Assembly (NCBI GenBank): GCA_028712445.1
Contig: JAQTPY010000001.1
Span: forward strand, 50,034-114,033
Direction: 5' to 3'
DNA from: Minisyncoccota bacterium
GTDB taxonomy: Bacteria > Patescibacteriota > Minisyncoccia > Minisyncoccales > RBG-13-42-11
Length of the DNA stretch: 64,000 nucleotides
Below, one piece after another: positions 1 to 64,000 of the stretch. Positions within the stretch are counted from its first letter, which is position 1. Each line of letters starts with the position of its first letter. The position numbers were made by a program, and so were the translations under genes. The notes below the pieces were generated by a model. That model had not been told where the DNA came from. It ran no database searches and saw nothing but the letters and a program-made list of their open reading frames with translations.

Positions 1-615
1 CATGCCCACGGCGTTCCTCCTGTTTTAAAGGAAATTAACAAAAACATTGTTTTGGAAGACGCCACCTGCCCCTTGGTAAAAAAAACTCAACTGGTCGCAG
101 AATCTCTTTTTAAAGATAAGTATCAGGTGATAATTATAGGAGACAAAGATCACTCTGAAACAAAAGGAATATCAGGATATGCAAGGGGCAAAGCTTTAAT
201 AATCGAAAAATCTTCCGAAGTAGAAAAATTATCATTTTTCAAAAAAATAGGAGTTGTCGCTCAAACTACCCAAAATATTGAGAATGTTAAAGAAGTTTTG
301 GAAAAACTGAAAGAGAAGTCAAAAAAGATAAAATTTATCAATACCTTATGCCCCGAAGTTCAGGCCAGACAAAAAGAACTTGCTTCAATTCTGACCGACA
401 ATGACGGAATATTGGTCATCGGCTCCAGCAAATCAGCCAACACAAAAAGACTGGTTGAAACGGCGGAAAAAAGAAATAAGAAAGTCTTTTTTGCCAACTG
501 TTCCCGAGAATTGAAAAATTTAAATAACGTTAAAAAATTAGGAGTCGTATCCGGGACATCCACACCAGATTGGGTAATAAAAGAGATCAGTCAAACGCTG
601 TTGGATTTAAAATAA
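1..615 (+). CDS. ispH: 4-hydroxy-3-methylbut-2-enyl diphosphate reductase (IspH/LytB), C-terminal part. The frame is open to the window edge, so this is a 5'-partial gene.
   Basis: Translation carries IspH-like motifs (VVAQTTQ, NTLCPEV, SSKSANTKRL). The frame has no stop from nt 1, and the track ORF starts at an internal TTG. Confidence 0.6.
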   Translation, partial: HAHGVPPVLKEINKNIVLEDATCPLVKKTQLVAESLFKDKYQVIIIGDKDHSETKGISGYARGKALIIEKSSEVEKLSFFKKIGVVAQTTQNIENVKEVLEKLKEKSKKIKFINTLCPEVQARQKELASILTDNDGILVIGSSKSANTKRLVETAEKRNKKVFFANCSRELKNLNNVKKLGVVSGTSTPDWVIKEISQTLLDLK

Positions 616-643
616 CCAGTTCTTTTTATGCGCAGGAGGAAAA

Positions 644-934
644 GTGGAAGTAAATAATCTGCCTAAAGAATGGAGAAACCACAGACATGAAGTCACAGGA
701 TTAATCGCCGAAGATTACAAGCGATGGGCCAAGGGAACACCGATTATGGCAGAGGACGACTGTCCTTGCCAAATAAACGTGATCGTTGTAGAAAACGATC
801 ATGTTTGGAGAATAGACAGCCCTGAGATCACCGATATCATATTAAGATCCTTGAGAATCCCGAAAGAGTTAAGGTTGGTAAATTTATTCAACAATCCTCC
901 GGTAGATCTAACCAAAGCTCCATCTTCCAATTAA
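644..934 (+). CDS. Hypothetical protein.
   Basis: 96-aa ORF in a co-directional gap after ispH. No recognisable motif. Confidence 0.35.
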   Translation: MEVNNLPKEWRNHRHEVTGLIAEDYKRWAKGTPIMAEDDCPCQINVIVVENDHVWRIDSPEITDIILRSLRIPKELRLVNLFNNPPVDLTKAPSSN

Positions 935-952
935 GATGGAGCTTTTTTATAA

Positions 953-2200
953 CTAAAATAAGGTTTTTTGTTTGGGCTTATTTGGAACAATGCCTTTCGA
1001 AAAAATACTTATCTTCCCGTACACTCCGTCGTATCCTGGCTCTTTCTGAACCTTGCCCTCACGCACCCTTATAATTCCTTCTGTAATTTCAGGCAAAGTG
1101 GCCGCTGCCAGATCCTGCTCAGTAACATTCAATAAAATATTGAATTCCGATCCCAATTTCTCAATTAAATTATTGTGCTGCTTTAATACTTCTTTGGTTC
1201 CGATATTTTGAGCCAAAGCATCAGCCACTATTTCCTCTAAAGGCACCAAACTTCTGAAAGGAATGGCGCCTTCGGGAATAAATCCTTCTTTCTTATCGGA
1301 CAGTTTTTCCGCCCTGTTTAAAACCCCCACGGTTAACGGTTTTCCGCAGACAGGACAAGTGCCTCCGTATTTTTCTGTTTCTTGAGGTGAAAGTCTCACC
1401 TCACAATTCCTATGTCCGTCGAAATGGTATTTTCCTTCTTCGGGATAAAATTCAATTGTATAAAGAAATTTCTTTGGGTCCTTTGTTTTTATTGCCTCTA
1501 TAATTGAAGAGTAACTGACCTCTGTATCAAAAACATTGGCCTCCCTCCCTATTTTCCTGGGAGAATGAGCGTCGCTATTTGAAATTAAAGCCAATCTTCT
1601 GCCATCAGGTATTCTCCAAAGCGTCAAAGGGTCTGCGCTTAAACCAGTTTCAAGGGCATAAATATATTCTGCATATTCCCCGAAACACTCTTTAACCGAA
1701 GTGAATCCTGATTTTGACCCGAAAATCCCGAACCAGGGAGTCATGCAGTGGGCGGGTATCGCCATGCAATCCTGAGAAGAATCAAAAATAATCTTTGCCA
1801 GATCTTTTGCCCCGAGTCCCAAAATCGGCCTTCCATCAGCTTTCAGGTTTCCAATTTCAGCCAGACGACCATTTATCTTATCTACAACATCAAAGGAAGG
1901 CGCAAGAACTATTATATGAATCTTGCGCACTCTGTTGTCCTGAGAATATATGCAGCTTATTTCAGAAGTTAAGATAAAACGCGTTCCTTTTTCTTCTTTT
2001 TTCAGCTTAAACAGTCCTTCCTCTGCCGGAACCAAATTATTTTTCAAATAATCCAGCCATTGGGGATGAGTAAAATCCCCTGTTCCCATAACATTGACCC
2101 CTTTTATTCTGGCCCCCTCATCCAAGCCCTTCAGATCCATGTTTTTGGAAGTGGCTCTGGAATATTTTGAATGAATGTGAAAATCAGCAATAAATTTCAT
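953..2200 (-). CDS. Endonuclease Q-like PHP-domain nuclease with a C-terminal zinc ribbon.
   Basis: N-terminal DFHIHSKYSRATSK and MGTGD, central SNSDAHSP...GREAN, and C-terminal CPVCGK closely parallel archaeal/bacterial EndoQ (PHP fold plus Zn finger), recalled from memory. Confidence 0.7.
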   Translation of the reverse strand: MKFIADFHIHSKYSRATSKNMDLKGLDEGARIKGVNVMGTGDFTHPQWLDYLKNNLVPAEEGLFKLKKEEKGTRFILTSEISCIYSQDNRVRKIHIIVLAPSFDVVDKINGRLAEIGNLKADGRPILGLGAKDLAKIIFDSSQDCMAIPAHCMTPWFGIFGSKSGFTSVKECFGEYAEYIYALETGLSADPLTLWRIPDGRRLALISNSDAHSPRKIGREANVFDTEVSYSSIIEAIKTKDPKKFLYTIEFYPEEGKYHFDGHRNCEVRLSPQETEKYGGTCPVCGKPLTVGVLNRAEKLSDKKEGFIPEGAIPFRSLVPLEEIVADALAQNIGTKEVLKQHNNLIEKLGSEFNILLNVTEQDLAAATLPEITEGIIRVREGKVQKEPGYDGVYGKISIFSKGIVPNKPKQKTLF

Positions 2201-3336
2201 CAGAATAATTGAAAAATAGCGCCGAAAATAAAGAGAGCCATTAAAAAATAAGGGACAATCTTGGGAACGTTTATGCTATATTCCGGTTTGCGGTTTCCCA
2301 AAGTCTTGGATTTCATATAAAGCAATATGATAATTACTCCTTCAACTGCCCCGATAATGGAACCTAAAAACCCGATGACTTCCACAAATTGGCGAAATCC
2401 GGCCAAAAATAGAATCATGGGGACACCGATCACCAGAAAATTTGAAATTGTGGGCGATAGTTTGTAGTCGCAAACGCAGGTATTCCTTAAATAGAGAGCT
2501 ATTATCAAAAAGGAATCAGATATGGTGATAAAAGAAGCAAGGGCTCCCAAAAAGATTATTTGGGGGCCCAAAAAAGCAGCCAATCCCCCAAAAACGTCTT
2601 CAGAAGTGCTTTTCCCGCTTATCCCAAAAACCAAAAAGGAAAAAAGAAGGCAGAAAGGAATAATTATCAGAAAAGACGAAGTAATCACTTTCTTTAAAGA
2701 CTTTTTCTCTTCTCCTGTTTTCAATAAAGTTTTTATCTCCGGCAAGGCGCTCATCCCTGCTAAGGAAAAAAGAATTACACCGTAAGGAAGAAGCGAGTTT
2801 GAAAAATTTATCATCTCAAAATTATCGAAACTTATCTTTGGAGCTCCGAAAATGAAAATTGCAATGATAATTATAAAAAAAAGCGAATTAGTCAGGATTT
2901 CAACGGGAGCTATTAATTTTATTCCCTTCAAAATAAGTGGTGAAAAAATCAGCCAAAAAATCAAAGTGCCATAGAAGGGGCTCAAAGGAAAAATATTAGA
3001 TAAAAGAATGCTTAGAAAATCACCCCCCAAAATGATATACACCAAAAGAGATCCTCCGAGCCCTATTATGACCGAGAATGAAACTAAAACGCTTGATTTC
3101 CTGCCAAGATATTTTCTTGTCAGCCCGACCAGACGATAATCTTCTTTGGTTCTCAGCAAAACCTCTCCGAAAAAAAGATGTATTAGAACCATTGCTCCTC
3201 CTAAGATGAAAAAATAAAAAATAACGGGAGCTATCCCGCTTTTTGCAGCAATGTAAGGGAGACCAAAAATTCCAGCCCCAACTGTGGTTCCGATAAAAAC
3301 AAAAAGGGCGAACCAAAAATTCCTATTGAAAAGCAT
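2200..3336 (-). CDS. Polytopic membrane transporter, amino-acid permease-like (APC/HAAAP-type).
   Basis: 378 aa with roughly 11 hydrophobic helices. Overlaps the upstream gene by 1 nt. Confidence 0.5.
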   Translation of the reverse strand: MLFNRNFWFALFVFIGTTVGAGIFGLPYIAAKSGIAPVIFYFFILGGAMVLIHLFFGEVLLRTKEDYRLVGLTRKYLGRKSSVLVSFSVIIGLGGSLLVYIILGGDFLSILLSNIFPLSPFYGTLIFWLIFSPLILKGIKLIAPVEILTNSLFFIIIIAIFIFGAPKISFDNFEMINFSNSLLPYGVILFSLAGMSALPEIKTLLKTGEEKKSLKKVITSSFLIIIPFCLLFSFLVFGISGKSTSEDVFGGLAAFLGPQIIFLGALASFITISDSFLIIALYLRNTCVCDYKLSPTISNFLVIGVPMILFLAGFRQFVEVIGFLGSIIGAVEGVIIILLYMKSKTLGNRKPEYSINVPKIVPYFLMALFIFGAIFQLF

Positions 3337-3345
3337 AATTTATTC

Positions 3346-3756
3346 TTACTTCACTAAATAAACTTTGTATCCGTCCCTCACTCTTTCTTTTATTCTCAAA
3401 CCCACTTCTCCTCCCTTCTTGACCACCTTGACCTTCTCGTGATCGATTTCCATTGAATCCACTTTTTGAGAAAAATCCGTGTTTTCTCCTCCCACCACTC
3501 TGATATTGTCTCCGACTTTCAATGTGCCAGAAACTCCGATCACAGCCACCTTGATGTTGTCAAAATAATGGATGATTTTTCCTATTAACTTTCCCTCGGG
3601 CGTAGCCCTACGGGCGAGCCCTTTTTTTTCTTTTTTTACCGTTTTTTTAACAACAATGGCCTTCTTCGGTGTTTTTTTTACCGAAGCTTTCTTCACCGGT
3701 TTCTTTTTTGGACGAACTGCAGTCTTTTTCTTTTTTGCAATTTTCTTTGTTGGCAT
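3346..3756 (-). CDS. Lys/Ala/Pro-rich histone-H1-like N-terminus fused to a small beta-barrel domain that resembles EF-Tu/IF2 domain II.
   Basis: The first ~45 residues are a KKxxKK low-complexity stretch. The C-terminus reads GKIIHYFDNIKVAVIGVSGTLKVGDNIRVVGG...GLRI. Confidence 0.45.
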   Translation of the reverse strand: MPTKKIAKKKKTAVRPKKKPVKKASVKKTPKKAIVVKKTVKKEKKGLARRATPEGKLIGKIIHYFDNIKVAVIGVSGTLKVGDNIRVVGGENTDFSQKVDSMEIDHEKVKVVKKGGEVGLRIKERVRDGYKVYLVK

Positions 3757-3774
3757 AATTTTGTTAATTTAATT

Positions 3775-4335
3775 TTACAAACGACCTTTTTCTTTCTTCA
3801 TTAATTCAATTAAATTCTTTACCAGAACCCTGGGAGACTCACTGTAAATAATATTCATCTTTCCCCTAAAGGGACGTTTTATTATCGTCCTTATTTCGTC
3901 AGCAAGACCACCAGTTCCCTCCAAAACTCCTATTGGCTTTTCGTCTTCAAAAGCAATCGTGAATTCATTCAGGGTTCCCATTCTGCCTGAAACAACAATA
4001 ATTGCGTCCGCTGCTCTGGTCATTAAAAGATTCCTTCCCGCATAGCCAAAACCCGTATAGACGATCATGTCAAAAGCATCAATGGGCAATCTGTAGGTTT
4101 TAACATGAGAAAGAGCGGATGAGGCCGGAGAAAAACCGATAGAAATGCCTCCTGCCTCTTTGGCCCCATGGGCCGCATAATGAGGAGTTCCTGTGGTTGC
4201 TCCTGTCACCAAGACGCATCCTTGTTTGGCTATTTCTTTCCCCACTTCCTTTGCTAACTCAATCGCTCTTTTTGAGCAGAAGTTTTCGTCAGCTGCCCCG
4301 GTCACCGCAATTTTGAATTTTTCTTTGTATATCAT
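3775..4335 (-). CDS. LOG/TIGR00725-family Rossmann-fold protein (lysine-decarboxylase-like).
   Basis: KIAVTGAA...VLVTGATTG...VVSGRMGTLNEF motif arrangement. Confidence 0.55.
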   Translation of the reverse strand: MIYKEKFKIAVTGAADENFCSKRAIELAKEVGKEIAKQGCVLVTGATTGTPHYAAHGAKEAGGISIGFSPASSALSHVKTYRLPIDAFDMIVYTGFGYAGRNLLMTRAADAIIVVSGRMGTLNEFTIAFEDEKPIGVLEGTGGLADEIRTIIKRPFRGKMNIIYSESPRVLVKNLIELMKKEKGRL

Positions 4336-4367
4336 GTTTTAAATTATTTTATCACACCGGATGAAAT

Positions 4368-4397
4368 CAAAAAAGAGCAACTAAATGCTCTTTTTTG
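4368..4397. terminator. Bidirectional rho-independent terminator-like hairpin.
   Basis: caaaaaagagca-actaaa-tgctctttttt: an 11-bp perfect stem with A- and T-tracts on either side. Confidence 0.5.
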
Positions 4398-4707
4398 ATG
4401 AGGGGGGATAATCCCCGATAAAATTGACCGATTTCCCGAGTCTAGTTGGACTGACCAGGCAGCTGCTTTTTGGTCTCCTTCACCAAAGACTATTTGTCCT
4501 TTTGGGCATATAAACCCGCACCCCTCGTTAATAAGTTTAAGCCAACAATATTCTTATGTCAAATGAAGATTTTGTGGATTGGATTTTTCCCCTTATTTAT
4601 TCGGGAAATGCACAGGAAAGAACAGTTTTTTCACAATTTTTCCACAAACTTTACGGATTCTAAACAGTTTCTGCATCCAACCTCGTAAGTCGATAGTTTA
4701 AAAACAC

Positions 4708-4974
4708 TTATCTAATCTTTGATAAAATCCATTTTTGACATTTGTTTGCCCAAATAATAGACATTTCAACTTTGGCTAATTCAACGCCTTTTCCGATAAT
4801 CTTTAACTTCCCTTTGCCCAATCCTACGGTATCTATTGTAACAGTGTCGATGTCAACAATACATATTTTAAAAGTTTTACCGTAAGGATGAGAGAAATTT
4901 AAAAAACCATCTTTAATAAATAACTTTCCTCCAACGCCAAGAAAACCAATGCTTAATTTTTGATCATTTGCCAT
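4708..4974 (-). CDS. Hypothetical small protein, possibly a PH-like beta fold.
   Basis: 88-aa ORF with its own gap. No strong motif. Confidence 0.3.
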   Translation of the reverse strand: MANDQKLSIGFLGVGGKLFIKDGFLNFSHPYGKTFKICIVDIDTVTIDTVGLGKGKLKIIGKGVELAKVEMSIIWANKCQKWILSKIR

Positions 4975-5034
4975 GTTGTATGATTTTAATAATAGCCTAC
5001 AGTATTTATTTATATATAATATTAAAGATTACTG

Positions 5035-5106
5035 TGCCCCTGCTGAGAATCGAACTCGGATTTCAGCCTTCGGAGGGCTGCGCTTTATCCGTTAAGCTAC
5101 AGGGGC
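5035..5106 (-). tRNA. tRNA-Arg (anticodon CCG).
   Basis: Reverse complement folds as a cloverleaf: 7-bp acceptor GCCCCTG/CAGGGGC, anticodon loop CTCCGAA, T-loop TTCGATT with one mismatch in the T-stem. Confidence 0.8.
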
Positions 5107-5112
5107 CCCTAC

Positions 5113-5826
5113 TTACAGACGGGCAGGCTTTTCTGCGATAATATAAATGTTGGTTCGGGGGTCCTCTCCTCCTCTCCAACTCTTTTTTATCATAAATCCC
5201 GCCTTTTTAATCAAATTCTCTATCTCTTTTTTAGTGAAGCAATGGAAATAACGGTTGATCAGAATTTTCCCTTGCGAATCTTTCCAGGGAACAAAAACAT
5301 CTTTAAAATCCAATTTGGACTTTCCCAAAATCTTTAAAAAAGAATATCTTATAAATAGAGGAAGAAAATCTTTTCTTTTCCAAAAGTCCCAGACTCTCAA
5401 AAAAAGCACTCCTCCCGGCTTTAATACCCGCTTTGACTCCAAAAGATAATGCAGTTGATATTCGCAAGAAGGAATGTTATGAATAACGGATATGCTTAAT
5501 ATCTTGTCAAAAAAATTATCTTCAAAAGGCAGATCCAGGGTATTGGCTGTCTGAAACTTCCCTTTAGGATAATTTTTTAGAGCAATCTTTATCAGCTTCT
5601 CAGAAATGTCCACACCATAATAATCAACTCCTTTGTCTTTCAAAATATTATACAGTCTTCCTGAGGCGCATCCTGAATCCAAAACTCTGTCCCCCTTTTG
5701 GGCGTATCCTGTTAAAGATTTAATGTCTTCCGGAATAAAAGCCCTTGTTCTGGTGTAGCTTTCTGCCGTCAGATTGTAATTTTTCCTCGTATCTTCCAAT
5801 AGATATTTAGCGTAATTTCTATCCAT
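5113..5826 (-). CDS. Class I SAM-dependent methyltransferase.
   Basis: VLDSGCASGRL (motif I) and a methyltransferase-11-like layout. Confidence 0.6.
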   Translation of the reverse strand: MDRNYAKYLLEDTRKNYNLTAESYTRTRAFIPEDIKSLTGYAQKGDRVLDSGCASGRLYNILKDKGVDYYGVDISEKLIKIALKNYPKGKFQTANTLDLPFEDNFFDKILSISVIHNIPSCEYQLHYLLESKRVLKPGGVLFLRVWDFWKRKDFLPLFIRYSFLKILGKSKLDFKDVFVPWKDSQGKILINRYFHCFTKKEIENLIKKAGFMIKKSWRGGEDPRTNIYIIAEKPARL

Positions 5827-7384
5827 GGATATTTCAGAATCAATAATTCAAGAATTAATCATGTCCAGAGCAAAGACTTTGGACGGTTTGGCTCGGGCAA
5901 AAAGGAAAATGGCAAGAAAAAACAAAATATCCCTGCCAACCAATATTTCCTTACTTAAAAGGTATCACGAATTGATTAAAAAGGAAAAAATAAAAAAATC
6001 GAACACCCTTGAATTACTTTTAAGAACAAGGCCTATCCGATCCCTTTCAGGCATCGTCAATGTTTCTGTTTTGACCAAACCTTACCCTTGTCCGGGAAAT
6101 TGTCTTTATTGCCCACAGGAGTTGGAAATTCCCAAAAGCTATGTTTCCGGCGAGCCTGCCGTAGAAAGAGCAAAAAAACTGGGTTTTAACCCTTTTCTGC
6201 AGGTTAAAAAAAGAATTGAAATGCTGAAAGCAGAAGGGCACCCCACAGATAAAATAGAGTTAAGGATTGTCGGAGGCACATGGAGTTATTATCCCAAAAA
6301 ATACCAGGAATGGTTCGTTAAGCGTTGTTTTGAAGCCTGCAATTCCAAAAAATCAAAAGCACGGAGGTCTGACCTCCGATCATTTCAAAAACAGAACGAA
6401 AAAGCTGAACACAGAATTGTCGGCTTATCTGTTGAAACCAGGCCTGATTTTATTAATAAAAAAGAAATAGATCATTTAAGAAAACTGGGAGCAACTTTAG
6501 TAGAGCTGGGAGTCCAGTCAATCTATGATGATGTTCTGTCTTTAAATAAACGGGGGCACGGGGTGAAGGAAACCATCGAAGCCACCAAACTCTTAAAAGA
6601 TGCCGGTTTTAAGGTCCTCTATCAAATAATGCCCAACCTTCCCGGTTCAAATTTAAAAAAAGACGAAGCAATGTTCAAAGAACTGTTCTCAAACCCTGAC
6701 TTCCAGCCAGATCTACTCAAGATATATCCCTGCGCCCTCTTAAAAGAAGCTCCTTTATACAAATTCTGGAGAGAAGGCAAATACATGCCTTATTCTGAAA
6801 AAGAACTTACCGAACTGCTAAAGAAGATAAAGAAAAACATTCCCTGCTACGTTAGAATTCAGAGAATTACAAGAGACATTCCCTCTCACTTGATCGTAGC
6901 AGGGCCTGCCAGAATCTCTAACTTAAGGCAAGTCTTAATAGCAAGCATGAAAAAAGAAAATTGGTCGTGCAAATGCATAAGATGCAGGGAAATCAAAGGC
7001 GAATACGATCACAAAGAAAGGGTTTTTTTCTTGCGCCAAGATTATCAGGCCTCGCAGGGCAGGGAGATATTTTTAAGTTTTGAGAACAAAAATAGGACAA
7101 AAATTTACAGCCTCCTGCGTTTAAGAAAAACTTCTGGCAGCAAAGCGTTTATCAGAGAGGTTCATACTTACGGCCAACTAATTCCTTTAAGAAAGGACTT
7201 TGATTTATCATCCTCTCCTCAGCACAGAGGATTTGGCAAAAAACTCATTAAAGAAGCTGAAAAAATAGCAAAAAAGGAATTTAAGGCAAAAGAATTAAGC
7301 GTTATTTCCGGAGCAGGAGTGAGGGGATATTACAGAAAACTCGGATATAAGCTGAGAGATACGTACATGGTCAAAAAGATTTAA
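5825..7384 (+). CDS. elp3: Elp3-family radical SAM / GNAT protein (tRNA wobble-uridine modification homolog).
   Basis: CPGNCLYCP radical-SAM CxxxCxxC cluster, a long central domain, and a C-terminal GNAT-like region (GFGKKLIKEAE...GAGVRGYYRKLGY). Confidence 0.75.
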   Translation: MDISESIIQELIMSRAKTLDGLARAKRKMARKNKISLPTNISLLKRYHELIKKEKIKKSNTLELLLRTRPIRSLSGIVNVSVLTKPYPCPGNCLYCPQELEIPKSYVSGEPAVERAKKLGFNPFLQVKKRIEMLKAEGHPTDKIELRIVGGTWSYYPKKYQEWFVKRCFEACNSKKSKARRSDLRSFQKQNEKAEHRIVGLSVETRPDFINKKEIDHLRKLGATLVELGVQSIYDDVLSLNKRGHGVKETIEATKLLKDAGFKVLYQIMPNLPGSNLKKDEAMFKELFSNPDFQPDLLKIYPCALLKEAPLYKFWREGKYMPYSEKELTELLKKIKKNIPCYVRIQRITRDIPSHLIVAGPARISNLRQVLIASMKKENWSCKCIRCREIKGEYDHKERVFFLRQDYQASQGREIFLSFENKNRTKIYSLLRLRKTSGSKAFIREVHTYGQLIPLRKDFDLSSSPQHRGFGKKLIKEAEKIAKKEFKAKELSVISGAGVRGYYRKLGYKLRDTYMVKKI

Positions 7385-7940
7385 TCTTTTTTGCCAGTTT
7401 TCTGAAATCTTTTCTAAGAATTTCTTTGAATTTAACAAATCTCAATCCGGCTGAAGGATGAAAAGTAATAAAAAATTTCTGCTCTCCCCATTCTTTATTC
7501 AGGGTCAAAAACTCTCCCCGGCTCCTGGAAAGCGATTTTCCTTCGTTAACTATCGTGTCGAAGGCAAACCTGCCCAAAACAACTATTATTTTGGGCCTAA
7601 CAATCTCAATCTGCTTTCTCCACCAAATCTCGCAAGCTTTAATCTCGCATTTCTTGGGCTGCCTGTTGTTTGGAGGCCTGTGCTTTAAGATGGAAGTAAT
7701 GAAAACCTTATCCCTGTTAACTCCGTTTTCTTCCAGCAACTGAGTCAGCAATTTCCCCGACCTTCCAACAAACGGCTTTCCTGTTAAGCTTTCCTCTCGA
7801 CCTGGCGCTTCTCCAAAAAACATAACCTTGGCATTAGCAGGCCCTTCGCCGGGTACGGCATTTTTAGCTCCTTTCCAAAGAGGACATCTTCTGCAATTTT
7901 TAATCTCATTGTCTAATTTTTCAATTCTGCTTTTAACCAT
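7371..7940 (-). CDS. udg: Uracil-DNA glycosylase, family 4.
   Basis: CRRCPL ... GEGPANAKVMFFGEAPGREESLTGKPFVGRSGKLL is the classic family-4 UDG signature. Confidence 0.8.
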   Translation of the reverse strand: MVKSRIEKLDNEIKNCRRCPLWKGAKNAVPGEGPANAKVMFFGEAPGREESLTGKPFVGRSGKLLTQLLEENGVNRDKVFITSILKHRPPNNRQPKKCEIKACEIWWRKQIEIVRPKIIVVLGRFAFDTIVNEGKSLSRSRGEFLTLNKEWGEQKFFITFHPSAGLRFVKFKEILRKDFRKLAKKIKSF

Positions 7941-8566
7941 CTGTATTTTTTAAATTGATCTTTTTTAAAAGAAAACTTAAACCCCTCTCTCTTTAAAATC
8001 TCTCCTATTTCCTTTTTCTGTAAAGGATCAAACTCCATAAAAATCACTCCTCCTTTCTTTAAATGCTTCCTTGCTTGAGGAACAAACTTCCTTATACAGT
8101 CCATGCCTTCCTTGCCGGAAAACAAAGCCAAATGCGGATCTTTTTTTAAAACTTCCTTCTGAACTTCCTTTATCCTATTTTGAGCCACGTAAGGAGGATT
8201 GGCAAAAATATAGTCATATTTTAAATTATTCGTTTTTTTAAAAAGATCCGACTGAAGAACTCTGTATCTTTTTTTGTCGATTTTATTTTTCTTTAAGTTT
8301 TCTTTGATCTGCAGAATTGCCTCCCTGCTGATATCTATAAAATCCGCTTGGGATTTTTTAAATGATTTTAAAATGGATATCCCCATGCATCCTGTCCCTG
8401 AAAAGATATCAAGAAATTTAAACTTTTTATCTTTTTTGATTTCCCTTAAAGCTCTCTCAACCCAAAATTCAGTCTCTATTCTTGGAGAAAAAACTTTTTG
8501 AGTAATAGATATTCTGCAGTTCAGAAACTTCATTTGTTCCTTGAAATTCTGATGAGGCCCGAGCAT
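7913..8566 (-). CDS. prmC: Release-factor glutamine N5-methyltransferase (PrmC/HemK family). The real start is probably the internal Met at 8533, which abuts the Nif3 stop.
   Basis: VFSPRIETEFWVERAL, DIFSGTGCMGISIL and FANPPYV motifs. Confidence 0.65.
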   Translation of the reverse strand: MLGPHQNFKEQMKFLNCRISITQKVFSPRIETEFWVERALREIKKDKKFKFLDIFSGTGCMGISILKSFKKSQADFIDISREAILQIKENLKKNKIDKKRYRVLQSDLFKKTNNLKYDYIFANPPYVAQNRIKEVQKEVLKKDPHLALFSGKEGMDCIRKFVPQARKHLKKGGVIFMEFDPLQKKEIGEILKREGFKFSFKKDQFKKYRWLKAELKN

Positions 8567-9477
8567 GGAATGATTTCAATTCCCTGCTTTTCAAGCTCAT
8601 CTAAGAAGAGATTCATTCCGAGAGAATCTGAAGAAATGTGGCCGGCAACAACAACATTAACGCTGGCTGACTCAGCTTCTTTTTTATGGTCTTCGGAAAT
8701 ATGCATTCCAACAACCGTGCCGATTCCTGCCTGAGCCAGTTTGCCGTAAATTAGAGGGGAGGGCTCGGTGCCGCCCGTAATCTCAGCTACCGATATTTTC
8801 CCGCAGCGGTTTTCAGGGGAGCCTACAAAAATTTTAGGTCCAGCTCCCAACTCCGAAGCTTTATGGTATTCAGGAACTTCCTTTAAAATCTTAATTATTT
8901 CTGCCAATGTCTCCGGTTTTTCTCTCTCAATCAGACTTTTCAAAAAACTGGCTGCCAAATTATCAGCCGGAGTATGACAATTTATCAAATTGAAACCGAG
9001 AAGCCGGGCTGCATCCACTGCTCTTTGATGATTTAATCTGTTTATTCCTCTTGCAACTTCTCCTACTTTTTCTTTCATCAATCCTTCGGCGATGTTTATC
9101 GGCACTCCGTAAAGATTGAGAACGTCGCATTGCAACTCCATTACCTCATGGAGACTGGAAAGCCCTTTTCCTAGAGGATGATGGGAAATAATCAAATCAA
9201 TATTTCCCAGTTCTTTTGCTAAAAGAACTTCTGCGGGGTCAATATCAATCCCGACCAAAACCCTCTTTATCTCTCTGTCATCAGAAATATTAAGTATCCT
9301 TGAATCTAGATACGGATTTTCCAAAGAATCCAAATCAAATTCTCCCTTCTCTTCCTCAGAAATTCTCTCATACTTAGCCCTCTTTTTCCGTAGGAATTTT
9401 TCTACTCCTTCTTTTCCTCTCAGATCAAATTCAATCCCCTTATTTATTGCCAGTTCGTATATTTGATTTGTCTTCAT
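8530..9477 (-). CDS. Nif3-family dinuclear metal-centre protein.
   Basis: IISHHPL and VVAGHISSD motifs, ~315 aa. Confidence 0.55.
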   Translation of the reverse strand: MKTNQIYELAINKGIEFDLRGKEGVEKFLRKKRAKYERISEEEKGEFDLDSLENPYLDSRILNISDDREIKRVLVGIDIDPAEVLLAKELGNIDLIISHHPLGKGLSSLHEVMELQCDVLNLYGVPINIAEGLMKEKVGEVARGINRLNHQRAVDAARLLGFNLINCHTPADNLAASFLKSLIEREKPETLAEIIKILKEVPEYHKASELGAGPKIFVGSPENRCGKISVAEITGGTEPSPLIYGKLAQAGIGTVVGMHISEDHKKEAESASVNVVVAGHISSDSLGMNLFLDELEKQGIEIIPCSGLIRISRNK

Positions 9478-9649
9478 TTTTATTTAAATTAACCTTTTTC
9501 TGTCTCATCGCTTTATCTTTTATTGCAATCTGAGAATAGATTTCTTGAATTTTTTTCGCTTGTTCTTTTAAATCCAAAATTTCGCGTCGAATCCGCGCCT
9601 TCTCTCTGCGAATGTGTTTCTTAGTGCTCTTTGAGAATATTTTTGTCAT
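9440..9649 (-). CDS. Small basic hypothetical protein (uncertain).
   Basis: 69-aa Lys/Arg-rich ORF in the gap between atpC and nif3. It overlaps the nif3 start in another frame. Confidence 0.2.
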   Translation of the reverse strand: MTKIFSKSTKKHIRREKARIRREILDLKEQAKKIQEIYSQIAIKDKAMRQKKVNLNKNEDKSNIRTGNK

Positions 9650-9817
9650 AACATCAGTCCGTAATCAATAATCCCTGATTTTAAGCTTTTTACCTCTTCT
9701 TGTCCAATGGTCCGATTTTTTACTCCACATTTATTATCTTATCTTCTTTGAGGCAATACAAATAAGGGCATTGAAAATGTCTTTAAAAACTGGAGCTGCT
9801 TAATCTCCGGAGGCGGG

Positions 9818-10075
9818 CTAAAGTTCTTGCTTGAGATTGAAATTTTTCAAGAGAAGAGTCAGTTTATTTTGGCGAAACATTAAAATTCCTCCTTCTGCTT
9901 CAAAAGATATTTCACCTTTTAGAGTCTTTATTTTCACTCTTCCTGGCTTCAAAACGGAAATTAAAGGAATGTGATTTCGAAGAACCGAAATCCTCCCCAT
10001 CATTGTGGGCAGTCCGATGGATTTGACTTCGTCCTGGAATTCTATTTTCTGAGGAGTGATAATTTCTACTTTCAT
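9818..10075 (-). CDS. atpC: F-type ATP synthase epsilon subunit.
   Basis: 85-aa beta-sandwich-like sequence directly downstream of atpD. Confidence 0.75.
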   Translation of the reverse strand: MKVEIITPQKIEFQDEVKSIGLPTMMGRISVLRNHIPLISVLKPGRVKIKTLKGEISFEAEGGILMFRQNKLTLLLKNFNLKQEL

Positions 10076-10079
10076 TTTA

Positions 10080-12361
<2,282 letters not shown>

Positions 12362-12378
12362 AAATTATAGGCAAGCCC

Positions 12379-13887
12379 TTATTTGTCAGAAGAAATTAAA
12401 CGTCCTTTTACTTTTAAAGCAGCTTTTTCTATTTTTGCCTCGGTTTCGGAATCCAAAACTCCTTCTTTCAATTTAACAAAGACTTCCGGCATCGTTCTTT
12501 CAATCTCTTCGATCAGCTCTTCTTTAAAGCTTTGAATTTTCTTTAAATCAACTTCGTCTAAAAGCCCCTTGGTGCCAGAAAAAATAATAACTATCTCTTT
12601 TTCAATCGGAAGAGGACACAAGTCGCCTTGTTTTAATATCTCTCTCATTATTTTTCCTCTCTCAATCGTCTTTTTCGTTTGAGAATCCAACTCTTCGGTG
12701 AATTCAGAAAATCTTTCCAGTTCCTGAAACTGGGCTAAGTCCAACTTCAGGGTTGCAGCAACTTTTTTCATTGCCGGCAGCTGGGCCTGAGAACCGACCC
12801 TGGAAACAGACTTTCCGATATCAATAGCAGGCCTCTGTCCTTTGTAAAAAAGCGGCGAATCCAAGAATATCTGCCCGTCGCAAATGGAAATCACATTGGT
12901 CGGAATATATCCTGAAATGTCTCCTGCCTGAGTTTCAATGATTGGCAATGCTGTCAAAGACCCTCCTCCTTTTTCTTTTGAAAGCTTGCCTGCTCTTTCC
13001 AATAACCTTGAGTGCAAATAAAAAATATCTCCTGGATATGCCTCTCTCCCCGGCGGCCTCCTTAAAACCAAGGATATTTCCCTCCAAGCCCATGACTGCT
13101 TGGTCAAATCATCAAAAATAACCAAAGCGTTTTCTCCTTTATCCCGGAAATATTCTCCTATAGTCACGCCTGCAAAAGGAGCCAAGTATAAAAAGCTAGC
13201 CGGATCGTCGGCTGAAGCGCAAACCACGATCGTATAATCTAAGGCTCCTTTTTTCTCCAAAGTATTTATTAATCTTTTTATTTTTGATTTTTTTTGGCCG
13301 CAAGCAACATAAACGCAAACCGGTCTCTTTTTTTCCGTTTTTTGATTTAAAATCGTGTCTATGATCAGCGCTGTTTTCCCGATACCTCTGTCTCCTAAAA
13401 TCAGTTCTCTCTGTCCTCTTCCGATAGGAGTTAAAGCGTCTATCGCTAAAATCCCGGTGTGCAAAGGTTCTCTAACCGGTTCTCTTTCAAAAACCGAGGG
13501 ACTCGTTCTTTCAATAGGCAAAAACTCTCCTGTTTTAATCTCTCCTTTTTCATCCAGAGGCCTCCCCAAAGGATCAATTACTCTGCCTAAAAGCTTTTCT
13601 CCGACAGGAACCGTCAACGTCTTTTTGGTCCTTTTAACCATATCTCCCTCTTTTAACCCCTCGCCGCGATCCAGCAAGGCAATACCCGTTTCGCTTTCTT
13701 CAAGATTTAAAACCAAACCGAAACTATTCCTGCTCTCAAATTCCACAATTTCAAAATTTTCCACTCCCTCCAGTCCTGATGCTTTGACTATGCCGTCTTT
13801 TATTTCAAGAATCTCACCGATTTCTTCTATCTTGGGTTTGAGCTTTAATTCCTCTAATTTCTTTTTAAAATCTTCTACTCTTTCCAT
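12379..13887 (-). CDS. atpA: F-type ATP synthase alpha subunit.
   Basis: GDRGIGKTALIIDTILNQ Walker A. Confidence 0.95.
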   Translation of the reverse strand: MERVEDFKKKLEELKLKPKIEEIGEILEIKDGIVKASGLEGVENFEIVEFESRNSFGLVLNLEESETGIALLDRGEGLKEGDMVKRTKKTLTVPVGEKLLGRVIDPLGRPLDEKGEIKTGEFLPIERTSPSVFEREPVREPLHTGILAIDALTPIGRGQRELILGDRGIGKTALIIDTILNQKTEKKRPVCVYVACGQKKSKIKRLINTLEKKGALDYTIVVCASADDPASFLYLAPFAGVTIGEYFRDKGENALVIFDDLTKQSWAWREISLVLRRPPGREAYPGDIFYLHSRLLERAGKLSKEKGGGSLTALPIIETQAGDISGYIPTNVISICDGQIFLDSPLFYKGQRPAIDIGKSVSRVGSQAQLPAMKKVAATLKLDLAQFQELERFSEFTEELDSQTKKTIERGKIMREILKQGDLCPLPIEKEIVIIFSGTKGLLDEVDLKKIQSFKEELIEEIERTMPEVFVKLKEGVLDSETEAKIEKAALKVKGRLISSDK

Positions 13888-13932
13888 GTTTAATAATTTT
13901 TTAATTTAATAATTTTCATAATCAAGTTTTGC

Positions 13933-14319
13933 TTAAAGGCAGGTTTTAAATTCGTTTAAAAAATCTTTAACTGAAGCTTTTATTAAAACATTTTCTGTTT
14001 TTACCCTGAAGCCACCAATAAGATTCTGATCAATAATTATATCTACTTCTTTGCCTTTGAATTTTTCTGAAAGGAAACTTTTTATTTTTTTAATTAAATC
14101 CGACTTCTGATCTTTGGCCAAAAAAAGTTTAATTCTCTGCCTTCTAGAAATCATTTCTTCAAATTTCTCTATCACTTTTGGTAAAAGATATTCTTTTTTG
14201 CGCTCCTTTAAAATACGTCTGAGATTTTCAGCCAATTTATTTTTCTCTTCTTCTTTTTTTCCTTCCTGCGCCAAAAAAAGAGCTTCTGCCAAATTTGAGA
14301 TGTACTTTTTTGTGTTCAT
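13933..14319 (-). CDS. atpH: F-type ATP synthase delta subunit (OSCP).
   Basis: Position in the operon and ~128-aa size. Confidence 0.65.
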   Translation of the reverse strand: MNTKKYISNLAEALFLAQEGKKEEEKNKLAENLRRILKERKKEYLLPKVIEKFEEMISRRQRIKLFLAKDQKSDLIKKIKSFLSEKFKGKEVDIIIDQNLIGGFRVKTENVLIKASVKDFLNEFKTCL

Positions 14320-14326
14320 TGGTGGT

Positions 14327-14812
14327 TTATTTTAGATCAGCAAGAATACCCTCTATCAGCTTCTGATCCTTTTTGAGATCTATTTTTTCCCCCAGAATTT
14401 TTTCAGACAAAAAGACTGCTAACTCTTTGGCTTCGTTTTTTTGCGTTTCCTTCTGTCTTTTTTTCTCCTCTTCCAACAATTTTTGGGCGGCCGTGATCAT
14501 TTTTTTCTTCTCTTCTTCGGCCGCCGCAACAATGGTGCCAGCTTTCACGTTGGCTCTTTCTTCGACTTCCTTAAAAGCTCTCCTTGCTTCTTCCTCCCCG
14601 CTTTTCTTTATTTTTTCAGAAAGGCTTCGGGTTTCTTGGAGAGTTTTTTCGGCTTCAACAGACTTTTTGACCCCCTCCTCTATCTTCTGCCTTCTTTTTT
14701 CCAAAACATTAAAGAAAGGTTTGTAAGCAAACCGTTTTAAGACATATAAGAGGATGGCAAAATTAATCAGCTGACCAACTAAAATTTTCCAATTAATACC
14801 TAATCCTTCCAT
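14327..14812 (-). CDS. atpF: F-type ATP synthase subunit b.
   Basis: N-terminal TM helix followed by a long charged coiled coil. Confidence 0.75.
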   Translation of the reverse strand: MEGLGINWKILVGQLINFAILLYVLKRFAYKPFFNVLEKRRQKIEEGVKKSVEAEKTLQETRSLSEKIKKSGEEEARRAFKEVEERANVKAGTIVAAAEEEKKKMITAAQKLLEEEKKRQKETQKNEAKELAVFLSEKILGEKIDLKKDQKLIEGILADLK

Positions 14813-14834
14813 AAAAGATTTTTACTTAAATTGA

Positions 14835-15340
<506 letters not shown>

Positions 15341-15351
<11 letters not shown>

Positions 15352-16081
15352 TTTGTGTAGCTGTATGATAAAAGATTACTGTTAAAGAAAAGAAGATGAA
15401 AGCCTGTATAAACGACACTAAAACTTCCAAAAAAAGGAAGGGGAGAGGCATGACGTAAGCAAAAAGATAAGAGATGACCATTAAAAGAACCTCCCCGGCA
15501 AAAAGATTGCCAAAAAGTCTGAAAGTCAAGGAAATAATCCTGCTGAACTCCCCCAGTCCTTCCAGAATTCCAACAAAAAATAAAATAGGACTCCTGAAAT
15601 TGAAAAACTTTTTTGAATAAGAAAAAAATCCAAGCTTGCATAAAGCCGCAATATTAACATAGGCCATGGCAAAAGCAGCCAGAGCAAAGGTGAAATTCAG
15701 ATCTGAGCTGGGAGACCTTATAAAATGAATTACTCCTACGCCGGGAACCAGCTCAATTAAATTAGAGGATAGTATTAAAAAGAAAAGAGTTGCTGCTAAA
15801 GGAAAAATTTCTTTACTCTTTGTTCTCGATCCCGTGATTGAATCTGTGAATTGGAAAAGGGTTTCCAGAGCCCATTCCACAAAATTCTGGACCTTGTGAG
15901 GAATAATCCTTAAATTTCTAAGAGACAACGAAAAAAGGGCTGCTATGCCCAGACTTAAAATTAAAACCAAAATATAAGTATTTGTAATTGATATTCCCGC
16001 AACTTCTACCACTTCTTCAGTTGGGATGCTAATTTCAGGTAAATACATAATCAATTTGGTGTTTTTTTCAAAACTTAGCAA
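15341..16081 (-). CDS. atpB: F-type ATP synthase subunit a.
   Basis: FRLFGNLFAGEVLL conserved arginine-containing helix. Confidence 0.85.
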
Positions 16082-16150
16082 AAGCTGGGGAAAGTATTAA
16101 GTTTTGAAAATACCCAAACAAAAGAAAGATACCTCAATTTCGAAAAATTG

Positions 16151-17347
16151 TCAACTGTTTAAAAGTTTTGACAATTCTTCTTTGGCGATTTTTCTGTCAT
16201 CCCAGGGGATCTTTTTTCCTCCTTTAACGCACATCCAGGGCTCGCATCCCTTGCCCGTGGTTAAAACAGCATCACCAATCATGGCTGATGTTATTGCCTC
16301 CCTTATTGCTTCCCTTCTGTCTAAAATAATTCTTACTTTTTTCTTATCTTTTATCCCTGAAATGATTTCCTGGGTGATTTTTTCAGGATCTTCGTCGTAT
16401 GGATCTTCATTGGTTAAAATTATCTCCTGACAATGATTTTCCGCAATTTCTCCCATTTTAGGCCTTTTCCATTTATCTCTTCCCCCTCCCGCCGACCCTA
16501 ACACGCAAATTTTCCTCGAAAACTCAAAGGATTTATAAACTTTTTCCAAAGCGTCGGGAACATGGGCATAATCCACTATTATTCTGAATGGACGTTCAGC
16601 CACTACTTCCATTCTACCGGGCAGCCCTTCAATTTTTTCAACCGCCTTTTTGCAAACCCCTAAGTTTATTCCCTGAGAAACACCTGCGCTGATTGCCGCC
16701 AAGGCATTGTACGTATTAAAACTTCCCAACAGCTTGATTTTTAGTTCCAAAGCCCGATTATTTATATCTCCCTGCTCTAATCCGTAAGTATATTTTTTTC
16801 TTGCAGAAAATTGCATAAAATAATCTGAATATTTGTCATCTCTGTTTATTATATGTACTCCTTTGACCGCCTGAAAAAGTCTTCCTTTTGCTTTCTTATA
16901 ATTCTCAAATCCTCCATGGCGCTCTATGTGTTCTGGAGATAGATTGGTAAAAACCGCTGTATTGAAATTTATGAATCTGTGGCGGTGCTGAATGATTCCT
17001 TCCGAGGTCACTTCCAAAATTGCAAATTTGCATCCTGAAACTACAGCTTCTTTTAAAAACTTCTGTATTTTCAATCGGCCAGGCATTGTCATTTTCAAAT
17101 TGTTTGGCTTCTCTGCATTGTTTATCTTGAATCTGATTGAAGACAAGGAAGCTACCTTAAAACCAGCTTCTAAAAAAATCTGGTGACAGAATTCCACAAC
17201 AGTAGATTTTCCTTTTGTGCCGGTTACTCCGATAACGATAAGTTTTCTTGAAGGAAAACCGTAAACTAAAGCTCCCGAAAAAACCAAAAGATAATGATAC
17301 CAACTTAACAAAAAGGGAGGGATGAAGCGTTTGATTAATTCTTTCAT
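16151..17347 (-). CDS. murE: Mur ligase-family protein, MurE-like, with a short N-terminus.
   Basis: GVTGTKGKST P-loop and DYAHVPDALEK, which matches the MurE DYAHTPDAL motif. Confidence 0.55.
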   Translation of the reverse strand: MKELIKRFIPPFLLSWYHYLLVFSGALVYGFPSRKLIVIGVTGTKGKSTVVEFCHQIFLEAGFKVASLSSIRFKINNAEKPNNLKMTMPGRLKIQKFLKEAVVSGCKFAILEVTSEGIIQHRHRFINFNTAVFTNLSPEHIERHGGFENYKKAKGRLFQAVKGVHIINRDDKYSDYFMQFSARKKYTYGLEQGDINNRALELKIKLLGSFNTYNALAAISAGVSQGINLGVCKKAVEKIEGLPGRMEVVAERPFRIIVDYAHVPDALEKVYKSFEFSRKICVLGSAGGGRDKWKRPKMGEIAENHCQEIILTNEDPYDEDPEKITQEIISGIKDKKKVRIILDRREAIREAITSAMIGDAVLTTGKGCEPWMCVKGGKKIPWDDRKIAKEELSKLLNS

Positions 17348-17478
17348 GCGTTTGGTTCTTAATTAAAGTTTAAAGGAATAATCTCAAAATGTAAATTTTT
17401 GCAATAGATAAAATTTATTTGAAAATTACCTTGAGATAAAGTCAATTTTAAGTTAAAATATTAAGTTGTTAAAGCAAA

Positions 17479-19416
17479 ATGTTTAGCTTAAAATCTTTTT
17501 ACAAGCCGACTGGAGATCAGCCGCAGGCAATTGAAAAACTGACTCAAAACATAATGGCTGGGGCAAAACACCAAGTGCTTTTGGGCGTCACGGGATCAGG
17601 AAAGACATTCACCACGGCCAAGGTCATAGAAAAATTAGAAAAACCGGCTCTAATCATATCTCACAATAAAACTCTGGCTGCCCAACTTTACCAGGAATTT
17701 AAAGATTATTTTCCCAACAATGCAGTTCATTATTTTGTCAGCTACTTTGATTACTACCAGCCTGAAGCGTATATACCTCAAACAGATACATATATTGAAA
17801 AAGATTCCAAGGTTAACGAAGAAATTGACCGTTTAAGACATGCGGCCACCCAGGATGTTTTAACCAGAAAAGATACGATAGTAATAGCTTCTGTTTCCTG
17901 TATCTATAATATAGGCTCGCCTGAAGATTATCAAAAAGTTTCTTTGGAAATAAAAGTGGGTCAAAAAATAAAAAGGAATCATTTCATCTCCCGCCTGACA
18001 GATCTCCAATATCAAAGAAACGATGTTGATTTTAAACCCGCCACCTTCAGGGTGAGAGGAAACGCAATTGACGTATATCTGGTCACGGGTAAGGAAATTA
18101 TAAGAATCGAATTTTTTGGAGACGAAATTGAAAAAGTCTCTTCAGCCTTTCCCGAAATAGAACCTAAATTCAAACTCCTGGATTCCAAATTTCATCTCTT
18201 TCCCGGCCATTTCTGGGTCACGCCTCAGGAAAAACTAAACATTGCCATAGAAAACATAGAAATTGAATTGCAGGAACAATTAAAAAAATTTCAAAAAGAG
18301 AATAAATTGCTCGAGGCCCAGAGACTAGAACAAAGAACAAATTATGACCTTGAAATGATGAAGGAGACGGGGTTTTGTCATGGAATAGAAAACTACTCAA
18401 GATATCTTGAGTTCAGAGAACCAGGAAAAGCCCCTTACACCTTAATAGACTATTTCCCAAAAGACTTTTTAGTTTTCATCGACGAGTCTCACATGACCCT
18501 CCCCCAAATAAGGGCCATGTCTGTCCAGGACAAAGCAAGAAAAAAAACTTTGGTTGAACACGGGTTCCGCCTGCCTTCCGCCATAGATAATCGGCCCTTA
18601 ACCTATGCTGAATTTGAAGAAAAAACTGAACGGAAAATCTATGTTTCCGCCACGCCCGCCAAAGAAGAAAGAATGAAATCAGAAAACTTTATCGTTGAGC
18701 AATTGATCAGACCAACTGGCCTTTTAGAGCCCCGGATTGAAATAAAACCAAGCACGGACCAGATGGAAGATTTGATAGGAAAAATCAAAAAAAGGATCGA
18801 AAAAAATCAAAAAACTTTAATTTTAACTCTGACTAAAAGGATGGCTGAAGCTTTGTCTGAATATCTTATTGAAAAAGGAATCAAAACTCAATGGCTGCAC
18901 GCTGAAATTAAGGCCCTGGAAAGACCGCAGATATTAAAAGATCTGAGAGAGGGAAAGTACGACGTTTTGGTGGGAATCAATCTTTTGAGAGAAGGGCTAG
19001 ATCTTCCTGAGGTTTCTTTGGTGGCAATCCTGGATGCCGACAAGGAAGGATTTTTAAGGAACGAAACCACTTTAATTCAAACCATGGGAAGAGCTGCGCG
19101 CCATCAAGAAGGATGCGTCATTCTCTATGCGGACAAAATGACAAAATCAATGGAGGCGGCAATTAGTGAAATTAAAAGGAGGAGAAAAATTCAGGAAGAT
19201 TATAATAAAAAACACAACATGACTCCTCAGCCGATTCGCAAAGAAATTAAAGCCTGGCCATTCTCAAAAAAAGAGGAGGTCTTCTCTGAATTCGAATCAA
19301 TCCGTGACATTAGACTCCTTGAAAAGGAAATGAAGGAAGCGGCGGAAGGATTGGATTTTGAAAGAGCAGCCGAGATAAGGGACTTGATAAAAAAGCTGAA
19401 ATCTGGTAGTTTATAG
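17479..19416 (+). CDS. uvrB: Excinuclease ABC subunit B.
   Basis: GVTGSGKTFT, helicase motifs, and a C-terminal UVR domain (ERAAEIRDLIKKL). TAG stop. Confidence 0.95.
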   Translation: MFSLKSFYKPTGDQPQAIEKLTQNIMAGAKHQVLLGVTGSGKTFTTAKVIEKLEKPALIISHNKTLAAQLYQEFKDYFPNNAVHYFVSYFDYYQPEAYIPQTDTYIEKDSKVNEEIDRLRHAATQDVLTRKDTIVIASVSCIYNIGSPEDYQKVSLEIKVGQKIKRNHFISRLTDLQYQRNDVDFKPATFRVRGNAIDVYLVTGKEIIRIEFFGDEIEKVSSAFPEIEPKFKLLDSKFHLFPGHFWVTPQEKLNIAIENIEIELQEQLKKFQKENKLLEAQRLEQRTNYDLEMMKETGFCHGIENYSRYLEFREPGKAPYTLIDYFPKDFLVFIDESHMTLPQIRAMSVQDKARKKTLVEHGFRLPSAIDNRPLTYAEFEEKTERKIYVSATPAKEERMKSENFIVEQLIRPTGLLEPRIEIKPSTDQMEDLIGKIKKRIEKNQKTLILTLTKRMAEALSEYLIEKGIKTQWLHAEIKALERPQILKDLREGKYDVLVGINLLREGLDLPEVSLVAILDADKEGFLRNETTLIQTMGRAARHQEGCVILYADKMTKSMEAAISEIKRRRKIQEDYNKKHNMTPQPIRKEIKAWPFSKKEEVFSEFESIRDIRLLEKEMKEAAEGLDFERAAEIRDLIKKLKSGSL

Positions 19417-19436
19417 AAGCGCATCGTTATAAAATT

Positions 19437-19700
19437 ATGGCAATAATAAAATCTGCAAAAAAAGCCCTTCGTCAAAGCATTAAGAGAAGAGCTAAAAATA
19501 TAAAAAAGAGGAGAGTTCTGAAAGACCTTTTAAGAGAGGTTAAAGATTTGTTGGCTGAAAAGAAAAATGAAGAGATAAAAAAGCTTCTGCCTAAAATCTA
19601 CAAAACTTTGGATAAGGCCGCCAAAAGCGGAATCATCAAAAAAGGAAATGCTGATCGAAAGAAGTCTAAAATAACCCTGGCTGTTTCCCGCAAATCGTAG
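19437..19700 (+). CDS. rpsT: 30S ribosomal protein S20.
   Basis: MAIIKSAKKALRQSIKRRAKN start, 87 aa. Confidence 0.85.
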   Translation: MAIIKSAKKALRQSIKRRAKNIKKRRVLKDLLREVKDLLAEKKNEEIKKLLPKIYKTLDKAAKSGIIKKGNADRKKSKITLAVSRKS

Positions 19701-19710
19701 GGTTTGCGTT

Positions 19711-20670
19711 TTAGATATCGCAAAGCAGGGAATCGATAGCAACTTCTGGCTTCAACTTGCCTGTTTTAATAGAAAAATCTGCCTGAAAAATCTTCTGGTA
19801 GATTTTTTTTAATTCAGGAAAGGAAAACTTCTGGGCCAGTTCCCAGCTTTTTCTTAAAACAAAAGGTTTTAATCCTGTTGCCTTAACGGCGTGATAATAA
19901 GGATAATTTTTATCAATCAAGTCCCTGACTAAAAGAAGATTTCTGAATTGATAATTTATCATATAAATAAGGTAAACGGGACTATCTCCTTTTTCCAGAT
20001 GATTGTGCATTAAAGATATGGCTTTTTTTCTATTTTTCTGAGCTATGGCGTCTATGGCTTCAAAAATATCCAGATCAATCTTGGGACTGACCAACAGATC
20101 TATATCTTTTGACCCGATTACATCCTTTCCTTTAAAACTGGCTAGTTTTTTGATTTCATTCTCCATCTGCCAGAGATCTGATCCTACATATTCGATCAAT
20201 TTTTTCTGAACCTCTTTGCCGGCCCTTCCTCCGAATTTAGCAAATTCATCATCAACCCAGGTTTCCAACTTTTCTCCTTCCAAGGGTTGAAATTCTTGAG
20301 TCTTGGCTTCTTTTTTAAGATATTTCAAAAACCGGTCTCTGGCGTCAACCTTACTCCCTTGGAAAAATACAATTATATTTTCTCCGAAAGAAAATTTCTT
20401 TGTATTTTCAAGAAAGTCATCTTTGAATTTTTGATTTAAAAAAGCATCTGCCAAAACTATCAACTTCTTTTCGGCAAAAATGGAGCTTTGCTGCAATTCG
20501 TTCTTAAGGTCCAAGAAAGATAAATTTTTTGCATCAAAATATCTTAAAGACAAACCCTTTTTGTTGGCTTTTTTGTATTCTTCGATTATTTCGTTTAATT
20601 TCTGGCGAGAACTGAAAGTATCTTCACCGTAAAGAAAGATGATCATACGCAAACTTTTTATTTCTGACAA
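19711..20670 (-). CDS. holA: DNA polymerase III delta subunit.
   Basis: N-terminal IIFLYGEDTF...I.EY pattern and a length of 319 aa. Confidence 0.55.
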   Translation of the reverse strand: MSEIKSLRMIIFLYGEDTFSSRQKLNEIIEEYKKANKKGLSLRYFDAKNLSFLDLKNELQQSSIFAEKKLIVLADAFLNQKFKDDFLENTKKFSFGENIIVFFQGSKVDARDRFLKYLKKEAKTQEFQPLEGEKLETWVDDEFAKFGGRAGKEVQKKLIEYVGSDLWQMENEIKKLASFKGKDVIGSKDIDLLVSPKIDLDIFEAIDAIAQKNRKKAISLMHNHLEKGDSPVYLIYMINYQFRNLLLVRDLIDKNYPYYHAVKATGLKPFVLRKSWELAQKFSFPELKKIYQKIFQADFSIKTGKLKPEVAIDSLLCDI

Positions 20671-21536
20671 GAAGGACAGTAATGGGCTGATCTGCCATCA
20701 ATCTTAATTCTTTTTACAACTCCTCCGCAGCGGCCGGGACACGGCTCCCCTGTTTTTCGATATACCTTTCTTGCTTTATCATAATACCCTTTTTCGCCGT
20801 CAATCCGCCTGTAATCAGAAAATGATTCTCCGCCCAGCCTTATAGCTAGAGACAATATTTTCTTTGTTGCCTTGTAGATTCTTTTTAACTCAAATTCGGA
20901 AAGTTGGGAAACGTCTCTTAGGGGAGAAATTTTTGCGGCAAAAAGTATCTCGTCTGAATAAATATTGCCGATTCCCACCAATAACCGCTGATCCATTAAA
21001 ATTTTCTTGATCTTTCCTTTTTTTCCTTTAAAACGCTCTTTAAAATCATTGAAGGCAAAAGATGGGCTCAGAGGCTCCGGCCCCAGTAAATTAAATTCCT
21101 TTGAATTTTCCAATTCTCCTTTATCCCAAAGTTCAGCTTTGGCAAATTTCCTAAGATCAGACAAGGCCAACATCTTCCCGTTGTCCAAAAAGAAAATAAG
21201 ATGGATATAAGTGTTGATTTTATCAGAAAGAGGCCCCTTAGGAGGAATCCAATGATTATTTGTTTTTTGCCATTTGCCCAAAAGGAAATGGCCGGTCAAT
21301 TTTTGATGGACTAGCAAAACTTTCCCGTCAGAAAGATTAAAAATAATATTTTTCCCTCTCCGTCGAATGTTCTCTATTCCCCTTCCCTTAAGCCCTTTTT
21401 TAAACAGTTCGAAATTTTCGGGCTTTTTGATTATTTTCGGAGAATCAGTCCAAACATCAACAAAGATCCGTTTGCGGATCTTTGCATTTAAATCTCTGAC
21501 GATTGTCTCTACTTCAGGAAGCTCGGGCATTATCAC
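20658..21536 (-). CDS. mutM: Formamidopyrimidine-DNA glycosylase.
   Basis: MPELPEVETI N-terminus and a C-terminal CPSCQK zinc finger. Confidence 0.85.
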   Translation of the reverse strand: MIMPELPEVETIVRDLNAKIRKRIFVDVWTDSPKIIKKPENFELFKKGLKGRGIENIRRRGKNIIFNLSDGKVLLVHQKLTGHFLLGKWQKTNNHWIPPKGPLSDKINTYIHLIFFLDNGKMLALSDLRKFAKAELWDKGELENSKEFNLLGPEPLSPSFAFNDFKERFKGKKGKIKKILMDQRLLVGIGNIYSDEILFAAKISPLRDVSQLSEFELKRIYKATKKILSLAIRLGGESFSDYRRIDGEKGYYDKARKVYRKTGEPCPGRCGGVVKRIKIDGRSAHYCPSCQK

Positions 21537-21901
21537 TTAATGATATTTTTTATCTTTTCAATTATTTCACCCGGAGTAAAATGAGCTTTAATCAGATAGT
21601 CTGCTGCCCCCAGCTTCAAACCTCTTTCTACGTCTTCTTTTTGGCCAAGATTAGACAAAATTATAACTGGAATGGGAGGATTTTCTTTATCGGCCCTCAT
21701 TCTGGTTAAAACTTCGAATCCATCTATGCCTGGCAAAATGAGATCCAATAAAATTATGTCCGGCTTCTCTTCTTTTGCTTTTTTGACCCCCTCTTCACCA
21801 TCGATTGCTTCGACTATTTCATAACCCTCTTTCAAAAGCTTCTGAGAAATCAGTTCTCTCAAAAATTTGTCGTCTTCAATTATAAGGATTTTGATTTTCA
21901 T
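21533..21901 (-). CDS. Stand-alone response-regulator receiver domain protein.
   Basis: KILIIEDD ... DLILPGIDG ... K, 122 aa with no output domain. Confidence 0.7.
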   Translation of the reverse strand: MKIKILIIEDDKFLRELISQKLLKEGYEIVEAIDGEEGVKKAKEEKPDIILLDLILPGIDGFEVLTRMRADKENPPIPVIILSNLGQKEDVERGLKLGAADYLIKAHFTPGEIIEKIKNIIK

Positions 21902-21961
21902 ATGCGTCCTTGGTTTCGAAGAATTTTCATGACCATAAATTATTTAAGAATTTATCATGCT

Positions 21962-22369
21962 TTATAAAGGAAGCTGTTTTCTTACCTTGGCGATCACTTC
22001 CTGAGGATTAAAATCTGTTTTTACCAGCCAGTCTTTGGCCCCTAGCTTCTGAGCCCGGTCTATTTCCACCGGCTGTCCCGAATTGGAAATAATTATAATA
22101 GGAATCTTATTCAAAGATTCGTCTCTGCTCATTTCCTCCATTACTTCATATCCTCCCTTTTTAGGCATGATGATGTCTAGGAGAACCAGGTCGGGAATAA
22201 ATTCTTTCATCATATCTAACCCTTCCTCGCCATTCCGAGCCACTGAAATATCGTACCCCTCCTGGGCAAGTTTCCTCTGCAGAAGATCCAGCATTATTTC
22301 TTCGTCCTCAATCAATAAAATTTTATTGTTTGAATTGTTTTTCTTTTTCATGCTGATTGGCCCTAGCAA
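21962..22369 (-). CDS. Stand-alone response-regulator receiver domain protein.
   Basis: ILLIEDEE ... DIIMPKKGG, 135 aa. Confidence 0.7.
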   Translation of the reverse strand: MLGPISMKKKNNSNNKILLIEDEEIMLDLLQRKLAQEGYDISVARNGEEGLDMMKEFIPDLVLLDIIMPKKGGYEVMEEMSRDESLNKIPIIIISNSGQPVEIDRAQKLGAKDWLVKTDFNPQEVIAKVRKQLPL

Positions 22370-22382
22370 TCTTTAATTTATT

Positions 22383-24020
22383 CTAGAATTCTTTTAGAAA
22401 TTCTTCAAATTCTTTTTTCACAGGAATGGTGAAATAGAAAGCAGTTCCTTTTTTTTCTTCCGACTCAAACCAAATTTTCCCGCCATGAGCATCAATGATG
22501 TTCTTTGAAAGAAAAACTCCAAGCCCCGATCCTTCAGTTTCCATTCTGATGACGTTTGATCCTCTGAAGAATTTGCTGAAAATCCGGCCTTGCTGATCCT
22601 TGGGGATTCCCACGCCAGTATCTGAAATTTCAAAAAGAATCTCTTTTTTATAATCTTTCAACGAAATTGATATTTGCCCTCCGGGGAGAGTATATTTTAT
22701 GGCATTTTCCAATAAGTTTTGAATTACCAGCCTCATTTTCTCAACATCAATTAAAATCTTAGGAAACTTGTCGCCTGGTTTTTTAAACACCACTTTGATG
22801 TTTTTTCTCTTAGCTTCTTCTTTATGAGAATTCACTACAAAATTAATAACACTCCCAAAATCAGAAAGAGTGGGTTTGAAAAGGTATTTCCCTTCTTCAA
22901 TTCTGGTTACGTCTAAAAGATCGTTGATCAGAGCTATCATTCTCTCATTGCTTTGATAGGCCTTGCCGATCAGATCTTTTTGTCCTTCATTGATTTCTCC
23001 CATGTCCCCCTCAAGAAACATCTGAAGAGACCATTTGATGGCGGCCAAAGGTGTTCTTAATTGGTGGGCAGACAGCGAAACAAATTCAGTCTTCATGGCT
23101 TCTATCGTCTTTTCTCTCGTGATGTCATGAAGGATAATCAAGGTTCCCAAGGCAATGCTCCCTAGAATCATGGAGGAGGCCGACACTTCTATTGTCAGAT
23201 TCTTATCTAAAACCAGTTCTCTTCTGAAAACCTTGTCTTCTTTTTTAAGAATATCTATTAAATTGACAAGTGTCGGCACGCCAGTCAAATCAAAAATGTT
23301 TTTACCTACTACATCTTTTGATGCTATGTTAAAAAATTTCTCTGCCTGGGGATTCGCCAAAGAAACCTTTTTTTCGAAATCCAGAACAATAAGCCCGTCA
23401 GAAAAATTTTTAATTATGGCTAATGTTTTATTCCTCTCCTCCTCCGCTCTTTTGCGGGACTCCTCGACATCCTCAAGAATGTTCATTAAAGCTCTTCTCG
23501 AGTTTTGCAATTCTCCTGTTCGATCTTCAACCTCTTTTTCAAGCCCCTCCCTTAATTTTTTTTCGCTTGAAATATCTGTAAGAGCAACAAAACATCCTAT
23601 TAAACTGCCCTTGTCGTCTTTTCTGGCAGCGATTGAAAGAGCAACTGGAATTTTTTCTTCTTTCTTCGTAGTTAAAGCCACTTCTCTTAAATGCGCTCTT
23701 TCCTCTTGTCCGATTGAAATAATCGTTTTCTTTAATAGTTCTTTTTCAAAGAAAATTCCTTCCAAGGGCTCTCCGACTATTTCCAAAGTCTGATAGCCCG
23801 TCATTCTTTCAAACGCTTTATTGATATTGACTATTATTCCTGCAGGATTAATCGTGCAGACAGCCAAGGGAAGAAAAAGGGAAAGATCCCTCATATAGCC
23901 CTCCAAATCGTTTAGATCCTCTTTGACTCCTTGGAGTTCCTTTTTTAATGTTTCTCTGGAAACAATTTTTTTGGAGACTTTTTCTTCAATCATTTTTAAA
24001 TTTCCATTGCAAAGCAGCAA
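22383..24020 (-). CDS. PAS-domain sensor histidine kinase.
   Basis: Two PAS-like segments, an S-helix (EDRTGELQNSRRALMNILEDVEESRK), an H-box (SAHQLRTPL), and N/G1/G2 HATPase motifs (NLLENAIKYT, DTGVGI, GSGLGV). Confidence 0.75.
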   Translation of the reverse strand: MLLCNGNLKMIEEKVSKKIVSRETLKKELQGVKEDLNDLEGYMRDLSLFLPLAVCTINPAGIIVNINKAFERMTGYQTLEIVGEPLEGIFFEKELLKKTIISIGQEERAHLREVALTTKKEEKIPVALSIAARKDDKGSLIGCFVALTDISSEKKLREGLEKEVEDRTGELQNSRRALMNILEDVEESRKRAEEERNKTLAIIKNFSDGLIVLDFEKKVSLANPQAEKFFNIASKDVVGKNIFDLTGVPTLVNLIDILKKEDKVFRRELVLDKNLTIEVSASSMILGSIALGTLIILHDITREKTIEAMKTEFVSLSAHQLRTPLAAIKWSLQMFLEGDMGEINEGQKDLIGKAYQSNERMIALINDLLDVTRIEEGKYLFKPTLSDFGSVINFVVNSHKEEAKRKNIKVVFKKPGDKFPKILIDVEKMRLVIQNLLENAIKYTLPGGQISISLKDYKKEILFEISDTGVGIPKDQQGRIFSKFFRGSNVIRMETEGSGLGVFLSKNIIDAHGGKIWFESEEKKGTAFYFTIPVKKEFEEFLKEF

Positions 24021-24027
24021 GCTTCGC

Positions 24028-24654
24028 TTACTCCCATTTTATTACAAATTCATCATAATGGTCGCCTTTAAAAACACATTTCGTTTCTTTGATTGTTCTT
24101 GTTTCTCTGCCGCTCCCTTCTTTATTTCTCTGGACATACTGGCCTATCCTCAAAAAATAACCTGCAAAATAGACGCAAAGAATAGGATGAATTTTAAAAT
24201 TCTTTAACCGAATAATGAAATGCTTTTTCTCTTTACTGTATTCATAAGGTTCTATTTCTCCTCTGGTATAATGTTTTTCCCAGTATTTGGGAGATTCCTT
24301 AAAAGTTCTTTGAGAAGAGAGAAAGTATTTCATGAGCAGTTTTACTATAAAAGAGTATTTGGGAGCTGAATTCCCCAATTCAAAAATTTCCTTATCTCCC
24401 CAACTCAAGGCGTCTTTTATAGCCAACAATGAAACCACTCTCAGCCCTAAAGGATACCACTCTGTCGCCTTAATTTCTTCGTAATCCAAACTCACTCCCC
24501 ATTCCTTTATTTTATTCTTTAATAAGCTTTTGAATTCTTCTCCTCCTTTATCTCTGACATACTCAAAGTCAGTCAAAAATACTTGTCCTCTCACTTCACC
24601 GGGGAGCTTAAGCAAGCGTTCTATTTCATTTTTTACTGACTGATCTCCTGACAT
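24028..24654 (-). CDS. Hypothetical protein linked to the two-component module.
   Basis: 208-aa ORF overlapping the upstream gene by 29 nt. No clear motif. Confidence 0.35.
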   Translation of the reverse strand: MSGDQSVKNEIERLLKLPGEVRGQVFLTDFEYVRDKGGEEFKSLLKNKIKEWGVSLDYEEIKATEWYPLGLRVVSLLAIKDALSWGDKEIFELGNSAPKYSFIVKLLMKYFLSSQRTFKESPKYWEKHYTRGEIEPYEYSKEKKHFIIRLKNFKIHPILCVYFAGYFLRIGQYVQRNKEGSGRETRTIKETKCVFKGDHYDEFVIKWE

Positions 24655-25981
24655 TTTTTTGTTCTAAATTGGGTTTATTAATTTTTTCCAGTTGACCTTT
24701 AAGCTTCCTTATCTCTTCTTTCAGGTTTATCATTCTCAACTCTCTTCCAACGGCCAGCTTATTAAACCTCTCCAGTTCATCTATTTTTTCTTCCAATTCT
24801 CTGGTTCGTTCCTCAACCTGAGCCTCAAGGTTTCGGGAAAGATCGCTTAATTCCCTTGTTCTGGCTATGATCTTAATTTCAAGGGAAGCTCGCGCCGTCT
24901 CAGCTTCATCCTGAGCATCGAGCAGCTTAAACCGGTTTTTTTGCAAATTTTGGGTTACGAAACCTACAATAATTGTAATTATCAAAACAGAAATTATGTC
25001 TTCTAAAGGAGAAAAAAATCTTTTGTCGGGATAATTAAAAAGCAGAAAAAAATAGCTTAACAAAGAAACCGCTCCTGAAAACAAGATCATTTTTAGATCG
25101 TGAAAAAAGCTGAACAAAATAAAAATTAAAGCAGCCCCTGTAAAAAAAGTTTTTCCTAATTCCGGGGCCAGAAAGAAAATGATTATTGTGGCCTCAGATA
25201 AAACCGCCAGACTCACTACATATTTTGTTAAATAAAGAAAAGATTTTGCTCCGAGTATCATTAAGACAGAGAGATAGAAGAAAACTCCTATAGTAAAAAG
25301 AGAAGAAAACTCCTGCCAGCTGAAAATTTGATGATTAAAAAGCAGTAAAACGCCCCTTGCGGCCAAAACAAAAACAAGGAGAAGAGAAAGCATCATCAAG
25401 GAAGATCTCGCGATATTTACTTCTTTTTCTTTAAGATAATAATCTTTAAAAGAATATCTTAACTTTTCAACGTTGTTGCAGAAATTATCTATTTTCTTTT
25501 TCCCGTATTCGGAGAAGCAGCTCCGTCTTTTAAAACCGCTGGAAAGAAGAAGAGTGTCTATTGTTTTTCCTTCTCTTTTTGAAACCACTGAAGCAAAATC
25601 ATAATCAAGAAGGAAAGCCGAAAATAAATACCATTCAAGTTGGGGAAGCAAAAATGTTGTCGCAAAAAAACCGATGTTTTTATATTTTATTCCTCTAACA
25701 ATTTTTAGGTATTTAACAACCGGTGAAGAAAGGGAGGTCCAGTTTGGACTTCCTATGCAAATTAAATCATACTTTGAAACATCATTGATTTTTAAAGGAA
25801 TAATTTCGCAGTCTTTTTTAAAAAGCTTCGAAATCCACCAGCCAAAAAAACTTTTTTCTTTTACCGGCTTAATAATTTCAACATCTACTTCGTGCTCTCT
25901 CTTTCTAAATCTGTCCTCCAGCACCTGAGCCAATTTTGCGGTTTGCCCGGTTTTTGAATAATATGCAATTAGAATTTTCAT
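24626..25981 (-). CDS. Flavodoxin-like domain fused to a multi-TM domain and a C-terminal signalling-helix coiled coil.
   Basis: MKILIAYYSKTGQTAKLA flavodoxin start, about 6 hydrophobic helices, then EERTRELEEKIDELERFNKLAVGRELRMINLKEEI. Confidence 0.5.
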   Translation of the reverse strand: MKILIAYYSKTGQTAKLAQVLEDRFRKREHEVDVEIIKPVKEKSFFGWWISKLFKKDCEIIPLKINDVSKYDLICIGSPNWTSLSSPVVKYLKIVRGIKYKNIGFFATTFLLPQLEWYLFSAFLLDYDFASVVSKREGKTIDTLLLSSGFKRRSCFSEYGKKKIDNFCNNVEKLRYSFKDYYLKEKEVNIARSSLMMLSLLLVFVLAARGVLLLFNHQIFSWQEFSSLFTIGVFFYLSVLMILGAKSFLYLTKYVVSLAVLSEATIIIFFLAPELGKTFFTGAALIFILFSFFHDLKMILFSGAVSLLSYFFLLFNYPDKRFFSPLEDIISVLIITIIVGFVTQNLQKNRFKLLDAQDEAETARASLEIKIIARTRELSDLSRNLEAQVEERTRELEEKIDELERFNKLAVGRELRMINLKEEIRKLKGQLEKINKPNLEQKNVRRSVSKK

Positions 25982-26000
25982 GCAATATGTTTTTCTAATT

Positions 26001-26927
26001 CTACCATAACTTCAAATTCTGCCCAGCGGCTTTTTTTTCTACGCTCCCCGGCAACCTCTTAACCAAGCTGTAAAATCCCAATTTTTCCAAAGACTCAATC
26101 ACTTTTTCTTTTTTATAGTCTTTCCATTTTTTTTCTTCAAAAGAGAAGTCCAGGGGAACTTCTTTTTCTATCATAACCAATTCTTTAGAAAGAAATGCCT
26201 GCTTTTTGTTTTGAATTAATTTTTCTTTTACTTTTGGCGCGATCTTTTTGGCATTTTCCGTTCCCTTGTCTATTTCGTCATATAAATTTTCCAAACTGCC
26301 GAAAGCCAAAATCAAGCTGAGTGCTGTTTTTTCTCCGATTCCCTGAACGCCAGGAATATTGTCTGAAACGTCTCCTTTCAGAGACTTGAAGTCCACAAGT
26401 TGCTGAGGAGAAAGGCCGCCGTATTTCTCTCGAGTCAGCTCCTGGTCATAAAGAAGAGTATCCTTAACTCCTTTTCTTAAAACATAGACTTTGATTCTTT
26501 CGTTTATTAATTGCAGAATGTCGCAGTCTCCGCTGACCACAATTGCCTCTTTCTGGGGCGATTCGAGAGTTATCCTGCTTATCGTTCCAATAATATCGTC
26601 TGCTTCATACCCTTTTTTTTCAAGGATCGGCACGTTGAATGCTTCCAATATTTCCTTAATCTTTGGAATCTGCTGATAAAACTCGTCTGGCGCTTTTTTT
26701 CTCGTTGCCTTATATTCTTTATATTTTTCGTGACGGATTGTCGGAGAAGGAAAATCAAAAGCAGCAACGATGTATTTTGGATCAAATTCTTGGACAACTT
26801 TAAAAAAAACCAGCAAAAATCCATAGACTGCATTCACCAACTCTCCGCTCTTTGAAGACAGGGCCGGCAAAGCGTGGTAAGCCCGGTGGAGGACCGAATT
26901 TGAATCAATAATCAAAACTCTTTCCAT
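26001..26927 (-). CDS. Stand-alone 5'-3' exonuclease / flap endonuclease (Pol I N-terminal-domain-like).
   Basis: LIIDSNSVLHRAYHAL ... GDVSDNIPGVQGIGEKTA. Confidence 0.8.
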   Translation of the reverse strand: MERVLIIDSNSVLHRAYHALPALSSKSGELVNAVYGFLLVFFKVVQEFDPKYIVAAFDFPSPTIRHEKYKEYKATRKKAPDEFYQQIPKIKEILEAFNVPILEKKGYEADDIIGTISRITLESPQKEAIVVSGDCDILQLINERIKVYVLRKGVKDTLLYDQELTREKYGGLSPQQLVDFKSLKGDVSDNIPGVQGIGEKTALSLILAFGSLENLYDEIDKGTENAKKIAPKVKEKLIQNKKQAFLSKELVMIEKEVPLDFSFEEKKWKDYKKEKVIESLEKLGFYSLVKRLPGSVEKKAAGQNLKLW

Positions 26928-26936
26928 AAAATCTTT

Positions 26937-27389
26937 TTATCTGCATAAAAATTTTAATCTTCTTCTTTTTTTACCAAGAAATTGAAATTCTATTTTTAAG
27001 AAACCTTTCGGAAGCAGCTTTTCTGCTTTCTCCACCCATTCAACGGCAATAATGTTTTCTGGTTTAGAAATTATTTCTTTTAATCCTAACTCTTTAAAAT
27101 CTTTGATTCCTTCCATCCTATAACAATCAATGTGATAAAAATTTTTAAATTTTTTGGACTTAATTTTGAATCTCTTTAATAAGACGAATGTGGGACTCGT
27201 GATTTTGTCTTTTATTCCAAGACCCGAAGCAAACCCCTGAACAAAAGTAGTCTTTCCTCCTCCAAGATCTCCTTTCAGGCCGACAATAAAAGCTTTCGAA
27301 AAACAGGGATGGCTGATTATTTCCTGAGCCAAATTCTTTGCTATTTTTTTAGTTTGCTCAGGATTGACGCTTTCAATTTCAGTTTTCAT
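26937..27389 (-). CDS. tsaE: tRNA t6A37 biosynthesis ATPase TsaE.
   Basis: GDLGGGKTTFVQGFASGLG ... SPTF. Confidence 0.7.
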   Translation of the reverse strand: MKTEIESVNPEQTKKIAKNLAQEIISHPCFSKAFIVGLKGDLGGGKTTFVQGFASGLGIKDKITSPTFVLLKRFKIKSKKFKNFYHIDCYRMEGIKDFKELGLKEIISKPENIIAVEWVEKAEKLLPKGFLKIEFQFLGKKRRRLKFLCR

Positions 27390-27475
27390 TTTAATGTGAA
27401 ATAATTCATTGACTTCCTCAACTGTTTAAGCTAATTTGAATCAATTACTCCATTGTTTTATCATTTTACCTCTTC

Positions 27476-28792
27476 ATGGCTGAGATTTCAAAAAAAGAAA
27501 AAAAAGGGTTGTCTTTTTCTCCCGAAAAAATAAAATTACTCAAAAAAGAAATCCAAGATATTTTTTCCTTGAAGAAATCTGTTGAAGAAGCTGTAAATAA
27601 AAATACTTCCGAAGCAGTCGAAAGTATTTTTTTTGGAGCGATCGGACTTGGAGCATCAGATGTCCATATTGAACCCGAAGGAGGGTCGGCGAAAATAAGA
27701 TTAAGAATGGATGGGATACTACACGACGTAATTGAGTTGCAGGAAAAAATCCAAAGAGATCTCCTTGCCAGAATCAAACTTTTAGCTGGAATGAAATTAA
27801 ACGTTAACGATCGGCCTCAAGACGGTCGATTCAGTATTTTTCTAGAAGAATCCGAAAAAGAAAAGATCTCTGTTGAAGTCAGGGTTTCCACTTTGCCTGC
27901 AGAATTTGGAGAAGCAACCGTCATGAGAATATTGAACCCTAAAAGCTTGATTAGCTTGGAAGAGTTGGGATTGAGAAAAGATCTTTATGAACTTTTTGTA
28001 AAAGAAATCCATAAGCCCAACGGGATGATAATCATCACTGGTCCAACCGGATCTGGAAAAACAACTACTCTTTATGCTTTTTTAAACAAAATAAAAAGCA
28101 CGGAAACAAAAATAATTACAATTGAAGACCCCATTGAATATCATTTGAACGGAATCTCTCAGACCCAAGTAAACCCCAGCCAGGGATATGATTTTGCATC
28201 GGGGCTCCAGTCGATAATGAGACAGGACCCGGATGTTATCCTGGTGGGAGAGATAAGAGATCCTAAAACTTGCCAAATTTCAATCCAAGCCGCTCTTACC
28301 GGTCACCTTGTTTTTTCCACTCTCCACACCAATGACGCCGCTGGAACGGTTTCCCGGTTAATAAGTCTTGAAGGGGATGTCAAAAACATCGGACCAGCAA
28401 TCAATTTAGCTGTTGCCCAGAGATTAGTAAGAAAAGTTTGCAAAAAATGTTCAAGACAAAGAACGCTTTCGGCTGAAGAACTCAAAAAAATAAAAAACAC
28501 TCTTCCCGAAAATCTTCAAAATGAATACAAATTAAATCCTTTGTCCAAAATATCGGAAATCAAGGGTTGTGAAAACTGCAATAATACAGGATATAAGGGG
28601 AGAGTTGGAATATTTGAAGCAATTGTTTTTAATGATGAAATTGAAAAATTTATTTTAGAAAACCCCTCGATTGCTGCTTTTAAGGAAAAGGTCGTAAAAG
28701 AGGGGATGACAACCATGAAACAAGACGGGTTCGTTAAAGTACTGGAAGGAGTGACAACGATAGAAGAGGTTGAAAAAACGACCGGAGATTAA
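27476..28792 (+). CDS. pilB: GspE/PilB-family secretion ATPase (type IV pilus assembly type) lacking the N-terminal domains.
   Basis: GPTGSGKTTTLYAF Walker A, Asp/His boxes, and the tetracysteine CKKC...CENC. Confidence 0.75.
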   Translation: MAEISKKEKKGLSFSPEKIKLLKKEIQDIFSLKKSVEEAVNKNTSEAVESIFFGAIGLGASDVHIEPEGGSAKIRLRMDGILHDVIELQEKIQRDLLARIKLLAGMKLNVNDRPQDGRFSIFLEESEKEKISVEVRVSTLPAEFGEATVMRILNPKSLISLEELGLRKDLYELFVKEIHKPNGMIIITGPTGSGKTTTLYAFLNKIKSTETKIITIEDPIEYHLNGISQTQVNPSQGYDFASGLQSIMRQDPDVILVGEIRDPKTCQISIQAALTGHLVFSTLHTNDAAGTVSRLISLEGDVKNIGPAINLAVAQRLVRKVCKKCSRQRTLSAEELKKIKNTLPENLQNEYKLNPLSKISEIKGCENCNNTGYKGRVGIFEAIVFNDEIEKFILENPSIAAFKEKVVKEGMTTMKQDGFVKVLEGVTTIEEVEKTTGD

Positions 28793-28965
28793 GAACCTTG
28801 ATACTGTGCGCAATTAAAAAATTAGCCGCAGAGCTGGGGGCTACTTGGTATGAAACAAAGTTTAGAGTTTTCTCGAGGAGTAGTCCAGCCGGAACCAAAC
28901 TATCCAACTAAAGAAAGCTCCCAGCCCCCAGCTTTACGGCTAATACCATCCTATTCTAATATATT

Positions 28966-29763
28966 ATGTATTTTTTGTCAAGGCCCGATTGGAGATGGGA
29001 CAATTTAATCTTTCTGAAAGTCCTATCCATCCTTTTTTTCATAATTTCTCCCCTGTTCCCTTTTAGGGTTATGGCAGAAAATGGGACGAATATTTTCTTT
29101 AGCGAAATCGCCTGGATGGGAAGCGAAAACTCTTATGCTGACGAATGGATTGAATTATATAATAATTCTGATGAAAAAATTAACCTTTTAGGATGGACAT
29201 TAAAATCAGATAATGGATTGAAAATAAACCTTCTGGGCGAAATTGTTCCGAAAGGTTTTTTCTTGCTTGAAAGAACTGACGACGATACTGTAAAAGATAT
29301 ACCTTCTGATCAAATTTATAAAGGGAACCTCGGAAACTCCGGAGGAAAAATTACAATCTATGACGACTCGGGGCTTGAAATTGACTCCTTAAACTGCTCT
29401 CTGGGATGGTTTAAAGGAAACAATTCTGCAAAACAAACCATGGAAAGAATTAGATTCGAAGGTCTAAGCGGTCCGTCTGATTGGCAAGACAGCAAGCTTC
29501 CGGGAGGAACTCCAAAAAATAAAAACAGTTCAGGAGCAATAATTTCGTCTGAGATTAGCGCAAAAAATGTTCCCGATCTTTCTCTTGCCACCATTGCGTC
29601 AGAAACAAAAGACTCTATCCAAAACAAAGAAAACTATTTAGCTTTTGCGGCAACTAAGATTCAATTTAAAAAATCCCCGAATTCGTTCTTTTTTGTTCTT
29701 CCCTTGATTTTATCTTTATTTTCAGCAATAATGGTGCTATTCTTAAGACGTAGCTTATCTTAA
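28966..29763 (+). CDS. Lamin-tail-domain (LTD) surface protein with a C-terminal TM anchor.
   Basis: N-terminal signal/TM, IFFSEIAWMGSENSYADEWIELYN ... GWTLKS core, and a C-terminal hydrophobic helix. Confidence 0.55.
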   Translation: MYFLSRPDWRWDNLIFLKVLSILFFIISPLFPFRVMAENGTNIFFSEIAWMGSENSYADEWIELYNNSDEKINLLGWTLKSDNGLKINLLGEIVPKGFFLLERTDDDTVKDIPSDQIYKGNLGNSGGKITIYDDSGLEIDSLNCSLGWFKGNNSAKQTMERIRFEGLSGPSDWQDSKLPGGTPKNKNSSGAIISSEISAKNVPDLSLATIASETKDSIQNKENYLAFAATKIQFKKSPNSFFFVLPLILSLFSAIMVLFLRRSLS

Positions 29764-29768
29764 AAAAC

Positions 29769-30503
29769 ATGTCAGGTCATTCTCATTTTTCCACAATTAA
29801 ACACAAGAAAGCGGCTGAGGACGCTAAAAGAAGCAAAACTTTTTCAAAACTTACTCAGTTGATAATAGTGGCTACTAAAGAGAAGGGTGGCGTTGCTGAA
29901 ACCAACCCGAAATTAAAGTTGGCCATAGAACAGGCCAAAGCAGCCAACATGCCTTCGGAGAACATCGAAAGAGCTATAAAAAAAGGAACCGGAGAGCTGG
30001 CTGCAGAAAAGCTTGAGGAAGTGGCTTTCGAGGCTTACGGTCCGGGAGGGATTGCTATCATCATTGAGGGCATTACTGATAACAAAAATCGCACTTTAGG
30101 AGAAATAAAACAGATATTAAATCAGGCAAACGGAAAACTGGTGACAGAAGGCTCTGTCAGATGGATGTTTGAAAGGAAAGGAATAATCACTATGAGTCTT
30201 GAAGAAAATCAAATCGCCTGGCCCAACAGAGAAGATCTGGAATTAGCTCTTATTGAAGCCGGAGCTGAAGATGTTTACTTTAAAGAAGATTATATTGACC
30301 TTCATACAAAAGCCGAAGATCTGGAAAAAGTGAAAAAAGCTCTCGAAGAAAAGAGTATAAAAATCGAGTCTGCTTCTTTGGGGTGGACAGCAAAAGAAGA
30401 AATTGCCGTTGACCAAGAAACCAAAGAAAATTGCTTAAAACTTTTTGAAACTTTGGATGACAATGACTCCATCCAAGGGGTTTACTCAAACCTCAGAGTC
30501 TAA
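29769..30503 (+). CDS. yebC: YebC/PmpR-family transcriptional regulator.
   Basis: MSGHSHFSTIKHKK start, 244 aa, upstream of ruvC. Confidence 0.85.
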   Translation: MSGHSHFSTIKHKKAAEDAKRSKTFSKLTQLIIVATKEKGGVAETNPKLKLAIEQAKAANMPSENIERAIKKGTGELAAEKLEEVAFEAYGPGGIAIIIEGITDNKNRTLGEIKQILNQANGKLVTEGSVRWMFERKGIITMSLEENQIAWPNREDLELALIEAGAEDVYFKEDYIDLHTKAEDLEKVKKALEEKSIKIESASLGWTAKEEIAVDQETKENCLKLFETLDDNDSIQGVYSNLRV

Positions 30504-30521
30504 CTGAAATCTAAAAGCACA

Positions 30522-31007
30522 ATGATAATTTTAGGAATTGATCCTGGAACCGCCACTACAGGGTACGGAGTAATAGATAATTTAGTGGAAGGCAAAAAAA
30601 AGTTTAAACATATTGAAAACGGGATCATTAAAACGCCCCCGACGGCTTCTGCCCCTGATCGCTTGTGTATGATAAATGCGCAGCTGGTCAAAATAATTAA
30701 AAAGCATTCGCCGGAGATTTTGGTTTTAGAAAAACTATTTTTTTTCAGAAATCTCAAAACTGCACTCCCTGTCAGCCAGGCAATCGGGGTGGTTATGTTC
30801 ACCGCCGCTAAAAACAAATTGCCTATTTTCCAATTCACTCCTCTGCAAGTAAAACTGATTGTCACTGGTTTTGGCAAGGCTGAAAAAAAAGAGGTCCAAA
30901 AAAGGATCACCAAAATACTTAAATTAAAGGAAATCCCCAAGCCCGATGACGCCGCCGATGCTCTGGCAGTGGCTCTGGCTTTCTGTTTAAAAAAAGAGAC
31001 GGTTTAA
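30522..31007 (+). CDS. ruvC: Holliday junction resolvase RuvC.
   Basis: MIILGIDPGTATTGYGVID and a C-terminal DDAADALAVAL. Confidence 0.85.
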   Translation: MIILGIDPGTATTGYGVIDNLVEGKKKFKHIENGIIKTPPTASAPDRLCMINAQLVKIIKKHSPEILVLEKLFFFRNLKTALPVSQAIGVVMFTAAKNKLPIFQFTPLQVKLIVTGFGKAEKKEVQKRITKILKLKEIPKPDDAADALAVALAFCLKKETV

Positions 31008-31012
31008 GACTC

Positions 31013-31040
31013 TTGACAAGGTTTCAAATATAAATACAAT
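31013..31040 (+). promoter_or_regulatory. Near-consensus sigma70 promoter (TTGACA-N16-TACAAT).
   Basis: TTGACA at 31013-31018, a 16-nt spacer, and TACAAT at 31035-31040. Confidence 0.4.
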
Positions 31041-31176
31041 CATAATCATGAAACTGAAACCCTCCCTCAAAAATTAATTAAATGGGAGGAAAAGGTCGAG
31101 CCTTAAAACATGAAAATCCGCGCCATGCGGACAATCTCCAATTTAACGGAGACACTAAAATTAAAAACATAGAAAC

Positions 31177-31371
31177 ATGATTTACGAAGCAGGGGTCATC
31201 AACCCATTTATAGCTTCTGAGGATGAAGAAGGGGTTGGAGAGGAAATATCAGAAGAAACTACCAACTTCGAAGAAGACGAAACAGAAGGTGAGGGCGAAA
31301 GCGCCGAACTTGACGAAGATTTTCCTTCCGAAGAAGAAGAGGAAGAAGGCTCATCTGAATTAGAAGAATAA
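31177..31371 (+). CDS. Small, highly acidic peptide (uncertain).
   Basis: 64-aa ORF, Glu/Asp-rich, bracketed by the promoter above and the terminator below. Confidence 0.3.
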   Translation: MIYEAGVINPFIASEDEEGVGEEISEETTNFEEDETEGEGESAELDEDFPSEEEEEEGSSELEE

Positions 31372-31408
31372 GGACTTTAATCCTAACGGAATAAATTCAA
31401 CTATAAAA

Positions 31409-31440
31409 ACACCCCGCTTATTTGCGGGGTGTTTGTTTTT
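31409..31440. terminator. Bidirectional rho-independent terminator.
   Basis: acaccccgc-ttattt-gcggggtgt followed by ttgttttt on the plus strand. Read on the minus strand it has a T-run after tyrS. Confidence 0.65.
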
Positions 31441-32647
31441 AAGATATTTTGACGAACTTCCTTTTTCCCACCTGGACAAGCAATCCTTTTTTTATTTCTA
31501 TCTTGGCTTTCCAGTCCTCCTCAACTTTGCCTCCTATCTTCACTCCTTTTTGAACAATCATTCTCTTAGCTTCAGCTTTTGAAGAAACCAATTTTGCTTC
31601 AACAAGCAAATCTAGAATGTCCATTTCTTTTTCTTTGATGGGAACCTCGGGAATTTCCGACGGCAAACTGTTTTCTTTAAACACGCTTTCGAACTCTTCT
31701 TCTGCTTCTTTTGCCTCCTTTTCTCCGTGGCAAATTTCTACGATCTTTTTTGCCAGCATAGCTTTAGCGTCTCTGGGATTTGTCTTATTGTCTTTAATGT
31801 CCTTCTCTATCTTTCTAACGTCTTCTTCTGGAACATTTGTGCAGAGATCAAAGCCCGGGATAATTGATTCGTCCGGCCAGCTCATAATTTTGCCGTACAT
31901 GTCTTTCGGATCGTCATCCATATTCACCGCATTTCCCTCGGTCTTTCCCATCTTCTTTCCTTCGGGGCCCGTTAAAAGCTTCATTCCGAGAACAAACTTC
32001 TCTTTGTTTTTTAGGACTTTCATTAAATCTCTGCCGCAAAGCATATTGAAAAGCTGGTCTTTCCCTCCCACCTCTAAATCCACGTTCATGGCTACGCTGT
32101 CATATGCTTGAGCTAAAGGATAAAGGAATTCATGGAGGAATATCGGCTTCTTTTCCTTCAGCCTCTCCTGGAACATATCCCTGATTATCATCTGCTGGAC
32201 AGTGAAGTTTGAGGCCAGCTCTATTATATCCACAAAAGTCAGCTTGTCTGACCATTGACTATTGTACATTATCTTCGCAGGATTCTTTCCTTCAAAATCA
32301 AGGACTTTAGCAGCCATTTTCTTATAATTTCTGGCATTTGATTCAACCTCTTCCCTTGTTAATTTCTTTCTGGCAGCTGTTTTGTCTGTAGGATCTCCTA
32401 TCATTCCCGTAAAATCTCCTATAAGCATGATCACCTCGTGCCCCAGCTTCTGGAATTGAGCCAGCTTTCTTAAGGTGATCATGTGTCCGATGTGAAGGCG
32501 AGGAGAAGAAGGGTCATACCCGCAGTAAAGTTTTAAACGGGATCCTTTAACTAATTTCTTTTTCAAGCTTTCTGAAGAAGGGTAGATTATTTCCACCCCC
32601 CGGCTTAAAAGCTCCTCTATTTTCTGAGCGTCAGTATCTGTTTTCAT
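31439..32647 (-). CDS. tyrS: Tyrosine--tRNA ligase.
   Basis: PRLHIGH, KMGKT (the KMSKS equivalent), and a C-terminal S4-like domain. Confidence 0.8.
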   Translation of the reverse strand: MKTDTDAQKIEELLSRGVEIIYPSSESLKKKLVKGSRLKLYCGYDPSSPRLHIGHMITLRKLAQFQKLGHEVIMLIGDFTGMIGDPTDKTAARKKLTREEVESNARNYKKMAAKVLDFEGKNPAKIMYNSQWSDKLTFVDIIELASNFTVQQMIIRDMFQERLKEKKPIFLHEFLYPLAQAYDSVAMNVDLEVGGKDQLFNMLCGRDLMKVLKNKEKFVLGMKLLTGPEGKKMGKTEGNAVNMDDDPKDMYGKIMSWPDESIIPGFDLCTNVPEEDVRKIEKDIKDNKTNPRDAKAMLAKKIVEICHGEKEAKEAEEEFESVFKENSLPSEIPEVPIKEKEMDILDLLVEAKLVSSKAEAKRMIVQKGVKIGGKVEEDWKAKIEIKKGLLVQVGKRKFVKIS

Positions 32648-32679
32648 AATTTATTCATTTTAATACAATTATTATTTAA

Positions 32680-34731
32680 TTGCCAACTCGTTTTAATTTT
32701 AGTAGAATTAGAAAGAATTCGGAAAACCTTCTGATGAAATTCAATTTTTCAAAGACTCCTTTCAAAGCAAAATTTTTCCATCTCCGGGGAGTTATAAAAA
32801 CTTTTCTGCTGCTCTTTTCTTTTGGCGTTTTTGGTTTTTTTGTGATTTTTATTCTCTATGCCAAAGACCTTCCCAGGCCAGAAAGGTTCACTGAAAAACA
32901 ATTCATCCAATCCACTAAAATCTATGATCGGACTGGTGAAGTTTTGCTTTATGAAATTTACGGGGAGGAAAAAAGGACTTTGATTCCTTTTGACCAAATG
33001 CCCGAATATTTAAAGAAGGCCGTCATTGCCACGGAAGACGCTGATTTTTACAGCCATTTTGGCATTGACCTGAAGGGAATTTTAAGATCTGTCCTGATTA
33101 ATCTCAGGATTGGCTCCCTGACCTACGGCGGCTCCACTCTCAACCAGCAGCTCATACGGTCCACCTTTTTTTCAACTGAAAAAACGGCGGAAAGAAAGAT
33201 AAGGGAAATGATCCTGGCTCTGGAGCTAGACAGAAGGTATTCTAAAAACCAGATCTTTGAATGGTATTTAAACCAAGTTCCTTTCGGATTAAATAATTAC
33301 GGGGTGGAAGCTGCCAGTCAGACGTATTTTCAAAAACCGGCTTCTCAGATAAGCATCGAGGAAGCGGCTGTTTTGGCGGCCCTGATTCAAGCTCCCACTA
33401 AATATTCCCCTTATGGAGAAAACAAAGATCTCCTTTTAAAAAGAAAGGACTATGTTTTAAACAGAATGAGAGAAGAGGGATATATCTCTTCTGAAGAAGA
33501 GAAAGAAGCTAAGGAAAAAGAAATTGTTTTTAACAAGAGACCCATCCAAATTAAAGCTCCTTATTTTACTCTCTGGGTTAAAGACCAGCTGGAAAAGGAG
33601 TATGGCCAGGATTTTTTAATGAGGAACGGGTTGAAAATTTATACTTCTTTGGATTGGGAGATGCAAAAAATAGCTGAGGAAACAGCTTCATCCACTTCAA
33701 AAATAATAAGAAATTACAACGCTTATAATGAAGGACTGGTAGCGCTTAACCCCAAAACCGGTGAAGTTTTAGCAATGACCGTAGGAAACGGGGATTATTA
33801 CGCAGAACCCTATCCAAAAGGGTGCCAGTCGGGAGTGAGCTGTCTTTTTGATCCTAAATACAATGTTGTCACCGGCACTGAAAGAAATCCAGGACGGCAA
33901 CCAGGATCGGCATTTAAGCCGTTTGTTTATGCTACCGCCTTCAAAAAAGGATTTGACGATGGAACAGTGGTTATGGATGAGCCAACTAATTTCGGCTCCT
34001 GGGGGGATCAGGAATCTTACATTCCCCAAAATTACGACGGGCTCTTCAGGGGAGCAGTCACCCTCAGACAGTCTTTAGCTCAGTCTTTGAATGTTCCTTC
34101 GGTTAAGGTTCTGCTCGAGCTTGCCGATTCTCCGGAAAAATTCAGAAAAGCAGGAGAAGAACCTGATTCAATTAAAACTGCGAAGGATCTGGGAATCACT
34201 ACTTTAAAGCCCCCTTACGGGCCTGCTTTGGTCCTGGGAGGTTGGGAAGTTAAGCTTTTGGACATGACTTCAGCTTACGGCGGTTTTGCCTCTAATGGCC
34301 TTGTAGTGCCTCCTGTTTCAATTTTAAAAATTGTTGACAGCCAGGGAAATATACTTAAAGAAAATAAGAAAACATTAAAAAGAGTTCTGCCCGAAAATGC
34401 AGCCCTTCTCATAAACAGCATTCTCTCAGACAATGAAGCTCGGGCTCCTATGTTCGGTTTAAACTCCAATCTCTATTTCCCGGGATACGAAGTGGCTGCC
34501 AAAACAGGAACCACTCAGGACTATAAAGACACCTGGACAATAGGATATACTCCTTCCATTGTTGTCGGAACTTGGGCTGGGAACAGCAATAATGAATCTG
34601 TCGGGGAGAAGCCGGCAGTCTCTGTCGCAGGATATGTTTTCCGCTCTTTCATGGAAAAAGCATTGACCATGGTCCCCAAAGAAGATTTTAAAAAACCTGG
34701 CTCTGGCCAACCAGGACAACCATCTTTCTAA
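32680..34731 (+). CDS. Class A penicillin-binding protein (glycosyltransferase plus transpeptidase).
   Basis: EDADFYSHFGID GT51 motif, SAFKP (SxxK), SxN and KTG(T) motifs. Confidence 0.85.
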   Translation: MPTRFNFSRIRKNSENLLMKFNFSKTPFKAKFFHLRGVIKTFLLLFSFGVFGFFVIFILYAKDLPRPERFTEKQFIQSTKIYDRTGEVLLYEIYGEEKRTLIPFDQMPEYLKKAVIATEDADFYSHFGIDLKGILRSVLINLRIGSLTYGGSTLNQQLIRSTFFSTEKTAERKIREMILALELDRRYSKNQIFEWYLNQVPFGLNNYGVEAASQTYFQKPASQISIEEAAVLAALIQAPTKYSPYGENKDLLLKRKDYVLNRMREEGYISSEEEKEAKEKEIVFNKRPIQIKAPYFTLWVKDQLEKEYGQDFLMRNGLKIYTSLDWEMQKIAEETASSTSKIIRNYNAYNEGLVALNPKTGEVLAMTVGNGDYYAEPYPKGCQSGVSCLFDPKYNVVTGTERNPGRQPGSAFKPFVYATAFKKGFDDGTVVMDEPTNFGSWGDQESYIPQNYDGLFRGAVTLRQSLAQSLNVPSVKVLLELADSPEKFRKAGEEPDSIKTAKDLGITTLKPPYGPALVLGGWEVKLLDMTSAYGGFASNGLVVPPVSILKIVDSQGNILKENKKTLKRVLPENAALLINSILSDNEARAPMFGLNSNLYFPGYEVAAKTGTTQDYKDTWTIGYTPSIVVGTWAGNSNNESVGEKPAVSVAGYVFRSFMEKALTMVPKEDFKKPGSGQPGQPSF

Positions 34732-34733
34732 AC

Positions 34734-34762
34734 AAAAAAGGGCGGTTAAGCCCTCTTTTTTA
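34734..34762. terminator. Bidirectional terminator between pbp and dnaN.
   Basis: aaaaaagggc-ggttaa-gccctctttttt. Confidence 0.55.
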
Positions 34763-34777
34763 TTAACCTATTTAACA

Positions 34778-35923
34778 TTATCCTGCCTTGATGGGCATTA
34801 CCAGATACAGATAACTGTCTTCGTTTTTTGATTTCAGGACTCCTGCTTTTTCTGAACCATTAAGGCCAAAAACCACCTCTTTTTTCTTGTCTCCGGAAAT
34901 CATGTTCAGGAGGCCGTCTAACAAAAAGCGGTAGTTAAAAGACGTCTCGCAGGGCTTTCCCTCTATTTTTGCAGCCACTGAGCTGTTATACTCCCCAACA
35001 TCCGGATTCTGGCTGAAAATATTGAGCAATCCCTTTTCCGGATCTGCTTTTAATTTAACTTCGTTTATTTTCCCTGAAAAAAGAGAGGCCATTTTAATCT
35101 GGTTGGCAAATTCATCCGCAGCCAAAGCGATCTTCGTTTCGTAGGTCTTAGGAATAATCTCTGTATAATTAGGATAATCCCCTTCAATTAAACGGGAAGT
35201 AAGCTGAATCTGAGGATGATTTGTTTCAGAAAGAAGACTTTCGAATAAAACCTGATTCGGAGAAAAATAGATCGACATGCTGCCTTCTTTGTCTCCAAAA
35301 ATATTAATCACTTCCTTGGCCGCTCTTTGAGGGAGAATAAAAGAATAGTCTTTGGTTATTTTGGAAGCTGAATCAGGCAAGAATAATTTCTTTTCTCCTA
35401 ATCTAAAACTGTCAGTGGCTGTCATCGTCACTTGGTTTCCTTGAAAGAGAAAATAGACCCCGGAAATTTCCACCTTAGTTGAAGATAAGCTGGCGATATC
35501 CACAACCTTGCTTAAACTTTGGCAGAACAGCTGATTCCCAACCACTATCTTTTCTTCTGTGGAAATTTTGGGAATAATTGGAAACTCTTCAGGATCGACC
35601 CCTTTTATCAGGGTTTTATAATTATCCGATTCAATTTCCAGATTTAAATCTTTAACACCAAATTGTATCGGTTTATTGGGGAGAAGATTAATAAAACTTG
35701 AAAGAATTTTTGCAGGAACTGCAATTTTTCCTTCTTTTTCAGTTTTAACCAAAGACCACCAGTTAATTCCGATTTCCAAATCCGTGGTAGTCAGATTAAT
35801 AAAGTTTTTTTCTGTTTTAATTAAGACCGTGTCTAAAATTGGCAGAGTCAAAGATCTGCCCGCGACCCGTTCAACAACACTAATACCTTCTTTTAATTTA
35901 TCTTTTAATATTATTGTTTTCAT
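34778..35923 (-). CDS. dnaN: DNA polymerase III beta sliding clamp.
   Basis: MKTIILKDKLKEGISVVERVAG...LPILDTVLI and 381 aa. Confidence 0.85.
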   Translation of the reverse strand: MKTIILKDKLKEGISVVERVAGRSLTLPILDTVLIKTEKNFINLTTTDLEIGINWWSLVKTEKEGKIAVPAKILSSFINLLPNKPIQFGVKDLNLEIESDNYKTLIKGVDPEEFPIIPKISTEEKIVVGNQLFCQSLSKVVDIASLSSTKVEISGVYFLFQGNQVTMTATDSFRLGEKKLFLPDSASKITKDYSFILPQRAAKEVINIFGDKEGSMSIYFSPNQVLFESLLSETNHPQIQLTSRLIEGDYPNYTEIIPKTYETKIALAADEFANQIKMASLFSGKINEVKLKADPEKGLLNIFSQNPDVGEYNSSVAAKIEGKPCETSFNYRFLLDGLLNMISGDKKKEVVFGLNGSEKAGVLKSKNEDSYLYLVMPIKAG

Positions 35924-36025
35924 TGTGTAAAACTTTTTCCTTAAAGCTAATTTGTTCTTAAATTATCTAGTTGTTTCACGGTTTAAAATTTGGGGAAAAA
36001 AATTAAGTCGCCATTTATCCCCAGC

Positions 36026-37375
36026 TTATGCAGTGTATATGCGTTGTTTAATTAAGTTAATTTCGTTTGAAAAGTTCTCATCTTTTTCTAATTCTTTCAC
36101 AATTTTTCCACAGGCGTGGATTGCGGTTGTGTGGTCTTTTCCCCCAAATTTTCTGCCAATAAAAGGATAGGAACTTTTTAATTCTTCCCTCAAAAGGAAC
36201 ATGGCAATCTGGCGGGGCCTAACAATCTCTTTTTTTCTGGAAGAAGAGAGCAATTCCTTTTCTCTAAGATCATAGAATTCAGCCACGGTTTGAATGATTT
36301 TTGCCGGATTGGCCAATTTGCTGGGAGAAATTAGGATGTTTTTTAAAAGAGATTTTATTGTCTCTAATTCAGGTATCTGGTTGTTTATTCTCTGATAGGC
36401 AATTATTCTGTTTAAAGCCCCCTCCAACTCTCTAATGTTTCTTTGGATATTAGCTGCAATATAATCAAGGATTTCATCAGAAAGATTGACTCCTTTTTCT
36501 AAGCTTTTTGTTTTTAAAATTGCCACTCTCATTTCATAATCAGGATAACTGATGTCTCCGATCATTCCTCCTTCAAATCGAGACCTGAGCCTTTCTGCTA
36601 AGGCGGGAATGGCTTTGGGAGGACGGTCAGAAGAGAGGATTATCTGTTTGTTCGTTTCATATAAAGCGTTAAAGGTATGAAAAAATTCTTCTTGGGTTTT
36701 TTCCTTTCCGGCCAGGAATTGGATGTCGTCTAAAATCAAAATATCAAAAGCCCTGTATTTTGCTTTGAAATTTTCAACGTCTTGGTTCCTAATTGAGGAA
36801 ACCAGGCCTGCGGTAAATTTTTCAGTAGGGATATATTTGATCTTTTTTTGCGGGAAGTTTTTGATAACTGCATTTCCTATGGACTGTAAAAGATGGGTCT
36901 TCCCGAGTCCTACCCCGCCGTATATAAAAAGAGGATTATAAACAAGCCCGGGCTTCTGAGATACTGCCCAGGCGGCTGCGTGGGCTAATTCGTTAGAAGG
37001 ACCCACTACAAAATTTTCAAAGTTATATTTAGGATTAAGGTTGGTTTCTCTGTCTACCTGAAGTTCTTCAAATTCCATCTGACCGGGGACAGTAAGGGGA
37101 GGCAATTCTTTTTTTACCGCTCTTACTTCGGCCTTGCCCACAGAATATTTAACTTCTTTGATTTCCTTGTCAAGGTTGAACAAAATTTTTAGAATCGTTT
37201 TTCCGTATTTATTTTCCAGCCATTCCTTAGCAAAAGAATTAGGGACAGAGACCATTATTTGGCCATCCTTAGAGGAGACAATATTTGTCTCCTTAAACCA
37301 AGTGGCAAAATTGGCTTGGGATATATTTAATTGAATTTGGGCAAGAACCGCTTGCCAAAGCTCTTCTTTTGTCAT
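36026..37375 (-). CDS. dnaA: Chromosomal replication initiator DnaA.
   Basis: GGVGLGKTHLLQ Walker A, the ILLIDDIQFL box, and a C-terminal DNA-binding domain. Confidence 0.95.
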   Translation of the reverse strand: MTKEELWQAVLAQIQLNISQANFATWFKETNIVSSKDGQIMVSVPNSFAKEWLENKYGKTILKILFNLDKEIKEVKYSVGKAEVRAVKKELPPLTVPGQMEFEELQVDRETNLNPKYNFENFVVGPSNELAHAAAWAVSQKPGLVYNPLFIYGGVGLGKTHLLQSIGNAVIKNFPQKKIKYIPTEKFTAGLVSSIRNQDVENFKAKYRAFDILILDDIQFLAGKEKTQEEFFHTFNALYETNKQIILSSDRPPKAIPALAERLRSRFEGGMIGDISYPDYEMRVAILKTKSLEKGVNLSDEILDYIAANIQRNIRELEGALNRIIAYQRINNQIPELETIKSLLKNILISPSKLANPAKIIQTVAEFYDLREKELLSSSRKKEIVRPRQIAMFLLREELKSSYPFIGRKFGGKDHTTAIHACGKIVKELEKDENFSNEINLIKQRIYTA

Positions 37376-37587
37376 ATCACGAATGTCATATCACGAAAAG
37401 CTAGTTAACATTTCCCATGATAACACATGTCAAATTAAAATAGAATTAACGTAAAATACGAATAAAATAAAGTATTCTGTTGAAAAAATGAGGAAAAAGT
37501 GTGCAAAACTAGGAGACTTTTTATGGCTTAAATCGCAACGATCGGCAAATTGACTTATCTCTGCCTTGTTGCTAAAATAAACCCACT
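37376..37587. promoter_or_regulatory. Candidate oriC / dnaA control region.
   Basis: Sits between divergent dnaA and rpmH. It contains an AT-rich stretch and degenerate DnaA-box-like 9-mers (tgataacac, ttatctctg). Confidence 0.35.
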
Positions 37588-37725
37588 ATGTCTATTACTT
37601 ACCACGGAAAAAGAAAAAAAAGAAGTAGGACGCATGGCTTCATGAAAAGAATGGAAACAAAGTTCGGAAAGAGGGTTCTCTCTAAACGAAGAGCTAAGGG
37701 AAGAAAGAAATTAGTAACCGTTTAA
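37588..37725 (+). CDS. rpmH: 50S ribosomal protein L34 (not in the ORF track because it is under 60 aa).
   Basis: Translates to MSITYHGKRKKRSRTHGFMKRMETKFGKRVLSKRRAKGRKKLVTV with a TAA stop. Confidence 0.85.
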   Translation: MSITYHGKRKKRSRTHGFMKRMETKFGKRVLSKRRAKGRKKLVTV

Positions 37726-37741
37726 AGCGTTTCAAGGTCAG

Positions 37742-38083
37742 ATGTTGTCTAAAGAAAACCGGCTTCAGAAAAAGAAGGATTTTGAGAATGTTTTTAAGCA
37801 AGGAAAAAGCTATAAAGAAAAGTTTCTAATTTTAAAAACAGCAAAAAATGATCTCAACGTCCCCCGTTTCGGTTTTGTTGTATCTCAGAAGGTTTCCAAA
37901 AAAGCCACCATCAGAAATAAAATTAGGAGAAGGTTGAAGGTAATTCTGTCTGGCGAGCTGAAAAACGAAGCAATCGGCGGGAAAGATTTTCTTTTTATTG
38001 CCTTGCCAGGATTGGCAAACAAAGATTTTGAGGAGCTGAGAGAGATTTTTTCCAAAGTTTACAAAAAATCAAAAAGCGCATGA
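37742..38083 (+). CDS. rnpA: RNase P protein component.
   Basis: Position after rpmH, 113 basic aa, and a TGA stop overlapping the yidD ATG. Confidence 0.8.
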
Positions 38084-38289
38084 TCAAAAAAATCTTTTTA
38101 AATACAATCACGTTTTATCAAAAATTTATTTCCCCTGTTTTGGGAAAAAATTGCAGATTTTATCCAAGCTGCTCAAATTACGCTCTTGTGGCTATGGAAA
38201 AATACGGTTTGCTCAAAGGGATGATTTTAGCGACAAAAAGACTATTAAAGTGCCATCCTCTGCATAGCGGAGGCATAGATTTACCCTAA
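38080..38289 (+). CDS. yidD: Membrane protein insertion efficiency factor YidD.
   Basis: [22 protein letters not shown]...HGGIDLP. Confidence 0.85.
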
Positions 38290-39023
38290 TGGAATTTTTT
38301 AAAGAAATTTTTATTACAGTTTTGTACCAGCCATTGTTTAACGCTCTGGTTTTTCTTTATCAGTATTTGCCTGGGAAAGACTTTGGAGTGGCCATTATTG
38401 TTTTGACGCTTTTAATAAGGATTTTAGTTTATCCTTTAATGGTAAAATCCTTGAAGTCCCAAAAGCAGGGAATGGAGCTTCAGCCAAAAATAAAAGAGAT
38501 TCAGAATAAATATAAGGACGATAAGGAAAAACAGACCAAAGCATTAATGGAGCTTTATCAGAAAGAAAAGATCAATCCTTTCGGCGGATGTCTGCCCCTT
38601 TTGGTCCAGCTCCCCATTCTTATTGCCCTTTATCGGGTTTTTTGGAGAGGACTAGATCCGGGTACTCTTAATTATCTTTACAGTTTTGTTCCTAATCCGG
38701 GAGTAATCGACCCTAATTTTATTGGATTAATAAATCTGTCTCAGCCCAACATGGTCATTACCGTGATTGCCGGGTTTCTTCAGTTTCTCCAGGGAAAAAT
38801 GTTTGCCCCTAAAATGGGAGGATCTTCCGGAGACGGGAAGAAAGACCTTATGTCAGACATAATGAAAAAGCAAACAATCTATTTTTTTCCTTTAATTACA
38901 GTTGTGTTTCTATTTAGACTCCCCTCGGCAATTGGTATTTACTGGATAGTGACAACCCTGTTTTCTATTGGACAACAATATTTCATTTTTAAGCAGAAAA
39001 AAAATGAGCCAGAAAAATCTTAA
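38289..39023 (+). CDS. yidC: Membrane protein insertase YidC (short form).
   Basis: Conserved YidC/Oxa1 core (CLPLLVQLPILIALY), 244 aa. Confidence 0.8.
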   Translation: MEFFKEIFITVLYQPLFNALVFLYQYLPGKDFGVAIIVLTLLIRILVYPLMVKSLKSQKQGMELQPKIKEIQNKYKDDKEKQTKALMELYQKEKINPFGGCLPLLVQLPILIALYRVFWRGLDPGTLNYLYSFVPNPGVIDPNFIGLINLSQPNMVITVIAGFLQFLQGKMFAPKMGGSSGDGKKDLMSDIMKKQTIYFFPLITVVFLFRLPSAIGIYWIVTTLFSIGQQYFIFKQKKNEPEKS

Positions 39024-39462
39024 TGTAATAAAAAAAGCAATTCAAGAATTTTTTGAAAAAGCTAATTTTGAGGTGGACATAGAAAGCGTGAAAGAAAGTG
39101 AAGATACTGTTTTTGTGAGTTTAAAAATGGAAGAACCCCAGGTTTTAATCGGGGAAGGAGGGCAAACCCTAAACGAACTTCAGCATCTTTTAAAGCTCAT
39201 AATAAAAAGAAAAGCGGAAAGCTTGTTCTATTTAGATTTGGATATCAATAACTACAAGAAAAAAAAGATAGAATATCTCAAGGAATTGGCCGTATCTACG
39301 GCAAATGAAGTTTCTTTAATGAGAAAAGAAAAAGAACTTCCTCCAATGACGGCTTATGAGAGAAGGGTCGTTCATATGGAATTGGCTAGCAGAGAAGATG
39401 TGATGACGGAAAGTATTGGAGAGGAACCGGAAAGAAGATTGATAATTAAACCTCGTCCTTAG
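39004..39462 (+). CDS. jag: Jag/KhpB-like RNA-binding protein (KH plus R3H). Start set at the internal ATG at 39004; the track ORF begins at 38968.
   Basis: C-terminal R3H-like motif (YERRVVHMELA) and the conserved position after yidC. Confidence 0.65.
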   Translation: MSQKNLNVIKKAIQEFFEKANFEVDIESVKESEDTVFVSLKMEEPQVLIGEGGQTLNELQHLLKLIIKRKAESLFYLDLDINNYKKKKIEYLKELAVSTANEVSLMRKEKELPPMTAYERRVVHMELASREDVMTESIGEEPERRLIIKPRP

Positions 39463-39464
39463 TA

Positions 39465-39857
39465 TTAAAAATTTAAATTGGGTGAGTCCAACATCAAAAC
39501 GTCGGGATTGACGATACGAAGCAAAATTACAGATCCCAACAAAAGAAGAATTCCGATCAAAGCAGATTTGATTATATCGGTGGCATCTTTTTGAGTAGTT
39601 GGGTTGCCGGAAGAAGACATGTATTTGATTCCGCCATAGACTATCATTGTAAAAGCCAAAAGACCTGAGATGGCAACGGCAAAATTAAAAATATATTGTA
39701 TCAATTGGGGAAGGGTGGCTACAAGATTCCCGTTCTCAGAAATTTTCACGCCTCCTGGCAGTTCTGGCCAATCGATTTCCGCCCTTAGGGCGAGAAGAGC
39801 AAAAAGCTCTTTTTTTGTTTTCAGAAACTTCATCATGATCTTTAGACAATATAACAT
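39465..39857 (-). CDS. VirB2/TrbC-like T4SS pilin candidate (signal peptide plus a two-TM hairpin).
   Basis: Signal-like N-terminus (KFLKTKKELFALLALRA), then FNFAVAISGLLAFTMIVYGGIKYMSSSGNP...IIKSALIGILLLLGSVILL. The topology is typical of Gram-positive/CPR T4SS pilins. Last gene of the T4SS-like block. Confidence 0.5.
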   Translation of the reverse strand: MLYCLKIMMKFLKTKKELFALLALRAEIDWPELPGGVKISENGNLVATLPQLIQYIFNFAVAISGLLAFTMIVYGGIKYMSSSGNPTTQKDATDIIKSALIGILLLLGSVILLRIVNPDVLMLDSPNLNF

Positions 39858-39885
39858 TTTTTCTTTTACATTAAAAATCTCAATT

Positions 39886-40263
39886 TCACATTAATAATCT
39901 TATAAGCCACGTGGGCAGAATGTCGCTGACTCCGGGGATTCTTTCTATAATGAAAGGCATAATCATCCCCTGGAAAGGTATTTTTGCTATTAAAGCCAGT
40001 AGAACTATAAAAATCACTTCCAGGAGCAGCTCCCAGGTCAAGGTATCTATGCCCAACCCCGGAATTAAATCTATTAACTCCATTATGCCAGCAAAAAAGA
40101 GCAAGATTATTCCTCCGGGCGAAAAAAGAACGTCTTGAGGGATTTTTTTAAACCATTTGCCGCGGGACCCTGTTTTTCTTCCCGGAGTATTTGTGTTTTG
40201 GACGTCGGCCTCAGGTTGGACAGGATTTTGAACAGGAGTCAGGTTGTCGTTTTTTTCTGCCAT
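39886..40263 (-). CDS. Small membrane protein of the T4SS-like cluster.
   Basis: 125 aa with a low-complexity N-terminus and 2-3 hydrophobic helices. Sits between virB4 and the pilin gene. Confidence 0.4.
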   Translation of the reverse strand: MAEKNDNLTPVQNPVQPEADVQNTNTPGRKTGSRGKWFKKIPQDVLFSPGGIILLFFAGIMELIDLIPGLGIDTLTWELLLEVIFIVLLALIAKIPFQGMIMPFIIERIPGVSDILPTWLIRLLM

Positions 40264-40266
40264 GAA

Positions 40267-42048
40267 TTATTGCGAACCTTTGGCTCTTTTGATTTTTATT
40301 AATTCTTCAGGGGAAGTAGTGATAAACTGATCTTCGACATAGGAAGCGACAACTTTAATTGCCACATGTTTCTGGCCTGCAAAAAATATTCCTTCTCCCA
40401 CTTCTGCTTCCAATAGGGTGTTTTTTTCTTCTTGGGTTAAATTGAAAGTTTCCTGGAGAATATCTATTGTCGCCGGGCTTTGTTTCATTAAAATTTGCAT
40501 AGAAGAGTTGGTGATTATGGGTTTTCCATAATCAGATTTCATAAAATCTCCCACATCCTGGGTAATAGTCGTCACTCCAAGCCAATATTTTCTTGCCCTT
40601 TTGCAAATGCCATAAAGGAAAGAAGCTCCGTCATCAGATTGAACCATCCACCATGCTTCATCGACAACCAATATCCTCTTTTTTAATTCTGATCTGACTT
40701 TATTCCAGATATATCTCATAATAATGAACATTGCCATCGGGCGCAGCTCATCTTCCATGTCTCTTATTCCGAAAACAACGAAAGGAACGTCTGTGGAAAT
40801 ATTGGTGGGCTGGTTAAAGAAGCTGGCGAAACTGCCTTCGGTGAATTTTTTAACTCTTCGGACCAGAGACTCAGACCCCTCCATTCCGTTTAAAACTTCC
40901 TCAAGGTCAGACATTAAAGGGATTTTTTCTTTCCAAGTTAAAGGATCGCTTTCGGGAGTAATGTCTTTTAAGGCATAGGTTTGACTCAAGGCCTGGTCAA
41001 TAATGGCATCTTCTTCCGGGGTTAATCCCCCAAGCATTATTCTTAATAACCCTACCAAGTTGATAATATTTGAACGCAAAACTTCTTCGGGCCTCTCGTC
41101 TTCTCTTGGAGCGGGCAAGTCAAAAGGATTAATGTGGTTGGGAGAAGAGAGAGACATATTAAAGAAGGAACCGCCAACTCCTTCAGCCAGATGCTTGTAT
41201 TCATTTTCCGGATCAAGAACAATTACGTCTGACCCCATCATTAAAGAGCGGAGGATTTCCAGTTTTATCGCGTAGGATTTTCCGGAACCTGATTTTGCAA
41301 AAACAATGGAGTTTGCGTTTTCCAGACTGAAACGGTCAAACAATATTAAAGAATTATTGTGCAGATTTATTCCGTACAATATTCCGTCATTTGAGCTCAG
41401 GTCAAAGGAAACAAAAGGAAAAGAGCTCGAAAGAGAACCTGTGTCCATGGTGGTGTGAACGTTAACCTGGTCTAGTCCGTAAGGGGCGGTGGAATTAAAC
41501 CCTTCTTCCTGCTGGTAGAGAGCAGGCTTTATATATATTAATCTTGATTCCAATATTGACCTTAAGGTGGTTTCAACGTTCTTTATTTCCTCTAAGGTTT
41601 TTCCGTAAACCGTAAGATAGAGCCCGAATTCAAACATTCTTTCCTGGGCAGTCATTAATTTATCTCTCAACATCTCAAGGTCTTGGTAGGCCACCTCTAG
41701 GGCAGGATCCCTCACCTCCCCTTTTTCTTGTTTATCTATAAGCTCGGCTTCAACTTCAGTCACTCTTTTTCTTAATTTTTTCAATACTGTTCCTGTGTCA
41801 ATCGGGGTGATATGCAAGCTGATATCCATAGGAGTGTCGAGGTTGATTACCGGGGCAAACCAGGCGGTATTAAGATATCTGGGGTATGAAAAAATAAAGA
41901 AAGATTTTGCGAATCTTTTGCCAAACTCCAAATGATCGGGTTTTACAACAATAGAAGACGGGGCAATAATGTCTTTGGAATCAAGGGCATTTGCCTCAAA
42001 TAGTTTTTCAGGCTCAACGCTCTTCTTTTTAAAAAATGGAAAAGGCAT
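40267..42048 (-). CDS. virB4: VirB4/TraC/PrgJ-family T4SS ATPase, C-terminal 593-aa portion (central and ATPase domains).
   Basis: FIFSYPRYLNTAWFAPV segment, Walker A VFAKSGSGKSY, Walker B ILVVDEAWWM, and C-terminal motifs. Confidence 0.8.
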   Translation of the reverse strand: MPFPFFKKKSVEPEKLFEANALDSKDIIAPSSIVVKPDHLEFGKRFAKSFFIFSYPRYLNTAWFAPVINLDTPMDISLHITPIDTGTVLKKLRKRVTEVEAELIDKQEKGEVRDPALEVAYQDLEMLRDKLMTAQERMFEFGLYLTVYGKTLEEIKNVETTLRSILESRLIYIKPALYQQEEGFNSTAPYGLDQVNVHTTMDTGSLSSSFPFVSFDLSSNDGILYGINLHNNSLILFDRFSLENANSIVFAKSGSGKSYAIKLEILRSLMMGSDVIVLDPENEYKHLAEGVGGSFFNMSLSSPNHINPFDLPAPREDERPEEVLRSNIINLVGLLRIMLGGLTPEEDAIIDQALSQTYALKDITPESDPLTWKEKIPLMSDLEEVLNGMEGSESLVRRVKKFTEGSFASFFNQPTNISTDVPFVVFGIRDMEDELRPMAMFIIMRYIWNKVRSELKKRILVVDEAWWMVQSDDGASFLYGICKRARKYWLGVTTITQDVGDFMKSDYGKPIITNSSMQILMKQSPATIDILQETFNLTQEEKNTLLEAEVGEGIFFAGQKHVAIKVVASYVEDQFITTSPEELIKIKRAKGSQ

Positions 42049-42060
42049 AAATTCTTTAAT

Positions 42061-42678
42061 CTATTTTGTTATTTCCGGTGGAATTTCAGGATAATATCCC
42101 ACTTCTGATTCTTCGGGATGAAAAAGACTCCAAAACAACTCAATTAATTCAGGAGTGTTTAGGTGGCTGCACTGCAGGCCGCATCTTCTTAATCCTAAAG
42201 CGACAAATTCCATTCTCTGCCAAAGCTGGGATTTAGCTCTTTGAAAGTCGTCTTCCGTGGGCGTTGCAGTATTTGATTTTGTTCCAGGAATATTAAGAAC
42301 GTAAAATGGAACCAAAACATAGAAGGTTTTAGATAAAATCTGGCCTCCGGCAATAAGTTCTTTGATGAATTTCTGATATTCTTCAGTTTGTATTTTTAAG
42401 AGTTCGTTTTGCTGTTTTTGGGCCAAATCGCCAACTTTGTCTATGTATCCTGTAATGTTTAAAATTCTGGACTGGATAACGATTTCCAAGGGGAAATCCA
42501 GGGAATTTAAAAAGTTCTGGAATTGGAAAATGGTGGCTTCCTGTTCTTCAGCTGATTTTAAAGCAAAGTTTTGCGAGGACACGTTTAAAACTCCACGTAA
42601 AGATTTGTTCTTTAAATAGACAACCCCTTCTCTTATTTGTTCTATTTGTAAAAATTGTTGAGTGGATGATGAGGGCAT
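42061..42678 (-). CDS. virB4: VirB4/PrgJ N-terminal domain as a separate 205-aa ORF. It is in frame with 40267..42048 and separated from it only by a TAG plus 4 codons.
   Basis: GVVYLKNKSLRGVLNVSSQNFALKSAEEQEATIFQFQNFLNSLDFPLEIVIQSR matches the N-terminus of Gram-positive VirB4 proteins. Confidence 0.6.
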   Translation of the reverse strand: MPSSSTQQFLQIEQIREGVVYLKNKSLRGVLNVSSQNFALKSAEEQEATIFQFQNFLNSLDFPLEIVIQSRILNITGYIDKVGDLAQKQQNELLKIQTEEYQKFIKELIAGGQILSKTFYVLVPFYVLNIPGTKSNTATPTEDDFQRAKSQLWQRMEFVALGLRRCGLQCSHLNTPELIELFWSLFHPEESEVGYYPEIPPEITK

Positions 42679-42680
42679 GG

Positions 42681-42998
42681 TCAGGTTTTGGTTTTTAATT
42701 CGTATCTTTTATCTTGCTGTTTTTTCTTTTTCCAGATGTACATTTTAGGAGCGATAAAAAATTTTAAGACACTGCCAAGGGCCACTATAAAAGGACGGCC
42801 GTTGACTTTTATAAAAGACATGGCCAACGCTCCGCCGATAACAAAAACAGCAGCAATATAAAAGACAGGTCTGGGCAAAATGAAGTAAAGCAAAAAACAA
42901 ATTCCTCCTGCTCCGGCAATAAAAAGAAATTGGTTGAAGGTAAAAGGCCCAAATATTTTAGACTCGTATTCAATAAATTGTGGGACTGTAAAGCGCAT
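42681..42998 (-). CDS. PrgI-family (VirB3-like) small membrane protein.
   Basis: RFTVPQFIEYESKIFGPFTFNQFLFIAGAG plus two TM helices. Immediately upstream of virB4, as in Gram-positive T4SS loci. Confidence 0.55.
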   Translation of the reverse strand: MRFTVPQFIEYESKIFGPFTFNQFLFIAGAGGICFLLYFILPRPVFYIAAVFVIGGALAMSFIKVNGRPFIVALGSVLKFFIAPKMYIWKKKKQQDKRYELKTKT

Positions 42999-43015
42999 AA
43001 ATTAGTTTTTATTTT

Positions 43016-43522
43016 TTAGTCAATTTGTTCTCTATAACTATCGCTGGACGCAGATCTCTCTTTGACTATTGGGTTGGCTGTTTTCATCTGCAAACCGATT
43101 TCTTTCGGAACAAAAACTTTCTTTTTAGGAAGATTTTTTTCCTCAGAAACTTCGGGTTTGATTTCTTCTATGATCTTCTCTTCCGCCTTTTTATTTTTTT
43201 GAGAATAAAGAATTTCCAAAGATGCTTTTACCGGGAAGAATACATATCTGTTTATTTCTTCGGCAATTTGTTTTGCCTTTTCTTTTTCAACGTCCAGTTC
43301 TTTTTCAATCCTTTCTTGGAAGTTTTCCGGCGGCAAAATACCCAACAAAACCTCTCCAACCAACAGGGAGATGTCTGAAGGAAGATCAACCTCGTTCTTT
43401 TCGCAGACATTCCCAATGCTTTCAGCGGTGGAAGGCGAAAGCAAAGCTTCTTTGAGCTCTTGGGGGAGTTTTTCGTACAACTCCCAGTTTTTTTTAATAT
43501 TTTCTTGAGATAAGGTTGTCAT
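43016..43522 (-). CDS. Hypothetical cytoplasmic protein of the T4SS-like cluster.
   Basis: 168-aa acidic ORF between the virB6-like and prgI-like genes. Confidence 0.4.
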   Translation of the reverse strand: MTTLSQENIKKNWELYEKLPQELKEALLSPSTAESIGNVCEKNEVDLPSDISLLVGEVLLGILPPENFQERIEKELDVEKEKAKQIAEEINRYVFFPVKASLEILYSQKNKKAEEKIIEEIKPEVSEEKNLPKKKVFVPKEIGLQMKTANPIVKERSASSDSYREQID

Positions 43523-43589
43523 ATTGACATTTTTTAATAAATATGTTAATATTAGAACCAGAAAAATTTAATAAAGGAGGACTAATATC

Positions 43590-43976
43590 GTGGAATGGTG
43601 GGTATGGCTAATAATCGCAGGAGCTCTCGTTCTGGTAATCCTGGCTTTCTCCGGCAACACAACGGTTAAAAAGGTGATCAGGGCCAAGAAGGAGACACCT
43701 CCCCCGGCTCCGGAAGACCCTACGGAGGAAGAAAGAATCAGGTCCCGTATCCGGGAAGAACAAAGGATAGCGGCTTACTATCAGGGGCTTCTTTCTCCCG
43801 AACCGACAGACGTAAAGGGATTGGGGGAAAGGTTAAGGACTCTTCGTCTTCAGGGGAAACTTCTTTCTCAGCAGTATGAAAACAAAGAGCTTGAGAAGAA
43901 GATCCTGGCTGCCACTGAAGCCGCGGAAAAAAGCAATGAGGGATGGGAGCAAAAAATCAACGAGGGGAAACCATAG
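43590..43976 (+). CDS. Single-pass membrane-anchored Pro-rich protein (GTG start).
   Basis: A strong AAAGGAGG SD sits 9 nt before GTG. N-terminal TM WWVWLIIAGALVLVILAF. Convergent with the virB6-like gene. Confidence 0.45.
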   Translation: MEWWVWLIIAGALVLVILAFSGNTTVKKVIRAKKETPPPAPEDPTEEERIRSRIREEQRIAAYYQGLLSPEPTDVKGLGERLRTLRLQGKLLSQQYENKELEKKILAATEAAEKSNEGWEQKINEGKP

Positions 43977-43994
43977 CTAGCACTTTGCTATCTA

Positions 43995-44027
43995 GGGGTA
44001 GAAGGAAACTTCTACCCCCTATTTTTT
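43995..44027. terminator. Bidirectional terminator between the two convergent genes.
   Basis: ggggtagaag-gaaa-cttctacccc followed by ctatttttt. Confidence 0.65.
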
Positions 44028-44052
44028 ATAAGAACAAACCTTATTTTCTTTT

Positions 44053-46743
44053 TTATATTAATTTTTTATATTTTGCCAATTCTGCTTTTAGTTTTGCGTC
44101 TCCGTCGATTGTTTTTATCAGTTGAGTTAATTCGCCAGCTCTTTTTATTTGATTATTTGAGATTTCCGCAGGTATTGCCTGGCCCTTGTCTCGCATGGCC
44201 ACAATCACTTTTCCTAATTTTTTTGCTATTTCAGAACCTTCTACAAATTTTTTGATCTGTGGATTGTCTTCAAGTATTTTGTGAGCGTCAAGCTCTCGTT
44301 TCACGTCGCCCTTCCCTTTTTGCTTGCTCAATGTTTCTTTATATCGCTGCAACTGCCCTCTTGACAAAGGATCACTGTCGATAAAATCTCTGGCTTTAAA
44401 TATTTCTTCGTTTCTTTCTATTATCTGTTTTTGGATATCTTCTTTGGCAGGAACCTGTCCGTCAGCTATCGCTTTAAGTATGGAATTTTCATCACTGTCA
44501 ACGCTTTTTTGGTTTTCGATATATTCATTTAGCGGAGAATTGCTTTCCAAGATCTGTTTGGCGGCGACATTTCTTCCGAAATCTTTTTCATCGACGCCGG
44601 CAATTCCTACTCCAAGAGTTAAAGCAGGAGTGTCTATCAAGAACTTTGCTGCTTTGGCATTTCTCATTTTGTGGATTGTTTTTGTTTCAGGAAGTTTTGT
44701 GTTTGGGTTAATTTCAGTCCAAGATGTTTCTTCTATTTCCGTGAACCAATCAAGACCTTTTTTCTTAGCTTCGTTTATATAATCATCAGCGAATGGGGAA
44801 CCGAATTCTTCAACCATTTTACTGATCTTTTTGCCATCATAATTCTTGAGTATAGATTCTCTTATCGTCATTTCTTCTTTCCCAGTATCAGGATTAGTTG
44901 TTTTTGTTAACCAAGATCCGTCTTTAAAATCTTTAACCTCATCTCCACTTGTCTCAGCCCATATTTTATCAGTAAGCGTTCCGTATTTTGCCTGTTCTTC
45001 GGCGCTTAGTTCAAATCCCATCTTAGCCAAGTCATCATTGTTGAGGGTGTGCATAAAGCCCCTGGCCATCCTTTCGGCATCATCTTTTTTGCCAAGCCTG
45101 TTTGATGAAGCGGCTGAGGAGATGATTTCTTCTTTGCTTAATCTGCCCCTCTCAAACATATCCCAGACTCGTTTTTTGCTTTCTTTTCCTGCTTCAATTC
45201 CGCCGGCAATCAGACCGGTTAATTTTTCTTTATTGCCCAATCTTTTGGCCGCCATGATTTTTCTTTCCAGATTTTCAGGATCCTTAACGTCTTTTGCGTC
45301 TTTTTTGCCCACCTCAACCCCTGCCATGGTTTTTTCGCCAACGGTTGTGCCAGCCACCCTGTAACCAAAGTCAATCATGTTTCCTGCTCCTAGCCGCATT
45401 TTGTTTAACAAACCTACTTTTTGACCGCTGGCCACTTTCGCCCTTAAATCTTCTCTGGTATTTTGAGTGAATTCTCTCAAACCCCTGTCAGTTCTGCTCC
45501 TTAGCGCGCTCAAGCCCTTCTTTTTGGCCCAATTAAGCCCTTTATTTCCCCACTGGAGAACCGCTTCTGTTCCCCCGCCAGAGAATTTCAAAGTCACGAC
45601 GAAGCCGATTATCATAAAAGCAATAAAGGCGATCAAGACAAACGCGCCATTCATTATATAAGTAACGGGAGATATTATGATTTGCATAATTCCTTCTGCC
45701 CCTGTTTCGGTTATTTTAGGATAAGGTATGTCGGCCTTGGTTAAACGTCCCGCCAAGTAAAGGAAGAATCCTCCTATTGCTCCGATAAAAGACCATTGGA
45801 TGAAATAATTCAACCACATTTTGAAGACTTTTTGGGTGGTGGGTAGAATTTGGCAAAACCAGGCGATAGGGGCCAAGATGACCAAAATCCACAAAGCAAC
45901 TATTCTTATTGCAAAAATGGCAACATAAAGCAAAATAACGATTCCAGCCATAATCCCGAAAAGACTCATCATTACGGTGTCTATTATAAGAGTTATTATT
46001 TGTTGGGGATTTAGATATTTAACAAAAATATCCAAAATACTCGTCCATGTCTTAGTCGGTTCTATTTGAGTAATTTCCTCTCCATCTATGATAATGGTCG
46101 ATGTTTCGGGTTGCATTTGGTCAGCTAGGCCAGTAAAGACTGAAACAAAATCACCCAAAGGAGTTTTATTAAAGAACGTCATAAAATTATCTCCCAAATT
46201 TCCGATTAAAAAGTGTCGGGTTACTATATTGGCAATATCAATCACTATCCCGCAGAATACGGGAACAAAGTTTATTAAAAGAATAACGATGAGAAATTTG
46301 GGTAGAAGTTTTTTTAATCCATAGTTTTCTCTTCTTAAAATAGTGGCTATGGCAATTACAACCAAAACCAAAATAAAAATTAAATTTGCCAGCCCTGTAG
46401 TAACTCTTAGTCCTTCATCAACAATACCGCCACGGGTTGCGGAAAGAGAAACGAACGCCTCGCTGGTGACAAAGGTCAAAAGAGAAGTGCAAAGGGAGTA
46501 GAACGCAAATGACGATAAAGTTATAATTGTCGTTCCGACGATGATGATGGTTATCGGCATACCAAAAAACATCAAAAGAGGCAAATATTTTATATAGTCG
46601 CCAACGTCCATAATCCCTTTCCAGATATCGCTAAGACCGGCAGCGTTGGCAAAGTTAATTGTTGCAAAACTAAACAACAAAATTAACCCGAAACAAGAAA
46701 CTAAGGTTTTTTTGTTTGCTGAAAGTTTTTTGATCAGATCCAT
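44053..46743 (-). CDS. VirB6/TrbL-like polytopic membrane protein with a ~500-aa hydrophilic C-terminal extension.
   Basis: Signal peptide, then about 9 TM helices over ~400 aa, then a long Lys/Glu-rich soluble tail. First gene of the block. Confidence 0.55.
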   Translation of the reverse strand: MDLIKKLSANKKTLVSCFGLILLFSFATINFANAAGLSDIWKGIMDVGDYIKYLPLLMFFGMPITIIIVGTTIITLSSFAFYSLCTSLLTFVTSEAFVSLSATRGGIVDEGLRVTTGLANLIFILVLVVIAIATILRRENYGLKKLLPKFLIVILLINFVPVFCGIVIDIANIVTRHFLIGNLGDNFMTFFNKTPLGDFVSVFTGLADQMQPETSTIIIDGEEITQIEPTKTWTSILDIFVKYLNPQQIITLIIDTVMMSLFGIMAGIVILLYVAIFAIRIVALWILVILAPIAWFCQILPTTQKVFKMWLNYFIQWSFIGAIGGFFLYLAGRLTKADIPYPKITETGAEGIMQIIISPVTYIMNGAFVLIAFIAFMIIGFVVTLKFSGGGTEAVLQWGNKGLNWAKKKGLSALRSRTDRGLREFTQNTREDLRAKVASGQKVGLLNKMRLGAGNMIDFGYRVAGTTVGEKTMAGVEVGKKDAKDVKDPENLERKIMAAKRLGNKEKLTGLIAGGIEAGKESKKRVWDMFERGRLSKEEIISSAASSNRLGKKDDAERMARGFMHTLNNDDLAKMGFELSAEEQAKYGTLTDKIWAETSGDEVKDFKDGSWLTKTTNPDTGKEEMTIRESILKNYDGKKISKMVEEFGSPFADDYINEAKKKGLDWFTEIEETSWTEINPNTKLPETKTIHKMRNAKAAKFLIDTPALTLGVGIAGVDEKDFGRNVAAKQILESNSPLNEYIENQKSVDSDENSILKAIADGQVPAKEDIQKQIIERNEEIFKARDFIDSDPLSRGQLQRYKETLSKQKGKGDVKRELDAHKILEDNPQIKKFVEGSEIAKKLGKVIVAMRDKGQAIPAEISNNQIKRAGELTQLIKTIDGDAKLKAELAKYKKLI

Positions 46744-46762
46744 GCAAATAAAATATTAATCC

Positions 46763-46771
46763 ATTATACCA
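46763..46771 (-). promoter_or_regulatory. Extended -10 element (TGgTATAAT) upstream of the virB6-like gene.
   Basis: Reverse complement of attatacca, ~20 nt upstream of the ATG. Confidence 0.35.
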
Positions 46772-46791
46772 AAGCTGTTTCATCGCGCAAC

Positions 46792-46823
46792 AAAAAAAGG
46801 GCTAACAAGATTCTTGTTAGCCC
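46792..46823 (-). terminator. Rho-independent terminator after the 180-aa OB-fold gene.
   Basis: gggctaacaag-att-cttgttagccc with a T-run on the minus strand. Confidence 0.55.
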
Positions 46824-46846
46824 CAAGCCAACTAATGGTGCCGAAG

Positions 46847-47389
46847 TTAGTTGACTATTTTGCATTCGGCAAGCTCCACCCATGTGTCGGAGCTGCCCTT
46901 AAACACTCCCTGCACTATTACTGTGTCTCCCACCTTTACGCCGGTCGGGATAGTATTGAAGACGCATTGTACTTTGCTGAAAGATCCTGCCCAAAGCCAG
47001 ACTACCACGCTGTCTGAAAGCGTGTGGATTTCCTTGACAGTGCCCTTCACTAGCAACTCCTTATCTTTATATGCCGATGGATTGTTGTGACCTTCTTTGA
47101 AAATCTGATCAGCATACATTAGAGGGGGAGCAGAAGAAGGAGATGAAGGAGTGTCAGTAATTGTGGGTTTAGACAAAGTTGGTGGGCTGGTCGGCGGAGC
47201 TTTCGGAGTTGCTATGGGCGTGTTTGTTGAGGTTATAGCAACCGTAGGCGCAGAAGCACTAGCTTCGGGATTCATTGCGATTGCTTCTGACGTTGGCGTT
47301 GTCGCTGCGGTGTTGAAGGCAAAGAAGCCCCCAGCTGCAGCCAATAATATTGCGGAGAAGATTATTATAAAAACAAATCTTTTTTTCAC
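46847..47389 (-). CDS. Secreted or anchored protein: signal/TM, a Pro/Thr/Ser-rich linker, and a C-terminal OB-fold-like domain.
   Basis: N-terminal hydrophobic helix, ~70 aa of PTS-rich low complexity, then KELLVKGTVKEI...VVVWLW...VKVGDTVIVQGVF. Confidence 0.45.
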   Translation of the reverse strand: MKKRFVFIIIFSAILLAAAGGFFAFNTAATTPTSEAIAMNPEASASAPTVAITSTNTPIATPKAPPTSPPTLSKPTITDTPSSPSSAPPLMYADQIFKEGHNNPSAYKDKELLVKGTVKEIHTLSDSVVVWLWAGSFSKVQCVFNTIPTGVKVGDTVIVQGVFKGSSDTWVELAECKIVN

Positions 47390-47541
47390 TGGACACCTCC
47401 TTTTTCAGATGAAATTCGATGCTGTTTATACCCTACCAGAAATTTTGCGTTTTGTCAATAGTCAATAAGGATGTTCAGTTTTTAAACCAAATTTAACTTT
47501 CTACTTTGATTATTGCACAGTTTTCCTTCCTTTGGCAAAAA

Positions 47542-49746
47542 TTAAATAGGAAACTGCCACCATTTGCCAAAGATCTCAATTTGGAATCCCAGTAATGACA
47601 AGAGGAAAGTGACAATAAACCAGGCAGAAAAGACGATCAAAAATCCTTTGCCAAATGATTTCCAAATAGATTTGATTTTGCTCAAGGTGCCAGAATCCCC
47701 CATGGCAGTGTAATAAATTATGCCAGAGCCAGTCACCAGGAAAATCAATAAAATAGGAATCAGGGTCCAGAGGACAAAATCAAGAATGTTTCTGAAAATG
47801 TAGAAAATATCTTTAAATTCGCAAGGCCTGTGATCGTCATAAGGGGTGTCTGGGGAGTCGCAGTTCCTTCCGCAAGGAACCAGCCCTTTTTTGCATTCTT
47901 TATCTCCAGGAACCAAATTGAAAGAGAAATTGGCCCATTCTCCGGCGTCTTGGCAGTCTTTATCCAAGCAGGCCTTGACAGACCAGGAGTAGTTTTGAAA
48001 ATTTAAGTTCCCGGTTTCAAGAAAAGTTGAGTTCGTCCCAACAATGCCTTCGGGGCCTCCCGAAATCTTGTATTGATAATAGTTGGCTCCTTCCACAGGA
48101 TTCCAGGAAAGGTTTTTTTGATAAGAAATTAATTCTCCGCCGTTTGAGGGTTCAGGATTTGCCACTTGGGGAAGAGTGAAAGTAGTGAAATTTTTTACAG
48201 AGGAATTTCCGCAGATTTTAGCTTCCCTGTCAGCACAGGTTTTAAGAGCTAACCAATAGTTCGTTTTCGTTTTAAGGAGAGGATAATCGGCCAAAGGATT
48301 GGCTCCCGCGAAAGGAAGGAGGCCTGAAGACAAAATTTGAGAAAAGCTTCCATTAGATGAAAGCTCATAATAATAAGAGGCGGCTGCCGGCATTTGGTCA
48401 AAAGTCAAAGAAACGGGAATTAAGGGGAGCCCCTGGTTTCCGAAAGGGCTGATTTTAATGTTTGTTGGAGGAGCCCCTGTGGTTTTGAAAGTCAAGTTAT
48501 TAAAAATTTGTTCGCAATTGTTCCCTTTTTCGTCCCAACAAGAACTTAACTTCAAGGTGTAGCCTTGATTAAGTTCAAGTTTGTTCCAGATATCGCTGAA
48601 AGGAACGGAAGTGATTTCTCCCGAAGTGGTGGCGCTTATTATCGTCAGGCCGTTTTTTAAAATTTCATATCTGTAGGAGAGCACCCCTTTCAGCCCCATT
48701 GATTCCCAGGAGATGGAGTTTGAAAGATTGACCGTGTCTGAGTCTTTGGGGAAATTGATCACGGGAGCAAGAAGGTTCAGAGTGCCTGTGTTTATTTTCC
48801 AATATTGACTGAAATCTCCGCACTCTGAACCTTCTTGATTTTCCTTGCATTTTTCTCCGCAATCAGTGCCGTCCGCATTCAAACAGGCGGCGATTTCCCA
48901 AGAATAATCACTAAGCTTGGTAAAAATATCTGTCCCATATTCTATTTCCGAACTTTCAATGTTTTCTTTTTCATCGATGGGAACGGGAAAAAATATCTTT
49001 CCGTCTTTGTACAGCTTAAGAAAATATGATTCAGCGTCATTTACTGAGCACCAGTCAAGTTTCACTGGCACGGAAGTGTTTTGGGCGCTCTCTTCCCCTT
49101 GCCAGTCGGGGTCTTTCGGCGAAACTAGTTCTGGCGCCAGAGAGGTTTTTAAATTCCAGTTGCTGGAATTTCCACAGTTGGTTCCGTTGGCGTTGCAGCA
49201 AGCAGAGACATCCCAGTTATAAGAAGAATTGGAGTCAAGAAGACAAGAACCATTGTCTTCTTGGACATCATATTCAGATTTATTAATTATTTTTGAGACT
49301 ATCTTGTTGTAAATATTAATTACGTAAGATTTAGGTCCGGTAGACTCTCCCCAGCCTGCCACGTCGTTCCAATCCAGTTTTACGGGCAGCTTAATATTAT
49401 TTTTATCTACGCTTTTTGAAGACTGGTCTGAATAATAGGGATTATCGTAATACCTGTCGCCAGAAGGGGTTTCCAAGCATTCTCCCTGACAGGAACAGGA
49501 AGGCGGAGAGGCGCTGCATCTTTCCCAGGATTGGCATTCCTGGACTAATATGTCTTCGCATTCGCTTCCTCCACAGCAGGGCTCCCCGGGAGTCACGTAG
49601 CGGAGCTCTCCTTCGCAGCCTCCGGCGCAGTAATAATATCCTCCGCAGGGGCAAGGGATGCATTTTTCCCCCTCAGCTTTTGCTTGCTGAAAAAATAAAA
49701 AAATAAAAAACAGTAAAATAAAAAATATGAAAAACTTTTTCATCAT
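47542..49746 (-). CDS. Large Cys-rich surface protein: signal peptide, a CxC-rich module, about 5 tandem beta-sandwich-like repeats each closed by a Cys pair, and a C-terminal pilin-like 2-TM hairpin.
   Basis: Repeats end in ..SACCNANGTNCG.., ..AACLNADGTDCG.., ..SSCWDEKGNNCE.., ..KTCADREAKICG.., ..KACLDKDCQDAG... The C-terminus reads LLIFLVTGSGIIYYTAMGDSGTLSKIKSIWKSFGKGFLIVFSAWFIVTFLL. The start overlaps the ksgA stop (TAATG). Confidence 0.55.
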   Translation of the reverse strand: MMKKFFIFFILLFFIFLFFQQAKAEGEKCIPCPCGGYYYCAGGCEGELRYVTPGEPCCGGSECEDILVQECQSWERCSASPPSCSCQGECLETPSGDRYYDNPYYSDQSSKSVDKNNIKLPVKLDWNDVAGWGESTGPKSYVINIYNKIVSKIINKSEYDVQEDNGSCLLDSNSSYNWDVSACCNANGTNCGNSSNWNLKTSLAPELVSPKDPDWQGEESAQNTSVPVKLDWCSVNDAESYFLKLYKDGKIFFPVPIDEKENIESSEIEYGTDIFTKLSDYSWEIAACLNADGTDCGEKCKENQEGSECGDFSQYWKINTGTLNLLAPVINFPKDSDTVNLSNSISWESMGLKGVLSYRYEILKNGLTIISATTSGEITSVPFSDIWNKLELNQGYTLKLSSCWDEKGNNCEQIFNNLTFKTTGAPPTNIKISPFGNQGLPLIPVSLTFDQMPAAASYYYELSSNGSFSQILSSGLLPFAGANPLADYPLLKTKTNYWLALKTCADREAKICGNSSVKNFTTFTLPQVANPEPSNGGELISYQKNLSWNPVEGANYYQYKISGGPEGIVGTNSTFLETGNLNFQNYSWSVKACLDKDCQDAGEWANFSFNLVPGDKECKKGLVPCGRNCDSPDTPYDDHRPCEFKDIFYIFRNILDFVLWTLIPILLIFLVTGSGIIYYTAMGDSGTLSKIKSIWKSFGKGFLIVFSAWFIVTFLLSLLGFQIEIFGKWWQFPI

Positions 49747-50585
49747 TAATCTATTCTATATGTTTTTAATAAATTCAGCCAATCTTCCAGCTCTAATGTT
49801 TCGGCCCTTCTTTTAGGTTCAATCTTATTTTCAATCAGCCAGGTCCCGACTTTCTCTTTACTCAGATTAAGTTTGTTTGAGAGGTTGTTTATCAATTGTT
49901 TTCTCGGTTGGGAAAATCCAGCTTTTACGATTTTAAAAAATGAATCCCTGTTTTTTTCCTTTAATAATGGCTCTCTAAAAGGAAGAATCTTTATCACTGC
50001 AGCGTCAACGTTGGGTTCCGGCCAAAAGAATTTTCCAGGGACGTAAGAAATGATTTTAGGATTTGCGTAAATCTGGACAGAAACCGCTAAAATATTCATT
50101 CCAGGCGGTTTAGAGCATATTTTTTTTCCAACTTCCTTCTGAATTGTAAAAACCATGCTTTCAGGAGGGTTTTCAGATTCCAGAAATCTTCTGATTAGGG
50201 GAGAAGTTAAATAAAAAGGCAGATTGCCGGCTACTTTGTATTTTTCATTTTGGACACCGAGACTTCCCAGATCCACTCTTAAAGCATCTCCCTCTATTAC
50301 CTCTACATTATTAAGCCCTGCCAGAGTTTCTTTCAAAATTTCTATCATTGTCCGGTCTTTTTCTATGGCTACTACCTTTTTAGCTTTTCTTGCCAGTTCT
50401 TGGGTTAAGACTCCCAGCCCGGGTCCGATTTCTAATACCAATTCATCAGATTGGAGATCTAAAGCTTCGGTAAGTTTTTCTATAGTCGATCTATTCAATA
50501 AAAAATTCTGCCCCAATCCTTTAGAGGGGCGAGCCAGATGGTTTTTCAGGATGTTTTTAATGTCAGATTTGGAAAAAAGATCCAT
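49746..50585 (-). CDS. rsmA: 16S rRNA (adenine1518/1519-N6)-dimethyltransferase.
   Basis: GQNFL, LEIGPGLG and the NLPY motif context. Confidence 0.85.
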   Translation of the reverse strand: MDLFSKSDIKNILKNHLARPSKGLGQNFLLNRSTIEKLTEALDLQSDELVLEIGPGLGVLTQELARKAKKVVAIEKDRTMIEILKETLAGLNNVEVIEGDALRVDLGSLGVQNEKYKVAGNLPFYLTSPLIRRFLESENPPESMVFTIQKEVGKKICSKPPGMNILAVSVQIYANPKIISYVPGKFFWPEPNVDAAVIKILPFREPLLKEKNRDSFFKIVKAGFSQPRKQLINNLSNKLNLSKEKVGTWLIENKIEPKRRAETLELEDWLNLLKTYRID

Positions 50586-50593
50586 ATTTAAAG

Positions 50594-51790
50594 GTGTACA
50601 AATTGTGGATAAAAAGCTTGACTGAGGAGCCTATTTTTATTATACTATTACAAGTCAATATGAAACGCAAAAGCAAGGGGCTCTTGAGGTGGAGAAAGAG
50701 TCTCAAAAAGCTAAAAAAGTATTTTGAAGGGTCTCTAGAAGATCCTTTCTTCTGTTTTGGAGCAGCCGCTTTATTTTTATTCATTATTGTCTGCTTGAAT
50801 CCGGGAAATATTTCCGGATCCTCAGAAAGCAGAGAGAATCTTTCTTTAGCAGCCCTTTCCCAGGTTTTAATAGATGAATCTGGCGATAAAAACCAGTTTG
50901 CCGGCTTGTCTGCCAAGAAAACTTTAATTGAATCTCCGGGTTTTCTTTTGGTCGGAAATTCCAGCTTAAAGGCAGTCACTTCACCTAGCGCTCTTTCCCC
51001 TCAGATTTTAGGAGCTTTAGTTGGCGATGTTGAATCTTATGACAATGAAAAGAGTGTTCGTGAATACGCCGTTGAGTCGGGAGACACCCTTTGGTCTATT
51101 GCCGACAGATTCGGCATATCAATAGATACCATTCTTTGGGCGAATGATCTAAATAAGAACACTTTGCTTAAAGAAGGGCAACGATTGATAATTCTTCCTG
51201 TTTCAGGCGTCATTCACCATGTTAAGTCCGGAGACACCATATCCGTTGTCGCTCAAAAGTATAAAGGAAAGACAGAAGATGTTATAGCGTACAATAATCT
51301 TTCTAACGAAGGAGATATTTACGTCGGAGACATATTGGTTATTCCTGGCGGGAAAATGCCAAAAGTAACCTATCCCAGTTCACCCAATGTTCCTTTGGCT
51401 GACAGCTACTTTATTTGTCCAATCGGTTCTCCTTGCCGCATTACGCAAGGTCTCCATTTCTATAACGCTGTTGATTTCAGCCATGGAAAATGCGGCGAAG
51501 TGATTTATGCTGCAGCTGCCGGGACCGTCCAGAGGGTTAACATGACAAATTCCACTTACAGGCTGGCAAATAACGGGTATGGAAGCCACATGACCATATT
51601 GCATCCCAATGGAGCAGTCACTTATTACGGGCACATTGCCGCTATTCTGGTAAATACGGGAGACAAAGTTTCCCAGGGCCAGCCTATAGCTTTGATGGGA
51701 GGAAAACCTGGCACTGCTGGAGCAGGGAAATCAACAGGTTGTCATCTTCATTTCGGAGTTTCAGGAGCTAGAAATCCTTTTGCGAGATAG
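50594..51790 (+). CDS. LysM-domain M23 family peptidase. The start may be the internal Met at 50657.
   Basis: Two LysM repeats (GDTLWSIADRFGI, GDTISVVAQKYKG) and an M23 HxxxD...HLH core (HMTILHPNG...CHLHF). Confidence 0.8.
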   Translation: MYKLWIKSLTEEPIFIILLQVNMKRKSKGLLRWRKSLKKLKKYFEGSLEDPFFCFGAAALFLFIIVCLNPGNISGSSESRENLSLAALSQVLIDESGDKNQFAGLSAKKTLIESPGFLLVGNSSLKAVTSPSALSPQILGALVGDVESYDNEKSVREYAVESGDTLWSIADRFGISIDTILWANDLNKNTLLKEGQRLIILPVSGVIHHVKSGDTISVVAQKYKGKTEDVIAYNNLSNEGDIYVGDILVIPGGKMPKVTYPSSPNVPLADSYFICPIGSPCRITQGLHFYNAVDFSHGKCGEVIYAAAAGTVQRVNMTNSTYRLANNGYGSHMTILHPNGAVTYYGHIAAILVNTGDKVSQGQPIALMGGKPGTAGAGKSTGCHLHFGVSGARNPFAR

Positions 51791-51807
51791 AAAGAAAAAA
51801 GTAAAAA

Positions 51808-51837
51808 GACACGGAGGTTAGACCTCCGTGTCTTTTT
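51808..51837. terminator. Bidirectional terminator.
   Basis: gacacggagg-ttaga-cctccgtgtc followed by ttttt. Confidence 0.65.
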
Positions 51838-51853
51838 GATGCTAAAAGAAGAG

Positions 51854-52240
51854 TTAGGTTTCTTTTCTTGTTTTTTCACATTTCAGGCAGAGTTTTGCTG
51901 CAGGATAGGCCCGCAATCTCTCTTCTTCAATTTCCTGGTTGCAGTTCTCGCACTTTCCGTAGATTCCTTTTTTGATTTTTTCTAAAGCTCCATTTATTTC
52001 TTGCAAGTGTGATTCTAAACTGTGCTCCATTGAAAGCAATTTACTGTATTCTTCAACTTCGTCTGCTGCCTGCTCTTCCGCCATGCTGCCGGTGTCTCCG
52101 GATCCCATTTTAGGAAAGCGGGTATCCCAATCACCTTTAAGATTTTTATCTTTGTCTGCAAATTTGGCCAATTGGCTTTCAATATTTGCTTTATCTTCCT
52201 CCAGTTTCTTTTTTAATTCTTCAATTAATTCTTTTTTCAT
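51854..52240 (-). CDS. DksA/TraR-family C4 zinc-finger protein.
   Basis: A coiled coil and a C-terminal CENCNQEI...CLKCE. Confidence 0.7.
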   Translation of the reverse strand: MKKELIEELKKKLEEDKANIESQLAKFADKDKNLKGDWDTRFPKMGSGDTGSMAEEQAADEVEEYSKLLSMEHSLESHLQEINGALEKIKKGIYGKCENCNQEIEEERLRAYPAAKLCLKCEKTRKET

Positions 52241-52302
52241 CTATTTTTATTGCGTAAGCAACGTTTTTAATTTAACCGGCGTCATTAATTATAATTTATA
52301 TA

Positions 52303-53322
52303 TCATTCTATTAGGGAATCAAAATATTCCCAGTCAAAATTCCAAGGATCTGTTTTGGTGCTAGAAATGTTTTCATGTCCAAGAATATTGTTTGAGACGA
52401 GAGGATGGTTACTTTTTAAATATCGCGTGAGCTCAGCTAGAGCTTCGTACTGAGCGGGGCTGGGGGAGTCGGTATTTTTATAAATCAATTCAATGCCGAT
52501 CGAAAAGTTGTTGATGACATTTTTTCTGGCGCCATCGGGCATTACGCCGGTGCCTGCATGATAAGCCACATCTTTCTCGGGAGCCAGACTGTAGATTATT
52601 CCGTTTCTGTCTATTAAATAATGAGAGGCGACTTTGTATATTCTGAATTCTTCAATTACCTTATCTACGCTGTAAACATCCCCTCCCAAAGCGTTGTAGG
52701 CAGAGTGGATTATTAAAGTGTCTATGGTTCTGGGAGTTTTAGGAGTGTAATGTCCCCAGCTTAGGATTCTGTTTATGGTTGAGGGACCAGTTTCCTTTTC
52801 GGGTTCAGAATCCTGAGGTTCTTCTTCGGCTGGCGGATTTTCCTCTTCAGGTTCGCTGCTTGTTGCTTCGCCGCCGGCAGGGATAACTGTTTCAGGAGGA
52901 TTTTCATTCAAGGGTTCATTGTTTGCTGGCTCATTTTTCTGAGGAGACTCTTTTGCAGAGTTGTTTGCAAACAAAAACCAGTAGATTGAAAGTCCAATCA
53001 AAAAAATAAAGATAATTATGCCTGCCCGGATAATGATTTTCAGAAAAGCTGTATTTTTTCCTGCTGATTTGGGAATCAGCAATCCCGGCTCTTCGGGTTT
53101 TTTTTCTTGAGGCCCGAGAGAGGGTGAGAGAGTGACCGGTTTTCCTTCCGTATTTAACGAAGCGATTCTTTCTTTTTCTTTCTGAGCTTCATTTTCTCTC
53201 AGTCCGGCCACTTCTTTTTCCATAGTGCTTATCTCCTCTCTTTTCAAGAATTCTTTTTTCTCTCCCTCAGTCGGCTGATTTTCCTGAGGCAAGTCAGGTT
53301 TTTTAATGTCAGAAAAATTCAC
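52303..53322 (-). CDS. N-acetylmuramoyl-L-alanine amidase (Amidase_2/PGRP type) with an N-terminal TM and a Pro/Glu-rich linker.
   Basis: LIIHSA...VASHYLIDRNG...AYHAG core. Confidence 0.65.
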   Translation of the reverse strand: MNFSDIKKPDLPQENQPTEGEKKEFLKREEISTMEKEVAGLRENEAQKEKERIASLNTEGKPVTLSPSLGPQEKKPEEPGLLIPKSAGKNTAFLKIIIRAGIIIFIFLIGLSIYWFLFANNSAKESPQKNEPANNEPLNENPPETVIPAGGEATSSEPEEENPPAEEEPQDSEPEKETGPSTINRILSWGHYTPKTPRTIDTLIIHSAYNALGGDVYSVDKVIEEFRIYKVASHYLIDRNGIIYSLAPEKDVAYHAGTGVMPDGARKNVINNFSIGIELIYKNTDSPSPAQYEALAELTRYLKSNHPLVSNNILGHENISSTKTDPWNFDWEYFDSLIE

Positions 53323-53356
53323 CTTGGAAACAAAGAAACAGTTTAAAGTTATAATA

Positions 53357-55492
53357 TTAACTTTTTTTAGCTTCCTTCAGGGACAGATTTATTCTTCCCT
53401 GCTCATCGATTGAAATTACTTTAACAGGGATCATATCCCCTATTTTAACAATATCTTCTACTTTGTTCACGCGATAGTCGGCAAGCTGGGATATGTGAAC
53501 GAGTCCTTCCTGTCCGGGGAGGATTTCAACGAATGCTCCGAAGGCCAGTATTCTTTTTACTTTTCCCTGAAATATTTCTCCCTCTTTTACTTCATGTGTG
53601 ATGTTTTTGATCCATTCTTCAGCTTTTTGGGCTGCAGTTTCTTTCTCTCCCGTAATAAAGATTCTTCCTGAATCTTCAATGTCAATTGAAACTCCGCATT
53701 CATCGATGATTTCATTGATCACCTTTCCGCCCGGACCAATCACCTCCCTTATCTTTTCGGGATTAATTTGGAGGACTATTATTCTTGGAGCGTAAGGGGA
53801 AAGCTGGGCTCTGGGTTTATCTATCACTTTTGATACCTCCTTTAATATTTCCAATCTTGCTTTTTTGGCCTGTTCCAGAGTTTTTTCAATGATTTCATCT
53901 CCTATGCCCTCTATTTTAACATCCATCTGAATTGCGCAAATCCCCTTTTCTGTTCCAGCTACTTTAAAGTCCATGTCTCCATGATGGTCTTCAGGGCCCT
54001 GAATATCGGTAATGATTTTGTATTTTCCTTTGTAATCAGCCATAAGTCCCAGCGAAATTCCAGTGACAGGTCTTTTAATAGGAACTCCGGCATCCATTAA
54101 GGCCATGCTTGAAGCTGTAGTTGCAGCCATTGAGGTAGAGCCGTTTGAAGAAAGAATTTCAGTGACGATTCTGATTGTGTAAGGAAAATCTTCAACCGAA
54201 GGAACAACTGATGCCAGGGCTTTTTCTCCAAGCATTCCGTGTCCTATTTCTCTTCGGCCGGGCCCTCTCATTGGCTTTACTTCGCCCGAGGAATAAGGGG
54301 GAAAATTGTAGTGATGCATAAATCGTTTTTTCCCCTTGATTTCCATTCCTTCAAGCAGTTTTACATCTCCGGGGGCTCCCAGGGTCAGAATGGAAAGAGC
54401 TTTTGTTTGTCCTCTGACAAAAAGGCCGGAACCGTGAGTTCTGGGCAAAAGCCCCACTTCGCCTTCAATCTTTCTCAGCTCGTCCAATTTTCTTCCATCG
54501 CATCTTTTGTCAGAGTTGATTATATTGTCATGAATGATTCTGTCTGTTTCGTTGTGAAAAAAAGAAGTGACGTATTTTTGTTTGCCCAAGCCGGGATATT
54601 TCCCTTCGACGAACACCATGGCCTCTTCTTTCAATTCATTGATTCCCTTTTCTCTCTGGCCCTTTTCTCTTTGAAATACGGCTTTTTCAAGTTTGTCTCC
54701 GATGAATTCTTTAATTTCTTTTTTCAACTGTTCATCGATCAGAGATTCTGTTATCTGGGATTTTTCAACCCCAACTTTTTTTGCTATATCTTTTTCAAAA
54801 TCGATTATCTTTTTCAGTTCAGGTTTGGCAATTTTAATGGCTCCAATAACGGTTTTTTCTTCAACCTCATCACCTTCATTTTCCATCATATTGATTAAAA
54901 TTCTATCATCTTCTTTGTTTCCTAGAAATTTAGCTGAGTCTGATTCCAAAGCAGCTAAAGCTAATTCAAAATTGCTTTCTTCTCTTTCCTGATAAGTGGG
55001 GTTGAGAATAAAGTTCCCGTCTTTTCCTCCCACTCGCAAGGAGGCGATGGGCCCTTTCCATGGAATATTTGAAACAGAAAGGGCTAAAGATGCGGCAATA
55101 AGGCCTAAAGTATCGGGATCATTTTCCCCATCCCACGAAAGACAGGTGACAACCACTTGGACTTCTTTTTTTAAGTTTTTGGGGAAACAAGGCCTGATTG
55201 CTCTGTCGATAAATCTTGCAACCAGTATTGCTTCGTCAGAAGGCCTGCCTTCTCTTCTCAAAAATCTTGAACCCAATATTTTTCCTGCAGCATAATATCT
55301 TTCCTCGTATTCTACGGTCAGGGGAAAGAAATCTGCTCCTTCTCTTTCATTTTCAGACATGACAGCAGTAGCTAAAACCATGGTTCCGCCGTATTGGACA
55401 ATGGCGGATCCGGAAGCTTGTTCAGCCAAATCTCTCAGTTCAACCTTAAGCTCTTTTCCTCCGATTTCCAATTTGAATGTTTCTTTTTTCAT
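53357..55492 (-). CDS. pnp: Polyribonucleotide nucleotidyltransferase.
   Basis: Two RNase PH-like domains, a KH domain and a C-terminal S1 domain. 711 aa. Confidence 0.9.
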   Translation of the reverse strand: MKKETFKLEIGGKELKVELRDLAEQASGSAIVQYGGTMVLATAVMSENEREGADFFPLTVEYEERYYAAGKILGSRFLRREGRPSDEAILVARFIDRAIRPCFPKNLKKEVQVVVTCLSWDGENDPDTLGLIAASLALSVSNIPWKGPIASLRVGGKDGNFILNPTYQEREESNFELALAALESDSAKFLGNKEDDRILINMMENEGDEVEEKTVIGAIKIAKPELKKIIDFEKDIAKKVGVEKSQITESLIDEQLKKEIKEFIGDKLEKAVFQREKGQREKGINELKEEAMVFVEGKYPGLGKQKYVTSFFHNETDRIIHDNIINSDKRCDGRKLDELRKIEGEVGLLPRTHGSGLFVRGQTKALSILTLGAPGDVKLLEGMEIKGKKRFMHHYNFPPYSSGEVKPMRGPGRREIGHGMLGEKALASVVPSVEDFPYTIRIVTEILSSNGSTSMAATTASSMALMDAGVPIKRPVTGISLGLMADYKGKYKIITDIQGPEDHHGDMDFKVAGTEKGICAIQMDVKIEGIGDEIIEKTLEQAKKARLEILKEVSKVIDKPRAQLSPYAPRIIVLQINPEKIREVIGPGGKVINEIIDECGVSIDIEDSGRIFITGEKETAAQKAEEWIKNITHEVKEGEIFQGKVKRILAFGAFVEILPGQEGLVHISQLADYRVNKVEDIVKIGDMIPVKVISIDEQGRINLSLKEAKKS

Positions 55493-55544
55493 CTTTTTAT
55501 CTCAGTTCTTTTTATTGTTTTTTTATTTATTTTAATTCAGGTTC

Positions 55545-56057
55545 TTATTTTGGTGTTTTAAGCAGATATTTTGCAGGGGATTCTCCCAGATCAATGAATT
55601 CATCAGCCTTCTCTTTTATTTTTGCCGAAGCCGATCTGCCGAAAGCTATCACTTCGACTCTCTTTCCCTGATTTTGCAAAAATTCAACTAGCTGAAAAAA
55701 ATCACCGTCTCCTGAGGCCAGGACGATGGTGTCTACGCTTGGAGCGATTCTGATTGCGTCCACGGTAATGCCAACGTCCCAGTCAGCTTTTTTTATTCCT
55801 CCAAAAAATTCCTGGAGATCTCTTTCCCGGGTTTCTATTCCTTGTTCGATTAAAGCTTCAAAAAAGGGTTTTTCTTCACCGGTCTTTGTTTTGACAACAT
55901 AAGCGAAAGCTCTGATCAGACTTCTGTTTGAGACAGCCAGTTTGAGAATGGCGCCGAAATTTACTCTCGCGCCAAAGAGATTCTTGGCTGAATGATATAA
56001 ATTTTGAACATCTATTAAAACGGCTACTCTTTGCCCGCTGTGTTTTACTATAGACAT
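55545..56057 (-). CDS. NYN/LabA-like domain protein.
   Basis: VAVLIDVQNLYHSA ... VLASGDGDF. Confidence 0.65.
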   Translation of the reverse strand: MSIVKHSGQRVAVLIDVQNLYHSAKNLFGARVNFGAILKLAVSNRSLIRAFAYVVKTKTGEEKPFFEALIEQGIETRERDLQEFFGGIKKADWDVGITVDAIRIAPSVDTIVLASGDGDFFQLVEFLQNQGKRVEVIAFGRSASAKIKEKADEFIDLGESPAKYLLKTPK

Positions 56058-56060
56058 AGT

Positions 56061-56327
56061 TTACTTTTTCAACCCTATTTTTTTAACCAAAGAGTTGTAT
56101 CTTCTCGTCCCCTCTTTTTTGAGAAAATTCAAAAGGCTTCTTCTTTGGGAAACCATTTGCAGCAATCCCCTTTTTGAGTGCACATCTTTAGGATTCTTTT
56201 TTAAATGCAAAAGAAGTCTTTTTATCTCTTCGGTCAGCAAAGCCACCTGGACCTCGGGAGATCCTGTGTCCACATCGTGAAGCTTGTATTTTGATATTAT
56301 CTTTGATTTATCTTCTGTGCTTAGCAT
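56061..56327 (-). CDS. rpsO: 30S ribosomal protein S15.
   Basis: [14 protein letters not shown] ... conserved S15 sequence, 88 aa. Confidence 0.9.
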
Positions 56328-56366
56328 ATTAGTTTATAGTTTTTAGTTAGTAGTTTTTAGTTTAGA
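56328..56366 (-). repeat. Tandem TAnnAAC heptamer repeats immediately 5' of the rpsO start codon.
   Basis: Minus-strand reading: TAAAC TAAAAAC TACTAAC TAAAAAC TATAAAC TAAT then ATG. Confidence 0.6.
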
Positions 56367-56368
56367 CT

Positions 56369-56444
56369 TGGTGCCCCCGCCGCGACTCGGACGCGGAACC
56401 ACTTCCTTAAGAGGGAATTGCTCTACCAATTGAGCTACGGGGGC
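56369..56444 (-). tRNA. tRNA-Lys (anticodon CTT) with an encoded 3' CCA.
   Basis: Reverse complement: GCCCCCG acceptor, D-arm GCTCAATTGGTAGAGC, anticodon loop CTCTTAA, T-arm CCGCG-TCCGAGT-CGCGG, ends ACCA. Confidence 0.8.
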
Positions 56445-56457
56445 AAGTCCTCCGCTA

Positions 56458-56529
56458 TGCCCCCGGAAGGACTCGAACCCTCACTCCAAGATCCGAAGTC
56501 TTGTACGCTATCCATTACGTTACGGGGGC
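56458..56529 (-). tRNA. tRNA-Arg (anticodon TCG). CCA is not encoded.
   Basis: Reverse complement: acceptor GCCCCCG/CGGGGGC, anticodon arm CAAGA-CTTCGGA-TCTTG, T-loop TTCGAGT, 4-nt variable loop. Confidence 0.7.
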
Positions 56530-56607
56530 CAGATTTTTGTTAGACTGGAATATCGTTATTCTACCAGATTGATTGAAAAAAACAAGTTTTTAAGATAAAA
56601 TGAGTGA

Positions 56608-58080
56608 ATGCAGATTCCAAGAGAAGTAAAATCAGTGATCGAAAATCTCCAAAAAGCGGGCTTTGAGGCCTTTGTTGTGGGAGGGTGTGTGAGGGATTTT
56701 CTCAGAAACAAGAAGCCCAAAGACTGGGATGTCACAACCAGCGCCAAGCCCGAAGAAATTCAGAAAGTTTTTCCTAACAGTTTCTATGAAAACAAATTTT
56801 TAACCGTAACTGTCCAGTTGGAGAGCAAGGAAGAATCTCTCAGGGAAATAGAGATCACGACTTATAGGGCTGAGGCAAAATATTCAGACAAGAGACACCC
56901 GGACGAAATCAGATTTGCCAAAACTCTGGAGGAAGATTTAAAAAGAAGGGATTTTACAGTAAACGCATTAGCTATGATTCCCGCCTCGCGGGACTCTGGC
57001 AATCTGCAGATTGTAGACTATTTTAACGGGCAAGACGATCTTGAAAAAAAGATTATCAGGGCTGTGGGCAATGCCGAGGAAAGATTTTCCGAAGATGCTT
57101 TGAGAATGATGAGGGCTGTCAGGTTTGCTGTCACTTTGGGAGAAAACTGGCAGATTGAAAAGAAAACGGCTCAAGCCATTCTGGACAACGCAGAATCTTT
57201 AAAGTTGATTTCCAATGAGAGAATAAGGGAGGAATTGGTTAAAATAATCGATTCAGAAGGGGCCTCCAAGGGCATAGAGCTTTTGAGAGAACTTGAGCTT
57301 TTAAAATACATTATTCCCGAACTGGAAGAGGGTTATGGCGTGGGACAGAACAAACATCATATTTACAACATCTATGAGCATAGCTTAAAATCGTTAGAAT
57401 ATGCGGCCAAGCAGGGGTTTAACAGATATGTTAAAATAGCTTCTCTCTTGCACGATGTAGGAAAGCCAAGAACAAAGAGCGGGGAGGGAGCAGATTCCAC
57501 TTTTTATGGACATGAAATAGTGGGAGCCAGAATGGCGAGCAGAATTTTAGACCGGCTGAAATTTTCAAAAAAAGATGCAGAAAAGATCACAAAACTCGTA
57601 AGATATCATCTCTTTTATTACAATGTGGGCGAAGTTTCAGAAAGTTCAGTCAGGAGATTGCTTAGAAAGGTTGGGTCAGAAAGCATCGAAGAGTTGCTTC
57701 AGGTGAGGCTTGCTGACAGGATAGGGTCAGGCGTGCCGAAAGCTGAGCCATACAAATTGAGACATTTAAGATATGTTTTAGACAAGGTTTCTCACGATCC
57801 CATATCGGTTAAAATGCTTAAGGTTTCAGGCAACGATGTGATGAAAATTTTAGAAATTGAGCCTGGTCCCAAGATAGGACAGATATTAGATGTCCTATTA
57901 GGATATGTTCTTAATGAGCCGGAAAAAAATACAAGAGAATTTCTTGAAGAAAAAATAAAGGAATTGGGAAAATTGTCTGGAACTGAATTAAATAAAATAG
58001 CCCAGAAGGCTGAGAAAGAAAGAGAAAAAGTAGAAATAAAAAAAGACGAAATGACTAAACAAAAATATTGGGTGACATAA
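56608..58080 (+). CDS. cca: CCA-adding tRNA nucleotidyltransferase / poly(A) polymerase family with an HD domain.
   Basis: GGCVRD ... DFT(V)NA head domain and a central HD motif (LLHDVGK). Confidence 0.8.
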   Translation: MQIPREVKSVIENLQKAGFEAFVVGGCVRDFLRNKKPKDWDVTTSAKPEEIQKVFPNSFYENKFLTVTVQLESKEESLREIEITTYRAEAKYSDKRHPDEIRFAKTLEEDLKRRDFTVNALAMIPASRDSGNLQIVDYFNGQDDLEKKIIRAVGNAEERFSEDALRMMRAVRFAVTLGENWQIEKKTAQAILDNAESLKLISNERIREELVKIIDSEGASKGIELLRELELLKYIIPELEEGYGVGQNKHHIYNIYEHSLKSLEYAAKQGFNRYVKIASLLHDVGKPRTKSGEGADSTFYGHEIVGARMASRILDRLKFSKKDAEKITKLVRYHLFYYNVGEVSESSVRRLLRKVGSESIEELLQVRLADRIGSGVPKAEPYKLRHLRYVLDKVSHDPISVKMLKVSGNDVMKILEIEPGPKIGQILDVLLGYVLNEPEKNTREFLEEKIKELGKLSGTELNKIAQKAEKEREKVEIKKDEMTKQKYWVT

Positions 58081-58086
58081 ATTTTA

Positions 58087-58157
58087 CGGGGTATAGTGTA
58101 ATAGCAGCACGAGTCCTTCGGGAGGATTTAGCTCCAGTGCAAATCTGGATACCCCGA
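58087..58157 (+). other. tRNA-like hairpin: an 8-bp closing stem cggggtat/ataccccg, an internal cUUCGg tetraloop, and a T-arm-like CCAG-TGCAAAT-CTGG. Not a canonical tRNA.
   Basis: Seen directly in the sequence. Its 3' end contains the 10-nt motif gataccccga that recurs at 59163. Confidence 0.35.
58148..58157 (+). repeat. Direct repeat copy 1 (gataccccga).
   Basis: Identical 10-mer (plus Ya) found again at 59163..59172, flanking the nuclease gene. Confidence 0.55.
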
Positions 58158-58159
58158 CA

Positions 58160-59062
58160 TTAAGCAGAGAAAATCTTTAATTTTTCTTCTAGATCAATTT
58201 TAGGGTATAAATCTTGAGGATAGATTTCTATTAGTTTTATGTTGTGTTTTTGGCACAATTCTTTTTTTCTTTGGACAGATCGATCGTACTTGGGGCTATC
58301 ACTCGCCAAACCAAAATATTCAATGAAAATCATTTTGTTTTTTAAAACCACACTCCAGTCAGCTCTGTGATGAGTATTGGGGTAAGGAGTATTTCTTTGA
58401 TGTGCAATTCTATTTTCAAATAGCCAATTATCAATCAATAGTTCCGAAACGGAGTCGCAAGGGTGTCCATCGATAGACTTAGCGGTCATTCGTTTGTACA
58501 TCCTTTGATTATGAGAGCGATTTGGCTGTAATCCTGAGGATAATATGGTTTTATTCCACGATCCGAAGAATCTTATTCCGGCACCCTTAAGGCTTCCCAT
58601 TTCCCGTTGAGTGGGGACTCTTTTAAAATTCTCAAAAAAGTCATTTATGATTTTTATAATATTTTCTGGAGTGTAATATCCTATTTTTCCTCTTCTTCCC
58701 ACGTTTCCCAATCTTCGGCATCCTAAAGAGCAAAACTTTTGGTTAAGGCTTTTTGGAAACAAGCGGCCACATGTTAAGCATTTTTTAAATTCACTTCGTT
58801 TTTTAGGATGATTTTTGTTATTTATTGTTGCTGCGCAAGATTGAGAACAATAGTTATGGTTAGAAATATCATTTAAAACTCTTTCAAAAGACTTGCCACA
58901 ATTTTCACAGGTTAAAATTTTTCGTTTTTTTTTATGTTCAGATTGACATTTCTTCGAACAGAAAGTCTTCCAGCTAAGCTTTAAACTTTCGTTATAACGT
59001 CCCGTGCTTCGGAAAAATGGCTTTTTGCACGTCGCACAAAATATTTTTTTCAGTTCAGCCAT
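58160..59062 (-). CDS. Multi-zinc-ribbon protein with a C-terminal Vsr/DUF559-like (PD-(D/E)xK) endonuclease domain.
   Basis: Several CxxC...CxxC pairs N-terminally. The C-terminus reads SVSELLIDNWL...RIAHQRN...HRADWSVVLKNKMIFIEYFG, resembling the DUF559 TxxE...RQ...DF...IE.DG pattern. Confidence 0.45.
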   Translation of the reverse strand: MAELKKIFCATCKKPFFRSTGRYNESLKLSWKTFCSKKCQSEHKKKRKILTCENCGKSFERVLNDISNHNYCSQSCAATINNKNHPKKRSEFKKCLTCGRLFPKSLNQKFCSLGCRRLGNVGRRGKIGYYTPENIIKIINDFFENFKRVPTQREMGSLKGAGIRFFGSWNKTILSSGLQPNRSHNQRMYKRMTAKSIDGHPCDSVSELLIDNWLFENRIAHQRNTPYPNTHHRADWSVVLKNKMIFIEYFGLASDSPKYDRSVQRKKELCQKHNIKLIEIYPQDLYPKIDLEEKLKIFSA

Positions 59063-59162
59063 GATTTATTTACTATTTTGATTTTTTCAATTAGTATAGA
59101 ATAAACTTAGACCATTATCTTATTCTAGCACAGTTGGGGAGCGAGGAATAGATTCAATTTTT

Positions 59163-59172
59163 GATACCCCGA
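59163..59172 (+). repeat. Direct repeat copy 2 (gataccccga).
   Basis: Exact 10-mer repeat of 58148..58157. Confidence 0.55.
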
Positions 59173-59199
59173 TAATTTAGAATTAATCTATTAAAACAT

Positions 59200-60084
59200 A
59201 TGGAAAACGTCAAAAAACCAATAGGCATAGTGGTTGATGAAGCAGCTGACTTAACCAAGGAGATAATTGATAAATACAATATAGGGGTGGTTCCTCTGAA
59301 TGTTCACTGGCCAGAAATCGAGAATATTCCTGGAGATAATATTTATCAAAAAATCAAAGAATTGGAAAAAAGAGGAGACAAGAGTTTCGGTAAAACCTCC
59401 CAACCATCCCCCAAAGCTTTTATTGATGTTTTCACTCGGCAGCTTGATTCCTTTGAGGAAATAATTTCTCTTTCCATTACTTCAAAGCATTCGGGCACCT
59501 ACAACTCCGCCTGCCAGGCAAAAAAGTTTATGGGAGAGAACGGGAACAGAATCTTTCCGGTAGATACTCTTAATGCTTCAGCCGGAACTTCTTTGATCGT
59601 CTTTAAATTAATTGATTTGGTTGAAAAGGGATTGAAGACAGAAGCCATATTAAAGGAATTGGAAGTTTTTATGTCTCAGATCCGCCTTTACATTTTAGTT
59701 GAAAGCCCAAGCAGGCTTGAAGCTTCAGGACGTCTTTCTCCAATGCTGGCTAATTGGTTCAGAAATTTTCAGAAAATGGGAATCAGGCCGCTGCTTGGTT
59801 TTAAAGAAGGAAAATTGGGGCCAATCGGAGTTAAAAAATCAAAAGACATGGTGAGCACTTTATTGGACGAATATGAGGGAAAGACAAAATCTTTCAGATC
59901 TGAGAATAAGAAGATATGGGTTGCCATTACCCATGGCGATGATGTGGCCGGAGCAGAAAAATTAAAAGGATTGCTTGAGGGGTTGGGAAACGTGGAAGTT
60001 AAGCTCGTTAATTTAGCTGATAACGTTTTGGGAACTTTGGTTGGCCCGGGAGCATTGGTTTTGGCTTGGGCTCCCGCAGGTTAA
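59200..60084 (+). CDS. fakB: DegV-family fatty-acid-binding protein (FakB-like).
   Basis: IGIVVDEAADL N-terminus and DegV-like length and motifs (SLSITSKHSGTYNSA). Confidence 0.7.
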   Translation: MENVKKPIGIVVDEAADLTKEIIDKYNIGVVPLNVHWPEIENIPGDNIYQKIKELEKRGDKSFGKTSQPSPKAFIDVFTRQLDSFEEIISLSITSKHSGTYNSACQAKKFMGENGNRIFPVDTLNASAGTSLIVFKLIDLVEKGLKTEAILKELEVFMSQIRLYILVESPSRLEASGRLSPMLANWFRNFQKMGIRPLLGFKEGKLGPIGVKKSKDMVSTLLDEYEGKTKSFRSENKKIWVAITHGDDVAGAEKLKGLLEGLGNVEVKLVNLADNVLGTLVGPGALVLAWAPAG

Positions 60085-60105
60085 TTTAAGGGCTTTAAAT
60101 TTCAT

Positions 60106-60176
60106 GGGGATATAGTAAAACGGCATTACGCAGCATTCGCATTGCTGAGGTCCGGGTTCAATTCCCGGTATCTCCA
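60106..60176 (+). tRNA. tRNA-Ala (anticodon CGC) with a G3:U70 pair.
   Basis: GGGGATA acceptor pairing with TATCTCC (G3-U70), anticodon loop TTCGCAT, T-arm CCGGG-TTCAATT-CCCGG. Confidence 0.75.
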
Positions 60177-60181
60177 CATTT

Positions 60182-62473
60182 ATGGAAGCATTTTGGATAA
60201 TAATCAGTTATATCGCAGGTTCTATTCCTTTTGGTTACATAATATCCAAATTCTCAGGAAAGAACATCTTAGAGGTGGGATGGAAAAAGACTTCAGGATC
60301 CAATGTTTTTAAAAATGTTGGAAAGAAGCAGGGAGTTTTAACCGGCCTATTTGATGTCGCCAAAGGTTATTTGGTGGTTTTTCTAGCTCAAAAATTAGGA
60401 TTTTCTTTGGAAATTCAAGTTTTTTCCGGCTTGGCTGCGATAGTCGGACACAATTGGTCAATTTTCTTAAAATTTTCTGGGGGCAGAGGGATAGGGACCT
60501 TCGGAGGAGTGGTTCTGGCTTTCTCTCCGCAGATTCTCGGAATAATAATTATTCCTTTCCTGATCATTTCTTTAATTTGGAATGCCGCAATCGGCACTCT
60601 TTTTATCTTGTTTTTGATAATATTTTTGTTTTTTTATCCCCCTCAATTTTTAAATTCAAAGGAAGTTGAAAGCTGCGGTTTGCTAACATTGTTTTCTCTC
60701 TTCCCCATATTTCTTAAAAGATTGAGTCCCCTGAAGGAACTGAAATTTGGAACCATGGTTTTGAACCGTTTGATTTTTGACGATAATGAACCGCATGGTT
60801 TTAGAATAAACAAATTCATTGCCGCTGTAAGAAAGGGGTCAGCAAAGCCCATCAAGGATACCCTTCTGGCGCCCCCTCAAATTACTTGGAAGGTGGCTCA
60901 ATATGGAGCCAGAGCCGCAAGTAAAGGAGCGAAGGTGGCCAAAGACGGTTTTAGAAAATATCTTCTAGGTGTTTCAGAAAAGCAAGTTTTGGAAATCAAT
61001 GCTTTTGATTTCAAAAACATGATGATTGCTGCTTCAAAAAAAATAGTCCTCCATCAAGAAGATATAAACAAAATAAATGTTTTTCCCGTTGCAGATAAAG
61101 ACACGGGATACAACCTGGCAGCTACTCTTTTGGGAATAGAAGGAACGCTTTCTCAGAAAAATTACGGAGATTTCCGTGAATTGGCTAAAGATATGAACGA
61201 AGCTGCTATGATAAATGCCAGAGGAAATGTAGGCATGATTTCTACAGGATATTTTGTTGAGCTTCTCGAAAGAATAAAACATCTGGAGTCTTTAGATGCC
61301 TTTCATTTGGCGTTTGCAATGCAAAGAGGAATTAAAGCGGCCCGGGAATCGATTGCCGAGCCGGTTGAGGGTACGATTCTCGACGCAATAGAAGCTGCTG
61401 GCGAAAAAGCCTTGGAGCTGTCTAGAAATCAGAAAGAAAAAAACATAATCAAGGTTCTGGACGAAGCTTACAGGGCCAGCCAATCAGCTCTGGAAAAAAC
61501 TCCGGAAAAACTGAAGATTCTGAAAGAAAACAATGTGGTGGATGCGGGGGCATTGGGGTTTGTTAAGATTTTGGAAGGATGGCTGGACAGCTTAAAAGGA
61601 AATAAAATTGAAATCAAACAGGAGGCAGGTCCTGCCGAACAACCGAAAGCCGAAGAAGAACTGAAGCTCAGATACGAAGTGGTGGCTCTTTTTAAAAGAT
61701 CCGAGGACATGAATCAGGAATCGTTAAAGGAGGAGCTTTCTTGTTTGGGCGACAGTCTGGAAGTAATCGCTTCGGATGATAAAATCAAATTTCACATTCA
61801 TTGCTCTGACCCCGACCTGATTGTAGAAAAAATCAAGGGGTTCCCAGATGTCCAATTTAAAGTGGAGGATATGCAATCCTCAGAGACTTTGGCTAAAAAC
61901 CCCCTGGGTTTGATAGTCGACTCAGAGATTATTAATTCGGGTCCTAATCCTTCTTTTAAAGATTTTTTGGCTGCCTATCAGAGGGAATTGGCTAAATATG
62001 AGAAAATTTTAGTGATCACAGTTTCTTCTAAAAAATCAGGATCTTACAGCGCAGCCAGGATTGCCCGTTCCACTTTCAGAAAGCCCGAGAAAACAAATAT
62101 TTATGTTTTTGATTCTTTTACTTTGTCCACCGCCGAAAAAATAGTTGTTTTGAAAGCCCGGGAACTAATCGGTCTCGGAAAATCAATGGAGGAAATAATT
62201 GAAGAGCTGAAAGTCTTTTGTTTAAAAATAAGGATGCTGGCCACTCCTCAAAAAGATTTTTCCCTGATTGAAAAAATAGGATTCAGGCCTTTATTTGAAC
62301 TCAAGAACGGAGCTTTTAAAATTTCCAAAATAGTTTTAGGAAGCAACCCAAAAGAAATTTTAGCCAGAGAGATTAAGTCCTGCCAGAGCAAAAGAAAGAT
62401 CACAGGCGTTATTTACGGGTCAGACGCAAAAGCAAAGAATTTGGAAGTGGCTTTTTGCTTGATTGACAATTAA
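60182..62473 (+). CDS. plsY-fakA: Fusion protein: N-terminal PlsY (glycerol-3-phosphate acyltransferase, acyl-phosphate dependent) joined to a FakA/YloV-like fatty-acid kinase (DAK2 domain plus a DegV-like C-terminus).
   Basis: Residues 1-200: AGSIPFGYII...SGSNVFKNVG...GHNWSIFLKFSGGRGIGT (PlsY). Then VADKDTGYNL / ARGNVGMISTGYF (DAK2), then C-terminal KILVITVSSKKSGSYSAA (DegV-like). Confidence 0.65.
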   Translation: MEAFWIIISYIAGSIPFGYIISKFSGKNILEVGWKKTSGSNVFKNVGKKQGVLTGLFDVAKGYLVVFLAQKLGFSLEIQVFSGLAAIVGHNWSIFLKFSGGRGIGTFGGVVLAFSPQILGIIIIPFLIISLIWNAAIGTLFILFLIIFLFFYPPQFLNSKEVESCGLLTLFSLFPIFLKRLSPLKELKFGTMVLNRLIFDDNEPHGFRINKFIAAVRKGSAKPIKDTLLAPPQITWKVAQYGARAASKGAKVAKDGFRKYLLGVSEKQVLEINAFDFKNMMIAASKKIVLHQEDINKINVFPVADKDTGYNLAATLLGIEGTLSQKNYGDFRELAKDMNEAAMINARGNVGMISTGYFVELLERIKHLESLDAFHLAFAMQRGIKAARESIAEPVEGTILDAIEAAGEKALELSRNQKEKNIIKVLDEAYRASQSALEKTPEKLKILKENNVVDAGALGFVKILEGWLDSLKGNKIEIKQEAGPAEQPKAEEELKLRYEVVALFKRSEDMNQESLKEELSCLGDSLEVIASDDKIKFHIHCSDPDLIVEKIKGFPDVQFKVEDMQSSETLAKNPLGLIVDSEIINSGPNPSFKDFLAAYQRELAKYEKILVITVSSKKSGSYSAARIARSTFRKPEKTNIYVFDSFTLSTAEKIVVLKARELIGLGKSMEEIIEELKVFCLKIRMLATPQKDFSLIEKIGFRPLFELKNGAFKISKIVLGSNPKEILAREIKSCQSKRKITGVIYGSDAKAKNLEVAFCLIDN

Positions 62474-62569
62474 AGTTATTCTGTTAAAATGAAGATGTTC
62501 CGCAATCTTGCGGATTCTTTTTTAGCGTTAAGCTAAAAACAAGCTCCGCTTATTTTTAATACAAACAAT

Positions 62570-63823
62570 ATGATGGACATAAAGAATTTTACTTCAGCAA
62601 TCGCTCAAATCGCAGAGGAAAAAGGAATCAAACCTGAAAAAGTTTTGGAAACCATCGAAATGGCAATTGCTGCGGCCTACAAAAAAGATTACGGGAAAAA
62701 GGGTCAAATAATCAAAGCCAAGCTTAATCCTGAAACGGGAGGAGTTAATTTTTGGCAGGTAAAGAAAGTTGTTGAGGAAAGCATGCTCTATACCGAAGAG
62801 GAGCTGGAAGAATTAAATGATCAGAATCCGGCAGCCGACATGGAGGAAGGCGAAGACGGCAAGAAGGTGCGCTTTAATCCCGAAAAACATATAATGGTTG
62901 CTGACGCCAAGAAAATAAACTCTAAAATCAAAGTTGGAGAAGATTTGGAACTTCCTTTGGAAACAAAAGCGGATTACGGAAGGATTGCCGCTCAGACAGC
63001 AAAGCAAGTGATTTTGCAGAGAATAAGGGAGGCGGAAAAAGAGAGCGTTTTCAGTGAATTCAAATCCAAAGAAGGAGAATTGATTTCCGGCATCGTTCAG
63101 AGAATTGAAGGAAGGAATGTTTTTATGGATATTGGAAAAACTTTAGGCATGCTTCCCAAGGAAGAGCAGGTTCCCGGAGAGTTTTATCGTCCGGGCCAAA
63201 GATTAAAAGTGTTTGTTTTGAAAGTGGAAGAAACTCCCAGAGGAGCTGTTATTTTCTTGTCGAGAGCTTATCCTAAAATCATTTCAAAGCTTTTTGAGCT
63301 CGAGGTTCCTGAGATTTTAGCCGATCAAGTTCAGATAAAATCAATAGCCAGAGAGGCCGGTTCAAGATCGAAGATCGCCGTGGCCTCAACTCAGGAAGGA
63401 ATAGATCCCATAGGGGCCATGGTGGGCCAGAGAGGAACAAGAGTTATGGCTGTCATTAATGAGCTGGGCGGGGAAAAGATTGATATTATTGAATATTCCG
63501 ACGAGTCGGAAAGATATCTTGCCAATGCTCTTTCTCCGGCCAAAGTTGTTGGCGTTAAAATAATGCCGAAAAACAAAGCCATTGTAATTGTTCCTGAAGA
63601 CCAGCTGTCTTTAGCTATAGGAAAGGATGGGCAGAATGTCAGGCTGGCTGCCAAATTGACGGGTTGGAAAATAGATGTAAAAGCTGAGGGGCATGAAGAT
63701 GATGTTGCTGAGGGGACAGAAGAAGCGGCAGTTGAGGAAGTCAAAGAAGAGTCTGCAGATAAAGAGAAAGAAGAAGAAACCAAAGAAAAGAAGTCCAAAA
63801 AGAAAAAAGAAACTGAAGACTAA
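62570..63823 (+). CDS. nusA: Transcription termination/antitermination factor NusA with an acidic C-terminal tail.
   Basis: N-terminal domain, S1 and two KH regions (GSRSKIAVAS...GIDPIGAMVGQRG), 417 aa. Confidence 0.85.
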   Translation: MMDIKNFTSAIAQIAEEKGIKPEKVLETIEMAIAAAYKKDYGKKGQIIKAKLNPETGGVNFWQVKKVVEESMLYTEEELEELNDQNPAADMEEGEDGKKVRFNPEKHIMVADAKKINSKIKVGEDLELPLETKADYGRIAAQTAKQVILQRIREAEKESVFSEFKSKEGELISGIVQRIEGRNVFMDIGKTLGMLPKEEQVPGEFYRPGQRLKVFVLKVEETPRGAVIFLSRAYPKIISKLFELEVPEILADQVQIKSIAREAGSRSKIAVASTQEGIDPIGAMVGQRGTRVMAVINELGGEKIDIIEYSDESERYLANALSPAKVVGVKIMPKNKAIVIVPEDQLSLAIGKDGQNVRLAAKLTGWKIDVKAEGHEDDVAEGTEEAAVEEVKEESADKEKEEETKEKKSKKKKETED

Positions 63824-63865
63824 TAACTAAAAACTAAAAACTACTAACTATTAATAACTAAAAAC
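63824..63865 (+). repeat. Tandem TAnnAAC heptamer repeats immediately 5' of the hppA start codon.
   Basis: TAAC TAAAAAC TAAAAAC TACTAAC TATTAATAAC TAAAAAC then ATG. Shares the 18-mer ACTAAAAACTACTAACTA with the rpsO leader. Confidence 0.6.
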
Positions 63866-64000
63866 ATGTTGCTGATCCCGATCATCGTTTCCATTTTTTC
63901 TTTACTTTTTTCCTATTTCCTGATCAGAGACATTAATAGGGCCGAAGCAGGTTCGGGAAAAATGATAGAAGTTTCTCAAGCTATCAGAGAAGGAGCGATG
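63866..64000 (+). CDS. hppA: Membrane-bound proton- or sodium-translocating pyrophosphatase, N-terminal fragment (3'-partial at the window edge).
   Basis: MLLIPIIVSIFSLLFSYFLIRDINRAEAGSGKMIEVSQAIREGAM resembles the H+-PPase N-terminus (TM1 plus the ...M.EI..AI.EGA motif). Confidence 0.5.
   Translation, partial: MLLIPIIVSIFSLLFSYFLIRDINRAEAGSGKMIEVSQAIREGAM

Follow-up and report, generated by a model that had tools for sequence, protein, structure and literature searches.

Positions 39465 to 49746 of the window, the 64-kb stretch of DNA analyzed here, very probably encode a chromosomally fixed, origin-proximal type IV secretion system (T4SS) of the Patescibacteria type, derived from conjugation machinery of the monoderm MPF-FATA class and repurposed in the genome of an ultrasmall Paceibacteria (Parcubacteria) bacterium (probability about 80%). 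Its cytoplasmic-membrane module combines a VirB4 ATPase with PrgI/VirB3, an extended VirB6 and a TrsD-like N-domain that has a gene of its own. Alongside it are two proteins with VirB2-like pilin domains, a short one and one bearing an FN3 stalk. The sequence-only reading had proposed a stripped-down, non-conjugative Gram-positive-type T4SS or pilus apparatus of a CPR bacterium beside the origin genes, and the component matches, the lack of relaxase, coupling protein (T4CP) and integrase in the 50 larger ORFs scanned, and the preserved gene order all agree with it. The ORFs lie where that reading placed them. Its count of ten co-oriented minus-strand genes holds for nine; the tenth (43590–43976) is on the plus strand. 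The block and its neighbors comprise the following features.

39465–39857, minus: short VirB2-like pilin, 130 aa (PF18895)
39886–40263, minus: small membrane protein, 125 aa, with 2–3 transmembrane (TM) helices and a hydrophilic N-terminus (TM peaks)
40267–42048, minus: VirB4 ATPase body, 593 aa (NF045971, PF19044, PDB 4ag5, PrgJ alignment)
42061–42678, minus: TrsD-like protein, 205 aa, a separate gene for the VirB4 N-domain (N-termini of VirB4 profiles)
42681–42998, minus: PrgI/VirB3-like membrane protein, 105 aa (PF12666)
43016–43522, minus: p168, soluble accessory protein, 168 aa (alignment, profile search)
43590–43976, plus: small opposite-strand gene, 128 aa (promoter-like, Shine-Dalgarno and terminator signals)
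44053–46743, minus: extended VirB6-like polytopic protein, 896 aa (fold match)
46763–46771, minus: extended -10 element TGgTATAAT (read from the sequence; consensus match only)
46798–46824, minus: intrinsic terminator 3' of the OB-fold gene (consensus match only)
46847–47389, minus: secreted or anchored OB-fold protein with Pro/Thr/Ser linker, 180 aa (PF12869)
47542–49746, minus: FN3-stalked pilin, 734 aa, 32 Cys (AF2, Foldseek, T4SS_pilin)
49746–50585, minus: ksgA, 16S rRNA dimethyladenosine transferase (PF00398, E = 5.5e-55)
50594–51790, plus: LysM and peptidase M23 cell-wall hydrolase (PF01476, PF01551)

The membrane module

The VirB4, PrgI and pilin assignments, made by eye at first, are now backed by family HMM matches. 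The VirB4 body matches the VirB4-like CD1110 family (conju_CD1110, NF045971, profile positions 180–734 of 752) at E = 9e-114 and 381 bits, above the cut-off of 325 bits, as well as PF19044 (E = 6e-27), the VirB4 structure PDB 4ag5 (E = 4e-46) and residues 220–772 of pCF10 PrgJ (25% identity, E = 3e-42). Its translation contains a Walker A motif, AKSGSGKS, and a Walker B motif, ILVVDEAWW. The TrsD-like protein matches VirB4 profiles at their N-terminal part only (NF045971 positions 2–171, E = 3.6e-7; NF045975 positions 103–280, E = 1.6e-10) and TrsD itself (NF041427) at E = 0.01. A stop codon separates trsD from virB4 in all 78 of the related loci compared, and a TrsD adjoining virB4 is described in PMC12102498; the ‘two-piece VirB4’ of the earlier reading is the normal arrangement of the family. 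PrgI matches PF12666 at E = 1e-8 (36 bits, cut-off 27 bits), and 75 of the 80 related loci carry its gene directly upstream of trsD.

The VirB6-like protein carries a signal peptide, about seven membrane helices within roughly its first 390 residues, and a helical C-terminal domain of ∼500 aa, which is probably cytoplasmic. It gave no direct HMM match, and its family aligns weakly with PrgH in hhalign (E = 0.0058, probability 6%); the fold match supports the VirB6-like assignment. Upstream of its gene, the extended -10 promoter reported from the sequence is present as a consensus match only, 19 nt before the ATG. The corresponding -35 is weak (TTGCGC, 16-nt spacer), which is why a consensus promoter scan did not list it.

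Pilin-domain proteins and accessory genes

The short pilin has two hydrophobic helices (TM peaks at residues 55–73 and 95–113) and matches PF18895 T4SS_pilin at E = 1e-10 (41.9 bits, cut-off 26.6 bits) and the Mbov_0395 pilin-like family NF045849 at E = 2e-7. It is also matched by an HMM built on the C-terminus of the 734-aa protein family (E = 2.9e-4). The 734-aa protein itself is laid out as a signal peptide, a Cys-rich knob (residues 37–100), five beta-sandwich FN3-like domains (115–612) and a VirB2-like helical hairpin (645–718). Its AF2 model has a mean pLDDT of 85 and matches FN3 arrays at E = 1e-15 in Foldseek. Residues 650–715 score 22.4 bits against T4SS_pilin, just under the cut-off, which the family members P0138, P0141 and P0143 exceed; NCBI annotates the protein as ‘pilin’. 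Homologues of 700–950 aa likewise follow ksgA in some 10 near relatives, and most pilin-domain ORFs of related loci also bear large extra domains. With lengths of 734 and 896 aa, the proteins earlier called ‘giant’ are not giant. The genome also holds type IV pilus genes, including a PilB-like ATPase at 27476–28792.

The start of the stalked-pilin gene overlaps the stop of ksgA by 1 nt, and this housekeeping gene heads the transcription unit that holds the stalked pilin. The terminator proposed to close the unit of ksgA, the 734-aa gene and the 180-aa gene is present at 46824–46798 as a consensus match only, with a 12-bp stem containing six GC pairs followed by a T-run.

Two proteins of the block are classed as accessory. 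p168 is a conserved accessory protein whose helical N-domain of ∼105 aa is joined by a P/K/E-rich linker to the C-terminal tail DxYRE(P)I(E), as defined by alignment; it has no match in Pfam, NCBIfam or the PDB. Profile searches detect it in 66 of the 80 related loci and, at E ≤ 1e-3, in 7,111 cluster representatives. Each of 31 loci has a single copy of the tail motif, invariably immediately upstream of prgI. The small membrane protein, which has no family match in HMM searches, is a putative accessory component; an iterated profile detects it in 18 of the 80 related loci, and in 17 of these its gene adjoins or overlaps virB4 at the 3' end.

Two further genes had been counted as parts of the system, and their distribution speaks against this. 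The OB-fold protein (PF12869 tRNA_anti-like, E = 1.5e-9; AAGGAGG Shine-Dalgarno site, GTG start) was found in none of the 80 related loci by either tblastn or phmmer. The plus-strand gene, found in none by tblastn and in two by phmmer, encodes an N-terminal TM helix and a charged coiled region; a locus-tag gap at NCBI (PHW72_00515 to 00525) implies a called gene at its position. It has an AAGGAGG Shine-Dalgarno site, a GTG start and, as consensus matches only, a promoter-like TTGACA-17-TAATAT (43524–43552) and its own terminator (43995–44018). Both are lineage-specific inserts, the plus-strand gene lying outside the conserved system.

Conserved chromosomal position

The order ksgA-pilin-VirB6-p168-PrgI-TrsD-VirB4-(membrane protein/pilin)-jag-yidC-rnpA-dnaA-dnaN recurs in 80 Paceibacteria genomes, with VirB4 identities of 58–81%. 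The comparison across related CPR genomes suggested by the sequence-only reading returns the same order in the same chromosomal place in 80 species genomes, which rules out recent insertion of an ICE. In GC content (0.39–0.42) the block is near its flanks, and these, like the remainder of the window, carry housekeeping genes. A scan of 50 larger ORFs from the whole 64 kb turned up no relaxase, T4CP or integrase, and neither tRNA nor repeats were found flanking the block. VirB8-, VirB1- and VirB5-like components were not identified inside it.

Comparison with known systems

The locus type, including its dnaA/ksgA-adjacent site and the absence of conjugation genes, is already described in papers of 2023–2025. 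The same composition and neighborhood are published in PMC12102498 and reviewed in PMC12857230, and the earlier statement that the composition departs from a textbook T4SS no longer holds. In PMC12102498 and PMC10633639 (Southlakia epibionticum SEML1_0006-0019), the Patescibacteria-clade system comprises VirB4 with a separate TrsD, PrgI/VirB3, VirB6 and PF18895 VirB2-like pilins, lacks a nearby relaxase or T4CP and, in Paceibacteria, adjoins dnaA, dnaN, rnpA, rpmH and ksgA. Relative to that description, the present locus has two pilin-domain genes instead of a six-gene array, one of them the 734-aa FN3-stalked fusion, and carries the two inserts (OB-fold protein and plus-strand 128-aa gene). 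In the text consulted, the two papers do not name the p168 family or stalked pilins, and they state that adhesins were undetected. FN3-stalked pilins and the p168 family with its conserved C-terminal DxYREPIE tail are apparently the details less covered in the literature.

Among Gram-positive systems, MPF-FATA (pCF10 Prg/Pcf; the Clostridioides CTn2 CD1110 type) shares the PrgJ-like VirB4, a PrgI family protein and a VirB6/PrgH-like polytopic protein directly upstream, in the order VirB6-VirB3-VirB4. However, PcfC (VirD4), the PcfG relaxase, PrgK (VirB1), PrgL (VirB8) and the PrgB adhesin of pCF10 are missing here, the VirB4 N-domain is its own gene, the VirB6–PrgH similarity is weak by hhalign, and VirB2-like pilins are present where pCF10 has no VirB2 pilin. 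The pGO1/pSK41 Trs systems likewise encode an N-terminal VirB4-like domain as a separate small protein beside the ATPase, although the TrsD match reaches only E = 0.01 and Trs is conjugative, with relaxase and T4CP.

R388 Trw and Agrobacterium VirB (MPF-T), on which the proposed extraction of pilins and assembly of a pilus are modeled, share the VirB4 ATPase (TrwK, E = 1e-7) and a two-helix VirB2-type pilin. Unlike these, the monoderm locus lacks an outer-membrane core (VirB7/9/10), VirB5, VirB8 and VirB11, and its VirB6 has the ∼500-aa extra domain. Crenarchaeal Ced shares the minimal set of VirB4-like ATPase, VirB6-like protein and small VirB2-like pilins without relaxase or T4CP, yet the sequence similarity is marginal. 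Finally, the short pilin resembles Mbov_0395 and VirB4 resembles Mbov_0397 (NF045975, E = 3.6e-83) of Mycoplasma ICEs, but both scores fall under the equivalog cut-offs (30.6 versus 40 and 280 versus 590), and the Mycoplasma genes are carried by mobile ICEs.

Proposed mechanism and alternative functions

By analogy with VirB3 and VirB6 in the R388 structure, the VirB4/TrsD ATPase would be anchored by PrgI to the VirB6 platform. From there it could pull membrane-inserted pilin hairpins out and polymerize them into a thin pilus or tube crossing the cell wall; for this gene set, we infer pilus assembly from Gram-negative systems. The FN3-stalked pilin may be built in as a tip or decorating adhesin recognizing the host cell surface. 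The structure would then serve host attachment and macromolecule exchange (host material in, or effectors out) rather than plasmid or ICE conjugation, and translational coupling to ksgA together with proximity to dnaA may give constitutive, high-dosage expression. In PMC12102498 (Quiñonero-Coronel et al. 2025), these components, the lack of relaxases and the dnaA/dnaN/rnpA/ksgA neighborhood are all reported for Paceibacteria, and PMC10633639 (Wang et al. 2023) reports that T4SS and pilin genes are essential for epibiotic growth of Southlakia, which tolerates comEC deletion. In a 2026 preprint, tubular structures that may be T4SS pili were seen where parasite and host meet.

Tentatively, the locus could be specifically a macromolecule import machine, like archaeal Ced or Helicobacter ComB, drawing in host DNA or RNA as a nucleotide supply through the pilus or channel, a route that would need neither relaxase nor coupling protein. 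The Ced-like composition and weak profile matches to CedB (E = 3.6e-15) and CedD (E = 6e-6) point this way; the idea is favored in PMC12102498 and PMC12857230, and a 2026 preprint ties VirB4 to host RNA uptake. However, the CedB match of 55.6 bits against a cut-off of 700 indicates that this is not a Ced orthologue, the locus has no conserved nucleic-acid-binding or nuclease component (the OB-fold gene is missing from all 80 relatives), and sequence does not reveal transport direction.

A dedicated exporter injecting or releasing proteins into or onto the host is unlikely. T4CP-less effector systems such as Bordetella Ptl and Brucella VirB exist (PMC12102498 and PMC12857230), protein export is among the options raised by Wang et al. 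(PMC10633639), and the conserved p168 tail behind its disordered linker could act in docking or secretion as a signal. Against this, the locus encodes no conserved candidate effector, and the tail motif occurs in one protein only, per related locus and in the 64-kb window, so that p168 looks like a structural partner instead of the bearer of a shared secretion signal.

It is more doubtful still that the organelle serves adhesion alone, displaying pilin-anchored FN3 adhesins or a short pilus with no passage of substrate. The FN3 stalk on the largest pilin-domain protein, the large extra domains on most pilin-domain ORFs of related loci, and the lack of any substrate-recruitment component found in the locus fit such a role, but the usual providers of adhesion, type IV pilus genes, are also in the genome, and a VirB4/VirB6 translocon kept just for display seems costly in a reduced genome.

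That the block belongs to an ICE or integrated plasmid of the conventional conjugative kind, its relaxase, T4CP and integrase lying beyond the block, is largely refuted and very improbable: NCBIfam places VirB4 in the CD1110 conjugative family and the pilin matches a Mycoplasma ICE family, but the scanned ORFs contain none of these genes, flanking tRNA and repeats are absent, GC resembles the flanks, 80 species whose VirB4 identity falls as low as 58% share an identical insertion context, and translation of the first gene is coupled to that of ksgA. The rest of the 197-kb contig, or of the genome, could still harbor a T4CP or relaxase, and VirD4 homologues are distant from virB4 in many genomes according to PMC12102498.

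Neighboring cell-wall hydrolase

The LysM/M23 hydrolase gene adjoins ksgA in nine related loci. As VirB1-like proteins with M23/LysM domains are linked to virB4 in Paceibacteria according to PMC12102498, it may, speculatively, be a candidate VirB1-type wall-remodeling partner of the system.

Gene content of the jag-ksgA interval

Nine ORFs on the minus strand and one on the plus strand lie between jag and ksgA, and HMM scans assign them as follows.

Features of the block and its borders (window coordinates, strand, length, assignment)
38968-39462 (+), jag, one border of the block
39465-39857 (-), short pilin pil130, 130 aa; PF18895 T4SS_pilin, E 1e-10, 41.9 bits against a 26.6-bit cut-off
39886-40263 (-), small membrane protein, 125 aa; 2-3 TM helices, no HMM match
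40267-42048 (-), VirB4, 593 aa; NF045971 CD1110 family, 381 bits against a 325-bit cut-off, profile positions 180-734 of 752
42061-42678 (-), TrsD-like protein, 205 aa; VirB4 profiles, N-terminal part only; TrsD E 0.01
42681-42998 (-), PrgI/VirB3, 105 aa; PF12666, 36 bits against a 27-bit cut-off
43016-43522 (-), soluble protein p168, 168 aa; no HMM match
43590-43976 (+), plus-strand gene, 128 aa
44053-46743 (-), VirB6-like protein, 896 aa; no direct HMM match
46847-47389 (-), OB-fold protein, 180 aa; PF12869, E 1.5e-9
47542-49746 (-), stalked pilin cys734, 734 aa; T4SS_pilin at residues 650-715, 22.4 bits, slightly below the 26.6-bit cut-off
49746-50585 (-), ksgA, the other border

The sequence-only reading had placed the whole block on the minus strand, and the ORF at 43590-43976 contradicts it. 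A promoter-like TTGACA-17-TAATAT and an AAGGAGG Shine-Dalgarno site belong to this ORF, as does a terminator at 43995-44018; to go by the numbering of NCBI locus tags, it is annotated as a gene. Two signals of the same reading are present in the sequence, namely a terminator (46824-46798) and an extended -10 element (TGgTATAAT, 46771-46763). Three transcription units are predicted for the region, namely ksgA-pilin-OB, virB6 alone, and p168 through to the short pilin. The ksgA stop and the cys734 start share one base, and the conserved T4SS genes of the block have A/T-rich leaders lacking a Shine-Dalgarno site.

The VirB4/TrsD pair

VirB4 retains intact Walker A (AKSGSGKS) and Walker B (ILVVDEAWW) motifs, as read from the translation, and its nearest solved structure is the Thermoanaerobacter VirB4 C-domain (4ag5, E 4e-46). 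It is only 25% identical to pCF10 PrgJ, aligning with residues 220-772, and so lacks the N-terminal ~220 residues of PrgJ, which are supplied by the 205-aa TrsD-like product of the adjoining gene. What had been called a two-piece VirB4 does consist of two genes, and the label gives way to the TrsD plus VirB4 arrangement published for Patescibacteria. The split is kept in 78 of 78 related loci, on which ground a frameshift or pseudogene is rejected; judged from these sequences, it is universal in the clade.

Conserved gene order and absence of mobility genes

VirB4 relatives were searched in one genome per species, yielding 530, of which the best 80 (58-81% identity) were kept. Nearly all of these 80 are Paceibacteria-type MAGs, including Wildermuth-, Nealson-, Azam-, Taga- and Nomurabacteria. 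Their record titles read CPR/Patescibacteria or a generic 'bacterium', with one non-CPR exception (L015, 'Candidatus Humimicrobiaceae'); none names Nanoarchaeota, and none comes from a known conjugative element. The closest VirB4 relatives (L001-L007 and others) are MAGs titled 'uncultured Candidatus Saccharibacteria' (TPA_asm binchicken assemblies). By synteny and similarity they belong with genomes labelled Paceibacteria, and 'Candidatus Pacebacteria' is the label of the window protein; their Saccharibacteria titles are probably generic or wrong.

The gene order recurs among the best 80 of 530 relatives: ksgA - stalked pilin - (pilin) - VirB6 - p168 - PrgI - TrsD - VirB4 - (membrane protein/pilin) - jag - yidC - rnpA - dnaA - dnaN, as traced by tblastn and iterated profiles. 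Counted by the same two methods over the 80 loci, TrsD occurs in 78, PrgI in 75, a pilin domain in 67, p168 in 66 and VirB6 in at least 56.

A conventional ICE, or another conjugative element, is rejected on two grounds. The chromosomal context is fixed in 80 species, which rules out a recent ICE, and HMM scans of the 50 larger ORFs across the 64-kb window found no relaxase, T4CP (VirD4/TcpA-type coupling protein) or integrase, bearing out the earlier statement that none is visible. The scanned ORFs are housekeeping genes, T4SS parts and proteins without a family match. The GC content of the block resembles that of its flanks, and the tRNAs of the window are confined to about 5 kb and 56-60 kb.

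Two genes depart from the conserved set. The OB-fold gene was found in 0 of 80 related loci, and the plus-strand gene in 0/80 by tblastn and 2/80 by phmmer; these two alone in the block combine a canonical Shine-Dalgarno site (AAGGAGG) with a GTG start. This style, together with their lack of conservation among relatives, suggests later insertions with a different mode of translation initiation. Both look like lineage-specific inserts, and the OB-fold protein is, on this distribution, not a core part of the system.

A VirB6-like protein recognisable by fold

The 896-aa protein, searched whole and as residues 1-430 against Pfam and NCBIfam, gave no match even at E<=10, and does not itself reach the PF04610 (TrbL/VirB6) gathering score. 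Its family comprises 161 homologues, and four of those tested exceed that score. Residues 32-440 of the window protein align at 3e-34 to one homologue, P0054, spanning the TrbL match of the latter, and the fold of the window protein agrees with VirB6. The family profile searched against PDB sequences reached TrwI only at E 0.43, and hhalign gave a weak match to pCF10 PrgH (E 0.0058, probability 6%). A signal peptide that looks cleavable is followed by ~7 membrane helices and a K/R-rich segment past the last helix; the C-terminal helical domain of ~500 aa is probably cytoplasmic. We class the protein as VirB6-like on the strength of its fold and of transitive homology; it is no direct member by HMM. 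It agrees with the "extended VirB6" type of PMC12857230.

Ectodomain pilins and the p168 family

The sequence-only reading described a 734-aa protein with a Cys-rich part and a pilin-like C-terminus, and both structure prediction and family-level searches agree. The AF2 model of cys734 (mean pLDDT 85) runs from a signal peptide through a small Cys-rich domain, a row of five beta-sandwich domains and a linker with Cys residues to a two-helix hairpin, and Foldseek matches it to tandem FN3 arrays (E 1e-15). C-termini of cys734 family members exceed the T4SS_pilin cut-off, and an HMM of this C-terminus matches only cys734 and pil130 in the window; the NCBI name of cys734 is already "pilin". Among 89 pilin-domain ORFs found by iterated profile on either side of virB4 in the related loci (L001-L080), about 75 exceed 200 aa, with a maximum of ~1,400 aa; these counts are approximate, since the profile may have picked up hydrophobic helices by drift. 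Large domains fused to a VirB2-like hairpin are thus, it seems, the norm for the clade.

The p168 family counts 7,111 cluster representatives at E<=1e-3 and carries no annotation. Its members share a conserved tail, DxYRE(P)I(E), at the C-terminus beyond a disordered P/K/E-rich linker; in the window protein the peptide ends in DSYREQID. In the window and in the related loci (31 loci tallied), each locus has the motif a single time, and the gene that encodes it is always the one ahead of prgI. Searches of p168 against pCF10 PrgF, pCF10 PrgE and PDB sequences showed no relationship. The tail is a candidate docking peptide or T4SS adaptor.

Taken jointly, these observations raise the tentative reading, to which we give about three chances in ten, that ectodomain-pilin fusions and a p168 adaptor are two functionally new conserved parts of the Paceibacteria T4SS. 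If so, the ectodomain pilins would serve as host-recognition adhesins incorporated in the T4SS pilus, and the DxYREPIE peptide would dock on the cytoplasmic face of VirB4/TrsD/VirB6, with p168 acting as an adaptor in place of the absent coupling protein. A pilin-adhesin fusion of this sort would be unknown in classical T4SSs and would explain the absence of a separate adhesin; the accessible text of PMC12102498 reports that no adhesins were detected. The stalked pilins are good candidates for the missing adhesin function, as p168 is for the missing adaptor function. Neither is mentioned in the accessible text of that article, and the p168 family and the large multi-domain pilins may be new points.

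Relation to described systems and proposed mechanism

Quiñonero-Coronel et al. 2025 (PMC12102498) describe a Patescibacteria VirB4 clade, sister to MPF-FATA, whose systems consist of TrsD, PrgI/VirB3, VirB6 and VirB2-like PF18895 pilins, with relaxases nearly absent. In Paceibacteria and Microgenomatia these are sited near dnaA, dnaN, rnpA, rpmH and ksgA, which the authors read as a gene-dosage effect. The corresponding features are found here: a monoderm-type (CD1110/PrgJ) VirB4; near it, PrgI/VirB3 (PF12666), a VirB6 homologue and a VirB2-like PF18895 pilin (pil130, with the cys734 C-terminus supported at family level); and, within the window, no associated relaxase or T4CP and an origin-proximal setting (dnaA, dnaN, rnpA, ksgA). 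The system is already described there in exactly this form, and the present locus does not enlarge the set of known systems. What it offers is a clean and compact case from Paceibacteria in which every conserved part is present; it also refines the list of parts, in that VirB6 is recognisable here by fold and not by direct HMM match. The archaeal Ced DNA-import system differs, since no CedB orthologue is present (NF041017, 55.6 bits against a cut-off of 700).

For the life of these ultrasmall bacteria on other cells, the Patescibacteria T4SS is regarded as central. These bacteria make up a large share of bacterial diversity, and the system is essential in the one species tested. Its Saccharibacteria version, including the pilins, is essential for epibiotic growth, whereas comEC deletion is tolerated (Wang et al. 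2023, PMC10633639); this requirement was shown, by Tn-seq, only in Southlakia, a member of Saccharimonadia. A 2025 FEMS review counts the system as a new T4SS type, which may build a pilus serving as a conduit. In a 2026 preprint, tubular structures that may be T4SS pili are described at a parasite-host interface, and VirB4 is linked to macromolecule transfer. In the mechanism proposed for the present locus, PrgI would tether VirB4/TrsD to the VirB6 platform, and the ATPase would pull pilin hairpins out of the membrane and polymerise them. The FN3-stalked pilin would recognise the host, and the structure would serve attachment to it and macromolecule exchange with it. As far as sequence goes, its role may be nucleic-acid import, effector export or adhesion alone.

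Origin region and neighbouring genes

DnaA boxes of the E. coli consensus number 14 in the window (14.3 expected) and are enriched nowhere, and between 34 and 56 kb the cumulative GC skew shows no trend. Gene content alone therefore places the origin; we infer that it lies near the dnaN-dnaA / rpmH-rnpA-yidD-yidC-jag cluster, in which rpmH (45 aa, at 37588-37725 in the stretch 37376-37741) sits between dnaA and rnpA.

Several neighbours merit mention. The ksgA gene is flanked by a LysM+M23 peptidase (50594-51790, +), found at the same position in 9 related loci, and by an Amidase_2 cell-wall hydrolase (52303-53322, -); both hydrolases are possible VirB1-type wall-remodelling partners of the T4SS. 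PNPase (53357-55492, -) is encoded 3.6 kb away from the block, and in one related locus (L075) it is likewise close to virB4. A 2026 preprint proposes PNPase and VirB4 as jointly ancestral to RNA-based parasitism in the phylum; the proximity here may be coincidence. A 300-aa ORF (58160-59062, -) between tRNA-Pro (58087-58158) and tRNA-Ala (60106-60177) matches HNH_repeat, which is homing-endonuclease-associated, slightly below cut-off (E 2e-5), and may be a remnant of a mobile endonuclease. Finally, a PilB/T2SSE-type ATPase (27476-28792, +; PF00437, E 1e-111) adjoins a lamin-tail-domain protein (28966-29763, +), with ~11 kb separating it from the T4SS; the ATPase belongs to a type IV pilus or competence system, which may cooperate with the T4SS.

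What the first reader, a model, noticed from the sequence alone, without database searches (positions are those of the whole stretch)
40267..42678. VirB4 ATPase interrupted by a single in-frame TAG between its N-terminal domain and the rest
ORFs 42061..42678 (205 aa, VirB4 N-domain) and 40267..42048 (593 aa, central plus Walker A/B domains) are in the same frame. The minus strand reads ...PEITK TAG IKEF ATG PFP.... Together they total ~800 aa, a normal VirB4 length. TAG is a genuine stop here, since uvrB and rpsT end in TAG. Three explanations fit: a recent nonsense mutation (pseudogene), a naturally split two-polypeptide VirB4, or a sequencing or assembly error. The downstream piece has its own ATG, which favours a split gene that is still functional.
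Basis: seen in the sequence. Interest (0 to 1): 0.6.

Follow-up and report, generated by a model that had tools for sequence, protein, structure and literature searches.

The report
Naturally two-gene VirB4 (TrsD-like plus ATPase)
The "interrupted" VirB4 is not broken: it is the normal, ancient two-gene form of this secretion ATPase (a TrsD-like N-terminal protein followed by the ATPase), found in hundreds of related ultra-small bacteria and already described in the literature, so it is ordinary.

Summary
On the minus strand a 205-aa ORF (42678..42061) ends in TAG. Twelve bases later, in the same frame, a 593-aa ORF (42048..40267) begins. The two match a full-length VirB4 profile colinearly and without overlap.

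It is not a nonsense mutation, an assembly error or a readthrough site:
- The junction is identical in another assembly of a different sequencing run; a second run's assembly carries the same 205-aa ORF.
- All 79 informative species-representative genomes have the same stop-separated pair, cut at the same protein position.
- Those junctions use TAA, TGA or TAG, all three relative frames (21/21/37), and gaps from a 4-nt ATGA overlap to 498 nt. Two have an unrelated gene in between.
- Both halves are under strong purifying selection.
- None of the 150 best cluster representatives is fused.

The same architecture is trsD–trsE of Staphylococcus plasmid pGO1, and it also occurs on a Geobacillus plasmid. 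A 2025 paper (PMC12102498) reports TrsD homologues beside virB4, near dnaA, in 1,664 cases in Patescibacteria.

The locus is a typical Patescibacteria chromosomal type IV secretion cluster next to dnaA. The in-frame arrangement is a coincidence. It is already known and of low interest.

The parts
42061..42678 (-). TrsD-like protein (205 aa). It corresponds to the first ~175 positions of full-length VirB4 and is a stand-alone gene.
   Evidence: CD1110 profile 2-171, Mbov_0397 VirB4 profile 103-280; 4737 homologues, and the best 120 are all 201-222 aa; all 25 aligned homologues end at the same C-terminus; hhalign against pGO1 TrsD gives probability 84.7%, E 6.7e-6; the best PDB fold matches are R388 TrwK/VirB4, but weak (E 0.027, TM 0.40).
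42061..42063 (-). TAG stop codon of the TrsD-like gene
   Evidence: the junction is identical in Logan assembly SRR22315508; at this position relatives have TAA (52), TGA (23) or TAG (4).
42049..42060 (-). 12-nt intergenic spacer (ATTAAAGAATTT) between the two genes
   Evidence: Other junctions in the operon have gaps of 2, 3, 17 and 28 nt. In relatives the gap ranges from -4 to 498 nt.
40267..42048 (-). VirB4/TrsE-type ATPase (593 aa). It holds the second half of the VirB4 N-terminal region plus the Walker A/B ATPase domain.
   Evidence: CD1110 family 381 bits against a 325-bit cut-off, profile 180-734. P-loop_TraG, AAA_10, DUF87; aligns with pGO1 TrsE from residue 1, E 4e-39; 4AG5 VirB4 C-terminal domain, E 4e-46, aa 222-577.
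42681..42998 (-). PrgI / VirB3-like small membrane protein (105 aa), 2 nt upstream of the TrsD-like gene
   Evidence: PF12666 PrgI, E 1e-8. (2-nt gap). The same order PrgI, N piece, ATPase occurs on a Geobacillus plasmid.
39465..39857 (-). VirB2-like T4SS pilin (130 aa)
   Evidence: PF18895 T4SS_pilin, E 1e-10. (Mbov_0395 pilin-like, E 2e-7).
39886..40263 (-). 125-aa predicted protein with hydrophobic stretches, 3 nt downstream of the ATPase. Its function is unknown. It is assigned to the operon by position only.
   Evidence: No family hit.
43016..43522 (-). 168-aa protein of unknown function, upstream of PrgI in the same direction. It is assigned to the operon by position only.
   Evidence: no Pfam hit; called as a gene in independent assemblies.
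44053..46743 (-). 896-aa protein with a hydrophobic N-terminal half, upstream in the same direction. It is a candidate VirB6-like channel component, but this is not demonstrated.
   Evidence: translation. No significant family hit. A 907-aa protein lies next to the ATPase gene on the Geobacillus plasmid.
36026..37375 (-). dnaA. With dnaN (34778-35923) and rnpA-yidD-yidC-jag (37742-39462, plus strand) it marks the replication-origin neighbourhood. This is context, not part of the machine.
   Evidence: Bac_DnaA E 8.6e-71; DNA_pol3_beta; the paper reports virB4 near dnaA, dnaN, rnpA and ksgA in Paceibacteria.

Best explanation
The two ORFs are two separate, conserved genes of one operon. The first encodes a TrsD-like protein that corresponds to the first ~175 positions of canonical VirB4. 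The second encodes a TrsE-type VirB4 ATPase that begins exactly where the first leaves off. [quoted passage not shown] The same architecture occurs in the pGO1 class of monoderm conjugation systems.

Shown:
- The cut is ancient.
- It sits at the same protein position in distant lineages.
- Both halves are under purifying selection.
- The cut does not depend on reading frame, on which stop codon is used, or on spacer length.

Inferred:
- The genes are co-transcribed with prgI/virB3 and translated separately. Translation is often coupled, as suggested by the ATGA overlaps in relatives; here it would restart after a 12-nt gap.
- The two polypeptides then associate non-covalently to reconstitute a VirB4-like membrane-docked ATPase. 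The TrsD-like piece would supply the membrane- and VirB3-proximal part, and the larger piece the oligomerising ATPase that powers the secretion channel and pilin handling.

The confidence of 0.93 refers to the shown part (a conserved, functional two-gene architecture of the TrsD plus VirB4 kind). I would put the inferred assembly step at about 0.7.
For: Complementary, non-overlapping match to full-length VirB4 profiles.

Breadth of the stand-alone form:
- The N piece has 4737 homologues, and the best 120 are all 201-222 aa.
- All 25 aligned homologues stop at the same residue.
- The 150 best 50%-identity cluster representatives, down to E 1.4e-30 and 37% identity, are 125-443 aa. None is fused.
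- For ten of the longer ones, all 356-443 aa, the extra length does not match VirB4.

Junctions in other species:
- At least 490 species-representative genomes encode a relative.
- In 79 of 79 with downstream sequence, the N piece ends in a stop and the C piece follows.
- Relative frames are 21/21/37, stops are TAA 52, TGA 23 and TAG 4, and gaps run from -4 (ATGA, 14 cases) to 498 nt.
- In L071 and L075 an unrelated gene (PDDEXK_3; 23S_rRNA_IVP) lies between the halves.

Selection: dN is 0.16-0.23 for the N piece and 0.13-0.18 for the C piece, with saturated dS.

Independent assemblies: the junction is identical in an assembly of SRR22315508, and an assembly of SRR22315506 carries the same 205-aa ORF, so the stop is supported by two further sequencing runs.

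Same architecture elsewhere:
- pGO1 trsD (227 aa) and trsE (672 aa) are separated by 14 nt.
- The C piece aligns with TrsE from residue 1, E 4e-39.
- TrsE and a Geobacillus plasmid ATPase both begin at CD1110 profile position 183, against 180 here.
- The N-piece profile matches TrsD at hhalign probability 84.7%, E 6.7e-6.

Literature: PMC12102498 reports TrsD homologues in 2,221 Patescibacteria assemblies, 1,664 of them associated with VirB4. The same paper lists the Southlakia ML1 TrsD homologue as essential and places the cluster near dnaA, dnaN, rnpA and ksgA. This window has the same neighbours.
Against: - No direct evidence here that the two polypeptides bind each other or that both are made. 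That step is inferred from complementarity and conserved adjacency.
- The N piece does not reach the NCBIfam TrsD model (no hit at E <= 0.01). Its similarity to pGO1 TrsD is remote.
- The structural match of the predicted N-piece fold to VirB4 is weak (Foldseek E 0.027, TM 0.40, model pLDDT 71).
- No clear Shine-Dalgarno motif is visible in the 12-nt spacer.
Confidence: 0.93

Rival explanations
1. Recent nonsense mutation: the locus is a VirB4 pseudogene in this genome.
For: A single in-frame stop separates two pieces that together have normal VirB4 length.
Against: - The same cut at the same residue is present in 79 of 79 other species, with different stop codons, frames and spacers.
- No fused form appears among the 150 nearest cluster representatives.
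- dN is 0.13-0.23 with saturated dS on both halves.
- The downstream ORF starts with the conserved MPFPFFKKK-type N-terminus, which is shared with pGO1 TrsE.
Confidence: 0.01
2. Sequencing or assembly error created a false stop codon.
For: None beyond the general possibility in a metagenome-assembled genome.
Against: - The junction sequence ACAAAATAGATTAAAGAATTTATG is identical in a Logan assembly of run SRR22315508. An assembly of a second run, SRR22315506, carries the identical 205-aa ORF and ends at that gene.
- The stop lies exactly where all homologues end.
Confidence: 0.01
3. Programmed readthrough of the in-frame TAG produces a full-length fused VirB4, alone or alongside the two separate products.
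For: The two ORFs are in frame with only four sense codons between stop and ATG.
Against: - In-frame junctions are not enriched among relatives: 21 of 79, against about 26 expected by chance (my arithmetic).
- Fourteen relatives have ATGA overlaps and 37 are in the +2 frame, where readthrough cannot fuse the pieces.
- Most relatives use TAA. Two have a whole gene between the halves.
- Another junction in the same operon is in frame by chance.
- TAG ends 7 of 42 long ORFs in the window.
Confidence: 0.03
4. The 205-aa protein is an independent accessory factor that only descends from a VirB4 N-terminus. It does not act as the missing part of the adjacent ATPase.
For: - PMC12102498 says TrsD has no assigned function and that in Gracilibacteria TrsD homologues are not associated with virB4.
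- Some relatives carry 100-240 extra C-terminal residues unrelated to VirB4.
Against: - The adjacent ATPase lacks exactly the region the small protein supplies: profile 2-171 against 180-734, with no overlap and no duplication.
- Adjacency and order are conserved in 79 of 79 genomes, often with translational-coupling overlaps.
- The same pairing occurs in pGO1 and on a Geobacillus plasmid.
Confidence: 0.1

Closest known systems
Chromosomal T4SS of Patescibacteria (Quinonero-Coronel et al. 2025, PMC12102498; stated there to be essential in Ca. Southlakia epibionticum ML1)
   Same: - The component set is the same: a VirB4 ATPase preceded by a TrsD homologue, PrgI/VirB3 and a VirB2-like pilin.
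- The chromosomal neighbourhood is the same: dnaA, dnaN, rnpA, ksgA and an M23/LysM peptidase.
- The nearest homologues are Paceibacteria, Nealsonbacteria and other Patescibacteria MAGs.
   Different: Nothing substantive. The paper describes TrsD as a VirB4 N-terminal homologue of unknown function and does not spell out that VirB4 is cut at one fixed position. The junction statistics given here add detail, not a new kind.
TrsD-TrsE of Staphylococcus aureus plasmid pGO1 (MPF_FATA subclass). The NCBIfam model name 'TrsD/TraD family' groups a TraD with TrsD. That this TraD is the pIP501 protein is from my own knowledge and was not tested.
   Same: - A ~200-230-aa protein is followed within 12-14 nt by a ~600-670-aa VirB4-type ATPase that begins at the same profile position.
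- It is preceded by a small membrane protein gene.
- The N piece is remotely homologous to TrsD.
   Different: - Sequence similarity is low: 23% identity for the ATPase, and the N piece is below the NCBIfam TrsD cut-off.
- pGO1 is a conjugative plasmid with relaxase and coupling protein in the cluster.
- This locus is chromosomal, next to the origin, and no relaxase or VirD4 was seen among the neighbours examined.
Canonical single-chain VirB4 (CD1110 family, Mbov_0397 family, F TraC, R388 TrwK)
   Same: All regions of the single chain are represented, in the same order. The Walker A/B ATPase domain is clearly homologous.
   Different: Here the first ~175 profile positions are a separate polypeptide. 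In those families they are covalently joined.

Membership tests
VirB4-type T4SS ATPase (NCBIfam CD1110 family / TIGR00929 superfamily) | Whole-protein HMM score above the curated cut-off | tested here: met
   the C piece scores 381.3 bits against NF045971 (cut-off 325), E 9e-114. It is below the cut-offs for Mbov_0397, TraC-F and TIGR00929.
VirB4-type T4SS ATPase (NCBIfam CD1110 family / TIGR00929 superfamily) | P-loop ATPase domain with the Walker A motif and homology to a solved VirB4 C-terminal domain | tested here: met
   P-loop_TraG E 6e-27, AAA_10, DUF87. AKSGSGKS is present; 4AG5 E 4e-46 over aa 222-577.
VirB4-type T4SS ATPase (NCBIfam CD1110 family / TIGR00929 superfamily) | N-terminal region and ATPase in one polypeptide of ~750-830 aa | tested here: not met
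   profile positions 2-171 are on a separate 205-aa protein. This holds in 79 of 79 relatives.
TrsD/TraD family (NCBIfam NF041427) | HMM score above the curated cut-off (200 bits) | tested here: not met
   no hit at E <= 0.01 for the window protein. More distant relatives hit at E 1e-6 to 1e-8, 21-34 bits. pGO1 TrsD itself scores 227.6 bits.
TrsD/TraD family (NCBIfam NF041427) | Detectable homology to TrsD and to the VirB4 N-terminus | tested here: met
   hhalign of the 61-sequence profile against pGO1 TrsD gives probability 84.7%, E 6.7e-6, with 173 colinear columns; matches VirB4 profile N-termini at E 1.6e-10 and 3.6e-7.
TrsD/TraD family (NCBIfam NF041427) | Encoded immediately upstream of a VirB4-type ATPase that lacks the N-terminal ~175 positions | tested here: met
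   the gap is 12 nt here and 14 nt in pGO1. The ATPases start at CD1110 profile position 180 (here) and 183 (TrsE).
Patescibacteria chromosomal T4SS (PMC12102498) | VirB4 with TrsD, PrgI/VirB3 and a VirB2-like pilin encoded nearby | tested here: met
   PrgI at 42681-42998, T4SS_pilin at 39465-39857, and the TrsD-like and VirB4 genes between them.
Patescibacteria chromosomal T4SS (PMC12102498) | Location near dnaA/dnaN/rnpA/ksgA (origin region), as reported for Paceibacteria | tested here: met
   dnaA at 36026-37375, dnaN at 34778-35923, RrnaAD (ksgA) at 49746-50585; the rnpA-like ORF at 37742. One search gives the published pattern.
Patescibacteria chromosomal T4SS (PMC12102498) | VirB6-like polytopic channel protein near virB4 | tested here: inconclusive
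   The 896-aa protein with hydrophobic stretches (44053-46743) has no significant Pfam or NCBIfam hit.
Patescibacteria chromosomal T4SS (PMC12102498) | The VirB4 sequence falls inside the monophyletic Patescibacteria VirB4 clade | not tested
   No phylogeny was built. All near homologues recovered are from Patescibacteria MAGs.

The most novel reading that the evidence does not exclude
The fixed cut position is shared by Patescibacteria, Bacillales plasmids and pGO1 (profile positions ~171-174 | 180-183). It could reflect one ancient event that defines a deep branch of monoderm T4SSs, or even an ancestral two-gene state from which single-chain VirB4 arose by fusion. In that reading the free N-terminal piece is a separately dosed adaptor between PrgI/VirB3 and the ATPase ring. 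A lesser variant is that this genome's in-frame TAG allows a trace of fused product by readthrough.
Probability: 0.1. Interest if true: 0.35.

Novelty: already known. Interest (0 to 1): 0.1.

Why it matters
The main value is for annotation. Scanners and curators should not flag this junction as a pseudogene, frameshift or assembly error, and the 205-aa ORF should be named TrsD-like (VirB4 N-terminal homologue). The type IV secretion system it belongs to matters biologically, because it is reported to be essential for the epibiotic lifestyle of a cultured Patescibacterium. How a VirB4 works as two chains is an open mechanistic detail. This locus adds no new kind of system.

Tried and rejected
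- Pseudogene: rejected on conservation and dN/dS.
- Assembly error: rejected by an identical junction in an independent assembly of another run and the same ORF in a second run's assembly.
- Readthrough or recoding: rejected because frame and stop identity vary freely among relatives.
- Narrow-profile hhalign against TrsD: the 26-sequence alignment A1 gave only 2.6% probability. Rebuilding with 61 diverse representatives raised it to 84.7%.
- Local Pfam scan of the N piece: nothing significant. The best hit was TraC_F_IV at E 0.016, below the cut-off, although the database's precomputed annotation lists PF26593 TraC-like.
- Profile search of the N piece against PDB sequences: no meaningful hit.
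- Fold search: VirB4 (TrwK) chains ranked first, but only weakly.
- Longer N-piece relatives: I checked whether ten of them (356-443 aa) are fused or differently cut VirB4 proteins. They are not. Only the N-domain matches.
- Not attempted: a co-fold of the two pieces (no multimer tool), a VirB4 phylogeny, and identification of the 896-aa, 168-aa and 125-aa neighbours.
Full report
**Observation**

On the minus strand, ORF 42678..42061 (205 aa) ends ...YYPEIPPEITK followed by TAG. After ATT AAA GAA TTT, the ATG at 42048 opens ORF 42048..40267 (593 aa) in the same frame.

The two proteins match full-length VirB4 profiles colinearly and without overlap:
- The 205-aa protein covers positions 2-171 of the 752-position CD1110-family model (E 3.6e-7). 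It also covers positions 103-280 of the Mbov_0397 VirB4 model (E 1.6e-10).
- The 593-aa protein covers CD1110 positions 180-734 (E 9e-114, 381 bits against a 325-bit cut-off).

The larger piece carries P-loop_TraG, AAA_10 and DUF87 domains.

The solved VirB4 C-terminal ATPase domain 4AG5 aligns to aa 222-577 of the larger piece (E 4e-46). The cut therefore lies inside the N-terminal half of VirB4 rather than at its boundary with the rest.

TAG is an ordinary stop here: 7 of 42 long reading frames in the window end in TAG.

**Is the stop real?**

The exact 205-aa protein is recorded in NCBI as a 'TraC family protein' of a Candidatus Pacebacteria MAG. It also occurs in two Logan assemblies of different sequencing runs, SRR22315508 and SRR22315506.

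The SRR22315508 contig reads ...ACAAAATAGATTAAAGAATTTATGCC..., identical to the window. The SRR22315506 contig carries the same 205-aa ORF and ends at that gene. An assembly artefact is excluded for practical purposes.

**Is it a recent mutation?**

No. Several lines of evidence agree:
- The 205-aa protein has 4737 homologues at E <= 1e-3. The best 120 (68-100% identity) are all 201-222 aa long.
- In an alignment of 26 of them, every sequence ends at the same residue after the conserved YYPEIPPE motif.
- A search of 1.84 billion 50%-identity cluster representatives found 148 clusters at E <= 1e-30. The 150 best, down to 37% identity, are 125-443 aa long, and none is a fused ~800-aa protein.
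- In ten of the longer ones that I checked (356-443 aa), only the N-domain matches VirB4 or TrsD models. The extra residues are unrelated to VirB4.

**Junctions in other species**

A scan of species-representative genomes found at least 490 that encode a relative, and 80 loci were fetched.

In all 79 with downstream sequence, the small ORF ends in a stop and the ATPase ORF follows:
- The relative frame is 0, +1 or +2 in 21, 21 and 37 cases.
- The stop codon is TAA in 52, TGA in 23 and TAG in 4.
- The gap ranges from a 4-nt ATGA overlap (14 cases) to 498 nt.

In-frame junctions are not enriched. Twenty-one were observed against about 26 expected by chance, so nothing selects for readthrough.

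In L071 and L075 a complete unrelated gene sits between the halves: a PDDEXK_3 protein and a 23S_rRNA_IVP protein respectively.

Against ten relatives, dN is 0.16-0.23 for the small protein and 0.13-0.18 for the ATPase. Synonymous sites are saturated in every comparison. Both halves are therefore under strong purifying selection.

Within this window's own operon, the gene junctions have gaps of 17, 2, 12, 3 and 28 nt. The junction after the ATPase (TAA TTC ATG) is also in frame by chance.

**What it is**

The neighbours, all on the minus strand, are:
- a PrgI/VirB3-like protein 2 nt upstream (42681-42998)
- a VirB2-like T4SS pilin downstream (39465-39857)
- small and large proteins with hydrophobic stretches and no family match

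Immediately beside the cluster are dnaN and dnaA, and rnpA-yidD-yidC-jag on the other strand. On the far side lie ksgA and an M23/LysM peptidase.

This is the pattern published for Patescibacteria. Quinonero-Coronel et al. 2025 (PMC12102498) report the following:
- TrsD homologues occur in 2,221 assemblies, and 1,664 of them are associated with VirB4.
- The TrsD homologue of Ca. Southlakia epibionticum ML1 is listed as essential.
- The cluster often lies near dnaA, dnaN, rnpA and ksgA.

**Test against the prototype**

In pGO1, trsD (227 aa) is followed after 14 nt by trsE (672 aa, annotated DUF87).
- The window's ATPase aligns with TrsE from residue 1 of both proteins (MPFPFFKKK against MIMAFLKKKK), E 4e-39.
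- TrsE starts at CD1110 profile position 183, against position 180 for the window's ATPase.
- A 61-sequence profile of the small protein matches pGO1 TrsD at hhalign probability 84.7%, E 6.7e-6, over 173 colinear columns. A narrower profile had failed.
- The window protein itself does not reach the NCBIfam TrsD model. It is TrsD-like, not a member of that curated subfamily.

A Geobacillus plasmid shows the same order: PrgI, a 318-aa N-domain protein, then a 636-aa ATPase that starts at profile position 183.

An AlphaFold model of the small protein is of moderate quality (pLDDT 71). Its best PDB fold matches are R388 TrwK/VirB4 chains, but weakly (E 0.027, TM 0.40).

**Mechanism**

Shown: this is a conserved two-gene architecture with a fixed cut site, and both halves are under constraint.

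Inferred:
- The genes are co-transcribed with prgI.
- They are translated separately, often with translational coupling.
- The products assemble non-covalently into a VirB4-like ATPase docked on PrgI/VirB3.

The inference rests on two points. The regions are exactly complementary, and adjacency is conserved.

According to the literature read here, TrsD has no experimentally assigned function. This last step needs biochemistry.

**Verdict**

The finding is real, but it is an ordinary and already described feature. The pseudogene, error and readthrough readings are rejected. The in-frame TAG that drew attention is a coincidence.

Noticed in passing
L009:1608-5399, L017:4754-8545, L048:4659-8447, L054:1515-5321, L004:1682-5035: In five related genomes the VirB4 ATPase piece is 1117-1268 aa instead of ~595 aa. 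In all five sequences the extra ~520-670 residues sit at the Walker A motif (after ...SG[AS]GK), end in HN, and are followed by SY/SF as the ATPase resumes. For L009, Pfam confirms an intein with a LAGLIDADG homing endonuclease (Intein_splicing E 2e-19, LAGLIDADG_3 E 2e-20). The window's gene has no such insert.
   Followed up: partly
L071:4670-5175 and L075:4655-5135: In two relatives a complete small gene lies between the TrsD-like gene and the ATPase gene. One is a PDDEXK_3 protein (E 2e-31), the other a 23S_rRNA_IVP four-helix-bundle-type protein (E 1e-16).
   Followed up: partly
Intergenic spacers in L006, L017, L020, L033, L034, L059, L060, L067, L070 (about 70-180 nt after the TrsD-like stop): The longer spacers between the two genes contain conspicuous inverted or direct repeat sequences, for example GGATTTACGAAATCCAACAA...TTGTTGGATTTCGTAAATCC in L020. 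They look like small repeat elements or hairpins inserted at the junction. I did not analyse them.
   Followed up: no
window 34778-39462: This is the replication-origin neighbourhood: dnaN (34778-35923, minus), dnaA (36026-37375, minus), then rnpA, yidD, yidC and a jag-like gene on the plus strand (37742-39462). The T4SS cluster abuts it. The 366-nt dnaA to rnpA intergenic region (37376-37741) is a candidate oriC, but I did not search it for DnaA boxes.
   Followed up: partly
window 47542-49746 (minus): A 734-aa protein has a C-terminal ~65 residues that weakly resemble a T4SS pilin (PF18895, E 1.3e-4, below the cut-off). It may be a large pilin-domain fusion belonging to the same system.
   Followed up: no
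window 43590-43976 (plus): A 128-aa GTG-start ORF on the opposite strand sits in the 530-nt gap between the 896-aa gene and the 168-aa gene. It was called as a gene in an independent assembly (L081) but has no family match.
   Followed up: no
window 42061-42678: The protein database's precomputed annotation gives PF26593 (TraC-like) for this protein and nearly all its homologues. The local Pfam-A scan returned no such family. Its best hit was TraC_F_IV at E 0.016. This is probably a difference between Pfam versions.
   Followed up: partly

What the first reader, a model, noticed from the sequence alone, without database searches (positions are those of the whole stretch)
47542..49746. Giant Cys-rich repeat protein ending in a pilin-like two-helix hairpin, translationally coupled to ksgA
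The 734-aa protein has a signal peptide, a dense CxC/CxxC N-terminal module, and about five tandem ~100-aa repeats that each end in a conserved Cys pair (..AC.NA.GT.CG..). It finishes with a TM-loop-TM segment (..VTGSGIIYYTAMGDSGTLSKIKSIWKSFGKGFLIVFSAWF..). Topology and loop pattern there resemble the separate 130-aa pilin-like gene at 39465 (..AISGLLAFTMIVYGGIKYMSSSGNP..IIKSALIGILLLL..). That suggests a pilin-adhesin fusion, perhaps a tip or minor pilin carrying a disulfide-stabilised stalk. Its ATG overlaps the ksgA stop (TAATG), which is an odd partner for a housekeeping rRNA methyltransferase.
Basis: partly seen in the sequence, partly recalled or inferred. Interest (0 to 1): 0.65.

Follow-up and report, generated by a model that had tools for sequence, protein, structure and literature searches.

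The report
FN3-stalk protein fused to T4SS pilin
This gene of an ultra-small (Patescibacteria/CPR) bacterium encodes a secreted stalk of five fibronectin-like domains fused to a complete type IV secretion pilin, so it is a plausible missing host-contact adhesin of the secretion system these episymbionts depend on.

Summary
ORF 47542-49746 (-) encodes a 734-aa protein: signal peptide, a 13-Cys N-terminal knot, five mutually homologous FN3-type domains with invariant Cys pairs, and a C-terminal two-helix hairpin. "Giant" is an overstatement.

The C-terminal 120 aa form a complete pilin module of the Patescibacterial T4SS_pilin family (PF18895). The match is borderline for this protein and above threshold in homologues. 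The module aligns end to end with stand-alone 142-182-aa pilins. It is only remotely similar to the window's own 130-aa pilin, at profile level.

All 46 aligned homologues keep the hairpin, and it is the most conserved part of the protein. The gene sits between ksgA and the VirB6-like/PrgI/VirB4 genes in essentially every genome examined. ksgA lies directly upstream in 23 of 24 loci.

The same module ends thousands of other proteins of 142-1668 aa, some with M23 or C39 peptidase domains.

Best reading: a pilin-anchored adhesin stalk that works with the oriC-proximal T4SS. Incorporation into a pilus, as opposed to plain membrane anchoring, is inferred and not shown.

NCBI already names the protein "pilin", but I found no paper describing the architecture. 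It is a new variant of a known kind, of moderate-to-high interest.

The parts
49746..50585 (-). ksgA/rsmA (16S rRNA dimethyladenosine transferase). Its TAA stop shares one base with the ATG of the stalk-pilin gene.
   Evidence: Pfam RrnaAD E = 5.5e-55. Junction sequence read directly. ksgA lies directly upstream in 23 of 24 related loci.
47542..49746 (-). Whole CDS of the FN3-stalk/pilin fusion protein: 734 aa plus stop. NCBI MDD5144614.1, named 'pilin'.
49675..49746 (-). Sec signal peptide, aa 1-24, with predicted cleavage AKA|EGE.
   Evidence: Read directly from the sequence; helix 6-17 in the model. Cleavage is inferred.
49411..49674 (-). N-terminal Cys-rich knot, aa 25-112, with 13 Cys. 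It is the most variable region: 0-184 aa long in homologues.
49138..49410 (-). FN3-like domain D1, aa 113-203 (Cys 168, 183, 184, 191).
48781..49137 (-). FN3-like domain D2, aa 204-322, with a Cys-containing insertion (Cys 233, 288, 296, 300, 309).
48475..48780 (-). FN3-like domain D3, aa 323-424 (Cys 403/411).
48175..48474 (-). FN3-like domain D4, aa 425-524 (Cys 504/512).
47905..48174 (-). FN3-like domain D5, aa 525-614 (Cys 593/598).
47545..47904 (-). Complete pilin module, aa 615-734. It comprises the GLVPCGR...C cap (invariant C625/C642), helix 645-680, a basic loop 681-697, helix 685/698-718/722, and the FGxWW tail.
   Evidence: PF18895 hits. Homology to stand-alone pilins. Model. 5485 cluster representatives carry the module; in all of the best 150 listed it is at the extreme C-terminus.
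46847..47389 (-). Small exported OB-fold (tRNA_anti-like) protein between the fusion gene and the VirB6-like gene. It is specific to this lineage.
   Evidence: Pfam PF12869 E = 1.5e-9. No counterpart was detected in other loci at E < 1e-5.
46798..46824 (-). Intrinsic-terminator-like hairpin (12-bp stem plus T run) after the OB-fold gene.
   Evidence: consensus scan only
44053..46743 (-). 896-aa polytopic membrane protein in the VirB6 position, with a long hydrophilic C-terminal extension.
   Evidence: Homologue found by phmmer in every related locus that extends far enough downstream of the fusion gene. No Pfam VirB6 hit, so the VirB6 identity is inferred from position and topology.
42681..42998 (-). 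PrgI/VirB3-like protein.
   Evidence: Pfam PrgI E = 1e-8
42061..42678 (-). Separate TraC-like/TrsD-like protein, homologous to the N-terminal part of VirB4.
   Evidence: NCBIfam VirB4_plasma positions 103-280, E = 1.6e-10. PF26593 TraC-like in related loci.
40267..42048 (-). VirB4-type ATPase.
   Evidence: P-loop_TraG E = 6.2e-27, plus AAA_10 and DUF87
39465..39857 (-). Stand-alone 130-aa T4SS pilin, of the VirB4-adjacent subtype.
   Evidence: PF18895 at 41.9 bits. NCBIfam Mbov_0395 pilin-like E = 2e-7, below cutoff.

Best explanation
The gene encodes a modular 'stalk-pilin'.

Shown:
- The protein has a Sec signal peptide, a hypervariable Cys-rich tip module, a rod of five FN3-type domains with conserved Cys pairs, and, after a linker of only about 5-10 residues, a complete pilin module of the Patescibacterial T4SS_pilin family.
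- That module consists of a Cys-bridged GLVPCGR...C cap, two hydrophobic helices joined by a short basic loop, and an FGxWW tail.
- The gene is the first gene after ksgA at the head of the conserved oriC-proximal T4SS locus (VirB6-like, PrgI/VirB3, TraC-like, VirB4, small pilin) of Paceibacteria/Nealsonbacteria-type CPR bacteria.

Inferred:
- After export, the hairpin inserts in the cytoplasmic membrane N-out / loop-in / C-out. The lysine-rich loop fits the positive-inside rule, and this is the known topology of VirB2/TraA pilins.
- The whole 620-aa ectodomain is therefore outside the cell.
- The pilin module is then handled by the VirB4/VirB6-like machinery like the small pilins. It is either co-assembled sparsely or at the tip of the T4SS filament, or held at its base.
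- The FN3 rod thereby projects the variable Cys-knot tip towards the host cell and acts as the adhesin of the system.
- ksgA coupling simply supplies transcription and translation in a compact genome.
For: Architecture
- AF2 model with pLDDT 85.3, showing five beta-sandwiches and a helical hairpin.
- Foldseek to FN3 arrays, E = 1e-15.
- Repeats are mutually homologous.

Pilin identity of the C-terminus
- PF18895 hits in this protein and in homologues.
- End-to-end homology to stand-alone pilins that consist only of a signal peptide plus this module: the L005 182-aa pilin (BLASTP 6e-14, 76.8 bits) and P0064, P0137 and P0151 of 142-150 aa.
- hhalign to the VirB4-adjacent pilin profile: 85%, E = 5.9e-6.
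- Among 423 window ORFs, the two pilin-like sequences find only each other.

More than an anchor
- The module is the most conserved region: 45-49% identity against 32-42% for the ectodomains. There are no indels in either helix, and polar, Gly and Trp positions are invariant.
- The module exists without any passenger domain.

Link to the T4SS
- VirB6-like, PrgI, TraC-like and VirB4 follow the gene in every locus long enough.
- In L027 the ksgA link is lost, but the link to the pilin and VirB6-like genes is kept.

Generality
- 5485 cluster representatives carry the module; in the best 150 it is always at the extreme C-terminus, on proteins of 142-1668 aa.
- Some of them carry Peptidase_M23 or Peptidase_C39_2 domains.
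- VirB4-adjacent-type pilins in related loci carry passenger domains at the N-terminus, the C-terminus or both. This fits both termini being extracellular.

Literature
- CPR T4SS genes and pilin arrays are essential for epibiotic growth (PMC10633639).
- No adhesin had been detected in CPR T4SS loci (PMC12102498).
Against: - No experiment shows that any CPR T4SS makes a pilus, or that PF18895 proteins polymerise.
- This protein's own PF18895 score is just under the gathering score: 22.4 bits for the full protein and 26.4-26.5 bits for the isolated module, against 26.6.
- Direct comparison with proteobacterial VirB2 is not significant: hhalign 20%, E = 1e-3. Foldseek of the hairpin model puts T-pilus VirB2 only at rank 6 with E = 5.6.
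- Known VirB2/TraA pilins are small. A 620-aa N-terminal passenger on every subunit would be hard to pack into a helical filament, so at most sparse or terminal incorporation is plausible.
- A promoter-like site follows the gene, and a strong terminator-like hairpin lies before the VirB6-like gene. Co-transcription with the machinery genes is therefore not established.
- Adhesin function is inferred only from domain types and from tip variability.
Confidence: 0.55

Rival explanations
1. Membrane anchor only. The pilin-derived hairpin has been co-opted as a two-helix membrane anchor. The protein is a static cell-surface stalk or adhesin (or envelope spacer) that is never handled by the T4SS or polymerised.
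For: - The passenger is very large compared with any known VirB2-type pilin.
- The same module ends many unrelated ectodomains, including enzymes, as a generic anchor would.
- There is no structural or experimental evidence for CPR T4SS pili.
- A terminator-like site separates the gene from the machinery genes.
Against: - Simple anchors are usually constrained only for hydrophobicity. Here the module is the best-conserved part, with invariant polar, Gly and Trp residues, a conserved Cys-bridged cap and a conserved tail.
- The module also exists alone, with nothing to anchor.
- The gene keeps its position in the T4SS locus in all genomes, even where ksgA linkage is lost.
Confidence: 0.3
2. Pro-protein. 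The ectodomain is cleaved off just before GLVPCGR, releasing an ordinary small pilin and a soluble or wall-bound FN3 protein. The fusion would then be only a way of co-exporting two products.
For: In stand-alone pilins, the predicted signal-peptide cleavage site lies 4-12 residues before GLVPCGR. This is the point at which the FN3 rod joins the module in the fusion.
Against: - The junction (…NLVPGDKECKK|GLVPCGR) has no signal-peptidase-like hydrophobic region.
- Its sequence is poorly conserved apart from being short.
- No dedicated protease is conserved in the locus.
Confidence: 0.07
3. Coincidental neighbour. This is a generic FN3 surface protein whose adjacency to ksgA and the T4SS genes reflects frozen synteny near oriC and has no functional link. 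The PF18895 match would be a hydrophobic-helix artefact.
For: - PF18895 scores are borderline for this protein.
- Helical hairpins give non-specific matches.
- Gene order near oriC is generally conserved in CPR (PMC12102498).
Against: - Homology to stand-alone pilins includes the non-hydrophobic cap and tail: E = 6e-14, 76.8 bits.
- Reciprocal profile hits are unique among the window ORFs.
- L027 shows rearrangement upstream with the T4SS linkage retained.
Confidence: 0.05

Closest known systems
Small VirB2-like pilins of the Patescibacterial T4SS (Pfam PF18895 T4SS_pilin). These include the essential pilin array of Ca. Southlakia epibionticum (PMC10633639) and the arrays catalogued in PMC12102498.
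   Same: - The same two-helix hairpin module, with a basic loop and an N-terminal Sec signal.
- The same genomic neighbourhood: VirB4, PrgI, TraC-like/TrsD, VirB6-like, close to dnaA.
- The C-terminal 120 aa align end to end with stand-alone members.
   Different: - The described pilins are small, about 120-180 aa as precursors. This protein carries a 620-aa passenger (Cys knot plus five FN3 domains) between the signal peptide and the pilin.
- It belongs to a distinct subtype, with a GLVPCGR...C cap and an FGxWW tail.
- It sits at the opposite end of the locus from the VirB4-adjacent pilin.
VirB2/TrbC/TraA conjugative pilins of proteobacteria (T-pilus, F-pilus)
   Same: - Predicted topology: signal peptide, then two hydrophobic helices and a short basic loop.
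- Association with a VirB4 ATPase.
- From established structures, both termini face the outside of the pilus, so passengers could in principle be displayed.
   Different: - There is no significant sequence or fold match here.
- Those pilins are small and often cyclised or acetylated.
- To my knowledge none carries large folded domains.
T4SS-associated adhesins: VirB5 and CagL tip proteins, and PrgB-type LPXTG adhesins of Gram-positive conjugation systems
   Same: - Proposed role: a host- or recipient-contact protein encoded within a T4SS locus.
- An extended stalk with a variable distal module.
   Different: - No homology was detected.
- There is no LPXTG motif.
- Attachment would be through a covalently fused pilin module. 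It would not be through non-covalent binding to the pilus tip or through sortase anchoring.
Minor or tip pilins with large adhesin domains in other filament systems (e.g. PilY1/PilC-type and PilV-type adhesins of type IV pili; sortase-pilus tip pilins)
   Same: The concept of a filament subunit that carries an adhesive passenger domain.
   Different: This is an unrelated filament system. There is no class III prepilin signal and no sortase motif. The polymerisation module is C-terminal and of the T4SS type.

Membership tests
Pfam PF18895 T4SS_pilin (Patescibacterial VirB2-like pilin) | HMM score at or above the gathering score (26.6 bits) | tested here: inconclusive
   This protein scores 22.4 bits in full and 26.4-26.5 bits for the isolated C-terminus, just below the cutoff. 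Homologues P0018, P0023 and P0021 pass at 27.4-29.5 bits. 16 of 22 C-terminal modules hit at E <= 0.01.
Pfam PF18895 T4SS_pilin (Patescibacterial VirB2-like pilin) | Homology to bona fide stand-alone members over the whole module | tested here: met
   Against the L005 182-aa PF18895 pilin: BLASTP 6e-14 and HMM 76.8 bits over cap, both helices and tail. Against the VirB4-adjacent pilin profile: hhalign 85%, E = 5.9e-6. Complete stand-alone versions are P0064, P0137 and P0151.
Pfam PF18895 T4SS_pilin (Patescibacterial VirB2-like pilin) | Two hydrophobic helices joined by a short polar/basic loop, preceded by a Sec signal | tested here: met
   Helices 645-680 and 685-718. The loop is MGDSGTLSKIKSIWKS. 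The signal peptide is residues 1-24.
Pfam PF18895 T4SS_pilin (Patescibacterial VirB2-like pilin) | Encoded in a T4SS locus with VirB4 | tested here: met
   Window. Every related locus long enough shows it.
Pfam PF18895 T4SS_pilin (Patescibacterial VirB2-like pilin) | Small protein consisting essentially of the pilin module | tested here: not met
   The protein is 734 aa, with 620 aa of ectodomain before the module.
VirB2/TrbC/TraA pilin superfamily (PF04956 and relatives) | Detectable sequence or fold similarity to experimentally characterised pilins | tested here: inconclusive
VirB2/TrbC/TraA pilin superfamily (PF04956 and relatives) | Polymerises into an extracellular filament in a VirB4-dependent way | not testable with these tools
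   Needs microscopy or biochemistry. No CPR T4SS pilus has been demonstrated; reviews speak of a 'potential to elaborate conjugative pili' (PMC12857230).
Fibronectin type III / Ig-like beta-sandwich repeats | Seven-stranded beta-sandwich fold in tandem | tested here: met
   AF2 pLDDT is about 90 over the five domains. Foldseek matches gp130, fibronectin FN3 7-10, LAR and GhpA at E = 1e-15 to 1e-12. Homologues hit Pfam Ig_Rha78A_N and fn3. The window protein itself has no Pfam FN3 hit.
Type IV pilus (T4P) pilins | N-terminal class III signal with a G|F/M-T-L-I/V-E prepilin motif and an N-terminal hydrophobic helix | tested here: not met
   The motif is absent. The signal is an ordinary Sec type, and the hydrophobic module is C-terminal.
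Sortase-dependent pilins / LPXTG adhesins (PrgB-like) | C-terminal LPXTG sorting signal | tested here: not met
   There is no LPxTG in the sequence.

The most novel reading that the evidence does not exclude
Patescibacteria may use VirB2-type T4SS pilins as a general display scaffold. In this reading thousands of proteins (5485 clusters at 50% identity) are genuine pilus subunits whose outward-facing termini carry large passengers: FN3 stalks with hypervariable Cys-knot tips, Ig-like arrays, and M23 or C39 peptidases. The T4SS filament of these episymbionts would then be a decorated, adhesive and possibly cell-wall-cutting organelle, unlike the bare conduit pili of classical systems. This protein would be the conserved locus-encoded adhesin that has so far been reported as missing from CPR T4SS loci.
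Probability: 0.3. Interest if true: 0.8.

Novelty: new variant of a known kind. Interest (0 to 1): 0.6.

Why it matters
The T4SS is one of the few machines shown to be essential for the epibiotic life of Patescibacteria (PMC10633639). Its substrate, its filament and its way of contacting the host are all unknown. The published survey explicitly found no adhesin (PMC12102498).

A conserved, locus-encoded protein that covalently joins a long FN3 stalk with a variable tip to a pilin module gives a concrete, testable candidate for the host-contact element.

The wider family, with peptidase-bearing and doubly extended pilins, suggests that pilin modules are used as carriers for large extracellular domains. 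To my knowledge this has not been described for VirB2-type pilins.

The family would also be a practical handle: a surface-exposed, lineage-specific antigen for labelling or enriching uncultured Paceibacteria and Nealsonbacteria.

Tried and rejected
- BLASTP of the C-terminal 121 aa against the window's 130-aa pilin gave no alignment. The relationship is visible only with profiles.
- NCBIfam has no model for the fusion protein. Only 2 of 22 modules weakly touch the Mycoplasma ICE pilin-like model.
- A PDB sequence search with the module profile found nothing relevant.
- Foldseek of the isolated hairpin model gave no significant hit, as expected for a two-helix hairpin.
- I built an alignment of 8 proteobacterial VirB2/TrbC proteins from plasmids and compared profiles. 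The C-terminal module gave 20% probability and the small pilin 0.6%, so there is no independent proof of VirB2 superfamily membership.
- The search for related loci with the module alignment failed for lack of a conserved 7-10 column stretch. The full-length alignment was used in its place.
- The homologue search with the small pilin returned only 3 proteins.
- Considered and rejected: a T4P pilin or sortase pilin (motifs absent); a C-terminal sorting signal of the PEP-CTERM or PGF-CTERM type (the module is 120 aa with two helices and exists as a free-standing protein); and a functional link between rRNA methylation and the pilin (nothing supports it beyond synteny, and L027 shows the two genes can separate).
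- I found no paper describing large pilin fusions in CPR.
Full report
**1. The observation**

The ORF at 47542-49746 on the minus strand exists and encodes 734 aa. Upstream lies ksgA (49746-50585; Pfam RrnaAD, E = 5.5e-55). The junction reads GAT TAATG ATG, so the first ATG shares one base with the TAA stop and a second ATG follows in frame.

The protein starts with a typical Sec signal (MMKKFFIFFILLFFIFLFFQQAKA|EGE). It contains 32 cysteines, 13 of them in residues 29-90.

It is a real gene. Fifty homologues were found, with E-values down to 2e-237. The identical protein is in NCBI as MDD5144614.1, 'pilin [Candidatus Paceibacterota bacterium]'.

**2. Anatomy**

An AlphaFold2 model built on 47 sequences has mean pLDDT 85.3. 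It shows a small beta-rich Cys knot (about residues 37-100) and five beta-sandwich domains: D1 113-203, D2 204-322, D3 323-424, D4 425-524 and D5 525-614. A less confident 30-residue segment follows, and then two long helices, 645-680 and 685-718.

- Foldseek against the PDB matches the rod to tandem FN3 arrays. The hits include gp130 at 1e-15, fibronectin FN3 7-10 at 7e-13, LAR, and the bacterial grappling-hook protein GhpA.
- Homologues hit Pfam Ig_Rha78A_N and fn3.
- Profiles of the five domains detect each other, with hhalign probability 97.5-99.6%. The 'about five repeats' are therefore true paralogous domains.
- The Cys pair that closes each domain is invariant or nearly invariant in 47 sequences. 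So is the pair C625/C642 just before the first helix.
- The Cys pairing itself is inferred, because I could not measure distances in the model.

**3. The C-terminus is a whole pilin**

- The full protein hits Pfam T4SS_pilin (PF18895) at 22.4 bits, and the isolated C-terminus at 26.4-26.5 bits. The gathering score is 26.6.
- Several homologues pass the threshold. Sixteen of 22 isolated C-termini hit at E <= 0.01.
- The window's 130-aa pilin (39465-39857) scores 41.9 bits.
- Direct BLASTP between the C-terminus and that pilin finds nothing. The family profiles do match: hhalign 85%, E = 5.9e-6. In a search of all 423 window ORFs, each profile finds only the other.
- The module aligns end to end with a different, stand-alone PF18895 pilin found in a related genome (L005 1430-1978, 182 aa): BLASTP 6e-14, HMM 76.8 bits. 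The alignment includes the non-hydrophobic GLVPCGR...C cap and the G-WW tail.
- Complete proteins consisting only of signal peptide plus this module exist (P0064, P0137, P0151; 142-150 aa). So does a version with one FN3 domain (P0062, 241 aa).

The fusion therefore joins the FN3 rod to the point that would be the mature N-terminus of a free pilin.

**4. Conservation**

All 46 aligned homologues keep the hairpin. The module is the most conserved part of the protein:

- It shows 45-49% identity to the window protein, with no indels in either helix. W660, Y679, S681, G683, K692, G699, G701, W709 and W729 are invariant or nearly so.
- The Cys knot is the least conserved part, at 32% identity, and its length ranges from 0 to 184 aa.

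This pattern fits a machine-recognised or self-packing module with a fast-evolving distal tip. It does not fit a mere hydrophobic anchor.

**5. Genomic context**

The window comes from a Patescibacterial (Paceibacterota) genome, near oriC. On the plus-strand map the order is dnaN, dnaA, rnpA, yidC and jag. The minus-strand genes below are then listed in their direction of transcription:

1. ksgA
2. the fusion gene
3. a small OB-fold protein
4. an 896-aa polytopic VirB6-position protein
5. PrgI/VirB3
6. a TraC-like protein
7. VirB4
8. a small TM protein
9. the 130-aa pilin

I examined six further genomes through exact-protein look-ups and 21 loci from GTDB species representatives (Nealsonbacteria, Wildermuthbacteria, other Patescibacteria). 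I annotated all of them with phmmer.

- ksgA is directly upstream in 23 of the 24 unique loci that include upstream sequence. In 21 of these 23 the junction is an overlap or a gap of at most 11 nt.
- The VirB6-like, PrgI, TraC-like and VirB4 genes follow in every locus long enough.
- The single exception, L027, has lost ksgA upstream but keeps the pilin and VirB6-like genes downstream. The link to the T4SS is therefore the tighter one.
- KsgA near virB4 had already been noted statistically in PMC12102498.
- A promoter-like site follows the fusion gene, and a strong terminator-like hairpin follows the OB-fold gene. These are consensus matches only, so co-transcription with the machinery genes is not established.

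**6. How general is it?**

The module profile finds 5485 representatives at 50% identity with E <= 1e-3, and 1115 with E <= 1e-10, among 1.84 billion proteins.

- In all of the best 150 the module is at the extreme C-terminus. Protein length runs from 142 to 1668 aa, and 122 of the 150 are at least 400 aa.
- This sample is biased towards relatives of the query.
- Some members carry Peptidase_M23 (P0063) or Peptidase_C39_2 (P0033) upstream of FN3 domains.
- In related loci the other pilin subtype, which is VirB4-adjacent in the window, also occurs with C-terminal extensions or with both N- and C-terminal extensions, at 234-579 aa. This is what one expects if both ends of the hairpin are extracellular.

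**7. Mechanism**

Shown: the domain architecture, homology of the C-terminus to free pilins, conservation, and T4SS synteny.

Inferred:
- N-out/loop-in/C-out insertion. This rests on the Sec signal, the lysine-rich loop and the known topology of VirB2/TraA.
- Display of the ectodomain outside the cell.
- Handling of the pilin module by the VirB4/VirB6-like machinery, so that the stalk is attached to the T4SS filament (sparsely or at the tip) or to its base, with the variable Cys knot contacting the host.

The main rival is that the pilin-derived hairpin is only an anchor. The data do not exclude this. I rate the pilin-linked adhesin model at about 0.55 and the anchor-only model at about 0.3. 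Cleavage into two products and a coincidental neighbourhood both seem unlikely.

**8. Limits**

- Membership of PF18895 is borderline by score for this protein but solid at family level.
- Membership of the wider VirB2/TrbC superfamily could not be shown independently:
  - there is no PF04956 hit;
  - hhalign against eight proteobacterial VirB2/TrbC proteins gives 20%;
  - Foldseek of the hairpin lists the T-pilus subunit only at E = 5.6;
- No CPR T4SS pilus has been demonstrated. Published statements are predictions (PMC10633639, PMC12857230).

**9. Novelty**

The CPR T4SS, its small VirB2-like pilins, their arrays, the oriC-proximal position and the nearby KsgA are all published (PMC12102498, PMC10633639). 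NCBI's pipeline already calls this protein 'pilin'.

I could not find any description of large passenger-carrying pilins, or of this conserved FN3-stalk/pilin gene at the head of the locus. The survey paper states that no adhesins were detected.

I therefore classify it as a new variant of a known kind. Interest is about 0.6. It is not categorically new, but it would surprise T4SS specialists and it makes the host-contact question directly testable.

Noticed in passing
L014 12749-14488; L027 9340-11058; L015 2656-3864; L006 14107-14949; L005 14212-15153; L016 12129-12911; L025 13837-14955: In related genomes the pilin subtype that is VirB4-adjacent in the window (motif ...LEVDWPNSP.GT...YLYEWGI.LGG...FQYLTS.GN...) occurs as proteins of 234-579 aa. 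These carry Cys-containing C-terminal domains, and in three cases also N-terminal Ig-like repeats, so the pilin hairpin is embedded mid-protein. These genes lie between the stalk-pilin gene and the VirB6-like gene. They tend to occur in loci where no small pilin was detected next to VirB4.
   Followed up: partly
P0063 (1108 aa) and P0033 (1010 aa), relatives found: Proteins ending in the same pilin module carry Peptidase_M23 (P0063) or Peptidase_C39_2 (P0033) upstream of FN3 domains. Lytic or proteolytic enzymes are thus tethered to a pilin module.
   Followed up: partly
window 50594-51790 (+): A LysM-LysM-Peptidase_M23 protein is transcribed divergently from ksgA. It is conserved at this position in nearly all related loci. 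It could be the cell-wall hydrolase (the VirB1 role) that surveys report as mostly missing from CPR T4SS loci.
   Followed up: partly
window 39465-39857 (-): The stand-alone pilin has a much shorter hydrophobic signal region (…KKELFALLALRA|EIDWPELPGG) than its closest homologues P0052, P0053 and the L001 pilin, which have about 20 hydrophobic residues. This may reflect an N-terminal deletion or a weakened signal peptide.
   Followed up: no
window 42061-42678 (-): A separate 205-aa ORF matches the N-terminal part of VirB4 (NCBIfam VirB4_plasma positions 103-280, E = 1.6e-10). It lies directly upstream of the VirB4 ATPase gene, like the TrsD/TraC-like proteins described in PMC12102498.
   Followed up: partly
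window 44053-46743 (-): The 896-aa protein in the VirB6 position has no Pfam VirB6/TrbL hit. It combines an N-terminal polytopic region with a hydrophilic, K/E-rich C-terminal half of about 480 aa (an 'extended VirB6'-like layout). A homologue was found in every related locus that extends far enough.
   Followed up: partly
window 46847-47389 (-) and 46798-46824 (-): A small exported OB-fold (tRNA_anti-like, PF12869) protein with a T/P/S-rich linker sits between the stalk-pilin gene and the VirB6-like gene. It is followed by a 12-bp-stem terminator-like hairpin. No counterpart was detected in the other loci.
   Followed up: no
L005 1430-1978 and the equivalent positions in L001, L008, L009, L013, L014, L018, L020 and L024: A stand-alone GLVPCGR-type pilin (about 130-180 aa) lies roughly 8 kb upstream of ksgA, next to rpsO, in many related genomes. 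The window has no such gene at the corresponding place (56328-56607).
   Followed up: partly
L028 9355-11621: A contig binned as 'Candidatus Binatia' carries a tandem array of four or five small pilin-module genes. This is probably a Patescibacterial contig mis-binned, or a case of horizontal transfer.
   Followed up: no
L027 1-6179: This is the only locus where the stalk-pilin gene is not preceded by ksgA and the M23 gene. The upstream region holds unrelated genes, including a transposase-like ORF at the contig end, which suggests a rearrangement.
   Followed up: partly
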